Notes: generated by a model from the letters alone, not told the origin. A stretch of 43,540 nucleotides of DNA from an uncultured Oscillospiraceae bacterium (GCA_964431445.1 CAYSJX010000001.1:1-43540); one strand, 5' to 3'; counted from the stretch's first letter, positions 1 to 43,540 are shown. Numbers and translations: made by a program.

Positions 1-463
1 GATTACAGTATTCGGATATAGCCTTTCCACGATAGGTGAACGTGTCGAATCTGCTATTGCGGTCATCATGTATCACCTGTAATGCCTTGCGTATCTTTTT
101 GGATGTCGTCTTTCGATCTGCAATATGATTTTCCTTGCGTACACGCTTGATAAGACGGCACACCTGCTCCACGCTGAGGTCAAATGCAAATCCAGTAAGG
201 TTACGTATGCGCAGTTGCGTTTCCGGGCGAAGCCCCTCCGAAATATCCTGCAACATATCGTTCTGCTTACGGGTTTCCTCTGTCAGTGTGTGCATACCTT
301 TCTTCTGATCCTGCATCATGTCATTGATAATGCTCTTGAACCATCTGAATAGTGCAACCATCATCAGTGCTGATAGCACAAGGAAAAACGCTGCTGTGAT
401 AGTCATCATACCGAGGTCGCCAATTCCTTTTGCGACCTCAGAAACTTGTGTTACATCGGTCAT
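1..463 (-). CDS. Holin-like single-TM membrane protein, 3' end runs off the window (not in the ORF track)
   Basis: ATG at 463 overlaps the TGA of the upstream gene (ATGA). The frame is open to the window edge: MTDVTQVSEVAKGIGDLGMMTITAAFFLVLSALMMVALFRWFKSIIND..., with one N-terminal hydrophobic helix then a soluble domain. It lies after the tail genes, where lysis genes are expected. Confidence 0.6.
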   Translation of the reverse strand, partial: MTDVTQVSEVAKGIGDLGMMTITAAFFLVLSALMMVALFRWFKSIINDMMQDQKKGMHTLTEETRKQNDMLQDISEGLRPETQLRIRNLTGFAFDLSVEQVCRLIKRVRKENHIADRKTTSKKIRKALQVIHDDRNSRFDTFTYRGKAISEYCN

Positions 464-711
464 AGTCTTAATAATACCATTCTGATAAGTTGTCCAACAA
501 AGACTCCGGCCAACGTGCAGCCGAAATCTATCCAATCCCACTTGCCACCCCATGCCCTATCTTTGTATTCCAAAGACGAGGCGACAAGTATGCCCGAATA
601 GGCTGCGCAATAGCCACCGTCTGCCCCAACGCCGACAACTGCACCTCCCGCAAAATGCTTATATCGATTGCTCGATAGAAACCAGTCCCAAATTTTCTTA
701 ATCACCGTCAT
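460..711 (-). CDS. Small membrane protein (83 aa)
   Basis: Hydrophobic Gly-rich segments (KHFAGGAVVG; WDWIDFGCTLAGVFVGQLI); 4-bp overlaps with both neighbours. Confidence 0.7.
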   Translation of the reverse strand: MTVIKKIWDWFLSSNRYKHFAGGAVVGVGADGGYCAAYSGILVASSLEYKDRAWGGKWDWIDFGCTLAGVFVGQLIRMVLLRL

Positions 712-1010
712 TCCTTAATAATATATTTATAATAATGCCATCCAATTAGCCGTACTGCAATGTAATAGCCGTAGGCGATAAGAACAAGCCAAAGCGTTCT
801 GCATGGTGTTATATCCTCTTTGATGATTATTTTCATCATGCGATAAAACAACATTTTGTCGGCAAATAGTCTTGAGTACTTATCTCCGCCATGGTCGTAG
901 TCATCATCATGCATGCAGCATGGGACGTAGAATTTCTTAGCATATGGTGGTCTGATGAATTTCAGCAAACCACTTTGACACCCACATCCGTTACTCATCT
1001 TTTCTTTCAC
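708..1010 (-). CDS. Phospholipase A2-like / DUF1353-like small protein (alternative start at 998)
   Basis: NGCG...CCMHDDDY...ADKMLF...YYIAVRLIG resembles the C-x-x-H-D-x-x-Y pattern of small PLA2-fold proteins; GTGA overlap with the upstream gene. Confidence 0.5.
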   Translation of the reverse strand: MKEKMSNGCGCQSGLLKFIRPPYAKKFYVPCCMHDDDYDHGGDKYSRLFADKMLFYRMMKIIIKEDITPCRTLWLVLIAYGYYIAVRLIGWHYYKYIIKE

Positions 1011-1519
1011 AACTTGTAAGTATCAATACTAACACCGTCTTTCAGCTCCCAACCTTCATTGAGACACTGCTGAATGTGCTGTATAGCCCCCATGTAGAAG
1101 TCTCGCAACTCATCAAGCGTCACAAAAGTATGATACAGCACATTCCCTTCCGCATCCTCACCCATCTTGAATTTGATTGGCAAGATGGTCTCGTCCTGTG
1201 AAGCAAGGTCGTACACACTCTTGTAGTTGAATTGGTTTTCTGTGGAAAGCCATACGGGCATATCGTGCCATCGATAGCCCGAAAGTATCTTCTCATCCAC
1301 TTTCTTGTTATAATAGTCTACAATTGTTCCGAGTATCTCTGTATCTGTTGGTTTGTGGTCAAAGCACTGTTCGGCCCATTCTGCCGTGCCATCTTCATTC
1401 TCTATAATGTTCCAACGGATTTTCCACTTGTTTTTGCGAGGGCTAACGCATTCTATGGGCAAGACTCCAGCGCACCCGGAAATATTCTGTATCATAGTCA
1501 TAATGAATTTTGTTAACAT
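1007..1519 (-). CDS. DUF4376-like phage protein, probably a tail-fibre accessory
   Basis: VWLSTENQFNYK...LPIKFKMG...HIQQCLNEGWELKD pattern recalled from DUF4376 proteins; overlaps the RT stop codon. Confidence 0.6.
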   Translation of the reverse strand: MLTKFIMTMIQNISGCAGVLPIECVSPRKNKWKIRWNIIENEDGTAEWAEQCFDHKPTDTEILGTIVDYYNKKVDEKILSGYRWHDMPVWLSTENQFNYKSVYDLASQDETILPIKFKMGEDAEGNVLYHTFVTLDELRDFYMGAIQHIQQCLNEGWELKDGVSIDTYKL

Positions 1520-2961
1520 AAAATATATCTATTGAAACCTTTGCATCGCACAGCTTTCACGCTGCACAATGTCTTGCCAAGTAGGTCTTGTTCACGCATT
1601 TGGTCAAGAATAGACTTGTTTTCACTGTCTCCAGTGAACGACTTTACCTCACACTCTGTAGTCATGCCTACATTGCGACGGATGCTGACAACATACTTGC
1701 CAATTGGCATGGTAACTTGTTCTGGATAGATGAATCCATCAGGAGGAGTAATACCATGTGCTGTATAGTTCTCCAATTCCTTGCGCTGCTGCGCCACTTT
1801 TTCTTCATAGTCCCTGCGTTGTGGTTTTGTTATGATACCCACCTCAAAATCCACAACAAGAAATTCTTCGCCTACAAGGTCTGCCAGGTTTACCTCACCA
1901 CCGCTAAAGCGTTTTTTTCCGTCATTATACTTGGGCTTGATGCCCGTGCTACTTAATCTTTTGTACTCTGTCATTTTGATACGTGTTAAACGGTAAAACA
2001 AATTATGGCAGTTGGCGTGCTTGCATTGCCCGTAAAGCGAAGCTATAACCTCCTGCCTACGCCTTTTACTCTTTATTCGATGCAGTTTTCGTGCTGCACT
2101 CTTCTTGTTTCTCTTTCTCAGTCGTACATGATTATGCCCGAATATCACATAGCCGAGAAAGTCGATACCTTTGTTAGTTGGAAATACCATTTCGTTTGGC
2201 TTGATTTCAAGGTGCATCATTTCTGCCCGCTTGTGAATGATGTCACGGATAAGCCAAAGTTTCCGTTTGTTCGCATCGAGAACAACGCCATCATCACAAT
2301 ATCGGTAGAAATGTCTCACACCGAACTTGTCTTTGAGGTAGTGATCGAGGAACATAGACAACAGTATATTGCCGAAGCTCTGCGAACTGCGTAGGCCAAT
2401 GCTCAGACCATGCTGCATCATGCGAACAAACCGTTCAAACATGGTCAATAACACTTTGTCCTTGAACATTCTGCGCAAAGCGTACATCATGAAGTCTTGG
2501 TCCACGCTCTCGTAGAACTTTCTGATGTCGAATTTGTAACAATACTTAGTTCCTCTCTGGTCAAGTTCAATATCCTTTTGTATATACTCTTTGAGGTCAT
2601 GCATACCTCTGTTCTTGATACTTGCTCCAGTGGTTCTGATGTACCGCTTGAAAACATGCTTCTCCACAACGTGCATGATAGCATTACAGCCGATACGCTC
2701 GTAGAGATTGATAGACTGCACGTTTCGTATCTTACCTCCGTCCTTAACCTCCATTTCACGATAGTCCGTGATATGGAACGTGCCCTCTTTTATCTCATTT
2801 TGAAGTTTGGTTATCACTTCATCACGATGGGCAAGAATATAACGACCAGTGCGTGTACGCTTTCTTTTCGTGCCACGCAACACCACATCGATAGAGTTGG
2901 ATATATTTCCGTACCCTATTATTTCATCTATGAGGTTTGCCGTCTTTCCTAATCTTTTCAT
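1513..2961 (-). CDS. DGR reverse transcriptase with a ~150-aa C-terminal extension
   Basis: RT motifs KFDIRKFYESVD, GLSIGLRSSQSFGN (DGR-type SQ motif), YRYCDD and GIDFLGY. ATG at 2961 (MKRLGK) is preferred over the track's GTG at 3027. Adjacent to the TR. Confidence 0.95.
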   Translation of the reverse strand: MKRLGKTANLIDEIIGYGNISNSIDVVLRGTKRKRTRTGRYILAHRDEVITKLQNEIKEGTFHITDYREMEVKDGGKIRNVQSINLYERIGCNAIMHVVEKHVFKRYIRTTGASIKNRGMHDLKEYIQKDIELDQRGTKYCYKFDIRKFYESVDQDFMMYALRRMFKDKVLLTMFERFVRMMQHGLSIGLRSSQSFGNILLSMFLDHYLKDKFGVRHFYRYCDDGVVLDANKRKLWLIRDIIHKRAEMMHLEIKPNEMVFPTNKGIDFLGYVIFGHNHVRLRKRNKKSAARKLHRIKSKRRRQEVIASLYGQCKHANCHNLFYRLTRIKMTEYKRLSSTGIKPKYNDGKKRFSGGEVNLADLVGEEFLVVDFEVGIITKPQRRDYEEKVAQQRKELENYTAHGITPPDGFIYPEQVTMPIGKYVVSIRRNVGMTTECEVKSFTGDSENKSILDQMREQDLLGKTLCSVKAVRCKGFNRYILC

Positions 2962-3162
2962 TGCTTTGCCTTCAATTTTCGGGGTCTGACTTATTCGGCT
3001 GACATTGCTGCCCCTACTAAACTCCACCCCACGTTATATTTTCCAGTTTTCCGTGATTGGTCACGCTCTTACTGAGGCTCATTCCCATTGGCACCACATC
3101 GGGGACACGTCCCCATCGTTGTACGCCAAAATTTCTTTGAGACAAAAACGTTCTAATTGTTC

Positions 3163-3276
3163 GCAAGCCGAGAACCGATATTCGCATTCACGTTAGCGGA
3201 ATCGTTATTCGAGTACGCATACGACACGCCGCCATCCGAATTCGCATTGTTATTCGACCGATAGACCACACGCGCC
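3163..3276 (-). repeat. DGR template repeat (TR)
   Basis: 114 bp matching 3448-3561 except at 12 positions, all A on the minus strand here. Rich in AAC/AAT codons (reads RVVYRSNNNANSDGGVSYAYSNNDSANVNANIGSRL); 24 adenines in total. Confidence 0.95.
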
Positions 3277-3330
3277 CACTTGGGAAATCTGCCTTTCTTC
3301 ATTTCTGAGTATTCTTTTTCAAGGATGGAG

Positions 3331-3350
3331 GGGCGAACAACCGTTCGCCC
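3331..3350 (-). other. GC-rich hairpin/cruciform downstream of the DGR target gene
   Basis: Perfect 8-bp stem with 4-nt loop: GGGCGAAC-GGTT-GTTCGCCC (minus strand), 30 bp after the target stop codon. Confidence 0.7.
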
Positions 3351-3380
3351 TCGCACCCCGCATTTCACCATCTTACTTTC

Positions 3381-6300
3381 TTATTCCACAGCCTTTATGG
3401 CGACAAACTCTGCAACAGACGTAGCCACTTTGATATGCCCTCTGAAGGCAAGCCGAGAACCGATACCCGCATTCACGGAAGCGGAATCGCCATCCGAGTA
3501 CGCAGACGACACGCCGCCACCCGAATTCGCATAGCTATTCGACCGAGAGACCACACGCGCCGTAGCTCCACTTTGGTAGCAGTTGTCGTAATAATATGAT
3601 TGTATCGATCCGCCTGACTGTGATACAATAGTGTCCATGAATCGACCATGTATCACACTTTTGGGATACAAGCTGCCTTGTTGTCTTGGTCCTTGAATTA
3701 GCCGCTCAGTTCCATCGGGCATTGGTGAACGCCAAATGTAATCTATTGACTTTTTGTTGTATTCGATTTCCATCCATTCTGCTTTGTTTCCATACCAGTT
3801 TTCATAGCCCATACAGACTGGAGAGCCAATTGCCGTGCGCTGCACATCACTATCGTTTTTTTGGACATAAGCATTCCCCGATGGGTAATAATTACCTGTA
3901 ATCGTTGGTAACGAGTCGCCATCTTTTTCCGTTGGCTTTGTGTCCTGCATCCCCGTAGCATCAGACGCTCCTGTCGCACGACCATACGAATGAGTTCCAG
4001 GTCCACACGTTCCTTGGCTGTCTCGTTCCCCGTACTTTGCAAAGAACAAGTTGCCAACATCTTTGTGCATTTCGTAGTCAACGAGTTGGAATCCAGTGCC
4101 ACGGTTACGAGCGTACACTTTGAAATCGGGACAAGTGGTATTTCCCGACGATTGTACACCACTGATGGAATACAAGAAGTCGTCGCGTAACAATGCTTCG
4201 TAAACACCACAAAGGCATTCGTCATGTTCTACCCAGTCTGGTTCAATTGCATCTATCTTATCACTTTTTGTGAGAAGAACGTAATCGAAAGGTGCGGCCG
4301 TAGCTATTGTGAAAGCGAGCGTTACTGCATTGTCGGGAATGCTTGAGAAGCAATAACAACCATCAATGATACCACTATCTGATGTCGCTTTCATGCGCTT
4401 TACTACGTTTCCACTTGCATCAAGCATGATCGCACCATATAGTGCTGATGACAATGATGGGTAACGCACCTGCTTGTAGCCTTGTATGTTGAGCATGCAA
4501 TAACTATAATTGTTAATTGCAGCTTCAGCTTCTGTAATTGTTGTATAATCCACGCTGGAACGTATTGCATACCCCCTTTTTACCGTGAGCGCATCAAAAC
4601 TTACCTTCCTGTATTCCTCCATGGCTGGGCACTCTTCGTTGGAACTATAATAAGCATATTTGACCTTGTTCAGATAGTCATTCACGCCTTTGTACCAATA
4701 ATGTGGTTCATACATCATCACATCACCCATTTCCCCCGTAAGTTTAGCCATTGTTGCTTTCTGAATATCGATTGCATCAGCAAAATAGTTACTGTTCTTG
4801 TCATGGAGTTGGCAGATAGTCACCTCTCCTGACCCCGTTTTCTTCATCAGCACACGATGCCGCTTTGCGCAAATCTTCGCAACATGTCCATTTGCGACAA
4901 AAGTATTGTCGTAGTCATACCCTGTACAATTATCAATATTCGTAATATTGGCACTATCAGAGACACTATCATCAAATTTTATAGCTGAATATTCTGGTTG
5001 AGCAATATTCAGTTCGGGGTAATGTGCTACGTATGAAGCGTATGTCTCATCATCAACGAACCGAGTAAGGCGATATGAGCCTACAAAGGCACAAGTATCT
5101 GTATAGTTGCCATTCTCGTCCACGCCTCCTGCCGTCATGTACTTGTCAAGCAAAGCACCGTCTCCGTCCATGTCAATGCCAGTAATACGTATGCGCTTCA
5201 CGTTCGTACACTTACCAAGCAAGGACTGCCAGTCAAGGTTGGGGCATCCAGAGAAGATGAACGTGTTCACGTTTGAGTAACTTTCCACAGACAAGCCAGC
5301 AGGCATGAGCTGTGATAGATACTCCAGTCTCAGTGTGGTAAGAGTTCTTGGTAAGTATGCCGATGTAATAGGAGCACCCGCCGCAAAAATCACGCTCTCA
5401 ACTTGCGTACCTCTTGCATCGAGATATTCAAGTCTTGTCTGATTACTGAGGTCAAGTTCCTTGCTTGTACTGCTTCCTGTCTTGGCCTGCGCTTGATTGC
5501 GTAGGTTAAGCCGTCTTAGAGACTTGCACGCATTGAGGACAAGCCACCAACCAGTAGATCCGCTGTTGGACGATTGCAGATTGATTTCACGCAACACATC
5601 GCACTTGCCGAGGTCGAAGCCATTCTTCAGATGGTCTGCCGCTCCCGTCATATCAAGTACCTTGATGCGACTTGCTCCATATAGACGTATGGGGTCATTC
5701 ACCGTATATGTTCCCGTAATGTCAAGTTCCGCTACACTGCCTTCCTGCACGATGCCAGTGTTCTGTATGTTCGGGCTGTTGTTCGTGCCATAGCCGAAAG
5801 CGTACACCTCATTAGCGGTAATCTTGATGGTGTCCTCTTGATCTGATGCTGTACGAGACAAGTACATATCCACGTTGTCTGAAGTGAAGTTGCTCGTTCC
5901 CCATTTCGCATCAAGAAGTGCGAAGCGATTCTTGATGAAAAACTCACGATGTGAAGTGTTTGAGCCTTGCAGAGCGTAGATGAACGGCCATACTTTGCCG
6001 TACATCACTTGCACCGCCGGCTTTATATACTTCAGCTCTCCAGACTTGTTGAACGCTCTGTCGGACCAGTGTCCGCTCTGTTCTGTGTTGAACATGTCAA
6101 GAACACGCTCGTTGGTCATCACGGCACGTAATGCCGATGCACAACGCTTCAAATCATCTTGCAGGTTTGCCAGCACGAGGTTCCACAGCCAGCTCTCCCT
6201 GCCTTCAAAGGCGTACTTGCTCGCTTCTGCATCGTAGGTGTCTCTGTCTGTCGTGTAGAGATAAACCAGGAAGCAGTCGTTCCGCTTACCCAACTGCGTA

Positions 6301-9300
6301 TCACCGTCATAATATGTAATATACCATTTGAGCCCGTCCCATGTTCTGAGCATCATGTTCTTTGCACGTTGGTCAACGGAAAGGAAATAGTCTGTCCATA
6401 AATAGTACGTGAGGATGAAGTCTTTGTCGAAATATTGGTCTATCTCGTTCACGAACTTGCTGCTCTTGAATGATGCAAGGTTGTTGGAGTTCGCTCCAGT
6501 AGGAACGCAATCTCTAATCCACCCGTACAAGCGTTTCACGGCTGCTTGTTGGCCTGTTGTCAATCCTGCCCATTTTACATCATCGGGATAGTTTGTTTCC
6601 GCTCCTGCATCAAACACTTGTTCTATTTGCGTATCGCTTTCTGTCTTGAACAGACACATTGCTTCTCCATTGTTGAGCATCTCAAACGTCATAGGCATTG
6701 TAGGTTCGAAACCATCAACATCAGTCATTCCGAACAACACCTCGCTCTTCGATTTCTCGTTGTTGAAGTTATACTGCCCATAATACTCACTTTCTCCGTC
6801 CTCTGTCTCTGCACAAAAGATATCAATAGGTATGCCGTCAATTGCTGTGCGCACATTGATAGCCGATGTTTGGTTCCCTCCATGCTCGTACTGATAAGCC
6901 TGCGGGGGAGTGAACAAGCCTAACTCCTTGAATACATCGTTGAACAACTTTGCTCCACCAGTGTTGAGCGACATTGAACTATCTGAATAGTCAGACTTGC
7001 AGCAAAACAAGTTCATAGGGATAGCTCCGGGGCGCATCTTGTATCGGTTCTTGCCGTTTGGGTCAAGTACACCACCAATGGTGAACGAGAGCGTTTCACC
7101 ACCCTTGGCGCAATAGATACGGATGTTCTTGCTCGGATATTTGGTCGACGACGTACCCTGTATACGTATGTTGCAGTCTTTGAGAATAAAATCGTACTCC
7201 TTGCCATAGGGCGAAAAGAAGTAGATGTCTGATTTGAAATCCGTCTTCTTGTTGTTCTCTGCATACACATCATCGAGCTTGTTTTGACGAACAATGCGTA
7301 ACACGCCCTTGCCTTTGGCCCGTATCTTGTCAATATCAACATCACCCGTATCACCGAGAATGTTGTTGTCGTCATATAGAGCCATCATCTCCTCGCTTGT
7401 TTCCGCATCTACAGTGCAATTATCAAGTTCTTCATCATCAGACAATGAACGGCCATAAATACGCACGCTCTTAATCTCTACATCTGCATCTGCGCTGTCA
7501 AACGTGATATACTGCGGATTATCCTGAGCAAAATTAAACGAAGTGTCGTATATGTCTGCCCCGGTGCGATTTCCGTTCACATACAGCTCCATCAGTCTGT
7601 TATTATCCTTTGTCGATATGGCAAGACAAATCTTGAACCACTTGTCGGAAACAAAGTTTGTTCCAAGCTTGATTTCACGGGTAACCTGCTCATCGTCCTC
7701 GTTGGTGTAAGTAACGCTCTGCCCAGTTTTAAAACTTGCTTCATCTGCTGTAACAAGCAGTCCCTTGCCACCATCAAGACATTTTACCACATTTGCAGAA
7801 CGGCTCATAACGTTACTTACTTTAATCGTCATTTCGATTGTTACACCAGTAGACTTGATGTCGGTCTTGAAAGGCTGATATCCGATAATAGCTTTTGCTC
7901 CGTTCGTCAGTTTCAGTGCCTCTCCAGTCCAGCCGTTGCTGCTCCAATCAAAACCACTGAACTCAGTAGTGATGTCGCCAGAAATCCATTGTGACGGATT
8001 GCTCTCGCTATTGCTGCGACCTGCCGCTTCAAACTTTGCAAGTAAGCCAAATGTGGCTTCGCTCAGATTGACACTGCTTTCCGAAACGTCTATACCGAAC
8101 TGATAACTCTTTGTACCGACTTTCATAATGAGGTTCTGAACACCCTTTTCAGTAAAGCGGTTGGTATATGTCTGCATCGAACGTGGAGCATTGATAGTAC
8201 TTGTCAGTTTGTTATTCACATAAACCTCCACTTGTGCAGGAGTCGTACTTGGGTCATACGCAACAAAGTTGAAACTCATTTGCTCATACTGATAAGCCAG
8301 CAATGTCGGATTTGTCGTTTGAAGTATGGCTCCCGTCTTGTTGGTAAACTTGATGCCGACAAATGGTTCATTTAGACCAGCTTTTAGGATTTCCATATAG
8401 ATGCTGTCGCTCTTCAATCCGCTACGTTCTGCAACAAGTTGAATACTATGCCGTCCTGCTGTCAATGCCGAGCCTTTGATAGTGAATGAACCATTTACCG
8501 TTCCGCTCTTGTTGATAGTCTGCGAAACAGGCACGCTTGCACCATCGATATACATAGACACGTCTTTTGTTCCGCTGCCGGTGATGGTGAATGGAATTTC
8601 GATGGTGTCGCTATTCTTGTAACCACCTCCTACTATTGTAGTACCGAGATTATACGCACTCGTCAGCGTAAGCGTTATCACGTTAATGCTTACATATGCC
8701 TGCTTTACCTGCTTGGTGCCATCCTCTGTGGTTGCTTCCGCTTTCACATAGATGTCGGTAGTGCCTACGAGCAAGTAGTCTGATACATCAATCGTGTACG
8801 TTCCTGCACTAACATTCTTTTTCGTTGCTTGGTAAGTCTGTGTCGTGCCACGGGCGATCGTTACCGTGATGTCGGCCTTGATTCCGTCATTAGCACCATC
8901 AGCATTGACATGATTATACGAATATGTAAGTTCCGCCATACCACCCTCCTTGACCTGTGTCTTGTTTACAGATGCGGTAAGCACAATACGACTTGCAGTG
9001 GATGTTCCGCCACCGCCACCGCCGCTGAACTCTGTAGTAGCAATGATACCGCCTTTCTTGTTGAGGATATTGAGAGTGTTCTTGCTGTCACCCTCGATTA
9101 CTTCAATACCGCCTACGGCTGCATCGCCAATCTCATTGATTTTAGCTGTTACGACCTTGTTTTGTACTGGGTTAGTACTATCATCCTGCAAACTCTCGTC
9201 CACCGTGATTTGGTCAATGTTGAGTGCAACGTTGCCGTTCACGTCCGGGGCTACCTCTGAGCCGTTGAGCGTGATGGACTTGATTGTACCTCCCCCGTAC

Positions 9301-10184
9301 TCTTCCCAACTTGCAGGGACGAGGAACATATTGGTGTCGCTACCGACAAAGCGATAGTCCACCCACACACCTGCTGATTTTTCGAATGTGAGAATCATGC
9401 CGGGCTTATTCTCGTCCTTAATGTCCGCATTCTCCAATGCTGCGATAGCGGTGTCTTTGTCATAGAACATTCCGCTTGCAAGTGCCTGCTCATTGGTTAC
9501 GTTGTAGAAGCCGCTTCCCGAACCGCCACCGCTGAACTCGACAAGCATTTCTTCATCGTTGTTCCAAACGTAGCATGAGCCATTAAAAAGATAGATTTTA
9601 TCCTTGAGTGGAGCCGTACGGTCGCCATTCATGTACATGTCGGCACCGAGCCAATTATTGTAGTATTTGGCCGTACCATTCGTTCCCGATACTTTCAGCA
9701 GAAAGACATTCGTTGTCTGGTCATACACCACGATGCCTTCGGCCGTGGTGCTCTGTGTCTCCACGCTCACGCCCTCCACCAGCTCCGCAAAGCGGGCCGT
9801 AGCCCCAGACATCGCTGACTCAGCTGTCATTTGATGTTCCGCAACCACCTCTTTTGCCGCTGATGCAGCATTATTGGCAGCAGATGCAGCTTTTTCCGCC
9901 TCCTCACCAGCAGTTGTTGCTTTCTCTGCGGCCCCATCTGCGGCCACCTTTGATTTGGTTGCCTCATTTGCAGCCGCCTGAGCTACGGCGGCCGCATCCG
10001 TGGCAGGCTTTGATAGCAAAGATAATGGAGCAGTAACGAGTTTGTCTCCTTGCATGGCAGGAAGTCCCGTTATCCCATTAAGGGATGATACGGTCTCCAA
10101 CTCTGTGATGTCGCTACTCTCAACCTTAATTTCGTCAAGTACTGCCTTCTTGATTTCTTTTTTCTCTTCTTCTGACATTGCCAT
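3381..10184 (-). CDS. Giant DGR target protein (~2267 aa), putative tail fibre/adhesin: Ala-rich stalk, Ig-like beta repeats, LamG-like, CotH-kinase-like, LRR and C-terminal C-type-lectin-fold variable domain
   Basis: Follows the tail-tip gene. The C-terminus GYENWYGNKAEW...VR...IGSRLAF is typical of CLec DGR targets. LRR-like repeats (LREINLQ, LRRLNLRNQ, LEYLDARGT). ATG at 10184 preferred over 10211. Confidence 0.85.
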   Translation of the reverse strand: MAMSEEEKKEIKKAVLDEIKVESSDITELETVSSLNGITGLPAMQGDKLVTAPLSLLSKPATDAAAVAQAAANEATKSKVAADGAAEKATTAGEEAEKAASAANNAASAAKEVVAEHQMTAESAMSGATARFAELVEGVSVETQSTTAEGIVVYDQTTNVFLLKVSGTNGTAKYYNNWLGADMYMNGDRTAPLKDKIYLFNGSCYVWNNDEEMLVEFSGGGSGSGFYNVTNEQALASGMFYDKDTAIAALENADIKDENKPGMILTFEKSAGVWVDYRFVGSDTNMFLVPASWEEYGGGTIKSITLNGSEVAPDVNGNVALNIDQITVDESLQDDSTNPVQNKVVTAKINEIGDAAVGGIEVIEGDSKNTLNILNKKGGIIATTEFSGGGGGGTSTASRIVLTASVNKTQVKEGGMAELTYSYNHVNADGANDGIKADITVTIARGTTQTYQATKKNVSAGTYTIDVSDYLLVGTTDIYVKAEATTEDGTKQVKQAYVSINVITLTLTSAYNLGTTIVGGGYKNSDTIEIPFTITGSGTKDVSMYIDGASVPVSQTINKSGTVNGSFTIKGSALTAGRHSIQLVAERSGLKSDSIYMEILKAGLNEPFVGIKFTNKTGAILQTTNPTLLAYQYEQMSFNFVAYDPSTTPAQVEVYVNNKLTSTINAPRSMQTYTNRFTEKGVQNLIMKVGTKSYQFGIDVSESSVNLSEATFGLLAKFEAAGRSNSESNPSQWISGDITTEFSGFDWSSNGWTGEALKLTNGAKAIIGYQPFKTDIKSTGVTIEMTIKVSNVMSRSANVVKCLDGGKGLLVTADEASFKTGQSVTYTNEDDEQVTREIKLGTNFVSDKWFKICLAISTKDNNRLMELYVNGNRTGADIYDTSFNFAQDNPQYITFDSADADVEIKSVRIYGRSLSDDEELDNCTVDAETSEEMMALYDDNNILGDTGDVDIDKIRAKGKGVLRIVRQNKLDDVYAENNKKTDFKSDIYFFSPYGKEYDFILKDCNIRIQGTSSTKYPSKNIRIYCAKGGETLSFTIGGVLDPNGKNRYKMRPGAIPMNLFCCKSDYSDSSMSLNTGGAKLFNDVFKELGLFTPPQAYQYEHGGNQTSAINVRTAIDGIPIDIFCAETEDGESEYYGQYNFNNEKSKSEVLFGMTDVDGFEPTMPMTFEMLNNGEAMCLFKTESDTQIEQVFDAGAETNYPDDVKWAGLTTGQQAAVKRLYGWIRDCVPTGANSNNLASFKSSKFVNEIDQYFDKDFILTYYLWTDYFLSVDQRAKNMMLRTWDGLKWYITYYDGDTQLGKRNDCFLVYLYTTDRDTYDAEASKYAFEGRESWLWNLVLANLQDDLKRCASALRAVMTNERVLDMFNTEQSGHWSDRAFNKSGELKYIKPAVQVMYGKVWPFIYALQGSNTSHREFFIKNRFALLDAKWGTSNFTSDNVDMYLSRTASDQEDTIKITANEVYAFGYGTNNSPNIQNTGIVQEGSVAELDITGTYTVNDPIRLYGASRIKVLDMTGAADHLKNGFDLGKCDVLREINLQSSNSGSTGWWLVLNACKSLRRLNLRNQAQAKTGSSTSKELDLSNQTRLEYLDARGTQVESVIFAAGAPITSAYLPRTLTTLRLEYLSQLMPAGLSVESYSNVNTFIFSGCPNLDWQSLLGKCTNVKRIRITGIDMDGDGALLDKYMTAGGVDENGNYTDTCAFVGSYRLTRFVDDETYASYVAHYPELNIAQPEYSAIKFDDSVSDSANITNIDNCTGYDYDNTFVANGHVAKICAKRHRVLMKKTGSGEVTICQLHDKNSNYFADAIDIQKATMAKLTGEMGDVMMYEPHYWYKGVNDYLNKVKYAYYSSNEECPAMEEYRKVSFDALTVKRGYAIRSSVDYTTITEAEAAINNYSYCMLNIQGYKQVRYPSLSSALYGAIMLDASGNVVKRMKATSDSGIIDGCYCFSSIPDNAVTLAFTIATAAPFDYVLLTKSDKIDAIEPDWVEHDECLCGVYEALLRDDFLYSISGVQSSGNTTCPDFKVYARNRGTGFQLVDYEMHKDVGNLFFAKYGERDSQGTCGPGTHSYGRATGASDATGMQDTKPTEKDGDSLPTITGNYYPSGNAYVQKNDSDVQRTAIGSPVCMGYENWYGNKAEWMEIEYNKKSIDYIWRSPMPDGTERLIQGPRQQGSLYPKSVIHGRFMDTIVSQSGGSIQSYYYDNCYQSGATARVVSRSNSYANSGGGVSSAYSDGDSASVNAGIGSRLAFRGHIKVATSVAEFVAIKAVE
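3448..3561 (-). repeat. DGR variable repeat (VR) at the 3' end of the target gene
   Basis: Encodes RVVSRSNSYANSGGGVSSAYSDGDSASVNAGIGSRL. It diverges from TR right after ...CTCGGCTTGC (VR continues CTTCAGAGG, TR continues GAACAATTAG), as expected for IMH/IMH*. Confidence 0.95.
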
Positions 10185-10207
10185 AACTATTTTACTTTTA
10201 TATGTTA

Positions 10208-13200
10208 TCAACTTGTTTTGGTAACAACTCTCGCTGTGTACTGAGTCGTATAGTCGCCAAGTGTTTCTGTTGTATTCGGATCGTAGATTAGCATCACTTC
10301 AAGAGCATCGCCGCCACCCATATCGTACTTTCCATCCCAATAACTTCCATTATAATTTGTAAATAGTGGGTACTCGTCGGACAACCATGGATAGTCCCCG
10401 TCTGATGATTTCTGATTATATCGGCCGCAAACACCAAACTCCGTAGTACCAATGTCCGCTATCATTGTTAGCCGTACTGCAAAAGGAGTGTTTACTCCTA
10501 TTGACAAAGCATTGCGTACATCGGTCAATTCTGGTAAAGCGAAAACAATACCCGAGGCCGAGGCTTTTAATAAAAACTTATTAGCAATCTTAAGGTCCAT
10601 ATACTTACGATACACAGAATTTGCAGATGTCGCTTCTATGCGCTTATATGCGTAACCATCCATCACGCCGTTCAGAACCCCATTGCCAATGCCTGCAAAT
10701 GCAAAATTACCAGATATGCTATTTTGTATATTGAAAACGATTCCGTATTTGGGTGATATGGATCCAAAGCTATATTCGCTTGCCGTATCCATCAGTCGTA
10801 CAAGCATTGGCTGACCGAGATTGTTCCATGTACCGAATATGGCTTGCCGTCCATCAGCATTAAAACCTATCATGTCGTTGTAGAGGAACAAACCGTTGTT
10901 ACTTTCGCTAACCGTGATTTTCCCATCCGAATCATAACTAACATTCGTACCTCCAATATGTCCGTTGGATATTACAAATCCACCAATAAGACCTTTTTGT
11001 GCATTGATTTCGCCAGTAAACTTCCCTTTAATAGTTTCTATAGTTCCATCTTCCAGTATCTTGAAGTTCCCGTTTGCCGTAATCAGCCCTTCGAGTTTTA
11101 TGTGATCCGCTGTGAGCTTAATTTTCGACACCTTGTTCCCGTTGCTGTCTGTCTCTTCAATACAAACTCCAATGAGGGCAATGTTTCCATCCGAATCTTG
11201 TGCATATAATCCTGCTCCATCGGGTTTGACAAACAAGCCCGTTTCTCTTAGAGCTTGCGCGTCTTTATCGAAAATAGCCGCACTGATTTTTACCAGTCGC
11301 TCCGATTGCTCAAAGAGAGTGCGATAAGTGTGTGTAAGGCTCTCGATGCGGTCTGTACTGAGCACAAACATATACACGAACATTTCACCCGTGAACGAGA
11401 GTTTAAAATCGCCCGTGGCATTCCATAATCCCGATATGGTGAGTTGTTGGTACGTTTCCGTAACGTCCAATTCTTGGCTATATGAGAGCGGTTCATAGTC
11501 AATGAAGCCATTATTATTGATGTTCTCAAAACCAATCGTTAGAACGCCTTTTTTCTTTATCTTATAGAAGAACGACAAATACACCGGAGTTGGTTCTTTC
11601 TTGCCATCATCGTTAGTCTTGATTTCGGGCACCGCTCTGAGATCTGCAAACTTTTGGCAGATGTACTTGTTCTTGATACGCACCACAACACGTCCATCGT
11701 CAGTCGTAAGGCTTGTTCCGTCTCCTTTCTTGGTCAGAACATTGTCGTTGGCCCAAATCCATTTGTTGCCAAGGAAAAAGAATGTTGTTGCGTTCTCAGC
11801 CGTCCAATGGCTCATGCCTTCGTAAAATGTTGGGTTATTCAGATACCCTTTGTCCTGCATGAAGTCTTGTCGCACGGATTCGATAGAACTTGATATCTTT
11901 CCCTCCATAATCTCAAAGCGGGTCTTCACGTCCTCGCCCGTCGAGAGTAGGAACGTGCCTCTCAGATACACATTGTCGGCATACAGACCATTGCCATGTG
12001 GTTGATTATCGAGCGGAAACCAATCATCGGTGATACCGTCCAAATTGCCGAGACGAGCACGGAGCGCACCATTGAAGTTTTTTGATTTCACACCATCCAA
12101 CACGTCAATACGTGGTTCACCATCCTCTGTTGCTGATATGCTGATAAGGTTCTGCCTTTTGCTGTCAGCAGTGTTGCCCATAAGAACAACCTCATCGCCC
12201 TCTTTTGGCTCAATTCCCGAAAACTCGCTTTTGTCTACAACGATGTAATCAGAGTATGAAGCAGCGACCTCTACCCAGTACCCTCTGATTTCTTCACCCT
12301 TGAACACTTGACAACGCATCAAGTCATGGGCTTGGAAATAGTTATCTCCCTCAAATGTTATCTTGTAGGCTTCTCCAGTGTCCTCTACGGCTTTTATCTT
12401 GCCATTTGCAGCCGAAACCACAATCTGACCACCAACCGCTCTTATACGGTCAATAATCAGTTCAAACACGGTCATAATCTGCCTTACTACAAGCTTGTCG
12501 AGTTCAAGGTTGGAAAGTCCGTCTTTGTCAATCCAAAGACGGTAGCCCTCGCCGTTGAAACCACTTGTGTAATGCGCACTGCTGATAAGTTTGCGCACAA
12601 TCATGCTCAACAACTCAGCATTGGCTTGACCATCAATCATACCGCCTTGTTCACCCTGCGTGAAGTTGCCAATCTCTACACCCTCGTCAAAACTGATTTT
12701 CTTTGTCGCGCGGTTGGGGACATTGCGCTGTAAGAACTCGTACTGCGCACGCTTGAATGACGGCACGTTTGTGTCGCTTGGAGCAGTAGTGTCATAACGC
12801 TTGACAACGTACACGGAATTACCATATACGTTGACGAATTGTTTTGACTGGTATGTGAGCGCATCAACCTGCTCTTGTAGGTCTGCGCTACGGCTATATG
12901 CGCTGCTCTCGCCGATGTTGTAAGAGCAGTTAAATTTGTTATCAAGTCGCTTCTCAAATCCACGCACACGGGAAAGACGATAGCCGTTATCGAAGTTGTC
13001 GCTTCTCAGCATAACTGACTGACCGATTTCAAGGTCAATTTCATCTGCTGTTGCGTGGATCATCTTTCCGCTGCTGTTAGGTTTGTACCCAGCACAACGC
13101 AACATATTGGTCTGACAAGCGTAAACAGACTTGTCTTTTGATGCGTCCGCAACCTTTTCAATGGCCTTGTCGTAAAGTTCCTGTTCCGCCTTTGACACAA

Positions 13201-14389
13201 GATTGTCATAGAGATATTTTGTGTCATAACCATACAGAATGTATGTGTCGCCAACTTCGGGCTTAAACGCATCGGTAGGCAAAGCAACTCCATAGTCCTC
13301 ATTGCGTACAATCTCGAAGACTTGCGCACCTGCTTCCGTTTCGCTCAGTGTATCCGGGTTGAACGTGACTGCAAAATCCATTCCTGCAAGTTTGCCAGTT
13401 TGGAAAATAATGTGCAGTTCCTGGTCTGCAAGAACGTACTCTTTCTTGAACGTTGGCATTGAGTTGTCCGAGAACCGAAAAGCGTTCCAGCTCTCGTTTG
13501 TCGTTGTGCCGTCCTCGTTCTCTATCTTGTCTGTGTACTGCTTTGTTGTAATTCTTGATATGGTGCCGATATTGCGAGGATAAATGTCATCAAGAACGAT
13601 AACCCCCTCTACAATATCTTCCTCTTTTATGTTCTCCCAAGCATCTATGTACGGAACTCCTGCCGGGAGTTTCAGACGAGTTTCCACAACACCCTCTACT
13701 ACTACGGTGCCGTCCTCGTTCTTTCGATAGTTCTTTGGTAAGTTGCGTGTTGAGCCGAACACGTATGCACGGGTAAGATACGACATATCTTGCCCGTCCT
13801 CACGTTCAATACTGCTCAGTTCGTCTCCGTCTGTGAGCGACACCGGACTACCGAACTCACATCTCCCTATATGTATAACTCTGTCTGTTACCCACCATTC
13901 AGTTTCCCATGCTTCTGCGATCTTGGAAAGTGCGTCAATGATGTTTGTGTTATCAAACTCCACCAACCTCATTTCCGTAAGGCTATCGTCAATGTCGAAT
14001 GAGTAACGCCCAAAACCTGCATCTTGTATATTACGCACAACAATATCCATGAAATACTCTGGACGTTGTGTCATTTTCCACGACTTCTCATAGCCAAGCT
14101 GACGATTGTAAAACAAGATACGATTTTTCCAAAACATCCAGTCGGGAACAAACTTCTGTTCATACAGATAGCCACCATCAGACTGCTTTTCGGGTTTATA
14201 TATATCCTTGATACGGAATGTGCCGAAATCGGTCTTGATAGAGTCTTTCTTCTGAAATGCGATAAGCGTATCACTCTCAAATGAGAGTAATACGTATTCG
14301 TCCTCCATGAGCGTTTTGCTGTATACACTCTTGTCGGTTATCTCCACTTTGCAGCGGATATTGTTATTTGTGTCTCTGACTTCTATCAT
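10208..14389 (-). CDS. Tail tip / baseplate hub (Tal-like) protein, 1393 aa
   Basis: Position after TMP and Dit. IIDALSKIAEAWETEWW and TRAYVFGSTRNLP resemble prophage tail (hub) domains; beta-rich C-terminal half. Confidence 0.75.
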   Translation of the reverse strand: MIEVRDTNNNIRCKVEITDKSVYSKTLMEDEYVLLSFESDTLIAFQKKDSIKTDFGTFRIKDIYKPEKQSDGGYLYEQKFVPDWMFWKNRILFYNRQLGYEKSWKMTQRPEYFMDIVVRNIQDAGFGRYSFDIDDSLTEMRLVEFDNTNIIDALSKIAEAWETEWWVTDRVIHIGRCEFGSPVSLTDGDELSSIEREDGQDMSYLTRAYVFGSTRNLPKNYRKNEDGTVVVEGVVETRLKLPAGVPYIDAWENIKEEDIVEGVIVLDDIYPRNIGTISRITTKQYTDKIENEDGTTTNESWNAFRFSDNSMPTFKKEYVLADQELHIIFQTGKLAGMDFAVTFNPDTLSETEAGAQVFEIVRNEDYGVALPTDAFKPEVGDTYILYGYDTKYLYDNLVSKAEQELYDKAIEKVADASKDKSVYACQTNMLRCAGYKPNSSGKMIHATADEIDLEIGQSVMLRSDNFDNGYRLSRVRGFEKRLDNKFNCSYNIGESSAYSRSADLQEQVDALTYQSKQFVNVYGNSVYVVKRYDTTAPSDTNVPSFKRAQYEFLQRNVPNRATKKISFDEGVEIGNFTQGEQGGMIDGQANAELLSMIVRKLISSAHYTSGFNGEGYRLWIDKDGLSNLELDKLVVRQIMTVFELIIDRIRAVGGQIVVSAANGKIKAVEDTGEAYKITFEGDNYFQAHDLMRCQVFKGEEIRGYWVEVAASYSDYIVVDKSEFSGIEPKEGDEVVLMGNTADSKRQNLISISATEDGEPRIDVLDGVKSKNFNGALRARLGNLDGITDDWFPLDNQPHGNGLYADNVYLRGTFLLSTGEDVKTRFEIMEGKISSSIESVRQDFMQDKGYLNNPTFYEGMSHWTAENATTFFFLGNKWIWANDNVLTKKGDGTSLTTDDGRVVVRIKNKYICQKFADLRAVPEIKTNDDGKKEPTPVYLSFFYKIKKKGVLTIGFENINNNGFIDYEPLSYSQELDVTETYQQLTISGLWNATGDFKLSFTGEMFVYMFVLSTDRIESLTHTYRTLFEQSERLVKISAAIFDKDAQALRETGLFVKPDGAGLYAQDSDGNIALIGVCIEETDSNGNKVSKIKLTADHIKLEGLITANGNFKILEDGTIETIKGKFTGEINAQKGLIGGFVISNGHIGGTNVSYDSDGKITVSESNNGLFLYNDMIGFNADGRQAIFGTWNNLGQPMLVRLMDTASEYSFGSISPKYGIVFNIQNSISGNFAFAGIGNGVLNGVMDGYAYKRIEATSANSVYRKYMDLKIANKFLLKASASGIVFALPELTDVRNALSIGVNTPFAVRLTMIADIGTTEFGVCGRYNQKSSDGDYPWLSDEYPLFTNYNGSYWDGKYDMGGGDALEVMLIYDPNTTETLGDYTTQYTARVVTKTS

Positions 14390-14859
14390 AACTCAATGTC
14401 GCTTGAATGCTCAATGGTCCTGTTGGCCGGATTCGGCTCGTTCAATTTTAGAACAAACCTGCCCAATCGTCCATTGAACTCTGAAAACTGACTGCACGAA
14501 ATGTAGTTCAAGTAGTATGTCGTCTTGATATAACTATCACCCTCCCACACTTGAAGCGTCAAGTCTATTGCGCCTTTCTTTAACTCGTCACAGAAAGCAT
14601 GATACTGCATGAGGAACCTTGCGAGCGTGTTAGCATGAATGGCGAACACCAACTGTACGTCTCGTTCATCCACCTTGGGCACGTTACCACTGTCCGTAAG
14701 GACTTGTTTCCCATCGCTCGTTGCGCTCTTGTTCGTGATGTATGATTTCAATGGCGCAGGGGTCATAAGTGCCGTTACCGATGTCTCTGCAAGTACAACA
14801 CCCCAACGCTGCTTTGTGTCCCGTGAGGACGAGTTGATGTATGCTTTTACGTTCCTCAT
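14386..14859 (-). CDS. Distal tail (Dit-like) protein
   Basis: 157 aa between TMP and the tail-tip gene; ends ...FVLKLNEPNPANR; 4-bp overlaps on both sides. Confidence 0.65.
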   Translation of the reverse strand: MRNVKAYINSSSRDTKQRWGVVLAETSVTALMTPAPLKSYITNKSATSDGKQVLTDSGNVPKVDERDVQLVFAIHANTLARFLMQYHAFCDELKKGAIDLTLQVWEGDSYIKTTYYLNYISCSQFSEFNGRLGRFVLKLNEPNPANRTIEHSSDIEL

Positions 14860-17800
14860 ATCTTCCTCGTATTTTTTTCAATCTTGCCGAGCCTTTGATT
14901 CATTTCGTATAATTCATGCGTATTTTTGGATATGGCTTCCAAGTGATCAATGGCCAATAGTGATATATTCCTAATTTCTTCTGTGTTCTGTTTGATAGCA
15001 CTTGCAGACAAGTGTAGCGAGCTCATGGACAATTGAATGTCCGAGAGCGTTTCACGGATGCTGCTCGTGTCCATCTGTATTGCTGTGAAGCGACCGTTCA
15101 ATTCGTCAATGCTTTCTTGTGATGCAGTGGCAAAACCTTGTTTAGTTCCGCCTTGTTGTGAACTCTCGCCAGTACTCAACTTGTTCAAGAACTCTCTGTC
15201 ACTTTTCATTGCGTCATAGATATCGTTCCTATCCTTTTGCAAATCCGCAATCTCTTCATCGCTCAACTCTCCGTCATTCTCCATGTATTTCCCCCATTTT
15301 TTATAAAGTTCCTCAATCATAGGGTCATACTTATTCGTCATAAGTGCTTCCGCTATGCTATTGATGAGCATTTTGTTGAAGTTTTCGGTAAAGTCGGCTG
15401 CAGACATTTCCATGTCTGTTAGACAATTCTTGAACTCGTCTCTCAGACTATCGAACGAGAAACTGGTGAGCTTTTCGTAATACGCTTCATCCAGTTCCTC
15501 ACGCTGTTTTGCGTAGTCGATATATTCATCCATGTATTTTCCCGCATCACGGTAGCCATCGTTTGCAAGGTCTTTGATTTTGGCATACAAGTCTGGGGCG
15601 TCCGTTGCAACCTTACGCATCTGCTCGCTCGTCAAGCTCCAAAAGTCGCCTGCGCCGCTAACAGTCTTTCCCACAATCTTGCTGATACGGCTCCATTCCG
15701 CATTACTCATTGCATCACCAATCTTTGCGTTAGATGAATGCTTACCACCAACTCCGAGGAAACCATTGCTGTACGCTGCTCCCGAGCGTGACATCATTTC
15801 TTGTGTGTTGGTCTCTGATTCATCAAGCAGTTTTTTCTGATAGGAGTATAGTTCCGCTGCATCGGTCATTGGTGCATCGTCCATTTTGTCCGTCAATTCT
15901 TCAATTGCAGTTCTTAACGCTTCGTTTGTTATGGTCAGTCGCTCAATGTCCCTTTCGAGATGCTTGTCACTGTCACCGCTTCCGAACCATGAAGAGAAGC
16001 CTCCAAACGTAATAGCATCGAATATTTTTCCTATACCGCTTAGAATGCTCTCGCCAATAGTTCTGAATAGGTTCCCCGAGAAAATGTCGCTTATAATGCC
16101 GCTAATGGCGTTAAACACAGCATCAAGAATGCCACCTACAACAACACTTAGACCGTCCTTAAACAAGTCAATGATAGATACAATCCAGCCTACAATAGGT
16201 ACATCCTCCAATGTATCTGCAATCTTGCCGAATGCAGCACCGAGTTTGCCACCGATATTTTTTACGCCTTTCCCGAACTGAATAAGTCCCTCATAGGCAC
16301 CGCTAAGGCTTCCCGATGAAAGTTTCTGCAGACCATTTACCACATTGCTCATGCTCGTTTTGAGATTGGTTGCAGTGTCTGTAACCATCTGTTGCGCATT
16401 GTCAGCGATATCCTGCATCGTTTCGACATTCTTTGCTGCTGCATCGGCATCAAGTTGCGCTGCTGCAACTGCATCTTTGGCTGCGTTCTGCTGCTCTTCT
16501 GTGCCATTCTGTAATGCTTCTGCATAATCTTCTTGCGCCTGCTTCAATATGGCATACTTGGCCGCGTATTCGTCCTGCGCACCTTTTAAATTGCGCATTG
16601 CGTTCTGATAGTTAGTTATCTCCGTGCCTAACTTCTTAAAGCTGACCTTATCCGCACCGCCCAACGATTGTTCCATCTTTTGAATGGCCTCGATAAGTGC
16701 CTTTTGACTTGACTGGTCGCTATTCTTGAACTCGTCTGTCTGTATGTATTTCTTTGCATCTTCAAGTGCCGGGGTAATAACCTCCTTGAACATACCTCCG
16801 AACTCACCGAATACGGTAGTCCAGTCAATATTGGCTTTGAGTTCCTGTGCTTCGATGCTTGACAACTTGCTATCTCGTTCTTTCTCCAGTGAACGCTTTT
16901 CGCCCTCTGTTTCCGCTTTCTTGATTTTCTGCGCATATTCTTCTGATATTGCGAGTTTCTGTTGCTGATATGAACCATAGTTCTTCAAGAAGTCGTTCAT
17001 GCTCTCGAACTCCTCTTTCACCAAATCAATACGGGCACGCTTCTGTTGCTCCATCATTTGTTCATTGAGAGTACCGAAGCGGTTCTTGATTGCATCAATC
17101 TCCGTTTGGTCGATGTCGGCTTCTGTGAAGTTCTTTTTCACATAGTCCTTATTCTTGGCTTGCTTGACATTCTCCACAGCGTCAAAGTATTGCTTCTGTC
17201 GCTGTATCTCAGCCTTGATAGCATCGTTCTGCTGTTTTTGCAGTTCGTCCTGTTCTTTCTTCTGATCGAGTGCTAACTGTCTGCGTTTCTTTGCTGCTGC
17301 ATCTGCTTCAAACTGAATGGAGTTTTGTTCTTGCTCCAGTTCGTAGTCTCTCTGTGCTTGTTCTCTTGCCTTTTGGTTCTCGTCAATGAGTTTCTGCACT
17401 TCAAGATTAGCCTTTTGAACCTTTGCAGCACGTTCGGCAGCGGATTCTGTTTTACCGCTCTTAGTGGTTTTCTTCCCACCTTTGCCCTCAGCTTCGTTAA
17501 ATTTCTTCTGCTGTGCGGTCAAACGCTTCTGCAAAGAGAGCAAACGCTTTTCATCATCAGAGCCACTAACGGCAGTTTGTAGCGATGCGTTTATCTCTTT
17601 GAGCAGGTCGGCTGTGCCTTTTCTCGTTTTCATAGCAGATACCATGCGCTTCTCCAGTTCGTTCTGTGCCTGCGTCATGCCCGAGTTGTCAGTAGAAGTA
17701 AAACTGCTTGTGTTGAAACCGAGTGTTGTCTTGTTGTTACCAAATCCGAGACCACCGCCCAATTTGAGTTTGGGCATTTGGTAGTTCAGCCCCAACACGC

Positions 17801-20300
17801 CATTGTTCGATGTTGATATTTGCCCATTCAGATAGAGCATATTATTGATAAGCGTGTTTGTCTGATTGATAGCGTTATCAATAGATGATGTCTGCACAAG
17901 CGGTGTCGCTTTGATACCGCCTAACTGCACAAGGTTCTTCTTTGTCGTATCTATCTCTTCATCTGCCTTGTATGCCGAGTTGAAAAGTTCGTCAAAAGAC
18001 ATTGATGTATAGTCCACGGCTTGTGCTTCCTCGTTGGCTGCATCGCTATTATTACGCAATGATGCTGCGAGATTATCACGGGCTGCTGCAAGGTTCTCTG
18101 TGTCGTCCGCTGCTGCTCTGATGTAGTCAGCAAGGTCAATATCGGTAAGATACAATCCTTTCAGACCAATATCTTCAAGTGCGCTTGAAATCTTGGAAGT
18201 GAGTTCATATACGGCTTTCTGTCTGTCGCTATTGTCTATAAGACCGTCATACTCTGCGCTCAAATTGCGAATGTTGGCAATTTCGGACTCAATCATGCCG
18301 CTCACAATCTTTGATGCTTCATCAGCCTTCGCTTGAAAGTCGTTGGCGTCCCAATCATCAAATAGGCCAGTATTCTCCCATTCTGCGCTCATGAACGCCT
18401 CTTGTATAGACTTGCGCATTTTCTCCATACGGGCTTCGATGGCATCATCGTATGAGGAAATAAGGTTTGCGTTCTTACGTTCTTCTCCCTCTTCTTTGAT
18501 AAGGCGTATTGCTTCCTCTCGCTTCTCATTCAGTTGTCCAAGTTTGTCTCGCTCCTCGTCAATTTTGATGCCGTATTCCTCGTATATCTTGCAAAGTTCA
18601 TCAATCGCATCTTGATGCGTCTTGCTACGTGGGTTCGTGTTGTTGATAACTGTAAAAAGCGTGTCAACGCTTCGGGTTACTTTGTCAATACTTTCGCCCC
18701 ATTTTTCGGACGCTTCCGATATGGTGCCTTCTGCACTCTCAAAGGCATCACAAGCAGTCATAACAGCACCAGCAACGAGTGTAAGCCCCATAAGGATAAT
18801 GCCTACGGGGTTTGTCGCCCATGCAACTTTGAGAGCTTGCAGGGCTTTCGTCAAGCCATTTGTACAAAGTGTGAGCAGTGTAGTCGCTGCACCATTCGTT
18901 TTCTTGGCGATGGTGTCTTTCTGCGTTACCAGTGTGTTTACGTTCTGCGCTGCGGTCGCTGCTTTTGTTTTGGCCGTGTTCTCCACCTTGGCTGCGGCAT
19001 CAAGTCTTTCCTGTGCTGCGTGCATTTTCGTTACAAGAACGTCTTTCTCTTTTTGCAGAGTCTCTACCGTCTGATGGGCATAAAGCCCCTCCATAGCAAA
19101 GATTTCCTCCTCCTTTGCTTGCACCTCTGCTTGTGCTTTCTGGTATGCAAGTTGTGCGCTCATGCGCTTTGTTGTGGCTGCATTCGCTTCGGCTTCTGCT
19201 TCAACGGCTGCAGCCTTTGCGTTCTCTATCTTGGCTGCGAGTTCCATACGGAGTGCTTGCACCTCCTGCGCCCGGGCTGATGTAAGCGTACCTTTCGTAA
19301 CTGCTTCTTTGAGGTCTGCGTCAATTTCAACGGTCTTTTCTGCAACTACCGCCTTTAACTGGGCTATCTCGTATGCGTATGCCGAGTTGGTGTAAGCGGT
19401 AACAGCCATAAGGGTAGCCTTGTACACGCCATAGGTTGCTACCAAAGTGCCTAACGCTTCGGCAACGGTCTGATAATTCTCAACGAGTGTTGATGTAGCA
19501 GCAAGTGCATCATTGATGACTCCCTCATTTTTCTGTCCAATCTCGTTGAACATGATATCGAAAGAATCCTCAATGTTGGAGATTTGTCCCGAAATCGTTT
19601 GGCTCTGTTTCTCCATAAGACCGCCAAACATACCACCTGTATTTGTAAGGTTCTCGATGACTTTCTGAATTTCGGGGAAACCCACCTTGCCCTCTTCTAC
19701 AAGGTCTTTCACCTTGTTCTCAGCCACCCCAAACTGCTCTGACAGTTCCTTAATCAAAGGAATACCACGGCCCACAAACTGATTGAAGTCTTGCGTGTAA
19801 AGCCGCCCTTGTGTCATGGTCGTGCCATACAGATATACCAAATCACCGAGAGGGATAGAAAGTCCTGCTGCGATATCTCCCAGTCGTATCAGTGTCTCAT
19901 TCACCTTTTCGGCTTCAAGGCCATAGGCGAGGAGTTGTTTTGCTCCTCCTGCTACCTCCTGCAAGCCAAAAGGTGTTGTGGCAGCGGTTTGTACCATCTG
20001 AGCCATGAGGGCTTCTGCCTTGGTTTTTGACTGCAACATCGTTTCCATAGCGACTTGCAGTTTCTGAAACTCTCCCCGTACTTCTGCAACTTTTGTAGCA
20101 AAGCCTTGCATGGACCATGCTGCACCGAGTGAAGCAACGGCACCGCCAATACTGCTAATGGCATCGTCCATTCGTTCGCCATCGGCTTCTACATTGTCGG
20201 CAAGTTGTTTAAATGCTCGTTGTGAGTTTGCTATCTGTTGTTTGAGCTTGGAATCGTCAAGTTCGACAGAGAAACCAATTCTACCCTCGTCGTTGTTCAT
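14856..20300 (-). CDS. Tail tape measure protein, 1814 aa
   Basis: N-terminal tape-measure motif (AATTPF...LLAYG...LGDIAAG...RGIP); long Ala/Glu/Lys-rich helical body; follows the tail chaperones. Confidence 0.92.
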   Translation of the reverse strand: MNNDEGRIGFSVELDDSKLKQQIANSQRAFKQLADNVEADGERMDDAISSIGGAVASLGAAWSMQGFATKVAEVRGEFQKLQVAMETMLQSKTKAEALMAQMVQTAATTPFGLQEVAGGAKQLLAYGLEAEKVNETLIRLGDIAAGLSIPLGDLVYLYGTTMTQGRLYTQDFNQFVGRGIPLIKELSEQFGVAENKVKDLVEEGKVGFPEIQKVIENLTNTGGMFGGLMEKQSQTISGQISNIEDSFDIMFNEIGQKNEGVINDALAATSTLVENYQTVAEALGTLVATYGVYKATLMAVTAYTNSAYAYEIAQLKAVVAEKTVEIDADLKEAVTKGTLTSARAQEVQALRMELAAKIENAKAAAVEAEAEANAATTKRMSAQLAYQKAQAEVQAKEEEIFAMEGLYAHQTVETLQKEKDVLVTKMHAAQERLDAAAKVENTAKTKAATAAQNVNTLVTQKDTIAKKTNGAATTLLTLCTNGLTKALQALKVAWATNPVGIILMGLTLVAGAVMTACDAFESAEGTISEASEKWGESIDKVTRSVDTLFTVINNTNPRSKTHQDAIDELCKIYEEYGIKIDEERDKLGQLNEKREEAIRLIKEEGEERKNANLISSYDDAIEARMEKMRKSIQEAFMSAEWENTGLFDDWDANDFQAKADEASKIVSGMIESEIANIRNLSAEYDGLIDNSDRQKAVYELTSKISSALEDIGLKGLYLTDIDLADYIRAAADDTENLAAARDNLAASLRNNSDAANEEAQAVDYTSMSFDELFNSAYKADEEIDTTKKNLVQLGGIKATPLVQTSSIDNAINQTNTLINNMLYLNGQISTSNNGVLGLNYQMPKLKLGGGLGFGNNKTTLGFNTSSFTSTDNSGMTQAQNELEKRMVSAMKTRKGTADLLKEINASLQTAVSGSDDEKRLLSLQKRLTAQQKKFNEAEGKGGKKTTKSGKTESAAERAAKVQKANLEVQKLIDENQKAREQAQRDYELEQEQNSIQFEADAAAKKRRQLALDQKKEQDELQKQQNDAIKAEIQRQKQYFDAVENVKQAKNKDYVKKNFTEADIDQTEIDAIKNRFGTLNEQMMEQQKRARIDLVKEEFESMNDFLKNYGSYQQQKLAISEEYAQKIKKAETEGEKRSLEKERDSKLSSIEAQELKANIDWTTVFGEFGGMFKEVITPALEDAKKYIQTDEFKNSDQSSQKALIEAIQKMEQSLGGADKVSFKKLGTEITNYQNAMRNLKGAQDEYAAKYAILKQAQEDYAEALQNGTEEQQNAAKDAVAAAQLDADAAAKNVETMQDIADNAQQMVTDTATNLKTSMSNVVNGLQKLSSGSLSGAYEGLIQFGKGVKNIGGKLGAAFGKIADTLEDVPIVGWIVSIIDLFKDGLSVVVGGILDAVFNAISGIISDIFSGNLFRTIGESILSGIGKIFDAITFGGFSSWFGSGDSDKHLERDIERLTITNEALRTAIEELTDKMDDAPMTDAAELYSYQKKLLDESETNTQEMMSRSGAAYSNGFLGVGGKHSSNAKIGDAMSNAEWSRISKIVGKTVSGAGDFWSLTSEQMRKVATDAPDLYAKIKDLANDGYRDAGKYMDEYIDYAKQREELDEAYYEKLTSFSFDSLRDEFKNCLTDMEMSAADFTENFNKMLINSIAEALMTNKYDPMIEELYKKWGKYMENDGELSDEEIADLQKDRNDIYDAMKSDREFLNKLSTGESSQQGGTKQGFATASQESIDELNGRFTAIQMDTSSIRETLSDIQLSMSSLHLSASAIKQNTEEIRNISLLAIDHLEAISKNTHELYEMNQRLGKIEKNTRKI

Positions 20301-20569
20301 GTTACAAACACTTCTTTTTCGTTATCACTAAAGTTGTCGGGATTGTTGGCATCCAAACTCTCGTCCCATTCATCCTTTTCATCATCATAGAACGGTGTCG
20401 CTTTGGTGTAAAGCACAAGGTTCTCATGACTGATGTCGTACAGGACATATTCGGGCGTCACGTTCAAGTTCTTTGCCCAACCGAGTATCAATCCCCAAAT
20501 GCTGTCCCCACTTCCTTTGTCCGCTTTAGCAGATTTGCCGCGCTTAGGGAAGTGGTAAGCTCGAAAAAA
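20297..20569 (-). CDS. Tail assembly chaperone C-terminal (gpT-like) frame, reached by -1 frameshift
   Basis: The -1 frame is open from slippery T-TTT-TTC (20563-20569) through RAYHFPKRGKSAKADKGSGDSIWGLILGWAKNLNVTPEYVLY to the stop at 20297. The track ORF has only a TTG start. Confidence 0.75.
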   Translation of the reverse strand, partial: FFRAYHFPKRGKSAKADKGSGDSIWGLILGWAKNLNVTPEYVLYDISHENLVLYTKATPFYDDEKDEWDESLDANNPDNFSDNEKEVFVT

Positions 20570-21018
20570 TCCATTATCTGCATATTGCCTATTCGCTTGA
20601 TTACTACTTTGAGCAATGTTGCAGGAGTAACCTCCTCAAGTATCTTTTCAGCCAAATAATCCAGTTCCTCAACCTCACTCTTACTGTACACGAAACGGAA
20701 CTTGCGCCACGACCACCGCTTTGCTTGCTCAGTGTTGGCAACAGCAACTTTTCTGTGTTCTTTGATACGCTTAGCACCGAGAATGAGCGTAGCAGCTATC
20801 TTACCTATAACCGACAAATCCTTAGCGGTGCTAAGGACTTCATACAAGGCGTTCTCCGTGTCTTTTTTTACTATTGGCATAGTCGCAACAAGTTCCGACA
20901 CGAGAATGAGCGTAGCAGGGCTTGGAGGGGCAATAGGATATTCTTTGCCATCTATTGTGATGCTGTCGGATGCTCTTTCAAGAATAGCATCTGCAACTTT
21001 CTTTTCCAATGTTTCCAT
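20488..21018 (-). CDS. Tail assembly chaperone (gpG-like)
   Basis: Lies between the major tail protein and TMP; slippery heptamer near its 3' end (MDFF). Confidence 0.8.
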   Translation of the reverse strand: METLEKKVADAILERASDSITIDGKEYPIAPPSPATLILVSELVATMPIVKKDTENALYEVLSTAKDLSVIGKIAATLILGAKRIKEHRKVAVANTEQAKRWSWRKFRFVYSKSEVEELDYLAEKILEEVTPATLLKVVIKRIGNMQIMDFFELTTSLSAANLLKRTKEVGTAFGD

Positions 21019-21054
21019 ATTCGGTTTCGATTGATGTCCTATGTAATGTAATTA

Positions 21055-21122
21055 GAAGGGCAGCAGGATTCGAACCTGCACCTCACCGTTGCTGATGTGT
21101 TCTACCATTGAACTATACCCAT
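21055..21122 (-). ncRNA. tRNA-like element with a shortened anticodon arm (pseudo-tRNA)
   Basis: Minus strand ATGGGTA-TA-GTTCAATGGTAGAAC-A-CATCAGCAACGGTG-AGGT-GCAGGTTCGAATCCTGC-TGCCCTT-C. D arm and T arm are canonical; acceptor stem pairs 6 of 7; anticodon arm is 4 bp plus a 6-nt loop; no encoded CCA. Confidence 0.7.
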
Positions 21123-21150
21123 TGCGATATGAAATGAAAAGAGACTTGAT

Positions 21151-21657
21151 TTAGCTTCCGGCCTTTGTGAAGATAGAGTACCAATAACCTGCATCTCCCT
21201 TGATGATTTCAAAGTCAATGTCGGCGTAGTTACCGTCCTCCTCACTCCAACCGGGCTTGTAGGTGATGCTCGTCTTGGGGGCTTTGATACCCTTTGCTCC
21301 TACATTCTTAGGAGTAATCTTGAGCGACCAGTCACCATCGACGATGTGTGTTTTGATTTTGAAATCTCCGCTTTCGTCCGATGCGCTTTCTCCGAGACCA
21401 AGCAGGGTCAGAAGTTCCTCTGTCGGCTCTATGACACGTGTGGTAGCCTTATAGCCGCCCTCCTGCGTCTCCTTGGCTACAGTCTCACCTCCCGTTGCCT
21501 TCATTTCGAGCGACTCGCCATCTGACGGTTCCAAAGACGAAGATTTGTCTTTTATCACACCGATGTCTGTTAGCGAGGTTGCCATTGCATCGCTATCGCC
21601 AGTCTTGCCGATTTCGAACATACACTTAGACCACGCCATGATTTTCTTTTTTGCCAT
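21151..21657 (-). CDS. Major tail (tube) protein
   Basis: 168 aa, beta-rich, in the canonical position between the tail terminator and chaperones. Confidence 0.75.
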   Translation of the reverse strand: MAKKKIMAWSKCMFEIGKTGDSDAMATSLTDIGVIKDKSSSLEPSDGESLEMKATGGETVAKETQEGGYKATTRVIEPTEELLTLLGLGESASDESGDFKIKTHIVDGDWSLKITPKNVGAKGIKAPKTSITYKPGWSEEDGNYADIDFEIIKGDAGYWYSIFTKAGS

Positions 21658-21668
21658 AATGATAGAAA

Positions 21669-22082
21669 TTAAAATGTTTTACGTCTGAATTTTAATATCA
21701 CGTTGATGAAATACTGCTCAATGCCTTCAACGGGCCAGCACTTTGGAGTACTTTCTTTCTCAAAGAGATATTCGGTATCTTCCAAAGAAGCAAGAACGTT
21801 GTTGGCAACTTCCTCCAGTTGGTCAATGCGTGTGATGTCGGGGACAAGTTCGCCATCCCCGTTTGGGGACTTTCTGTTGGGAACATAGATATGGATCTGA
21901 ATATACCCCGACTGCTCTTGTCCGTCAAGTCCAGTCTTGAACATGACGACAATATCTTCAGTATTGGCATTCTTCGGACGCATACCATCACGATACACCG
22001 AACCACGGATAACGGCTTTCAACTCGCTATCACGGATGATGCGGTATATGTCCTTTTCAATTTGCTTTTCTGTCTTTTCCAT
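21669..22082 (-). CDS. Tail terminator-like protein
   Basis: 137 aa; position; GYIQIHIYVP strand pattern. Confidence 0.6.
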   Translation of the reverse strand: MEKTEKQIEKDIYRIIRDSELKAVIRGSVYRDGMRPKNANTEDIVVMFKTGLDGQEQSGYIQIHIYVPNRKSPNGDGELVPDITRIDQLEEVANNVLASLEDTEYLFEKESTPKCWPVEGIEQYFINVILKFRRKTF

Positions 22083-22531
22083 TACTTACACTTGAAACCT
22101 AATGAAGTGAGTATTTGCTTGACAAGAACGGGGGCTTTCAGTTCAGCAGACGAAAGAACGACATACCCTTTCGCTTCCACATATTCGGCATAGTTCATGC
22201 CTGCGGTAACGATAAGCACAATGCCTTTCTTGCTCGCTCTCTTGATACGGGATTGGAGATACTTCTGTCCCTCCGTAACTCCCTCATCCCCGTTCTTGAT
22301 TTTGTCCACACAGTCTGATTGGATAACTTGTCCGTTCATCAACACGGCATAGCCGATAGAACTTCTTAGGTTACCCGACTGGTCAGTATAAGTACCGCCA
22401 TTGCGTGCTTCAATAATGCACTGCTCCCCGACATAGCAGAACGTGTTCGCTATGACTTGGTATTTGGCTTGGGCTTCCGCTGTAAGATAGTCTCCTACGA
22501 CACGGATTGGTGTTGTCATTCTGCCGGGCAT
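22082..22531 (-). CDS. Neck / tail-completion protein (HK97 gp10-like)
   Basis: DQSGNLRSSIGY and AGMNYAEYVE motifs (TGxLRxSI / YAxYVE family). Confidence 0.75.
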   Translation of the reverse strand: MPGRMTTPIRVVGDYLTAEAQAKYQVIANTFCYVGEQCIIEARNGGTYTDQSGNLRSSIGYAVLMNGQVIQSDCVDKIKNGDEGVTEGQKYLQSRIKRASKKGIVLIVTAGMNYAEYVEAKGYVVLSSAELKAPVLVKQILTSLGFKCK

Positions 22532-22848
22532 TACACAATGATTTTTACTCGTTCCATGACTGTAGGGATTGGCTTACCTTGCACGGCATACTCTCCGAGT
22601 TCCACCTTAGACCTTACCAAACGCACTCTGTTGATATCAATGGGTATTTGCTCGCTCTCAACAAGTATTTCGTACGATGCTTGATTGAACTTGCCGTCCT
22701 CATATCGTCCTTTTGAGTTGTTTGTTACAGTCTTGATAAAACACGAAATGGGTGTACTCCAACTGTCGATGCCGTCTATAGGCTCTCCGTATTCGTTGAA
22801 GCCACCCTCTGAATGCGTGAGATATTGCAGAAATCCGTTAGTCCTCAT
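22531..22848 (-). CDS. Head closure / head-tail joining protein
   Basis: GFNEYGEP motif and position; ATG at 22848 (MRTNG) preferred. Confidence 0.6.
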   Translation of the reverse strand: MRTNGFLQYLTHSEGGFNEYGEPIDGIDSWSTPISCFIKTVTNNSKGRYEDGKFNQASYEILVESEQIPIDINRVRLVRSKVELGEYAVQGKPIPTVMERVKIIV

Positions 22849-22852
22849 ACTA

Positions 22853-23188
22853 TTACCATAAATCAGAACCGCTGTCAAGCGTTATCATGTCATCAACGAA
22901 CTCAGAAGCATCAAGCCCTGCTTCGCCACACCAAAAGATGATGTTGTTCTTCACTGCTGCTGCATCGACTGATGTAGAGATGCCACTTTCAGACCTGCTT
23001 GTTTCCACCCAGCCTTTGACTATTACAATGGCTTCACGGATAATAGTAGTGTCTTTGGCAGTTGCTTCTGCGTCAGCGTCAATACCTGCATTATGGAGAG
23101 CGAGTTTCAGAACATCGCTATCCACATAGCAGGTATTGCAAATGAGCTTGCACTGAGCCCGTAATGCTTCTAAGTTTGTCATTGCCAT
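22853..23188 (-). CDS. Head-tail connector (adaptor) protein
   Basis: 111 aa immediately after the capsid gene; SESGISTS motif. Confidence 0.65.
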   Translation of the reverse strand: MAMTNLEALRAQCKLICNTCYVDSDVLKLALHNAGIDADAEATAKDTTIIREAIVIVKGWVETSRSESGISTSVDAAAVKNNIIFWCGEAGLDASEFVDDMITLDSGSDLW

Positions 23189-24300
23189 TAGTAATCGGTT
23201 TTAAGAGTGTAGATGTTCTCCATTTCCGTAATTACTGGCAGCGAGAGAGACTCAGCCTTTGTGAACTCGCCTTTGTTGGCGCCCTTGGTTTCACCAACGT
23301 GCCACTGCGACACACGGATACGACCGTAATTAGAGTAAGCGACATCGCTCTCTGGGTTGAGTTCATTGTCTGAGTAAGCGTTCTTTACCGTACCGAGCTT
23401 TCCCGATGGGACGAACACGATGTTCTTTGCGTTCCACGGAGTGAGGGTCTCAAAACGATTGCCTCCCTTGTGAACACGCACCTGTCGCTTCATCTTCTCG
23501 AAGATAGGATAGCCGTTGCTCTCCATGTACTCGTTGATGTCTTTCAACTGCACAATCTTTGAGGACTTGTCAGTACCCCAAATCATCTGCTTCATCTTCT
23601 TTGAACGACACATGTACGAGATACGAGACGGAGCGCAAAGGATTTTGCCGAGGTTGGTACGGTCCTCTGCGAGGTCGAGTACTGCCTGGATGTCCTCCAT
23701 GCAATCCACGGTCTCCAAGTTGGCATCAGTCCACTTGGTTGTGGACTGCGCGATGTTGGTTGTAGGCTGATTGAAGTTGATTTCGCCACGGACACCGCCC
23801 TCTGGGTTGTTGTTCTCGTCAAATGTGAATACACCGCAATTTGAGAGAGCACTGAGGAAGATGATATCCAACTTGGCTTCTACACCGTTCACTACCCACG
23901 TAACATCGCCCCACATGAGTTTGATGAGTTCCTTCTTCTTCTGCTCGTCAGAAATGGACTTGCTGTCGAGAAGTTGCAGGATTTTGCGATAGTCCTGCAT
24001 ACTCATAGGACGAGTGATTGCGTGGTTCAGAACACGCTCCTTGACGGTGTCAAGCCCCTCTGAGCCAATTATTGGCTCTTTGGAGTGTTCACCGATGGTA
24101 GCAGCAGCGACCGTGATGTTGTACTTGCCAATGAGTTCTTCAAAGTCAAGTCCAATGGTCGGGGTGTCCCAATCCATGAACTGGCGGTAAATCACCTTGT
24201 CGAAAATCTCCTTGTTCAGCCTTGAAGCTGCATCAAAGCGAGCCTGCACGTTCCTTGTCAGTTCACCGTACAAGGAACTGAATAATACTGGTTTGGGCAT
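23188..24300 (-). CDS. Major capsid protein (lambda gpE-like)
   Basis: 370 aa; position after scaffold and decoration genes; C-terminal TKAESLSLPVI resembles capsid E family endings. Confidence 0.85.
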   Translation of the reverse strand: MPKPVLFSSLYGELTRNVQARFDAASRLNKEIFDKVIYRQFMDWDTPTIGLDFEELIGKYNITVAAATIGEHSKEPIIGSEGLDTVKERVLNHAITRPMSMQDYRKILQLLDSKSISDEQKKKELIKLMWGDVTWVVNGVEAKLDIIFLSALSNCGVFTFDENNNPEGGVRGEINFNQPTTNIAQSTTKWTDANLETVDCMEDIQAVLDLAEDRTNLGKILCAPSRISYMCRSKKMKQMIWGTDKSSKIVQLKDINEYMESNGYPIFEKMKRQVRVHKGGNRFETLTPWNAKNIVFVPSGKLGTVKNAYSDNELNPESDVAYSNYGRIRVSQWHVGETKGANKGEFTKAESLSLPVITEMENIYTLKTDY

Positions 24301-24311
24301 TGTTCAATGAT

Positions 24312-24920
24312 TTACTGTTTGATGAATAAAATGTTGTGGTTGGTAGCCATGCAAGGGCTGTTGCTTTCGAGCCAACTTGCAGGGAAAGGGGAACAGATGT
24401 CTTTCAGCACCATTGCCGACCATGCGACATCGAGAGTGCCGATACCTACCTTACGAGACTCATAGTCTGCACCGAGCACCATGTTTGCCACATGGGCAGG
24501 GGAGTAGGTCGAGCCTTCATTGTCTTTGACTGCCTCTTGGATGAAATCATCCTTGGCAAGTCCAGTGATGGCTGCTGACAACTCGATTACGTCATAGTCC
24601 GGGTTGGTGCGGTCCACGTTCTTTACGGTTACTGCTGCGTCGTCCTTGCCGACTTTCATAACCGTATCACCTGCGAAGAAGTTGTTACGCTTGCTCACGC
24701 GTGGTTTTGAAGTAGTACCACCATCCAACACCTTACCGACCTTGACAATGGCTGCTGACATAGCATCGAAATCCACAGCGACAAATGCGCCACGTTGTAC
24801 CACCTCACCGACCGGGATAGTCTGAGACGGCTGAAAGCCACCGGGGAGCATGCGCACCTCTTGTCTCCAAAAGACATCCATATTGCCGGGGATAGTCTCT
24901 CTTTCAAACTTGATTGCCAT
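24312..24920 (-). CDS. Head decoration-like protein
   Basis: 202 aa, beta-rich, between scaffold and capsid. Confidence 0.6.
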   Translation of the reverse strand: MAIKFERETIPGNMDVFWRQEVRMLPGGFQPSQTIPVGEVVQRGAFVAVDFDAMSAAIVKVGKVLDGGTTSKPRVSKRNNFFAGDTVMKVGKDDAAVTVKNVDRTNPDYDVIELSAAITGLAKDDFIQEAVKDNEGSTYSPAHVANMVLGADYESRKVGIGTLDVAWSAMVLKDICSPFPASWLESNSPCMATNHNILFIKQ

Positions 24921-24948
24921 AATCTGAAATTGTTGAAGTGAATGTTAA

Positions 24949-25524
24949 TTACAGCGATTTCGCCCACGCTTCGGCGTCATCCTTAGCTGCTTGTTCGGAT
25001 GATGAAGTGATGTCCGCTGTTTCGGCAGGCATCAGTTTCTCGGTAATAAGGTCCTGCTTGAACTCTGTCAGTTCCTTTTCCACGTCCGCATCATCAGCGA
25101 TACTGAAACGCTTCATGAGGAAAGACGGAATGCCGAGCCTTGTTGCCGTGGAGTTGATAAGAGCGGTTCTTTCTGCCTTTGACTTCTCCGATTTCAACGT
25201 AGCGTTCTCTGTTTCCAGTTCGGTCAGTTTCTTGTCGGTTGCAGTCTTGTACTTCTTGAACCATTCGGGCTCTTCGTCCACTCCGTCCTCACCGGGCTTA
25301 TCTGCAGTTGGGTCCGGTTTGGGTTTCTGCGCCTTGCGTGTCACCTCTGCTTGCATGAGCTTTGCATACGGCACCAACGAATCCGCACGTTTTTCGATGT
25401 CCTCGTCTGAGGTTTCATCAGTAATGCCCTCGCAACCCGATTTCGCCAGGTCCTCGATGGCGGTCTTAGACAATCCAAAGTCTTTGCACTTGGCTTGTAA
25501 GAAGGCTAAAAATTTCTTGTTCAT
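24949..25524 (-). CDS. Capsid scaffolding protein
   Basis: 191 aa acidic coiled coil with a Pro-rich linker (KPKPDP...EPEWFK); first gene of the head operon. Confidence 0.7.
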   Translation of the reverse strand: MNKKFLAFLQAKCKDFGLSKTAIEDLAKSGCEGITDETSDEDIEKRADSLVPYAKLMQAEVTRKAQKPKPDPTADKPGEDGVDEEPEWFKKYKTATDKKLTELETENATLKSEKSKAERTALINSTATRLGIPSFLMKRFSIADDADVEKELTEFKQDLITEKLMPAETADITSSSEQAAKDDAEAWAKSL

Positions 25525-25550
25525 AGTCTATGATATATAATAGTCGTCCG

Positions 25551-25558
25551 CAAATTTA
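25551..25558 (-). promoter_or_regulatory. Bacteroidetes -7 promoter box for the capsid/tail operon
   Basis: TAAATTTG (TAnnTTTG consensus) 26 bp upstream of the scaffold ATG; no canonical -33 TTTG at 19-21 bp. Confidence 0.6.
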
Positions 25559-25578
25559 ATGATATTTCTTCAATTAAT

Positions 25579-25593
25579 GTGCTTATTAAGCGT
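25579..25593. promoter_or_regulatory. Pseudo-palindromic operator-like site 1
   Basis: GTGCTTATTAAGCGT; 14/15 inverted match to 25747-25761. Confidence 0.5.
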
Positions 25594-25688
25594 ATTTTTT
25601 TATTTTTGCTATGCGGTTGATATAGAATAACTTATAAATCTAAGCCAAAAAATCATTATTGCTTTTATTAAAAATATGCCACTAAAAA

Positions 25689-25720
25689 CTTGCATACTTA
25701 AAATAAATGCCGTACCTTTG
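25689..25720 (+). promoter_or_regulatory. Bacteroidetes sigma-A promoter driving the plus-strand cassette
   Basis: CTTG-N20-TACCTTTG, matching the -33/-7 consensus and spacing. Confidence 0.75.
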
Positions 25721-25746
25721 CAGTACCAAAATTAAGAATTAAATAA

Positions 25747-25761
25747 ACGCTTAACAAGCAC
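25747..25761. promoter_or_regulatory. Pseudo-palindromic operator-like site 2
   Basis: ACGCTTAACAAGCAC (reverse complement GTGCTTGTTAAGCGT). Confidence 0.5.
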
Positions 25762-25777
25762 AGATAAAATTAAAACT

Positions 25778-25975
25778 ATGGTTATAATAGATGCAGCTCG
25801 CACAGCCTACAGTGCAAAAGACATTTACGGAACATTTACCGTTGCTGAACTTATCGAAGCACTCTCACAGTATGATCCAGACGAAAAGGTTATACTTAGC
25901 CATGACGGAGGATATACTTACGGTGGCATCGGTTGGAATGACGTCCATAATCATGACGAACTCGATATGGAGTAA
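25778..25975 (+). CDS. Small acidic hypothetical protein (65 aa)
   Basis: ATG after an AT-rich leader, first ORF after the promoter; TVAELIEALSQYDPDEKV pattern common in small phage proteins. Confidence 0.7.
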   Translation: MVIIDAARTAYSAKDIYGTFTVAELIEALSQYDPDEKVILSHDGGYTYGGIGWNDVHNHDELDME

Positions 25976-26002
25976 TATTAACTGACAAAACGCAATACAG
26001 AT

Positions 26003-27217
26003 ATGAGCAATCACGATTTTTATTTTCAAGTTTTAGGGTTTGACGCAGAGCTAACAGTCGTAATCCCCAATGATGCAGAAGCGTTTCTGCCAATAGTAAT
26101 CAAAAACGGCAATCGATACAACCCAGAGAACGGTTTTAAGCCTATTGACCCGAAGCCTAAACAGAAGTCTTTGTCCCATAACCAAATAGAGCGGTCTTTG
26201 GCTATCATCAATGAAGCAGCCACATGGTGGAAGCCTCAGTCTAAGGATAAAACTCCAATTGTGGAGAATCCTGCCGAACCCGTAAAGCCTACCACTCCAC
26301 AAACTACTCTTGAAAATCTTATTGCAAAGAGCGTTGCCGAGCTGTCCGTAAATAGCGTTATGGAAACCGCAAAGCCTTTCATTGAAAAGTATGTTTCCGA
26401 AACATTCGGAATCCTGCCAAAGGCTATAGAAGTAAAGACCGAGACAGACACAAAGAAAGTAACAGGCTTCACGCATCATGAGTTTGAAACTATCCTCAAA
26501 CTTGTTGCCGCCGACATTCCGGTATTCCTTACGGGTCCCGCTGGGTGTGGAAAGAATGTTATCTGCAAGCAAATTGCAGAAGCCCTCGGCAAAGAGTTCT
26601 ATTTCTCAAACGCTGTAACGCAGGAGTATAAGATAACAGGCTTTATCGATGCCAACGGCAAGTATCAAGAAACCCAGTTCTACAAGGCGTTCACACAAGG
26701 TGGCGTTTTCATGTTGGATGAAATGGACGCTTCAACTCCCGAAGTGCTTGTGATACTCAATGCTGCCATCGCAAACCGCTACTTTGACTTTCCTATTGGA
26801 AGAGTTGAAGCCCATCCCGATTTTCGTATCGTTGCAGCAGGTAACACATACGGAACTGGCGCAGACATCGAATATACCGGACGTTTCCAGCTTGACGCAT
26901 CAAGCCTTGACCGATTCGCCATCATTGAAGTTTCATATGATCAGGATATAGAGTTAGCCATTGCAGGAGGAGACAAAGAGGTTGTACAGTTCGTTCATGC
27001 TTTCCGTGAAGCACTATCTGCCGCCGACATTAAGTTTACGGTGTCATACCGAGCCATAGAGCGACTTGTAAAGCTCAAATCAATGTTCGACACACAAAAG
27101 GCTATCCAACTCGCCGTATTGCGTGGTATGGACAAAGACGATGCCCAGATGCTTGCCAAAAACTTGCCGACAGTGAACAATCAGTATGTTTATGAACTCA
27201 AAAAGATGTTGAAGTAA
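26003..27217 (+). CDS. MoxR/CbbQ/NirQ-type AAA+ ATPase
   Basis: Walker A GPAGCGKN, Walker B FMLDEMD, AHPDFRIVAAGN, arginine finger LDASSLDRF, SYR sensor. Confidence 0.9.
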   Translation: MSNHDFYFQVLGFDAELTVVIPNDAEAFLPIVIKNGNRYNPENGFKPIDPKPKQKSLSHNQIERSLAIINEAATWWKPQSKDKTPIVENPAEPVKPTTPQTTLENLIAKSVAELSVNSVMETAKPFIEKYVSETFGILPKAIEVKTETDTKKVTGFTHHEFETILKLVAADIPVFLTGPAGCGKNVICKQIAEALGKEFYFSNAVTQEYKITGFIDANGKYQETQFYKAFTQGGVFMLDEMDASTPEVLVILNAAIANRYFDFPIGRVEAHPDFRIVAAGNTYGTGADIEYTGRFQLDASSLDRFAIIEVSYDQDIELAIAGGDKEVVQFVHAFREALSAADIKFTVSYRAIERLVKLKSMFDTQKAIQLAVLRGMDKDDAQMLAKNLPTVNNQYVYELKKMLK

Positions 27218-28068
27218 TGAGAAAAGGTTCTTTTATATTTGAAACATTTAATGGTGTAAACGAGTTCTTGAACGTGATAGGAAAGCGGAAACCGAATATG
27301 GTCTTCAAACATGCGACACTCTCAAGCGAGCATGGCGATGCTGAATTTACCATGACAAAAGACTACGCCGAAAGTGAGCAACTTATGGCTGCAGGTTACA
27401 AAGAAGGTCTGAATGACTTGAAGAAGAGCAAGGGTGCTAAGATTACACACACAAGCAATGTCCGCAAGAACATCCCCCAAACGGGGGTTGTTGGGTACGC
27501 TCCTCACGTTCCAAATGCAATTGCTGGGATACCACAAAGTATGATTGCACAAAGAAAAATTGAGCAGCACGCAAAAGTTGTTACAATTGTGTACGATGGT
27601 GGTGCCCATGCATCCGTTAATGCAGAACGATTTGTCAAGGCAGGACGTCACTTGCTCGATGTCGTAATGATGTTGGAATTGCAGGGATATCGTGTTAGGG
27701 TTGATATTCAAGATGCGTTTTGTACGAACAAGGAGAAAGCAATATGTCGTATTATGGTGAAGACTCATCGCCAACCAATCAATCCTCTCAAAATATCCTA
27801 TCTGCTTCTACACCCATCTTTCTTCCGTAGACAAGGCTTCAAGTGGTTAGAGACCACTCCAGAACTAACAAACAACACGTTCGTTGATGGATATGGCAGA
27901 CCTTTATACTTTCAAGTCAATTCTGATGGTGCTTCAACCGATGAAATCCGTGAGTATCTGAAAGAGCGTGGTTTGTTGGAAAGCGGAACGTTCTTTACCA
28001 ACTTCTATGAAGCAGAGAAAAATTCAGCAGAAGAACTCGTCAGACTAATGGGTATTAAAAAGAAATAA
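27217..28068 (+). CDS. VWA-like partner of the AAA+ ATPase
   Basis: Translationally coupled (TAATG). GYAPHVPNAIAGIP then VTIVYDGGAHAS, a degenerate MIDAS-like strand; HPSFFRR. MoxR-VWA pairing is established. Confidence 0.6.
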   Translation: MRKGSFIFETFNGVNEFLNVIGKRKPNMVFKHATLSSEHGDAEFTMTKDYAESEQLMAAGYKEGLNDLKKSKGAKITHTSNVRKNIPQTGVVGYAPHVPNAIAGIPQSMIAQRKIEQHAKVVTIVYDGGAHASVNAERFVKAGRHLLDVVMMLELQGYRVRVDIQDAFCTNKEKAICRIMVKTHRQPINPLKISYLLLHPSFFRRQGFKWLETTPELTNNTFVDGYGRPLYFQVNSDGASTDEIREYLKERGLLESGTFFTNFYEAEKNSAEELVRLMGIKKK

Positions 28069-28106
28069 GTTTAACCGGGAGTTATCTCCCACAATACGCA
28101 ATAACT

Positions 28107-28982
28107 ATGAGAGAATCAGTATTAGCAGTAAAAGACCTTGCCAACCGAGCAGGACAAGGCATCAGCATGAACCCTGAAAGAATGGGAGAGCATCTTCTTA
28201 ACGAACTTGAATGCGGCTTGAACGCATTCTTGGCAAAGATGCCCGAAGAATTGCAGGATGTGTACGAGAAGCGTTATATCGCCAAATATAGCGAGTGGCT
28301 GCAAGCGATGAGCAGAACGTTCTCCGTGATGATAACAGGGCCAAGCAAGTTCAATAACCGAAGGCATGAGAAAATGAACAACTACGAGCATTCTGCCCGT
28401 GAGCGTTTTGAGACTTGGAAAGAGAAAGTTCTTAAACGTGTGAACCGCCGACAACGTTTGGTCGGTTGGGCTGAGATTGAACGCTTGCAGAACAAGCTCG
28501 ACAAACTCACCGAGTTGCAGGAGAAGATGAAAGCAGTGAACAAGATCGTACGCAACAAGAAATTATCCGAGGTTGAGCAGTGTGAAGAACTGGAAGCCCT
28601 TGGCTTGTCAAAGCAGACAATCAACGAGATTATGGCAGAACCTCAATACTCATTTCAGAAAAAAGGCTTCGCTACCTACCAACTATCCAACAACCTTGCC
28701 AAAATCAAGGCAACGGAGCAGGCGATTAAACGCCATACGACAATGGCTACCACTGACGACAAGGAATTTACCTTTGACGGTGGGATAGTCGCTGTATGCA
28801 ACTCTGACGAGCGAATACGGATATATTTCGATGAAGTGCCCGATGACGAAACGAGAAAGATGCTCAAAAGCAACGCTTTCAAGTGGTCGCCAACGAACAA
28901 GGCATGGCAGAGACAACTCACTTCAAATGCGATGTACTCTCTGAAACACTTCGTAAAATTGCCTAACTTGATGATTAACTGA
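28107..28982 (+). CDS. DUF3560-like / polyvalent-protein-associated domain protein
   Basis: SVMITGPSKF and RIRIYFDEVPDDETRKMLKSNAFKWSPTNKAWQRQLT motifs recalled from phage/plasmid DUF3560-type proteins. Confidence 0.55.
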   Translation: MRESVLAVKDLANRAGQGISMNPERMGEHLLNELECGLNAFLAKMPEELQDVYEKRYIAKYSEWLQAMSRTFSVMITGPSKFNNRRHEKMNNYEHSARERFETWKEKVLKRVNRRQRLVGWAEIERLQNKLDKLTELQEKMKAVNKIVRNKKLSEVEQCEELEALGLSKQTINEIMAEPQYSFQKKGFATYQLSNNLAKIKATEQAIKRHTTMATTDDKEFTFDGGIVAVCNSDERIRIYFDEVPDDETRKMLKSNAFKWSPTNKAWQRQLTSNAMYSLKHFVKLPNLMIN

Positions 28983-29024
28983 AAATAATTCTGCAAAGGT
29001 GTGGCGAATGTGTAATATTTGCCG

Positions 29025-29032
29025 TACCTTTG
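29025..29032 (+). promoter_or_regulatory. Internal -7 promoter box upstream of the ADP-ribosylhydrolase sub-operon
   Basis: TACCTTTG; shares the 15-mer TGCCGTACCTTTGCA with the promoter at 25713-25720. Confidence 0.65.
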
Positions 29033-29052
29033 CATATCAAAAACAAAATAAA

Positions 29053-29289
29053 ATGGGAAGAAAGATATTACACGTTGAGCTAAGGAACCCAATCGATGGT
29101 GAAAGACATTATTACTTTGGCTCGAAAGCCGCCATATTTCAGCGTTTCACTGCTGAGCAGGTGGGTATAACTTATTACTCACTGAAGAACATCAGTATAA
29201 CAAAAGAAGAGCCGTATGTGAACAGACACTGTACGATACGTCAAGGAGAACTAATAGCATCGGAAACGAAAACAAAGGAGGGAAAATGA
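29053..29289 (+). CDS. Small basic hypothetical protein (78 aa), possibly DNA-binding
   Basis: ATG at 29053 after an A-rich leader (MGRKILHVEL...HYYFGSKAAIF); overlaps the next gene (ATGA). Confidence 0.7.
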   Translation: MGRKILHVELRNPIDGERHYYFGSKAAIFQRFTAEQVGITYYSLKNISITKEEPYVNRHCTIRQGELIASETKTKEGK

Positions 29290-30056
29290 TAGGAGCAATG
29301 GTTGGTGATATTGTTGGTTCACGCTTTGAGTTCAACAATACGAGTGATCCAAATTTCACGTTGTTCACTGACGAATGCAGTTTTACTGACGATAGCATCT
29401 GCACGTTGGCAATTGGCTACGCTCTCGTGAACGGCATCAGTTATGAGGAAAGCATACGTTCTTGGTGCTCGATATTCAAGTTCCCTATGGGTGGCTATGG
29501 TGGTAGTTTTGCCCGTTGGCTTGCTTCTGACCATCCCCAACCTTATAACAGCTATGGCAATGGCTCTGCAATGCGTGTATCGCCCGTGGCTTGGTGGTTC
29601 GATACTTTGGAGGACGTTCAGCGTGAAGCAGAGAAGACGGCACTGCCAACCCACAACCACCCCGAGGGTGTGAAAGGTGCTGTGGCTACTGCAACCGCCA
29701 TATTCTTAGCACGGAAATATGGGAAGCCTGCAATGCTCGCTGCCATGACTGAGTTCTATCCGCAATGGATTGAGCCTTTGTATGGTCGCAACAAGTTTGA
29801 CGAGACTTGTCAAGGCACCATGCCAGTAGTGTTCGGCATCATCAATAAGGCTAACGACTTTGAGGAGGCCATACGAGATGCTATTGCAGTCGGTGGCGAT
29901 AGCGACACCATTGGAGCGATAGTTGGCTCAATAGCGGAAGCAATATGGGGTATACCGAAAGTCGTTTCAGATGTTGCGCTTAGTTATCTTCCTGCAATCA
30001 TGGAGAGCAATGTTGCCGAGTTTTACAAAACTTTAATTGAGAGACGAAATGGATAA
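29286..30056 (+). CDS. ADP-ribosylglycohydrolase (DraG/ARH family)
   Basis: GAMVGDIVGS, FTDDS, GNGSAMRVSP, THNHP and GGDSDTIGAIVGSIA metal-binding motifs. Confidence 0.95.
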   Translation: MIGAMVGDIVGSRFEFNNTSDPNFTLFTDECSFTDDSICTLAIGYALVNGISYEESIRSWCSIFKFPMGGYGGSFARWLASDHPQPYNSYGNGSAMRVSPVAWWFDTLEDVQREAEKTALPTHNHPEGVKGAVATATAIFLARKYGKPAMLAAMTEFYPQWIEPLYGRNKFDETCQGTMPVVFGIINKANDFEEAIRDAIAVGGDSDTIGAIVGSIAEAIWGIPKVVSDVALSYLPAIMESNVAEFYKTLIERRNG

Positions 30057-30375
30057 AAAGGATTTGATTAAGTTCTGTAATTATTACAGAGGAGAAAGCG
30101 AAAATCCATATAAGGTTTCTGCTGCATGGTACATCTGGGTTACTGAAAAAGATTGGGTTGATGAAATGCTTCTTGATAATGTTGTAACAGACAAACAATC
30201 ATTAGAGCTAAATCACTACTTAGAAATGGGGTTTGCAGACTTTGAGAAGTTTGATGATACACCAATAACACTCAAATCAAAGTTATTCGCTTTGCTTGAG
30301 AAATGGAATGAAGGTATTGTTAGTAAGGACGAGTTTGCTCAATTCTATTCAAACTGGAAAGAGAAAAAGGCATAA
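30049..30375 (+). CDS. Small acidic hypothetical protein (108 aa), candidate immunity/accessory protein
   Basis: ATG at 30049 overlaps the ARH gene end (MDKKDLIKFCNYYRGESENPY); ends at the terminator. Confidence 0.7.
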   Translation: MDKKDLIKFCNYYRGESENPYKVSAAWYIWVTEKDWVDEMLLDNVVTDKQSLELNHYLEMGFADFEKFDDTPITLKSKLFALLEKWNEGIVSKDEFAQFYSNWKEKKA

Positions 30376-30414
30376 AAAAAAGAGGGGCAAGACATTTTCC
30401 TGCCCCTCTTTTTT
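30374..30414. terminator. Bidirectional intrinsic terminator
   Basis: AGAGGGGCA / TGCCCCTCT stem flanked by an A-run and a T-run, between two convergent stop codons. Confidence 0.9.
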
Positions 30415-33280
30415 ATTTGTACTTTGGTTTGTATCCGTAAATACCTTTCTTGCTGTCGTAAACTCTTTCGTAATCTACGATGTCTTTTGCATCTTGTTCT
30501 ATTACTTCAACTTTTACAAACCATTTGTCTTCGATTTTATCATATCGTGCTTCTGCTACTCTAAATTTCGAGCCACGTTGCAGGAATATTTCTGCTTCGT
30601 TTATATAGACGGGTTTGCTCTTGCCATCCCAAAATCCGTCTGGTCCCTTGACCTTTGAATTATAATGATTGTATGGTGCTGCATATAGGGCTTGCGTTCC
30701 CTTTGGACAATAGATTTCAAGATGAACTTTCGGATCTCCGTACTTGTTGTCTCCTCCAGTGCCACTGAAAGTAGCATTCATGTGAGAACTTGTTGAACAG
30801 AATGATGGGTCTGTGCCCATCCTGCCTATTAACTGTCTTTCTTCATGTTGCTTGTATGCTTCTATCTTGTCATCTATTTCTTTTTGTAGAGCAGGAGTGA
30901 TTTTCTTATGTTTTGCAGCGTACTTTGCTTTTAGTCTTGCAGCGTAATTGTCAATATTTCGATTTAGTACATTAACATCAAGTCCTCCAGTTTTAAGAGT
31001 GAAGAAATCAGCACGTTCATCACGTACTATCCAACAATCATCACGAAGCCGTGTCCGTGCAATGGTTTCTGTCATTGCTTCGATAAATGGCTTGTCTCTC
31101 ACGACATAACCGCTATCGTATTCAAGCCAACCATCAAGACCTCTCAGAAGTCGTGTAATTGATGAAGAATTAGCCGTGTAATCCTCCGCTGCTTCCTTAA
31201 ATGTTCGTGATGCTTTACCATAAGCATCAACTGCATCTTTGAAATAGTAATTATCTGCATCATCTGCATTGCTGAATTGGAGAGCATTCTTTTTTCTTGC
31301 ATCGGTAAAGCACTCTTCACCAAACATAACGTGTTTGTCTCCTGCGCCTTTCTTTGCAAGTCTTGTTGCATTCGCTTTTTGGAGAGCAGTCCATTTTTTG
31401 TCCAGTTCTGAATAACTTTTTGATATGACGGATATATCGCTTTGTGCTGCAATATCATTTTCGACATTTGACAATAACTCAGCCAGTTTCTTTGCTCCCT
31501 TGTTCTTCGCCACGTAATCCTTGACTGGTTGTAATTTGGACTCAATATCCGCTACGCCAATCTTGTAATTAACGATACCGAGTTGTTTTGTATAGGCATC
31601 TTGTGCAACTTTCCACGTTGGATATACCGTATGTGGCTTCAAATATGTTGGGTCTGCAACATACTTGATTTCCGTTTCTATCAACGCTTTCTGCTGTTCT
31701 AATACAGAACTGTACTTCCATGTATTTAACGGCTTGGATGCAATTGTAGCCATCTTCTGTTCTACCGCATCGAACACTTGATGGAGTTCAGCAGAAGTAA
31801 ACTGCTGCTTCCATGTGTGAACGTCCGGTATAAGAGCGGACAAAGCCTTTTCGTCCTGCTTGATTGCAGACACTTGCTTTGCAATGGTACGAGCTTCTGT
31901 ATTCGCTAACGAAATGTTCTTTGCATTGATATACTCCTGCAACTTTGTGAGGTCGATTTCTGGATAATTCTGAGCCACGTTTGCGACATTTGTAGCCATC
32001 TTGATAATCTTTTGATTCTTGATGGCACGTTCCGCCCAACGCTTGCGTATCGCTTCACGCTCCTCCTCTGTCTTGACACGTATTTTCTTTTTCTTGTTGA
32101 TGTAGTCTTGGTTGTCCTGCACCCAATATGGCATTGACGTGGCAGTCTCAACACGATTCTTGTTTTTGTCCCACCACTCATAGAAGTCATTGTTCGGCTT
32201 GCGTATCAAGTCTTTGCTACGCTTTGGCTGTTCCCCGTTAAGAATGGCTTTCTGCATTTCGACAAACTCATCTTGTTCCGCCAGTATAGGCACAACAAAA
32301 CACCTGCACTGAGGATGCCACCCCTTGAATACAAAATCCTTTGGGTACACACCCTTTGTACTGGTGTCGTCATTGTTGGCCGCTGACAAATCATCACAAA
32401 TGTCGTGTGCGGGGTGGTGATTAGAACGCTTCACACGGTAGCCGACAACGAAATCCATACGTTCCCATCGATCTTGTTCTGCACTGCGGTACGCCATGTT
32501 GGTTTCCGTTCTCGTCAGCCGCATTGCATTTTTGTATGAACTTCGATATACGCCTTGTCCGGGGTGGTAGTTGCGAGGATTGAAGTTCTCCCACGTTACG
32601 GCACCCGTCTGTGGGTCTATAACTTTACGCTTCCACCTGCGCCCGTATATCGGTTTCGTACCAATAAGTTCTCCAGTTTCTTCATCATAGATTTTCTCTT
32701 CTCCAACCTTGACACGAAACCGTCTGAACATCATGTCGGGTTCTTGAAGATATTTGCGCACATTTCTGCTTACAGTGGCTGCGCTGTCTCCCTGCCCGAG
32801 AGAGACCGTAAGAGCCACCTCCATTTCGGTCTTGAGGTTTCCGACATACTTCCACACGTTCTGCGAAAGATTAAGCCCTCCATAGGCTGATTTGCGTTTG
32901 AAGAAACTATCCATTGCTTGTTGGTTGCGACTGAACCAACGGGCAAAATGGTTGTCTTCTTTCAGACCTTTGCCGAAAATCGATTCTATGAGCGCATCAC
33001 AAGAAAGGTTGGCGTACTCCCATTCGGAGGACACGCCACCCTTGATTTCATTGTACACGGCTGAATACAGCCCCCGTAAGATGTTATTTGCTTTTTCGGA
33101 TAACTTTGTATTATCTCCGAAAGAAAACGCACCAGACGAGCCCAAATCGCCATTAGCCGTCAATTTGAGCAACTCATCCACTGCCGTTGCATAATGTTGC
33201 CTTACTTTGTCTGCATATTGCTCCGTTCTTGTGAACAGTCCGGCTGCATATTTGTCGTAATCGATTTTCTTTTTGGCCAT
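30413..33280 (-). CDS. MuF (SPP1 gp7-like) minor head protein fused to a C-terminal ADP-ribosyltransferase
   Basis: MuF motifs RLTRTETNMAY, DICDDL and GWHPQCRC. The C-terminal VIP2-like ART has YT...ITRLLRG, WIVRDE (R), FCSTS (S) and NEAEIFLQRGSKFRV (ExE). Lies downstream of the portal. Confidence 0.88.
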   Translation of the reverse strand: MAKKKIDYDKYAAGLFTRTEQYADKVRQHYATAVDELLKLTANGDLGSSGAFSFGDNTKLSEKANNILRGLYSAVYNEIKGGVSSEWEYANLSCDALIESIFGKGLKEDNHFARWFSRNQQAMDSFFKRKSAYGGLNLSQNVWKYVGNLKTEMEVALTVSLGQGDSAATVSRNVRKYLQEPDMMFRRFRVKVGEEKIYDEETGELIGTKPIYGRRWKRKVIDPQTGAVTWENFNPRNYHPGQGVYRSSYKNAMRLTRTETNMAYRSAEQDRWERMDFVVGYRVKRSNHHPAHDICDDLSAANNDDTSTKGVYPKDFVFKGWHPQCRCFVVPILAEQDEFVEMQKAILNGEQPKRSKDLIRKPNNDFYEWWDKNKNRVETATSMPYWVQDNQDYINKKKKIRVKTEEEREAIRKRWAERAIKNQKIIKMATNVANVAQNYPEIDLTKLQEYINAKNISLANTEARTIAKQVSAIKQDEKALSALIPDVHTWKQQFTSAELHQVFDAVEQKMATIASKPLNTWKYSSVLEQQKALIETEIKYVADPTYLKPHTVYPTWKVAQDAYTKQLGIVNYKIGVADIESKLQPVKDYVAKNKGAKKLAELLSNVENDIAAQSDISVISKSYSELDKKWTALQKANATRLAKKGAGDKHVMFGEECFTDARKKNALQFSNADDADNYYFKDAVDAYGKASRTFKEAAEDYTANSSSITRLLRGLDGWLEYDSGYVVRDKPFIEAMTETIARTRLRDDCWIVRDERADFFTLKTGGLDVNVLNRNIDNYAARLKAKYAAKHKKITPALQKEIDDKIEAYKQHEERQLIGRMGTDPSFCSTSSHMNATFSGTGGDNKYGDPKVHLEIYCPKGTQALYAAPYNHYNSKVKGPDGFWDGKSKPVYINEAEIFLQRGSKFRVAEARYDKIEDKWFVKVEVIEQDAKDIVDYERVYDSKKGIYGYKPKYK

Positions 33281-33296
33281 GTTTTACATCTTCAAT

Positions 33297-33485
33297 TCAA
33301 ATCAATCGCTTTTTCTGAAAATTTCTGCACCCGTCGCGCTCCATAAAGTGGCTGCGGTGCGCATCAAGTTCGCACCGTACCAAAATCATATGTCCGTCAA
33401 GAGCAGGACTATGGGGGTCGAAAGACCGAATACAGGCTTTGCAGTCAAGCAGCAACCATTGCTTCTGTTTCGTTGTACGTGCCAT
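33297..33485 (-). CDS. Small Cys-containing protein (62 aa)
   Basis: Fills the gap between portal and MuF; CxxC...C...C pattern; TAATG coupling to the portal. Confidence 0.6.
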   Translation of the reverse strand: MARTTKQKQWLLLDCKACIRSFDPHSPALDGHMILVRCELDAHRSHFMERDGCRNFQKKRLI

Positions 33486-34942
33486 TATTCCGCTCCACCA
33501 AATATATCATCTTGGTTTTGGTTCTGCCCGAAGATGTCACGTTGCCTTTGCGCTGCGGTTTCTTTCTCTTTCTCCATACGCTTCAATTCAAGTTTATGGT
33601 CCTTGATAATAGGATTGAGCTCCACCGCACCCTCTGTTGATATCATTTCTGCATCCTTTGCCTTTGCAATGTTACTGATTACATCTGCGATGTCCTCTCC
33701 GAATGGCTCTTGAAATTCATGTGCAATAATGGTATTATCGCACTCTGATTTCAGAGTAATCTGCATAACGTTGCCAATGATTGCAAGAATGAGATTGGCA
33801 GTGCGGTCAAGTAGTTCGTCGTGCGTTTCCTTGTGTCGATTAGCCTTGATGTTTGCAAGTAGCATCATCTGTTGGAGAGCCTTTCCCGAAACATTAGATA
33901 AGCCTTTCATATTGTCGAAGTCAATGTTAGGGGTGAATGTCTTTGAGAGGATATGTTTTTGCAGCCACTCGATTTCAGACTTCTTGCTTTCTGGTGCGCT
34001 ATCCCATGTCAGATATGAAGCGTACTTGGAAACGTCATCCACATTGTTGCCACGGATGCGTAATGTTTTGTTCTCGTCTCCCTTTTCGGGCATGTTCTTG
34101 ATAATGTCCTCATGTATTAAGAACATTGGATCAGAGAAATAGTCGTTTGTGTCTGCGGTTCTTGATCCGATGTACTCTTCACGTTCTATCAGCGGCTCAA
34201 CTCCCGACCACTCCTTTTCCTGCTGAAATAGAATCACTGGTATTTTGCCAATGAGGTTTTCTTCGGCTGTTACTTCCCACCCGGTCATAATACGCTTGCA
34301 TCGATATATTACTTCTGGGGTAAAGATGTCGAAATGATATGTCGTACTTGTGCTGTCTTCCTTGACATAGTAGCCCCATGCGAACGACACAAGGTTCTCG
34401 TATATGTCCCAACGGGCATAAATCTCATCTCCTTTGCTCCGTGCCAATACTCGTATTTGCACATCGGGGTTCCCCTCGTCATTACGGAATACACGGAAAA
34501 GCATTGCAGACTGCGTTTCTGCCCCTGCAAGACGCTTGCATTGCCTAACCTTACTGTCGAACCGTGTGCGCTTGATGATGTCCTTAAACGCCTCGAATGC
34601 CTTGTCTCCAGCATCTCCTTGAAGCGTCCACTTGACTGGGCGGCCATAAATGAATACTACTGAAATCTCATTGATGTACTGGGGGTAATTCAAAGGTAAC
34701 TTCCAACGCTTGACAATTCCCTTGCGCTGCCCCAACTTGTTGCGCACAATCTTGTCCTCACGCTTGTTGATGTCGTGCAAGCGTGTGTCATACTCCCTCA
34801 TCGCTTCGGCTGTCATTTCTTCCCGTGATTGGAATAGCGATTTGACACGGGAAATATCCTTTGCCTTGATGAGGTCGTCAAACTCTTGGTTTCTGCCGAC
34901 CACTGCATTCAGATAGTTGGCGAACATTTGAAAATAACTCAT
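33485..34942 (-). CDS. Portal protein (SPP1 gp6-like)
   Basis: NYPQYINEISVVFIYGRPV, NLIGKIPVI and GLSNVSGKAL motifs; follows terL. Confidence 0.9.
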   Translation of the reverse strand: MSYFQMFANYLNAVVGRNQEFDDLIKAKDISRVKSLFQSREEMTAEAMREYDTRLHDINKREDKIVRNKLGQRKGIVKRWKLPLNYPQYINEISVVFIYGRPVKWTLQGDAGDKAFEAFKDIIKRTRFDSKVRQCKRLAGAETQSAMLFRVFRNDEGNPDVQIRVLARSKGDEIYARWDIYENLVSFAWGYYVKEDSTSTTYHFDIFTPEVIYRCKRIMTGWEVTAEENLIGKIPVILFQQEKEWSGVEPLIEREEYIGSRTADTNDYFSDPMFLIHEDIIKNMPEKGDENKTLRIRGNNVDDVSKYASYLTWDSAPESKKSEIEWLQKHILSKTFTPNIDFDNMKGLSNVSGKALQQMMLLANIKANRHKETHDELLDRTANLILAIIGNVMQITLKSECDNTIIAHEFQEPFGEDIADVISNIAKAKDAEMISTEGAVELNPIIKDHKLELKRMEKEKETAAQRQRDIFGQNQNQDDIFGGAE

Positions 34943-34967
34943 AGTCTTTCTTTTTTGTTTGATGTTG

Positions 34968-36446
34968 TTAAAACGGTATCAAGTCATCTACTTCCACATC
35001 ATCAGCAAGTTCTGCTTCTTCGTTGTCAGAGAAGTAGTTAATAGCATAACCGAGCAAATCCACATATTCATCGTGAGCCTTTGAAGGGAAACCGCAAATC
35101 TCATCTATAAACTCATCATTCCATTCACCATCTACGATATAGACGCGCCCACACTCGACTTTCGGGGCAACTGCATGAAGACGCACGTCCTTTGGGTCTT
35201 TGGGTGTGGGTGTATAAGTCACGTTAAGGTCAGTGGAGACCTCAAGTTGTTGAACCACAGATTTGCCATTTGCCTTTGGCTCAACACGGAGCGTGCTCTG
35301 CCCACTGTCGTAGTCGTTGGCATAAAGGTAATCGGGTAGGAATTTCAGAAGGTCGGGAAACGACTTCCATACCTTCTTTGCGCAAACGATATAGATGTTG
35401 TTCTTTATCTTGCACGCTCCAATGATGCCCGATGGGTCATTGTCGGTCTTTTTCTTTTTTTCGTCATAGGCTGTATCGAGAAAGAAGTGCATAGTCTCAC
35501 GAAAACGTAAGGCACGAAAATCGGCGAATGAAATTCGTCTGAACCACGTTTCTTTGATAATGTTACCACCATCTGCGGTAGGTGTCTGCATATACTGCCC
35601 GGCATAGCCCCTGCTGCCCAAATCTGTCTTGGCTTCATTCAGCACGTTTCTGTTCAGTCGTCTTGCATCTAACAGGCCATCCACATAGAACTGTCGTAGC
35701 GAAGATGGCTTCACGTCATCACAATCCTCAGCCGGCAAGCAAATGTGGCGTATGTTGTCGCCTTTCTTTTTCAACAGATAACCCGTAACATCATCCTCAT
35801 GTAGTCTCTGCATAATAGTTACAACTGGAGTGTTGGCTTTATCCACCTTACGGCTTGATAGTGTCTTGGTGTGCTCGTTGGCTTGCACTCGCATTGATTC
35901 AGACTCAGCTTGCTTCGGGTTTACAGGATCGTCATTGATAATAACGTGTGCGTGAAAACCAGTAATCGTTGCGCCCGTAGAAGTAGCATAGCGATATCCA
36001 GTAGCAGTGTTCTCGTAGTTTTGTTTGCCCGATTTGTCCTTTCGTATCTGTATGTCGAAAAGCAACTGAAACTTGTCAGACTGAATAATGTCCTTTGACT
36101 TTGTAGCGTGCTCAATAGAAAGGCCGCCCGAATAAGAGTTTGTGATTATTCGGATGGTCGGGTCAAGTACCCACAACCACACTGGCCACATGATGGTAAC
36201 GATGGTTGATTTGGTTGTGCCTGGTGGAATGTTCACGATAAGGTCATACGGCTTCGGCTCTCGGTTCACAATCGAAACCGAGAGCTTCTGCAACTCCTCA
36301 CACAAGAACGGAATATGCCAGTTAAAGACTGGTGTCTCTTTGATTATAACGTCCCAAAACGTCTGCACAAAGAAAAAGAAGTCTTTTCTACATTTATCCG
36401 CTACAACTTGTAGAGCGAGACTCGTATAATCTATCCGTCGGATCAT
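34968..36446 (-). CDS. terL: Terminase large subunit
   Basis: Walker A NIPPGTTKS, IINDDP, IMQRLHEDD, GQYMQTP, FLDTA, and nuclease motif FPSKAHDEYVD. Confidence 0.95.
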   Translation of the reverse strand: MIRRIDYTSLALQVVADKCRKDFFFFVQTFWDVIIKETPVFNWHIPFLCEELQKLSVSIVNREPKPYDLIVNIPPGTTKSTIVTIMWPVWLWVLDPTIRIITNSYSGGLSIEHATKSKDIIQSDKFQLLFDIQIRKDKSGKQNYENTATGYRYATSTGATITGFHAHVIINDDPVNPKQAESESMRVQANEHTKTLSSRKVDKANTPVVTIMQRLHEDDVTGYLLKKKGDNIRHICLPAEDCDDVKPSSLRQFYVDGLLDARRLNRNVLNEAKTDLGSRGYAGQYMQTPTADGGNIIKETWFRRISFADFRALRFRETMHFFLDTAYDEKKKKTDNDPSGIIGACKIKNNIYIVCAKKVWKSFPDLLKFLPDYLYANDYDSGQSTLRVEPKANGKSVVQQLEVSTDLNVTYTPTPKDPKDVRLHAVAPKVECGRVYIVDGEWNDEFIDEICGFPSKAHDEYVDLLGYAINYFSDNEEAELADDVEVDDLIPF

Positions 36447-36880
36447 TCTTCTTTCTTGTTGATTATGTCAAGCCCAATACTGAGCAGCACGTCTCGCTGT
36501 TCGGGTGATAATTTAGACAGGTCAAGTTCAGAGCCTTTGAGTAGGTCTTTGCCGTCACGTCCCGTTATCTCGCTGCGCTCTGTGTAGCCACGGTCTTTCA
36601 TCTGAGTCTTGGCATAAAAAATTATCATCGTTGTATCACCCTCTTTCATTTTTTTCAGTATAAGGCTTTCGGCAAAGTCCTTTTGCAGTTCCTTTACATC
36701 ATCCGCCTTTTCCTTGAAGTCAGGATCCTCGTTGTAGTAGCGATAGTATGTCATGCGTGATATATTGCACGCACGGCACGCTGATGCAACGATACCGCTA
36801 TTCTTGGAAAGTGCATCGAGAAGGTCTTCCTTCTCCTTGGCGACCCTCTCGTCAATTTTCTGTTTATCACGTTCTGCCAT
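36443..36880 (-). CDS. terS: Terminase small subunit (HTH)
   Basis: GIVASACRACNISRMTYYRY helix-turn-helix, IIFYAKT...RGY; directly upstream of terL. Confidence 0.8.
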   Translation of the reverse strand: MAERDKQKIDERVAKEKEDLLDALSKNSGIVASACRACNISRMTYYRYYNEDPDFKEKADDVKELQKDFAESLILKKMKEGDTTMIIFYAKTQMKDRGYTERSEITGRDGKDLLKGSELDLSKLSPEQRDVLLSIGLDIINKKEE

Positions 36881-37961
36881 GTTTCTTGTCTCTGTTTTGA
36901 ACGTCCCTATACAAGTCGCCTACAAGAATACGATAGTTGCGCTTCTTGGGGTCGCCTGCAAGCAGGGTTTGGTACAATTTCTGGTATGTCTTTACGGACG
37001 TGGCTTCGGTGCATCGAGCGTACACTTTCTTGCAGATTTCATAACCCGGATAATCGTCCGGGTTCTTGGCTGCTTTCTTCATTTCCTCAATGAACATAGC
37101 CTTGTAGTCCTTTCCCTTCTCCAAATCAAACTTATTGTCCTGCTTGGACGAACGGAACATATCTGTGTCGTGATAGAGCATTACAAGGTCTGCGTTCGGC
37201 TCCCGTCTCAGAATGCGCTGATACAAGTCTGGGTAAAACTCCAAAACCTTTGGAAGGCTCTTGATTGTGTCAATAGAGAAAAATTGCGATATGCGGAGCT
37301 TATTCAGTGCTACGCCTACTTTGTATAGGTAGATGTAGGTGATAGGAATTTGAAGCCCCGTACGCTGTATATAGAGCCAAATGTCTTTGTCTCGCCAATC
37401 GTAAATCGGATAGATGAATGTCGATTTCGTCATCGATGAAATCGCACTCCTGCGTTGCAGGCTTTCAGAGCATCGCAAACCAACCATCTGCGGTATGTCC
37501 TTGAAGATTTTCTCACCGAATACTTGGTAGCTCATTCCCATTCTGAAAGCCGTGTGATTGCGTATGGCAAACTTTGGCATTGGACGCACCCAAACACTTT
37601 CCTGCCCCGGCTCCCAACAAATAAAGCTCTCGTCATTCGCCAACTTGTTACAGCAGTTGTAGTGTTTGATGGGCAGACAAAACCAAAAAAACTTTGCGCC
37701 TAACGCCATAAACTTGCTTCTCCATTCAAGAACTAACTTCTCCACATCGGGATAGATGGCCTCTTCATCGAAGAACGTAATCATCAGTCGTGCAAACGAT
37801 ATGCCGTATTTCTGCATCGTCTTGATAACAATGTCAGCCATACAGATGCTATCCTTTCCGCCCGAGAAACTCATCGAGACGGTCTTGTTATTGCGGAACG
37901 CTTCAAGAACCCTGCGCTCTGCCGCTTCCACAACATTGCATTGTAAGTCTTTGATGTACAT
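36867..37961 (-). CDS. PP-loop / PAPS-reductase-family protein (IbrA-like)
   Basis: SFSGGKDS PP-loop, FFDEEAIYP, VGLRCSESLQR, YPIYDWRDKDIW. Confidence 0.85.
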   Translation of the reverse strand: MYIKDLQCNVVEAAERRVLEAFRNNKTVSMSFSGGKDSICMADIVIKTMQKYGISFARLMITFFDEEAIYPDVEKLVLEWRSKFMALGAKFFWFCLPIKHYNCCNKLANDESFICWEPGQESVWVRPMPKFAIRNHTAFRMGMSYQVFGEKIFKDIPQMVGLRCSESLQRRSAISSMTKSTFIYPIYDWRDKDIWLYIQRTGLQIPITYIYLYKVGVALNKLRISQFFSIDTIKSLPKVLEFYPDLYQRILRREPNADLVMLYHDTDMFRSSKQDNKFDLEKGKDYKAMFIEEMKKAAKNPDDYPGYEICKKVYARCTEATSVKTYQKLYQTLLAGDPKKRNYRILVGDLYRDVQNRDKKHGRT

Positions 37962-37974
37962 AAAGCGTCCCTCC

Positions 37975-38508
37975 TTACCCTCGTCTTAACACTTGTGCCT
38001 TGCTAAACTTTTGGTCTCCTCTTGATGTAACCAGTTTTAAGAATGTTTCCCGGTCAATCTTGGAAAGTCTGAAAATCTCCTCACGGCTCATGCCGAGTTT
38101 TTTTGAAATCTCGTCCACTTGCAATCCTTCATCGAGCAATTTCTTAACAATGTGCTCCATAGGCTCAAGCAAGTGAGTACCACGCGCACGATTGAAAGTA
38201 ACGGTTCCTGCCATATCGTCCGTTGCATTCTCATGTGCAACAATCACAACTGGGATTTTGTTGCCGAGAAGCGTTTTCAACGGCTCACGCCCCGACACCA
38301 TCCAGCGGTGGAAACCGTCAATAATGGTATAGTCGGGGCGAATCACGATAGGAAAGCAAAAACCATTGTTCAGAATACTCTCCGTGAGCAAGTCAAGGTT
38401 CTTCTTCAAAACCTTGTTAGGGTTGTAGTCGTTGGGCTTGACCAAATCACGGTCAACGATCTGCAAGTTTCGCAATGGTGCGAATAGGTCTTTGTCTTTC
38501 TTTGCCAT
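37975..38508 (-). CDS. ParB/Srx-domain protein (IbrB-like)
   Basis: PNDYNPN, IIDGFHRW, TVTFNRARGTH, C-terminal HTH (EISKKLGMSREEI). Confidence 0.85.
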   Translation of the reverse strand: MAKKDKDLFAPLRNLQIVDRDLVKPNDYNPNKVLKKNLDLLTESILNNGFCFPIVIRPDYTIIDGFHRWMVSGREPLKTLLGNKIPVVIVAHENATDDMAGTVTFNRARGTHLLEPMEHIVKKLLDEGLQVDEISKKLGMSREEIFRLSKIDRETFLKLVTSRGDQKFSKAQVLRRG

Positions 38509-38528
38509 AGGTGTTGATTTTTATTTGA

Positions 38529-39116
38529 TTAAATGGTGATTTCTTTGCCACAATGCGGGCAAATCATTGTGCGGGCAGTCTGCATCCCACTTTCAATATC
38601 TTGCCGTTCTTCATCCTGGTCGTCTCGCTTCTCCTGCGGTATTTCGTCCACCTGCTTCTCGTTGCTCTGCGGTTTGGGGGCCGGTTGCGAGTAGTCCACG
38701 CCCATATTGTCCTTTACAGACTCGTTGATGATGGCATCGAGATAGTCAGTACCAAAGCCGATGATGTCAAGTTCCCCCACCTCACGGATGATATCCTCAA
38801 TCTTGGTGAAGTCTACGTACGACATTGACTGAATCTTGTTGTCTTCAATAACGATTTTTAGCTTCTGTTTGTCTGTCAGACCACGCATGATGCGTACCTC
38901 CCCCTCTGTCTTTCCGAGGTGCTGTAAGGCAAGAACCTTGCCGTGGCCGCAAAGGATTTTGAAATCCTCGTCTACGATAATTGGGTAGTACTGCCCGTAG
39001 GTTTCCATGCTCTTTGCCATTGCGGCAATCTGTTCCTGCGGATGGATGTTAGGGTTCTTCTCATATGGAACGAGCTTTGCAAGTTCCACAATCTTTGTTT
39101 CGTGCTTTACTGCCAT
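38529..39116 (-). CDS. ParB N-terminal domain protein with C-terminal zinc-ribbon half motif
   Basis: LVPYEKNPNIH, PIIVDED..ILCGHGK, IEDNK, terminal CPHCG. Confidence 0.85.
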   Translation of the reverse strand: MAVKHETKIVELAKLVPYEKNPNIHPQEQIAAMAKSMETYGQYYPIIVDEDFKILCGHGKVLALQHLGKTEGEVRIMRGLTDKQKLKIVIEDNKIQSMSYVDFTKIEDIIREVGELDIIGFGTDYLDAIINESVKDNMGVDYSQPAPKPQSNEKQVDEIPQEKRDDQDEERQDIESGMQTARTMICPHCGKEITI

Positions 39117-39922
39117 GATGTATTACTTTTTGTATTGATAAATTCTTTTGCCGATGCGATATAAGGTGCCGCATCTTTCACCATTTGCGGATTGATGTCC
39201 CATAGTTCCTGCCAACCGTTCTGTGTTGTGCCTACCCATTGACGAGCTGGCCACACTCCAGTTCCAACGATATAGCCGTTCTTCCAGTTGTATATGGGAG
39301 GGGTATTGTCGTTCAAGAAGTAGTGTATCACCGCCATAACGTCCTCGTGCTTCCAGTGTGCTATTGGTGAGAAGCGAGTAACGCCTTTTGCATCAGTATA
39401 GATGTTCCGCCCCTTACCACCAACATAATTTCCGTCTTGAAGTCTGCGACCCAAACATATGATGTCAAGGTGCTGCTCCTTGAAGTAGATGGCTTGTCCT
39501 CTGTGTTGCAGAATATGGAACCACTGCGCTGCATACTTGGAATCGGTGGGGAAGAGCATTTCGGGATGATCCGCAACATACTTGATGTCAAGTTTCGGGT
39601 TGTCCACGATTGTAAGTCCTTTCGGAGCATGAGCCTTGCACCATTCCACAAAGCCCGGATACTCAATCTTGGAAGCAGTGCATAACACGCATTTGTTAAT
39701 TCCAGCACGCTCACATACGACTTGAAGGGCGAGACTATCCTTGCCACCGCTCCACGCATAAGCAACGTTCTTTCCTGCGGTCTTTGCCTTGATGTCTGAA
39801 ACGGCATCAGCAACCAACCTCTCCGCTTCCTCACGGGAGATTAGTTGCTCGATGTTGTTCCACGCCTTGACAAAATCCTCGTTCTTGGACGATTGCTTTT
39901 TGCCTAAAACGTACTTTGCCAT
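39107..39922 (-). CDS. Second PP-loop / PAPS-reductase-like protein
   Basis: AWSGGKDSLAL, LGRRLQDGN, RFSPIAHWKHEDV. Confidence 0.8.
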   Translation of the reverse strand: MAKYVLGKKQSSKNEDFVKAWNNIEQLISREEAERLVADAVSDIKAKTAGKNVAYAWSGGKDSLALQVVCERAGINKCVLCTASKIEYPGFVEWCKAHAPKGLTIVDNPKLDIKYVADHPEMLFPTDSKYAAQWFHILQHRGQAIYFKEQHLDIICLGRRLQDGNYVGGKGRNIYTDAKGVTRFSPIAHWKHEDVMAVIHYFLNDNTPPIYNWKNGYIVGTGVWPARQWVGTTQNGWQELWDINPQMVKDAAPYIASAKEFINTKSNTSWQ

Positions 39923-39924
39923 AC

Positions 39925-40545
39925 TCAGTCGAATTGTAGTGCCATACCTATCTGAACGGACTTCGTGCCACCGTCATACTTCATCTGAAGCCAGTCTGTC
40001 GGGGTGACTTTCCAACGTGCGTTAGCAATGAAGCCCGGCTTTGTCCTGCATGAGTAACCTGCGTTCACGACAAACATACGGTGCGCCCATCCACCAACAA
40101 ACTGCAATCTGTCCCCGTCACAGAACTTTTTGCCGTTATAAATGTTCTCCCATGTTCCATCAACCATAAAGCCAAGAGGGAGCTTGTATGTGGCAGATAG
40201 TGTATGTTTGTATAAGTTCGCCTTTGTGTCGTAGATGGAGCGAGAGAGAACATAGAACTTCTTTGCAATGTTCGCATTGAGCCACACCTGCGGAATGAAC
40301 GCTTCTTTGTTGATGTTGTACTGCAAGACTGGTGTGATACTGAAATGATCCCCGATGTCCTGCTTGTAGCCCATAAAAGGCGCAATACTCACATCATTGC
40401 TGTTGTGGAGACTAACCGTAACTGGGAGCCATACACGGAACTTGGTAGGCTGAGTGATGCCATCGTATACCTGCGCACGGGCTTTCATGCCGAGCAGAAT
40501 ACTGAGGGCTGATAGAATGAGAATAATTCTGATACGATACTTCAT
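39925..40545 (-). CDS. Exported protein, predicted small outer-membrane beta-barrel
   Basis: Signal peptide MKYRIRIILILSALSILLGMKARA|Q (AxA cleavage, Gln at +1); repeated amphipathic aromatic-rich strands; ends IGMALQFD. Confidence 0.65.
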   Translation of the reverse strand: MKYRIRIILILSALSILLGMKARAQVYDGITQPTKFRVWLPVTVSLHNSNDVSIAPFMGYKQDIGDHFSITPVLQYNINKEAFIPQVWLNANIAKKFYVLSRSIYDTKANLYKHTLSATYKLPLGFMVDGTWENIYNGKKFCDGDRLQFVGGWAHRMFVVNAGYSCRTKPGFIANARWKVTPTDWLQMKYDGGTKSVQIGMALQFD

Positions 40546-40572
40546 GTTCTTTTGCGTTTTAAGATGATTAAA

Positions 40573-42027
40573 TTACTTGTTGATGGTCTCTAATGTCTTT
40601 TGTGGTAAAAGGCGAGAAATCGCCCCGGACAAGCCAATGGTGAGCAGTGAGCCTGCCACAATCATAGGGACGTTTCCGTTGAGATTGCCAAATGCAAAGA
40701 TTGGCAGACCGATTACGATACTTGCGAGAATACCGTAGAAGATACCCCTCTCTGTCATGTTCTTGCCGTTGATGGCGAATATGGTCGGGAGCATAACTGA
40801 ACTGCGAAGCGTTCCATAGAACAAGAACAGGTATGTAATGGTAAGCCCAGGAATGTTCGCTACTGCTATTGCCAATACGCATACGATAACCATAACAATG
40901 CGAGCGATGTTGATAGAAGAGTAAGTCTTGCCGTTGATAGTTACGCTCTCCCCGTCAGCCTTGCCGTCTGAAAGTCTCATAACAACATCATGCCCGGCAA
41001 CAGACGATACCGCACAGAAGATGCTATCCACGGTAGAAATCAGTCCTGCCAAAATCATAATGAAGAACAGATACAAGAACCAACGAGGTAAGAAAGCGAT
41101 AACTGCGCCCACGTTTACGAGCTGCGTGTCTGCAATGTCAAGTCCTGCACCTGCTGCGAACAGACCGAAGCAAGCAAGCGATGTCGGCACGATACCGAAG
41201 ATGAACGCTGCCGAAATCATTGTTCGCTTCACTTTGTCCTGCTTCACACAGAACACTCTCTGCCAAAACATCTGGTCGCCAAACGTGCCCGAAAGCAGAC
41301 CGATTGTGGTAGGCAGGCCAAACGACAACATTACAGCGATACCAGTTGTGTCGAACAAGTGGCTATAATCGCCAGTGATACCACCAAGACCATGAATAAG
41401 GGTGCCGAGTCCCACATTAGCGGTCATAATAGGCAGACCGAGCAGCAAAACAATAGCAATAAATCCCATCTTTGCAAAGTCTGTAATAACAGAACCACGT
41501 ATGCCGTTTGTCATTGAGTAGCACAAAGGGATGATGGACAAAATAAGTGTCGTGGTGAAAAAAGGAAGCCCCGTAATCTTATGAAATATTGTTGCCCCTG
41601 CGAGCAACTGCACAGCGAGCGAACAAATCTGCAACCCGAAACTTTCCACAAGGAACATATTGTGCGCCCTCTTGCTATACTTCTCTCTGATGTAGTCGCT
41701 GAATGTCCAACCAACGGGACGGATTGTGCGCATTTTGTTTGCGAAGAACGCAAATAAAATCATCGTAAGAATGTTCGGCACAACGAACCAAAACATTCCT
41801 GCGAGCCCTTGTGTGTATGCTTTCTCTGCCGCTGTGAACATGGATGGTGCCCATACCCATGTCGCCGCCATAGAGAATGCTGTTAATAACCATGGAGCAG
41901 AATGCCCTGCTGCCAAAAACTCTTCTTTTGTCTGTAGCCTTTTTCTCAGACAAAGCACGATGAATACTGTCACTGCAAAAAAGATAGCAATAAGCATCCA
42001 TCCATCAAACTGTGTTAAAATCTGCAT
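40573..42027 (-). CDS. Sodium:solute symporter (SSS) family transporter, DUR3/PutP-like
   Basis: 484 aa with about 13 hydrophobic segments; EEFLAAG, FSMAATWVWAPS, TFSDYIREKY, GIRGSVITD, DQMFWQR, AGLISTVDS. Confidence 0.9.
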   Translation of the reverse strand: MQILTQFDGWMLIAIFFAVTVFIVLCLRKRLQTKEEFLAAGHSAPWLLTAFSMAATWVWAPSMFTAAEKAYTQGLAGMFWFVVPNILTMILFAFFANKMRTIRPVGWTFSDYIREKYSKRAHNMFLVESFGLQICSLAVQLLAGATIFHKITGLPFFTTTLILSIIPLCYSMTNGIRGSVITDFAKMGFIAIVLLLGLPIMTANVGLGTLIHGLGGITGDYSHLFDTTGIAVMLSFGLPTTIGLLSGTFGDQMFWQRVFCVKQDKVKRTMISAAFIFGIVPTSLACFGLFAAGAGLDIADTQLVNVGAVIAFLPRWFLYLFFIMILAGLISTVDSIFCAVSSVAGHDVVMRLSDGKADGESVTINGKTYSSINIARIVMVIVCVLAIAVANIPGLTITYLFLFYGTLRSSVMLPTIFAINGKNMTERGIFYGILASIVIGLPIFAFGNLNGNVPMIVAGSLLTIGLSGAISRLLPQKTLETINK

Positions 42028-42067
42028 AATAAATTTTTGATTGATGTAACATTTGTTATTTCGTATG

Positions 42068-42098
42068 CAAAGGTAATCACAATGCGCCTAACAAGCGC
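42068..42098 (-). promoter_or_regulatory. -7 promoter box plus operator-like site 3, upstream of the transporter-terminase operon
   Basis: TACCTTTG at 42068-42075; GCGCCTAACAAGCGC at 42084-42098 matches site 2 at 12/15. Confidence 0.6.
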
Positions 42099-42124
42099 AC
42101 TTTTGCGCCGCAAAATTTACTCAT

Positions 42125-42472
42125 TTATCCCAAATAAGCCGTAACCACCTTGATAAATTGTTCCAAGCTGCGCACGATAACGTACTTGTTGCCACACGCC
42201 GCCGCTATCGCTTCCCACTCTCTCTGCCGTTCAGACTGCTTGCCCGTTGCGGTCTTAAACTCAATACAGAGCGAGCCATATCCTCGTCTTGAAACAAGCA
42301 GTATCATGTCTGCAACACCAGGCGTTACGCCCTCCGCTTTCATTATGCTTGCTTCAAACTTTCCTCGCTGCCCTCCATTAGGCACAGCAAACAGAAGCGG
42401 TGCAAACTGGCGGTACTGATAATCGAACCACCGCTTGCACGCTATCTGTATTTTGCTTTCGATATGTCTCAT
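42125..42472 (-). CDS. VRR-NUC (PD-D/ExK) nuclease
   Basis: ESKIQ...FAVPNGG...GVTPGVADMILL...IEFK...GKQSERQREW; ATG at 42472 preferred. Confidence 0.9.
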   Translation of the reverse strand: MRHIESKIQIACKRWFDYQYRQFAPLLFAVPNGGQRGKFEASIMKAEGVTPGVADMILLVSRRGYGSLCIEFKTATGKQSERQREWEAIAAACGNKYVIVRSLEQFIKVVTAYLG

Positions 42473-42476
42473 GTTA

Positions 42477-42905
42477 TCAGAATGGCAAATCAGGCTCTCT
42501 TGGCTGCGTAGGATATTGAGGTGTCTGCAGACCCGTATATGGGGATTGTCGCTGTTGAGTTTGTACCGTTGATTTGCTATCCAACATTTCAAGCGATTCA
42601 GCGTTAATCTCCATGATTGAGCGTTTCACCCCATTTCTGTCTTCATACTGCCTGGTTCTCATTTTGCCCTCGATGAAAACCTTTGCCCCTTTTCTAAGAT
42701 ACGCTTTCACCACATCTGCGATACGCCCGAAACAGACGATGTTATGCCACTCCGTTCTGTCTGGTATCTGCGTTCCGTTCTTGGCTGTATAGCCTTTTTC
42801 TGTTGTTGCCACACAGAATGAAGCAACAGTGCCACGGCCATTATCTAAGACCGTGATTTTCGGGTCTTGTCCGATATAGCCAATTACTTGTGCCTTGTTT
42901 AACAT
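42477..42905 (-). CDS. ssb: Single-stranded DNA-binding protein
   Basis: LNKAQVIGYIGQDP, TEWHNIV, KGAKVFIEGKMRTR, C-terminal DLPF. Confidence 0.97.
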   Translation of the reverse strand: MLNKAQVIGYIGQDPKITVLDNGRGTVASFCVATTEKGYTAKNGTQIPDRTEWHNIVCFGRIADVVKAYLRKGAKVFIEGKMRTRQYEDRNGVKRSIMEINAESLEMLDSKSTVQTQQRQSPYTGLQTPQYPTQPREPDLPF

Positions 42906-43003
42906 GCTCTTGTCTTTATTTGTTGTTTGTCTGTCATGCCCGTATTTCTTCTTATTAGAAGAATATAAATATATTATATACTTACTATCTATCTACCGAA
43001 TAA

Positions 43004-43468
43004 CTAAGTAGAGTATCGGAATGGCGTGAAGTGAATTATTATCCCTTGAAAAAGGGTAGCGTTATACGATCCATTCCCAAAGAAATAGTCCACGAAATCA
43101 GACCACGCTAAGCCATCATGCTCTGCAAGTGCTTTCACATCTGCGAACGGCTTTCCGTTTATCACCGCTCTAACGTTGCCAGTGTCGGGGTCATACGACA
43201 TTGATATTCGTTCATAGCCCACATCTGACAGCGAGACTATCTCTTCTTGCGGAGAGCGATACGGAACACCCATCCACTGTCTGAGCGATACGATATGGGT
43301 GCCACTGATGACTTTATCAAGATTGTGTTTCCATCTTTCGTAGCCAGTACGTATAGTGTGTATCTTCTTGCCGTTCTTGATACTCCGTAGGAAGAATGTT
43401 TTTACCCCTGCACGCTTGTGCGTGCGGGGGAATGTCTTAGATAAACTTATGATAACTCTTTTCTTCAT
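43004..43468 (-). CDS. Hypothetical protein, ASCH/PUA-like
   Basis: IKNGKKIHTIR and ALAEHDGL...DFVDYF resemble the ASCH GxKxxTxR and AxxDG motifs. Confidence 0.5.
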   Translation of the reverse strand: MKKRVIISLSKTFPRTHKRAGVKTFFLRSIKNGKKIHTIRTGYERWKHNLDKVISGTHIVSLRQWMGVPYRSPQEEIVSLSDVGYERISMSYDPDTGNVRAVINGKPFADVKALAEHDGLAWSDFVDYFFGNGSYNATLFQGIIIHFTPFRYST

Positions 43469-43540
43469 CTGAAAATCACTTTATCTGTTGGTTTGTTATC
43501 TTCCGCTTTAACGAAATTGACACACCCATTACTTGGCAGT
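43465..43540 (-). CDS. 3' end of an upstream gene (partial)
   Basis: Open frame ...LPSNGCVNFVKAEDNKPTDKVIFR* whose TGA overlaps the next ATG (ATGA). Confidence 0.4.
   Translation of the reverse strand, partial: LPSNGCVNFVKAEDNKPTDKVIFR

What the first reader, a model, noticed from the sequence alone, without database searches (positions are those of the whole stretch)
36867..42098. Candidate new system: phage-encoded import pathway (SSS symporter + OM barrel) co-transcribed with two PP-loop enzymes, two ParB proteins and the terminase
Seen: six tightly packed co-oriented genes (gaps under 30 bp or overlaps) behind their own TACCTTTG box, running without a break into terS/terL. Known: ParB-domain genes just upstream of terminases usually accompany DNA-modification enzymes. 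PP-loop enzymes (TilS, QueC, DndC, ThiI) adenylate a substrate and then install an amine or sulfur. SSS members of the DUR3/PutP type import small nitrogenous solutes. Inference: the phage imports a small molecule across both membranes and the PP-loop/ParB complex attaches it to phage DNA or another target at packaging time, which would be a nutrient-dependent anti-restriction modification. I know of no description of a transporter built into such a module.
Basis: partly seen in the sequence, partly recalled or inferred. Interest (0 to 1): 0.85.

Follow-up and report, generated by a model that had tools for sequence, protein, structure and literature searches.

The report
Phage importer-fed IbrAB modification cassette
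This gut-bacteria virus starts its DNA-packaging gene block with an inner-membrane importer gene, a predicted outer-membrane channel, two ATP-using enzymes and two ParB-like proteins, a set that recurs in many related and unrelated phages and likely pulls in a small molecule from outside, which the enzymes would attach, probably to the phage's own DNA.

Summary
Six minus-strand genes (SSS transporter, barrel, PP-loop 1, two ParBs, PP-loop 2) run into terS/terL behind a conserved TAnnTTTG box. The PP-loop 2/ParB2 pair is an IbrA/IbrB-type pair and is predicted to bind.

All six genes occur in order in 59 of 80 related viral loci. Clostridia/Bacilli prophages carry the cassette without the barrel (0 of 45). 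The barrel folds as a 12-stranded outer-membrane pore and is fused to the transporter in two sequences. In non-phage loci the same transporter subfamily, once together with the barrel, sits beside unrelated PP-loop enzymes. Import feeding an adenylating enzyme is therefore well supported.

Both PP-loop enzymes lack PAPS-reductase catalytic motifs. PP-loop 2 models closest to the FAD-synthase/CysD/APS-reductase branch, not TilS/QueC/ThiI. The substrate and the DNA target are inferred, not shown. The cassette is often deleted, and related phages put a ParB-methyltransferase in the same slot.

My literature searches found no paper describing the importer link.

The parts
42084..42098 (.). Palindromic operator-like element just upstream of the -7 box; also at 25579-25593 and 25747-25761 in the region upstream of the scaffold/capsid operon, so likely a phage late-promoter element
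   Evidence: these 3 sites are the only matches in the window; present in 35 of 62 distinct Bacteroidales upstream regions, background 0.007 per 141 nt
42068..42075 (-). TACCTTTG, Bacteroidetes-type -7 promoter element (consensus TAnnTTTG recalled)
   Evidence: 51 of 64 upstream regions vs 32 of 320 controls
42045..42058 (-). Conserved TAACAAATGTTACA element between the -7 box and the SSS start; candidate cassette-specific operator, binder unknown
   Evidence: 47 of 62 Bacteroidales upstream regions, 0 of 69 Clostridia-like, background 0.003 per 141 nt
40573..42027 (-). SSS-family (LeuT-fold) symporter of a distinct DUR3-like subfamily, 484 aa
   Evidence: Pfam SSF E 5e-21; phrog_20720 E 6e-116; profile best PDB hit DUR3 E 5.5e-45 vs vSGLT 5.5e-28; 204 50%-clusters at E<=1e-30
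39925..40545 (-). Signal-peptide-bearing protein predicted to be a 12-stranded outer-membrane beta-barrel channel (KdgM/NanC/COG4313-like), 206 aa
   Evidence: Model pLDDT 92.9; VIA-align Z 19.0/rmsd 2.6/177 aligned to AIDA-I, 18.3/2.3/175 to COG4313, 17.6/2.5/159 to KdgM; fused to SSS in L173 and P0121
39107..39922 (-). PP1: optional PAPS-reductase-like PP-loop enzyme (SGGKDS, GRR), no CysH catalytic motif, 271 aa
   Evidence: phrog_424 E 5e-24; alignment; ECGxH in 0 of 25; absent in 5 of 80 viral loci and 4 of 45 monoderm loci
38529..39116 (-). ParB1: ParB-fold protein of the type fused to phage methyltransferases, C-terminal CPHC knuckle, 195 aa
   Evidence: phrog_620 E 3e-39, phrog_498 E 5e-31; PADLOC MTase_II N-terminal part E 1e-16
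37975..38508 (-). ParB2: IbrB-like ParB-fold protein whose C-terminal tail is predicted to dock on PP2, 177 aa
   Evidence: Pfam ParB_N; phrog_2159 E 2.5e-58; complex prediction
36867..37961 (-). PP2: IbrA-like PP-loop adenylyltransferase-fold enzyme, 364 aa; its stop overlaps the terS start
   Evidence: phrog_2302 E 3e-71; 38.5% to FP_Taranis IbrA; fold closest to FAD synthase/CysD/APS reductase
36443..36880 (-). Terminase small subunit
   Evidence: phrog_4044 E 7e-9
34968..36446 (-). Terminase large subunit
   Evidence: phrog_38 E 1e-87; Pfam Terminase_6C

Best explanation
This is an IbrA/IbrB-type phage cassette at the head of the packaging operon that carries its own likely uptake route: the predicted outer-membrane barrel and the inner-membrane symporter would import a small, probably amine-bearing solute, which the PP-loop enzymes would attach, after ATP-dependent adenylation, most likely to progeny phage DNA. 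Shown by tools: gene order and its conservation; the barrel only in Bacteroidales-type cassettes; the SSS-barrel fusion; the same SSS subfamily beside other PP-loop enzymes; loss of CysH motifs. Predicted by models: the barrel fold and PP2-ParB2 binding. Inferred steps: (1) late expression from a promoter element shared with the head operon; (2) the PP2-ParB2 (IbrA-IbrB) complex, helped by ParB1, is brought to DNA; (3) PP2 adenylates an oxyanion, by analogy with its fold neighbours and DndC/BrxP/Tdp most plausibly a DNA phosphate or base oxygen; (4) the imported nucleophile displaces AMP, and optional PP1 activates or extends it; (5) the mark protects the genome from host nucleases, as a ParB-methyltransferase in the same slot of related phages would.
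For: All six genes in order in 59 of 80 SSS-selected viral loci; 17 of 23 sequence clusters have an intact member and 23 of 23 have the barrel. Reverse search with PP2: 19 of 20 Bacteroidales loci have the SSS, and the 20th keeps its N-terminus. Monoderm prophages: SSS in 45 of 45 (the selection criterion), ParB1+PP2+ParB2 in 42, PP1 in 41, barrel in 0. Barrel found in 0 of 144 non-Bacteroidales SSS loci. SSS-barrel fusion with the signal peptide kept. Distant viral SSS loci: 79 of 80 have cassette genes. Non-phage SSS relatives sit next to an asparagine-synthase-like PP-loop enzyme lacking the N-terminal Cys (8 of 9; the ninth start is uncertain), or next to a 364-aa PP-loop protein. L416 has an Asn-synthase domain, SSS and the barrel in a row. 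A short SSS-like gene fills the same slot in FP_Taranis, L341 and L343 (hhalign probability 95.7, run on L341 and L343). PP2-ParB2 model score 0.70, best control 0.00; 116 of 157 solved and 2 of 215 mismatched pairs reach the mark; runs agree in at least 73% of contacts; partner pLDDT at least 69. The same slot holds a ParB-N6/N4-methylase in L372 and L377, with a SAM decarboxylase in L377. ParB activation of phage DNA-modifying dioxygenases is reported (PMC13229309, passages). PAPS-reductase-domain proteins DndC/SspD/BrxP act in DNA backbone modification (PMC12914056, passages).
Against: No chemistry, modified nucleoside, transport or expression data. The substrate is unidentified: urea-binding polar residues of DUR3 are replaced, and conserved basic residues in the barrel and SSS R408 could point to an anion rather than an amine. 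IbrAB cassettes exist without any transporter (PJN03), so import is not obligatory. The cassette is often deleted, with intact relatives at 91-98.6% identity in five of the cases. Barrel homologues occur chromosomally with no SSS seen nearby (2 of 3 hits in 401 Bacteroidales genomes). In 16 of 80 metagenome SSS loci none of my PP-loop profiles hit; several are short, and one (L416) proved to carry an Asn-synthase domain. Marine and freshwater phage versions, some possibly with diderm hosts, show no barrel. The non-phage PP-loop partners need not act on DNA, so the transporter link does not point to DNA as the target.
Confidence: 0.5

Rival explanations
1. Same import and adenylation chemistry, but the acceptor is not DNA. 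The enzymes ligate the imported solute to a protein (terminase, capsid, a host defence factor) or make a small-molecule or nucleotide product that counters defence or signals.
For: The non-phage partners of this SSS subfamily are asparagine-synthase-like amide ligases, a fold that usually acts on small molecules or peptides (the role is recalled). PP2's nearest solved folds (FAD synthase, CysD) act on small molecules. ParB folds can be plain NTP-binding enzymes (PMC12704722, passages).
Against: There are two ParB-fold genes, and ParB1 matches the N-terminal part of phage methyltransferases. The slot alternates with a ParB-DNA methylase. The position in front of terminase is kept across unrelated phages.
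Confidence: 0.22
2. The cassette is a nutrient-sensing regulator. The solute brought in by the transporter is read by IbrA/IbrB, which control late or lysogenic-conversion genes, as the 'co-activator of prophage gene expression' label implies.
For: The annotation of FP_Taranis homologues. A cassette-specific element sits between promoter and start codon. ParB2 has an HTH-like C-terminal segment by sequence.
Against: A full set of invariant PP-loop catalytic-type residues in PP1 and PP2. Terminase genes stay intact in deletion variants lacking PP2.
Confidence: 0.1
3. Phage phosphorothioation. PP2 is a DndC/SspD/BrxP-like sulfur inserter, and the importer supplies a sulfur compound.
For: Weak PADLOC hits: BrxP E 2.2e-5 for PP2, DndC E 1e-8 to 1e-6 for homologues. 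C95 is present in 61 of 63 PP2 sequences. One metagenome SSS is followed by a PALP-family enzyme.
Against: The cassette has no P-loop ATPase and no cysteine desulfurase; PT synthesis needs a PAPS-domain protein plus an NTPase (PMC12914056). No invariant cysteine, and no CC..CxxC motif in 0 of 63 PP2 and 0 of 25 PP1 sequences.
Confidence: 0.1
4. An auxiliary metabolic or moron unit: PAPS reductases for sulfate assimilation plus a nutrient transporter benefiting the lysogen, with ParB genes adjacent by chance.
For: PHROG labels and papers class such genes as host metabolism (PMC11318856; PMC13369170; PMC12323421; passages). Some deletion variants keep an intact SSS.
Against: ECGxH catalytic motif in 0 of 25 PP1 and 0 of 63 PP2 (motif recalled). 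ParB1 and ParB2 linkage is conserved across phyla. The promoter element is shared with the head operon. Most SSS-retaining deletions are recent.
Confidence: 0.08

Closest known systems
[quoted passage not shown] Faecalibacterium phage FP_Taranis, Flavobacterium phages FCL-2 and 6H)
   Same: PP2 is 38.5% identical to FP_Taranis IbrA over 98% of its length; adjacent ParB-fold partner; position before the terminase in FP_Taranis.
   Different: Here with an SSS importer, an outer-membrane barrel, a second ParB and a second PP-loop enzyme. DUF3440 is detected in distant members but not in this PP2. The passages read call these proteins of unknown function (PMC4541368).
DNA phosphorothioation enzymes DndC / SspD / BrxP (and Tdp)
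   Same: PAPS-reductase-like PP-loop domain; weak profile hits. Adenylated intermediate in the Tdp pathway, seen only as a reference title in PMC12914056.
   Different: No ATPase partner, desulfurase or conserved cysteine cluster; phage late operon; own importer.
Phage ParB-associated DNA modifiers (ParB-methyltransferase fusions; ParB-dependent T-dioxygenases, PMC13229309)
   Same: ParB-fold genes coupled to a modifying enzyme near the terminase; the same slot in related phages L372 and L377.
   Different: The catalytic part is a PP-loop enzyme, and the co-substrate appears to be imported.
DUR3 urea-proton symporter (PDB 9j7c; PMC11840088)
   Same: Best solved relative (E 5.5e-45). W93, W95, D312 and P342 kept as W57, W59, D251 and P281; Y315 and W338 kept aromatic as F254 and F277.
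   Different: Y117 to F81, N305 to L244, Y461 to F401, Q124 to T88; E402 not kept; family-specific N85, Q140, D334 and R408.
KdgM/NanC and COG4313 12-stranded outer-membrane channels
   Same: Fold (Z 17.6, rmsd 2.5, 159 aligned; Z 18.3, rmsd 2.3, 175 aligned). KdgM is among the nearest named Atlas clusters for homologue P0274 (0.93, a lead only).
   Different: About 7-12% identity, no Pfam hit; autotransporter barrels score equally well; phage-encoded.
CysH PAPS/APS reductase (usual AMG label)
   Same: PP-loop SGGKDS, Arg loop and overall fold.
   Different: No ECGxH catalytic tail and no Fe-S motif.

Membership tests
SSS / SSF (PF00474) | Pfam SSF above gathering score | tested here: met
   75.5 bits vs 22.8 cut-off
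SSS / SSF (PF00474) | Ion-coupled solute uptake | not testable with these tools
   D183 in 88/97, S331 in 85/97, T332 in 75/97 (Na2-type positions, recalled); K186 here vs Q in 63/97
DUR3 urea transporters | Trp dyad W95/W338 and TM6 acid D312 | tested here: inconclusive
   W59 in 87/97 and D251 in 90/97 kept; W338 is F277 in 83/97
DUR3 urea transporters | Urea H-bond residues Y117, N305, Y461, Q124 | tested here: not met
   F81 in 90/97, L244 in 87/97, F/W401 in 81/97, T/C/A88 in 83/97
Outer-membrane beta-barrel channel | Signal peptide, amphipathic strands, C-terminal aromatic residue, closed barrel | tested here: met
   Alignment; model pLDDT 92.9; fold matches
KdgM/NanC porins | Family profile match | tested here: inconclusive
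   No Pfam hit; fold Z 17.6, tied with autotransporter and COG4313 barrels; Atlas lead 0.93 with 159 shared features
CysH PAPS/APS reductase | PP-loop and Arg loop | tested here: met
   Invariant S-G-K-D and R residues
CysH PAPS/APS reductase | C-terminal ECG(L/I)H catalytic cysteine (motif recalled) | tested here: not met
   0 of 25 PP1, 0 of 63 PP2
CysH PAPS/APS reductase | CC..CxxC Fe-S motif of APS reductases (recalled) | tested here: not met
   0 of 25 and 0 of 63
IbrA/IbrB | PAPS_reduct protein of PHROG 2302 next to a ParB of PHROG 2159 | tested here: met
   E 2.7e-71 and 2.5e-58; named homologues
IbrA/IbrB | DUF3440 C-terminal domain | tested here: inconclusive
   Not detected in window PP2; present in aligned homologues L241, L244, L245
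IbrA/IbrB | Activation of prophage gene expression | not testable with these tools
   Annotation only
Dnd/Ssp/BREX-4 phosphorothioation | PAPS-reductase-domain protein | tested here: met
   BrxP E 2.2e-5, weak
Dnd/Ssp/BREX-4 phosphorothioation | Adjacent P-loop ATPase (DndD/SspC/BrxC) | tested here: not met
   None among the six genes; requirement from PMC12914056 passages
TilS/QueC/ThiI-type PP-loop amine or sulfur transferases | Closest fold and family profile | tested here: inconclusive
   TilS Z 10.5 (rmsd 3.3, 153 aligned), QueC 7.3 (4.0, 148), ThiI 7.3 (4.1, 150) rank below FAD synthase 14.7 (3.5, 165) and CysD 14.5 (4.0, 163)
Phage DNA hypermodification system | Modified nucleotides in virion DNA | not testable with these tools
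   Only assembled contigs were available

The most novel reading that the evidence does not exclude
A widespread class of phage DNA modification whose chemical group is imported from the environment through a phage-encoded two-membrane uptake path (own porin plus own symporter). A ParB-guided PP-loop adenylyltransferase grafts the group onto progeny DNA, possibly on the backbone. The genome mark would then depend on gut or environmental nutrients. The same importer subfamily would be a general feeder for PP-loop ligases, and thousands of phage 'cysH' AMG calls would be misread.
Probability: 0.4. Interest if true: 0.9.

Novelty: new variant of a known kind. Interest (0 to 1): 0.72.

Why it matters
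Phage PAPS-reductase-like genes are widely reported as sulfur-metabolism AMGs, and no mechanism for IbrA/IbrB turned up in the papers I read. This cassette makes both questions testable. The importer offers a handle on the co-substrate: find what SSS transports and you have the likely group being installed. Natural deletion pairs exist as controls. If the target is DNA, it would be a modification pathway fed by phage-encoded uptake across both membranes, which I did not find described.

Tried and rejected
- In-frame deletions as proof of coupling to terS: 6 of 7 fusions are in frame, but 47-67% of microhomology pairs give in-frame joints anyway (P 0.04-0.26). Dropped.
- Expression: no RNA holder listed. 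DNA contigs of four runs from four studies have depth in 29-30 of 30 bins; no single piece spans the whole stretch.
- Barrel search in 400 genomes of the host bin's own phylum found only the window. That phylum is unnamed and may not be Bacteroidota, so it was not used.
- Sigma-70 promoter and terminator scan was at chance level.
- PADLOC gave no system match.
- SSS tree (near-duplicates, sequences under 425-430 aa and representatives over 560 aa left out; rooted on L083): Bacteroidales clade support 1.0, but deep nodes are weak. No donor or order of events is claimed.
- Annotated phage records: only 2 matched SSS, one of them an unrelated bacterial SSS (L083).
- Neighbours of distant SSS (aminotransferase, PALP enzyme, FAD oxidase, cupin, inositol-1-phosphate synthase) did not converge on one substrate. 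For one search I sent 74 of 116 listed neighbours; for, 40 of 67.
- PP1 was not folded.
- A paper on Bxa phages was not held, so its gene maps and supplements were not seen.
- Literature searches found no paper linking a symporter to IbrAB/PAPS-reductase/ParB genes. The library lacks most subscription journals and I read no supplements.
- A look-up of earlier scan notes by the barrel sequence returned nothing.


Full report
Observation. The six genes are present as described, on the minus strand, with gaps of 27, 2, -10, 20 and 13 bp, a 14-bp overlap with terS and a 4-bp terS/terL overlap. The window is a whole 43.5-kb contig of a tailed phage with capsid, portal, tape-measure and terminase genes. 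Its close relatives lie in Bacteroidales genomes. TACCTTTG at 42068-42075 is one of 6 copies, against 1.22 expected. A TAnnTTTG box precedes SSS in 51 of 64 distinct upstream regions, against 32 of 320 control windows. A palindrome at 42084-42098 recurs only upstream of the head operon, which suggests late expression. A second element at 42045-42058 is cassette-specific, in 47 of 62 regions. No RNA run was listed, so co-transcription stays an inference.

Identity of the parts. The transporter is an SSS member of a distinct subfamily of 204 clusters at E<=1e-30. Its best solved relative is DUR3. Against the DUR3 pocket described in PMC11840088 (passages), the aromatic cage and the TM6 aspartate are kept. 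The four urea-bonding polar residues are not, and N85, Q140, D334 and R408 are family-specific. Urea is therefore unlikely. The 206-aa protein has a signal peptide and a C-terminal Phe. It models at pLDDT 92.9 and matches 12-stranded outer-membrane barrels: AIDA-I Z 19.0, rmsd 2.6, 177 aligned; COG4313 18.3, 2.3, 175; KdgM 17.6, 2.5, 159. Seven basic and four acidic residues are conserved; their orientation was not checked. PP2 and ParB2 are IbrA- and IbrB-like. PP1 is a distant paralogue of PP2 (hhalign probability 97.6). Neither has the CysH ECGxH tail or the Fe-S motif (0 of 25 and 0 of 63; motifs recalled). The PP2 model (pLDDT 88.3) is closest to FAD synthase (Z 14.7, rmsd 3.5, 165 aligned), CysD (14.5, 4.0, 163) and APS reductase (14.3, 4.0, 184), ahead of TilS (10.5), QueC and ThiI (7.3). 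It has weak BrxP similarity, and homologues have weak DndC similarity. A PP2-ParB2 complex scored 0.70 against a best control of 0.00. That mark was reached by 116 of 157 solved and 2 of 215 mismatched pairs; the runs agree in at least 73% of contacts and partner pLDDT is at least 69. The ParB2 tail sits on PP2's invariant YDWxDxDxW stretch. This supports binding but does not show it.

Conservation. Of 80 viral loci selected by SSS, 59 have all six genes in order and 52 also have terS and terL. Of the other 21, 5 natively lack PP1, 3 have a split PP1, 11 carry internal deletions and 2 are cut or interrupted. These loci are redundant. In 23 clusters, 17 have an intact member and all 23 have the barrel, whole or cut. 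Selecting by PP2 instead, 19 of 20 Bacteroidales loci have SSS and one keeps its N-terminus. Selecting by terL gave 39 loci: 23 with SSS, 1 deletion, 6 too short, 4 with a long ParB fusion instead, and 5 with nothing similar. The fusion has an N6/N4 methylase domain in 2 of 3 scanned, and one is followed by a SAM decarboxylase.

Among 80 genome loci, 16 have the barrel-type cassette, 45 Clostridia/Bacilli loci have the cassette without the barrel, and 19 are non-phage contexts. Of 80 distant viral loci, including aquatic-type phages, 79 have cassette genes. The barrel profile found nothing in 144 non-Bacteroidales loci. L173 and P0121 fuse SSS and barrel with the signal peptide kept. FP_Taranis, L341 and L343 use a short SSS-like gene in the same slot.

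The importer tracks PP-loop enzymes. Outside phages the subfamily sits right after an asparagine-synthase-like enzyme (7 of 17 loci examined) or near a 364-aa SGGIDS protein with a partner (5 of 17). The Asn-synthase-like proteins lack the N-terminal cysteine needed to use glutamine (8 of 9; role recalled), which fits an externally supplied amine. L416 places an Asn-synthase domain, SSS and the barrel in a row. The transporter-barrel pair therefore moves as a unit between different PP-loop enzymes.

Against. PJN03 has ParB1-ParB2-PP2 with no importer. Deletions of about 0.9-3.9 kb recur at short microhomologies, five with intact relatives at 91-98.6% identity, so the cassette is dispensable. 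Barrel homologues occur in 2 chromosomal sites without a visible SSS, among 401 Bacteroidales genomes. In 16 of 80 metagenome SSS loci my PP-loop profiles found nothing. Nothing here shows DNA as the target. That step rests on the two ParB genes, the slot shared with a ParB-methylase, ParB-dependent DNA dioxygenases (PMC13229309, passages) and DndC/SspD/BrxP precedent (PMC12914056, passages).

Mechanism and odds. I put import feeding the PP-loop enzymes at about 0.8 and DNA as acceptor at about 0.6, giving 0.5 overall. The rivals are a non-DNA acceptor (0.22), a regulator (0.1), phosphorothioation (0.1) and a metabolic AMG (0.08).

Prior knowledge. The papers read in passages label such genes as PAPS-reductase AMGs (PMC12323421, PMC13369170, PMC11318856), as co-activators (PMC4490671) or as unknown (PMC4541368). 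PMC12704722 (passages) surveys ParB folds with no mention of Ibr. Searches found no description of the importer link. Subscription journals and supplements were not seen. Earlier notes of this scan reported the barrel-less Clostridia cassette and other slot variants, read after I had stated my reading. A look-up by the barrel sequence found nothing.

Verdict. This is a real, conserved and apparently undescribed variant of the IbrA/IbrB cassette with a likely two-membrane uptake route. Its chemistry is open.

Noticed in passing
window 30413-33280 (-) and 29286-30056 (+): Head-morphogenesis protein fused to an ADP-ribosyltransferase (PHROG 'Bxa', E 2e-182), convergent with an ADP-ribosylglycohydrolase.
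   Followed up: no
window 1513-3027 (-): Reverse transcriptase next to tail genes, likely a diversity-generating retroelement.
   Followed up: no
window 26003-28982 (+): Divergent operon: AAA_5 ATPase, DUF7192 protein and a primase-like PHROG match.
   Followed up: no
window 25579-25593 and 25747-25761: Two more copies of the palindrome found at the cassette promoter, in the intergenic region before the scaffold/capsid genes.
   Followed up: partly
L177, L180, L182, L184, L186, L189, L190, L395, L396: Chromosomal operon in diverse bacteria: zinc-ribbon/membrane/Toprim-like protein, TPR protein, Cys-less asparagine-synthase-like enzyme and this SSS subfamily; no PADLOC system match.
   Followed up: partly
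L175, L179, L185, L209, L236, L430, L434, L452: Mostly Patescibacteria-labelled loci with an unnamed 364-aa PP-loop protein, a 230-aa partner, sometimes a cupin, and this SSS. L175/L176 hold two identical copies 11 kb apart.
   Followed up: partly
L322:4296-5297, L341:4430-5515, L343:555-1508: A 317-361 aa reduced SSS-like membrane protein with no Pfam SSF hit fills the importer slot, including in FP_Taranis.
   Followed up: partly
L377:6692-8342: ParB-DNA methylase fusion followed by a SAM decarboxylase directly before terS.
   Followed up: partly
L243:4144-12495: ParB1-SSS separated from PP1-PP2 by inositol-1-phosphate synthase and a GT25 glycosyltransferase.
   Followed up: partly
L004, L008, L011, L046, L069, L075, L076, L330, L300: Independent internal deletions of the cassette, many at 7-16 bp microhomologies, that spare the promoter and terS.
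   Followed up: yes
L018-L034 clade: SSS carries a roughly 90-aa basic C-terminal extension.
   Followed up: no
L162: A MAG labelled Eubacteriales carries the Bacteroidales-type cassette with barrel, possibly a binning error.
   Followed up: no
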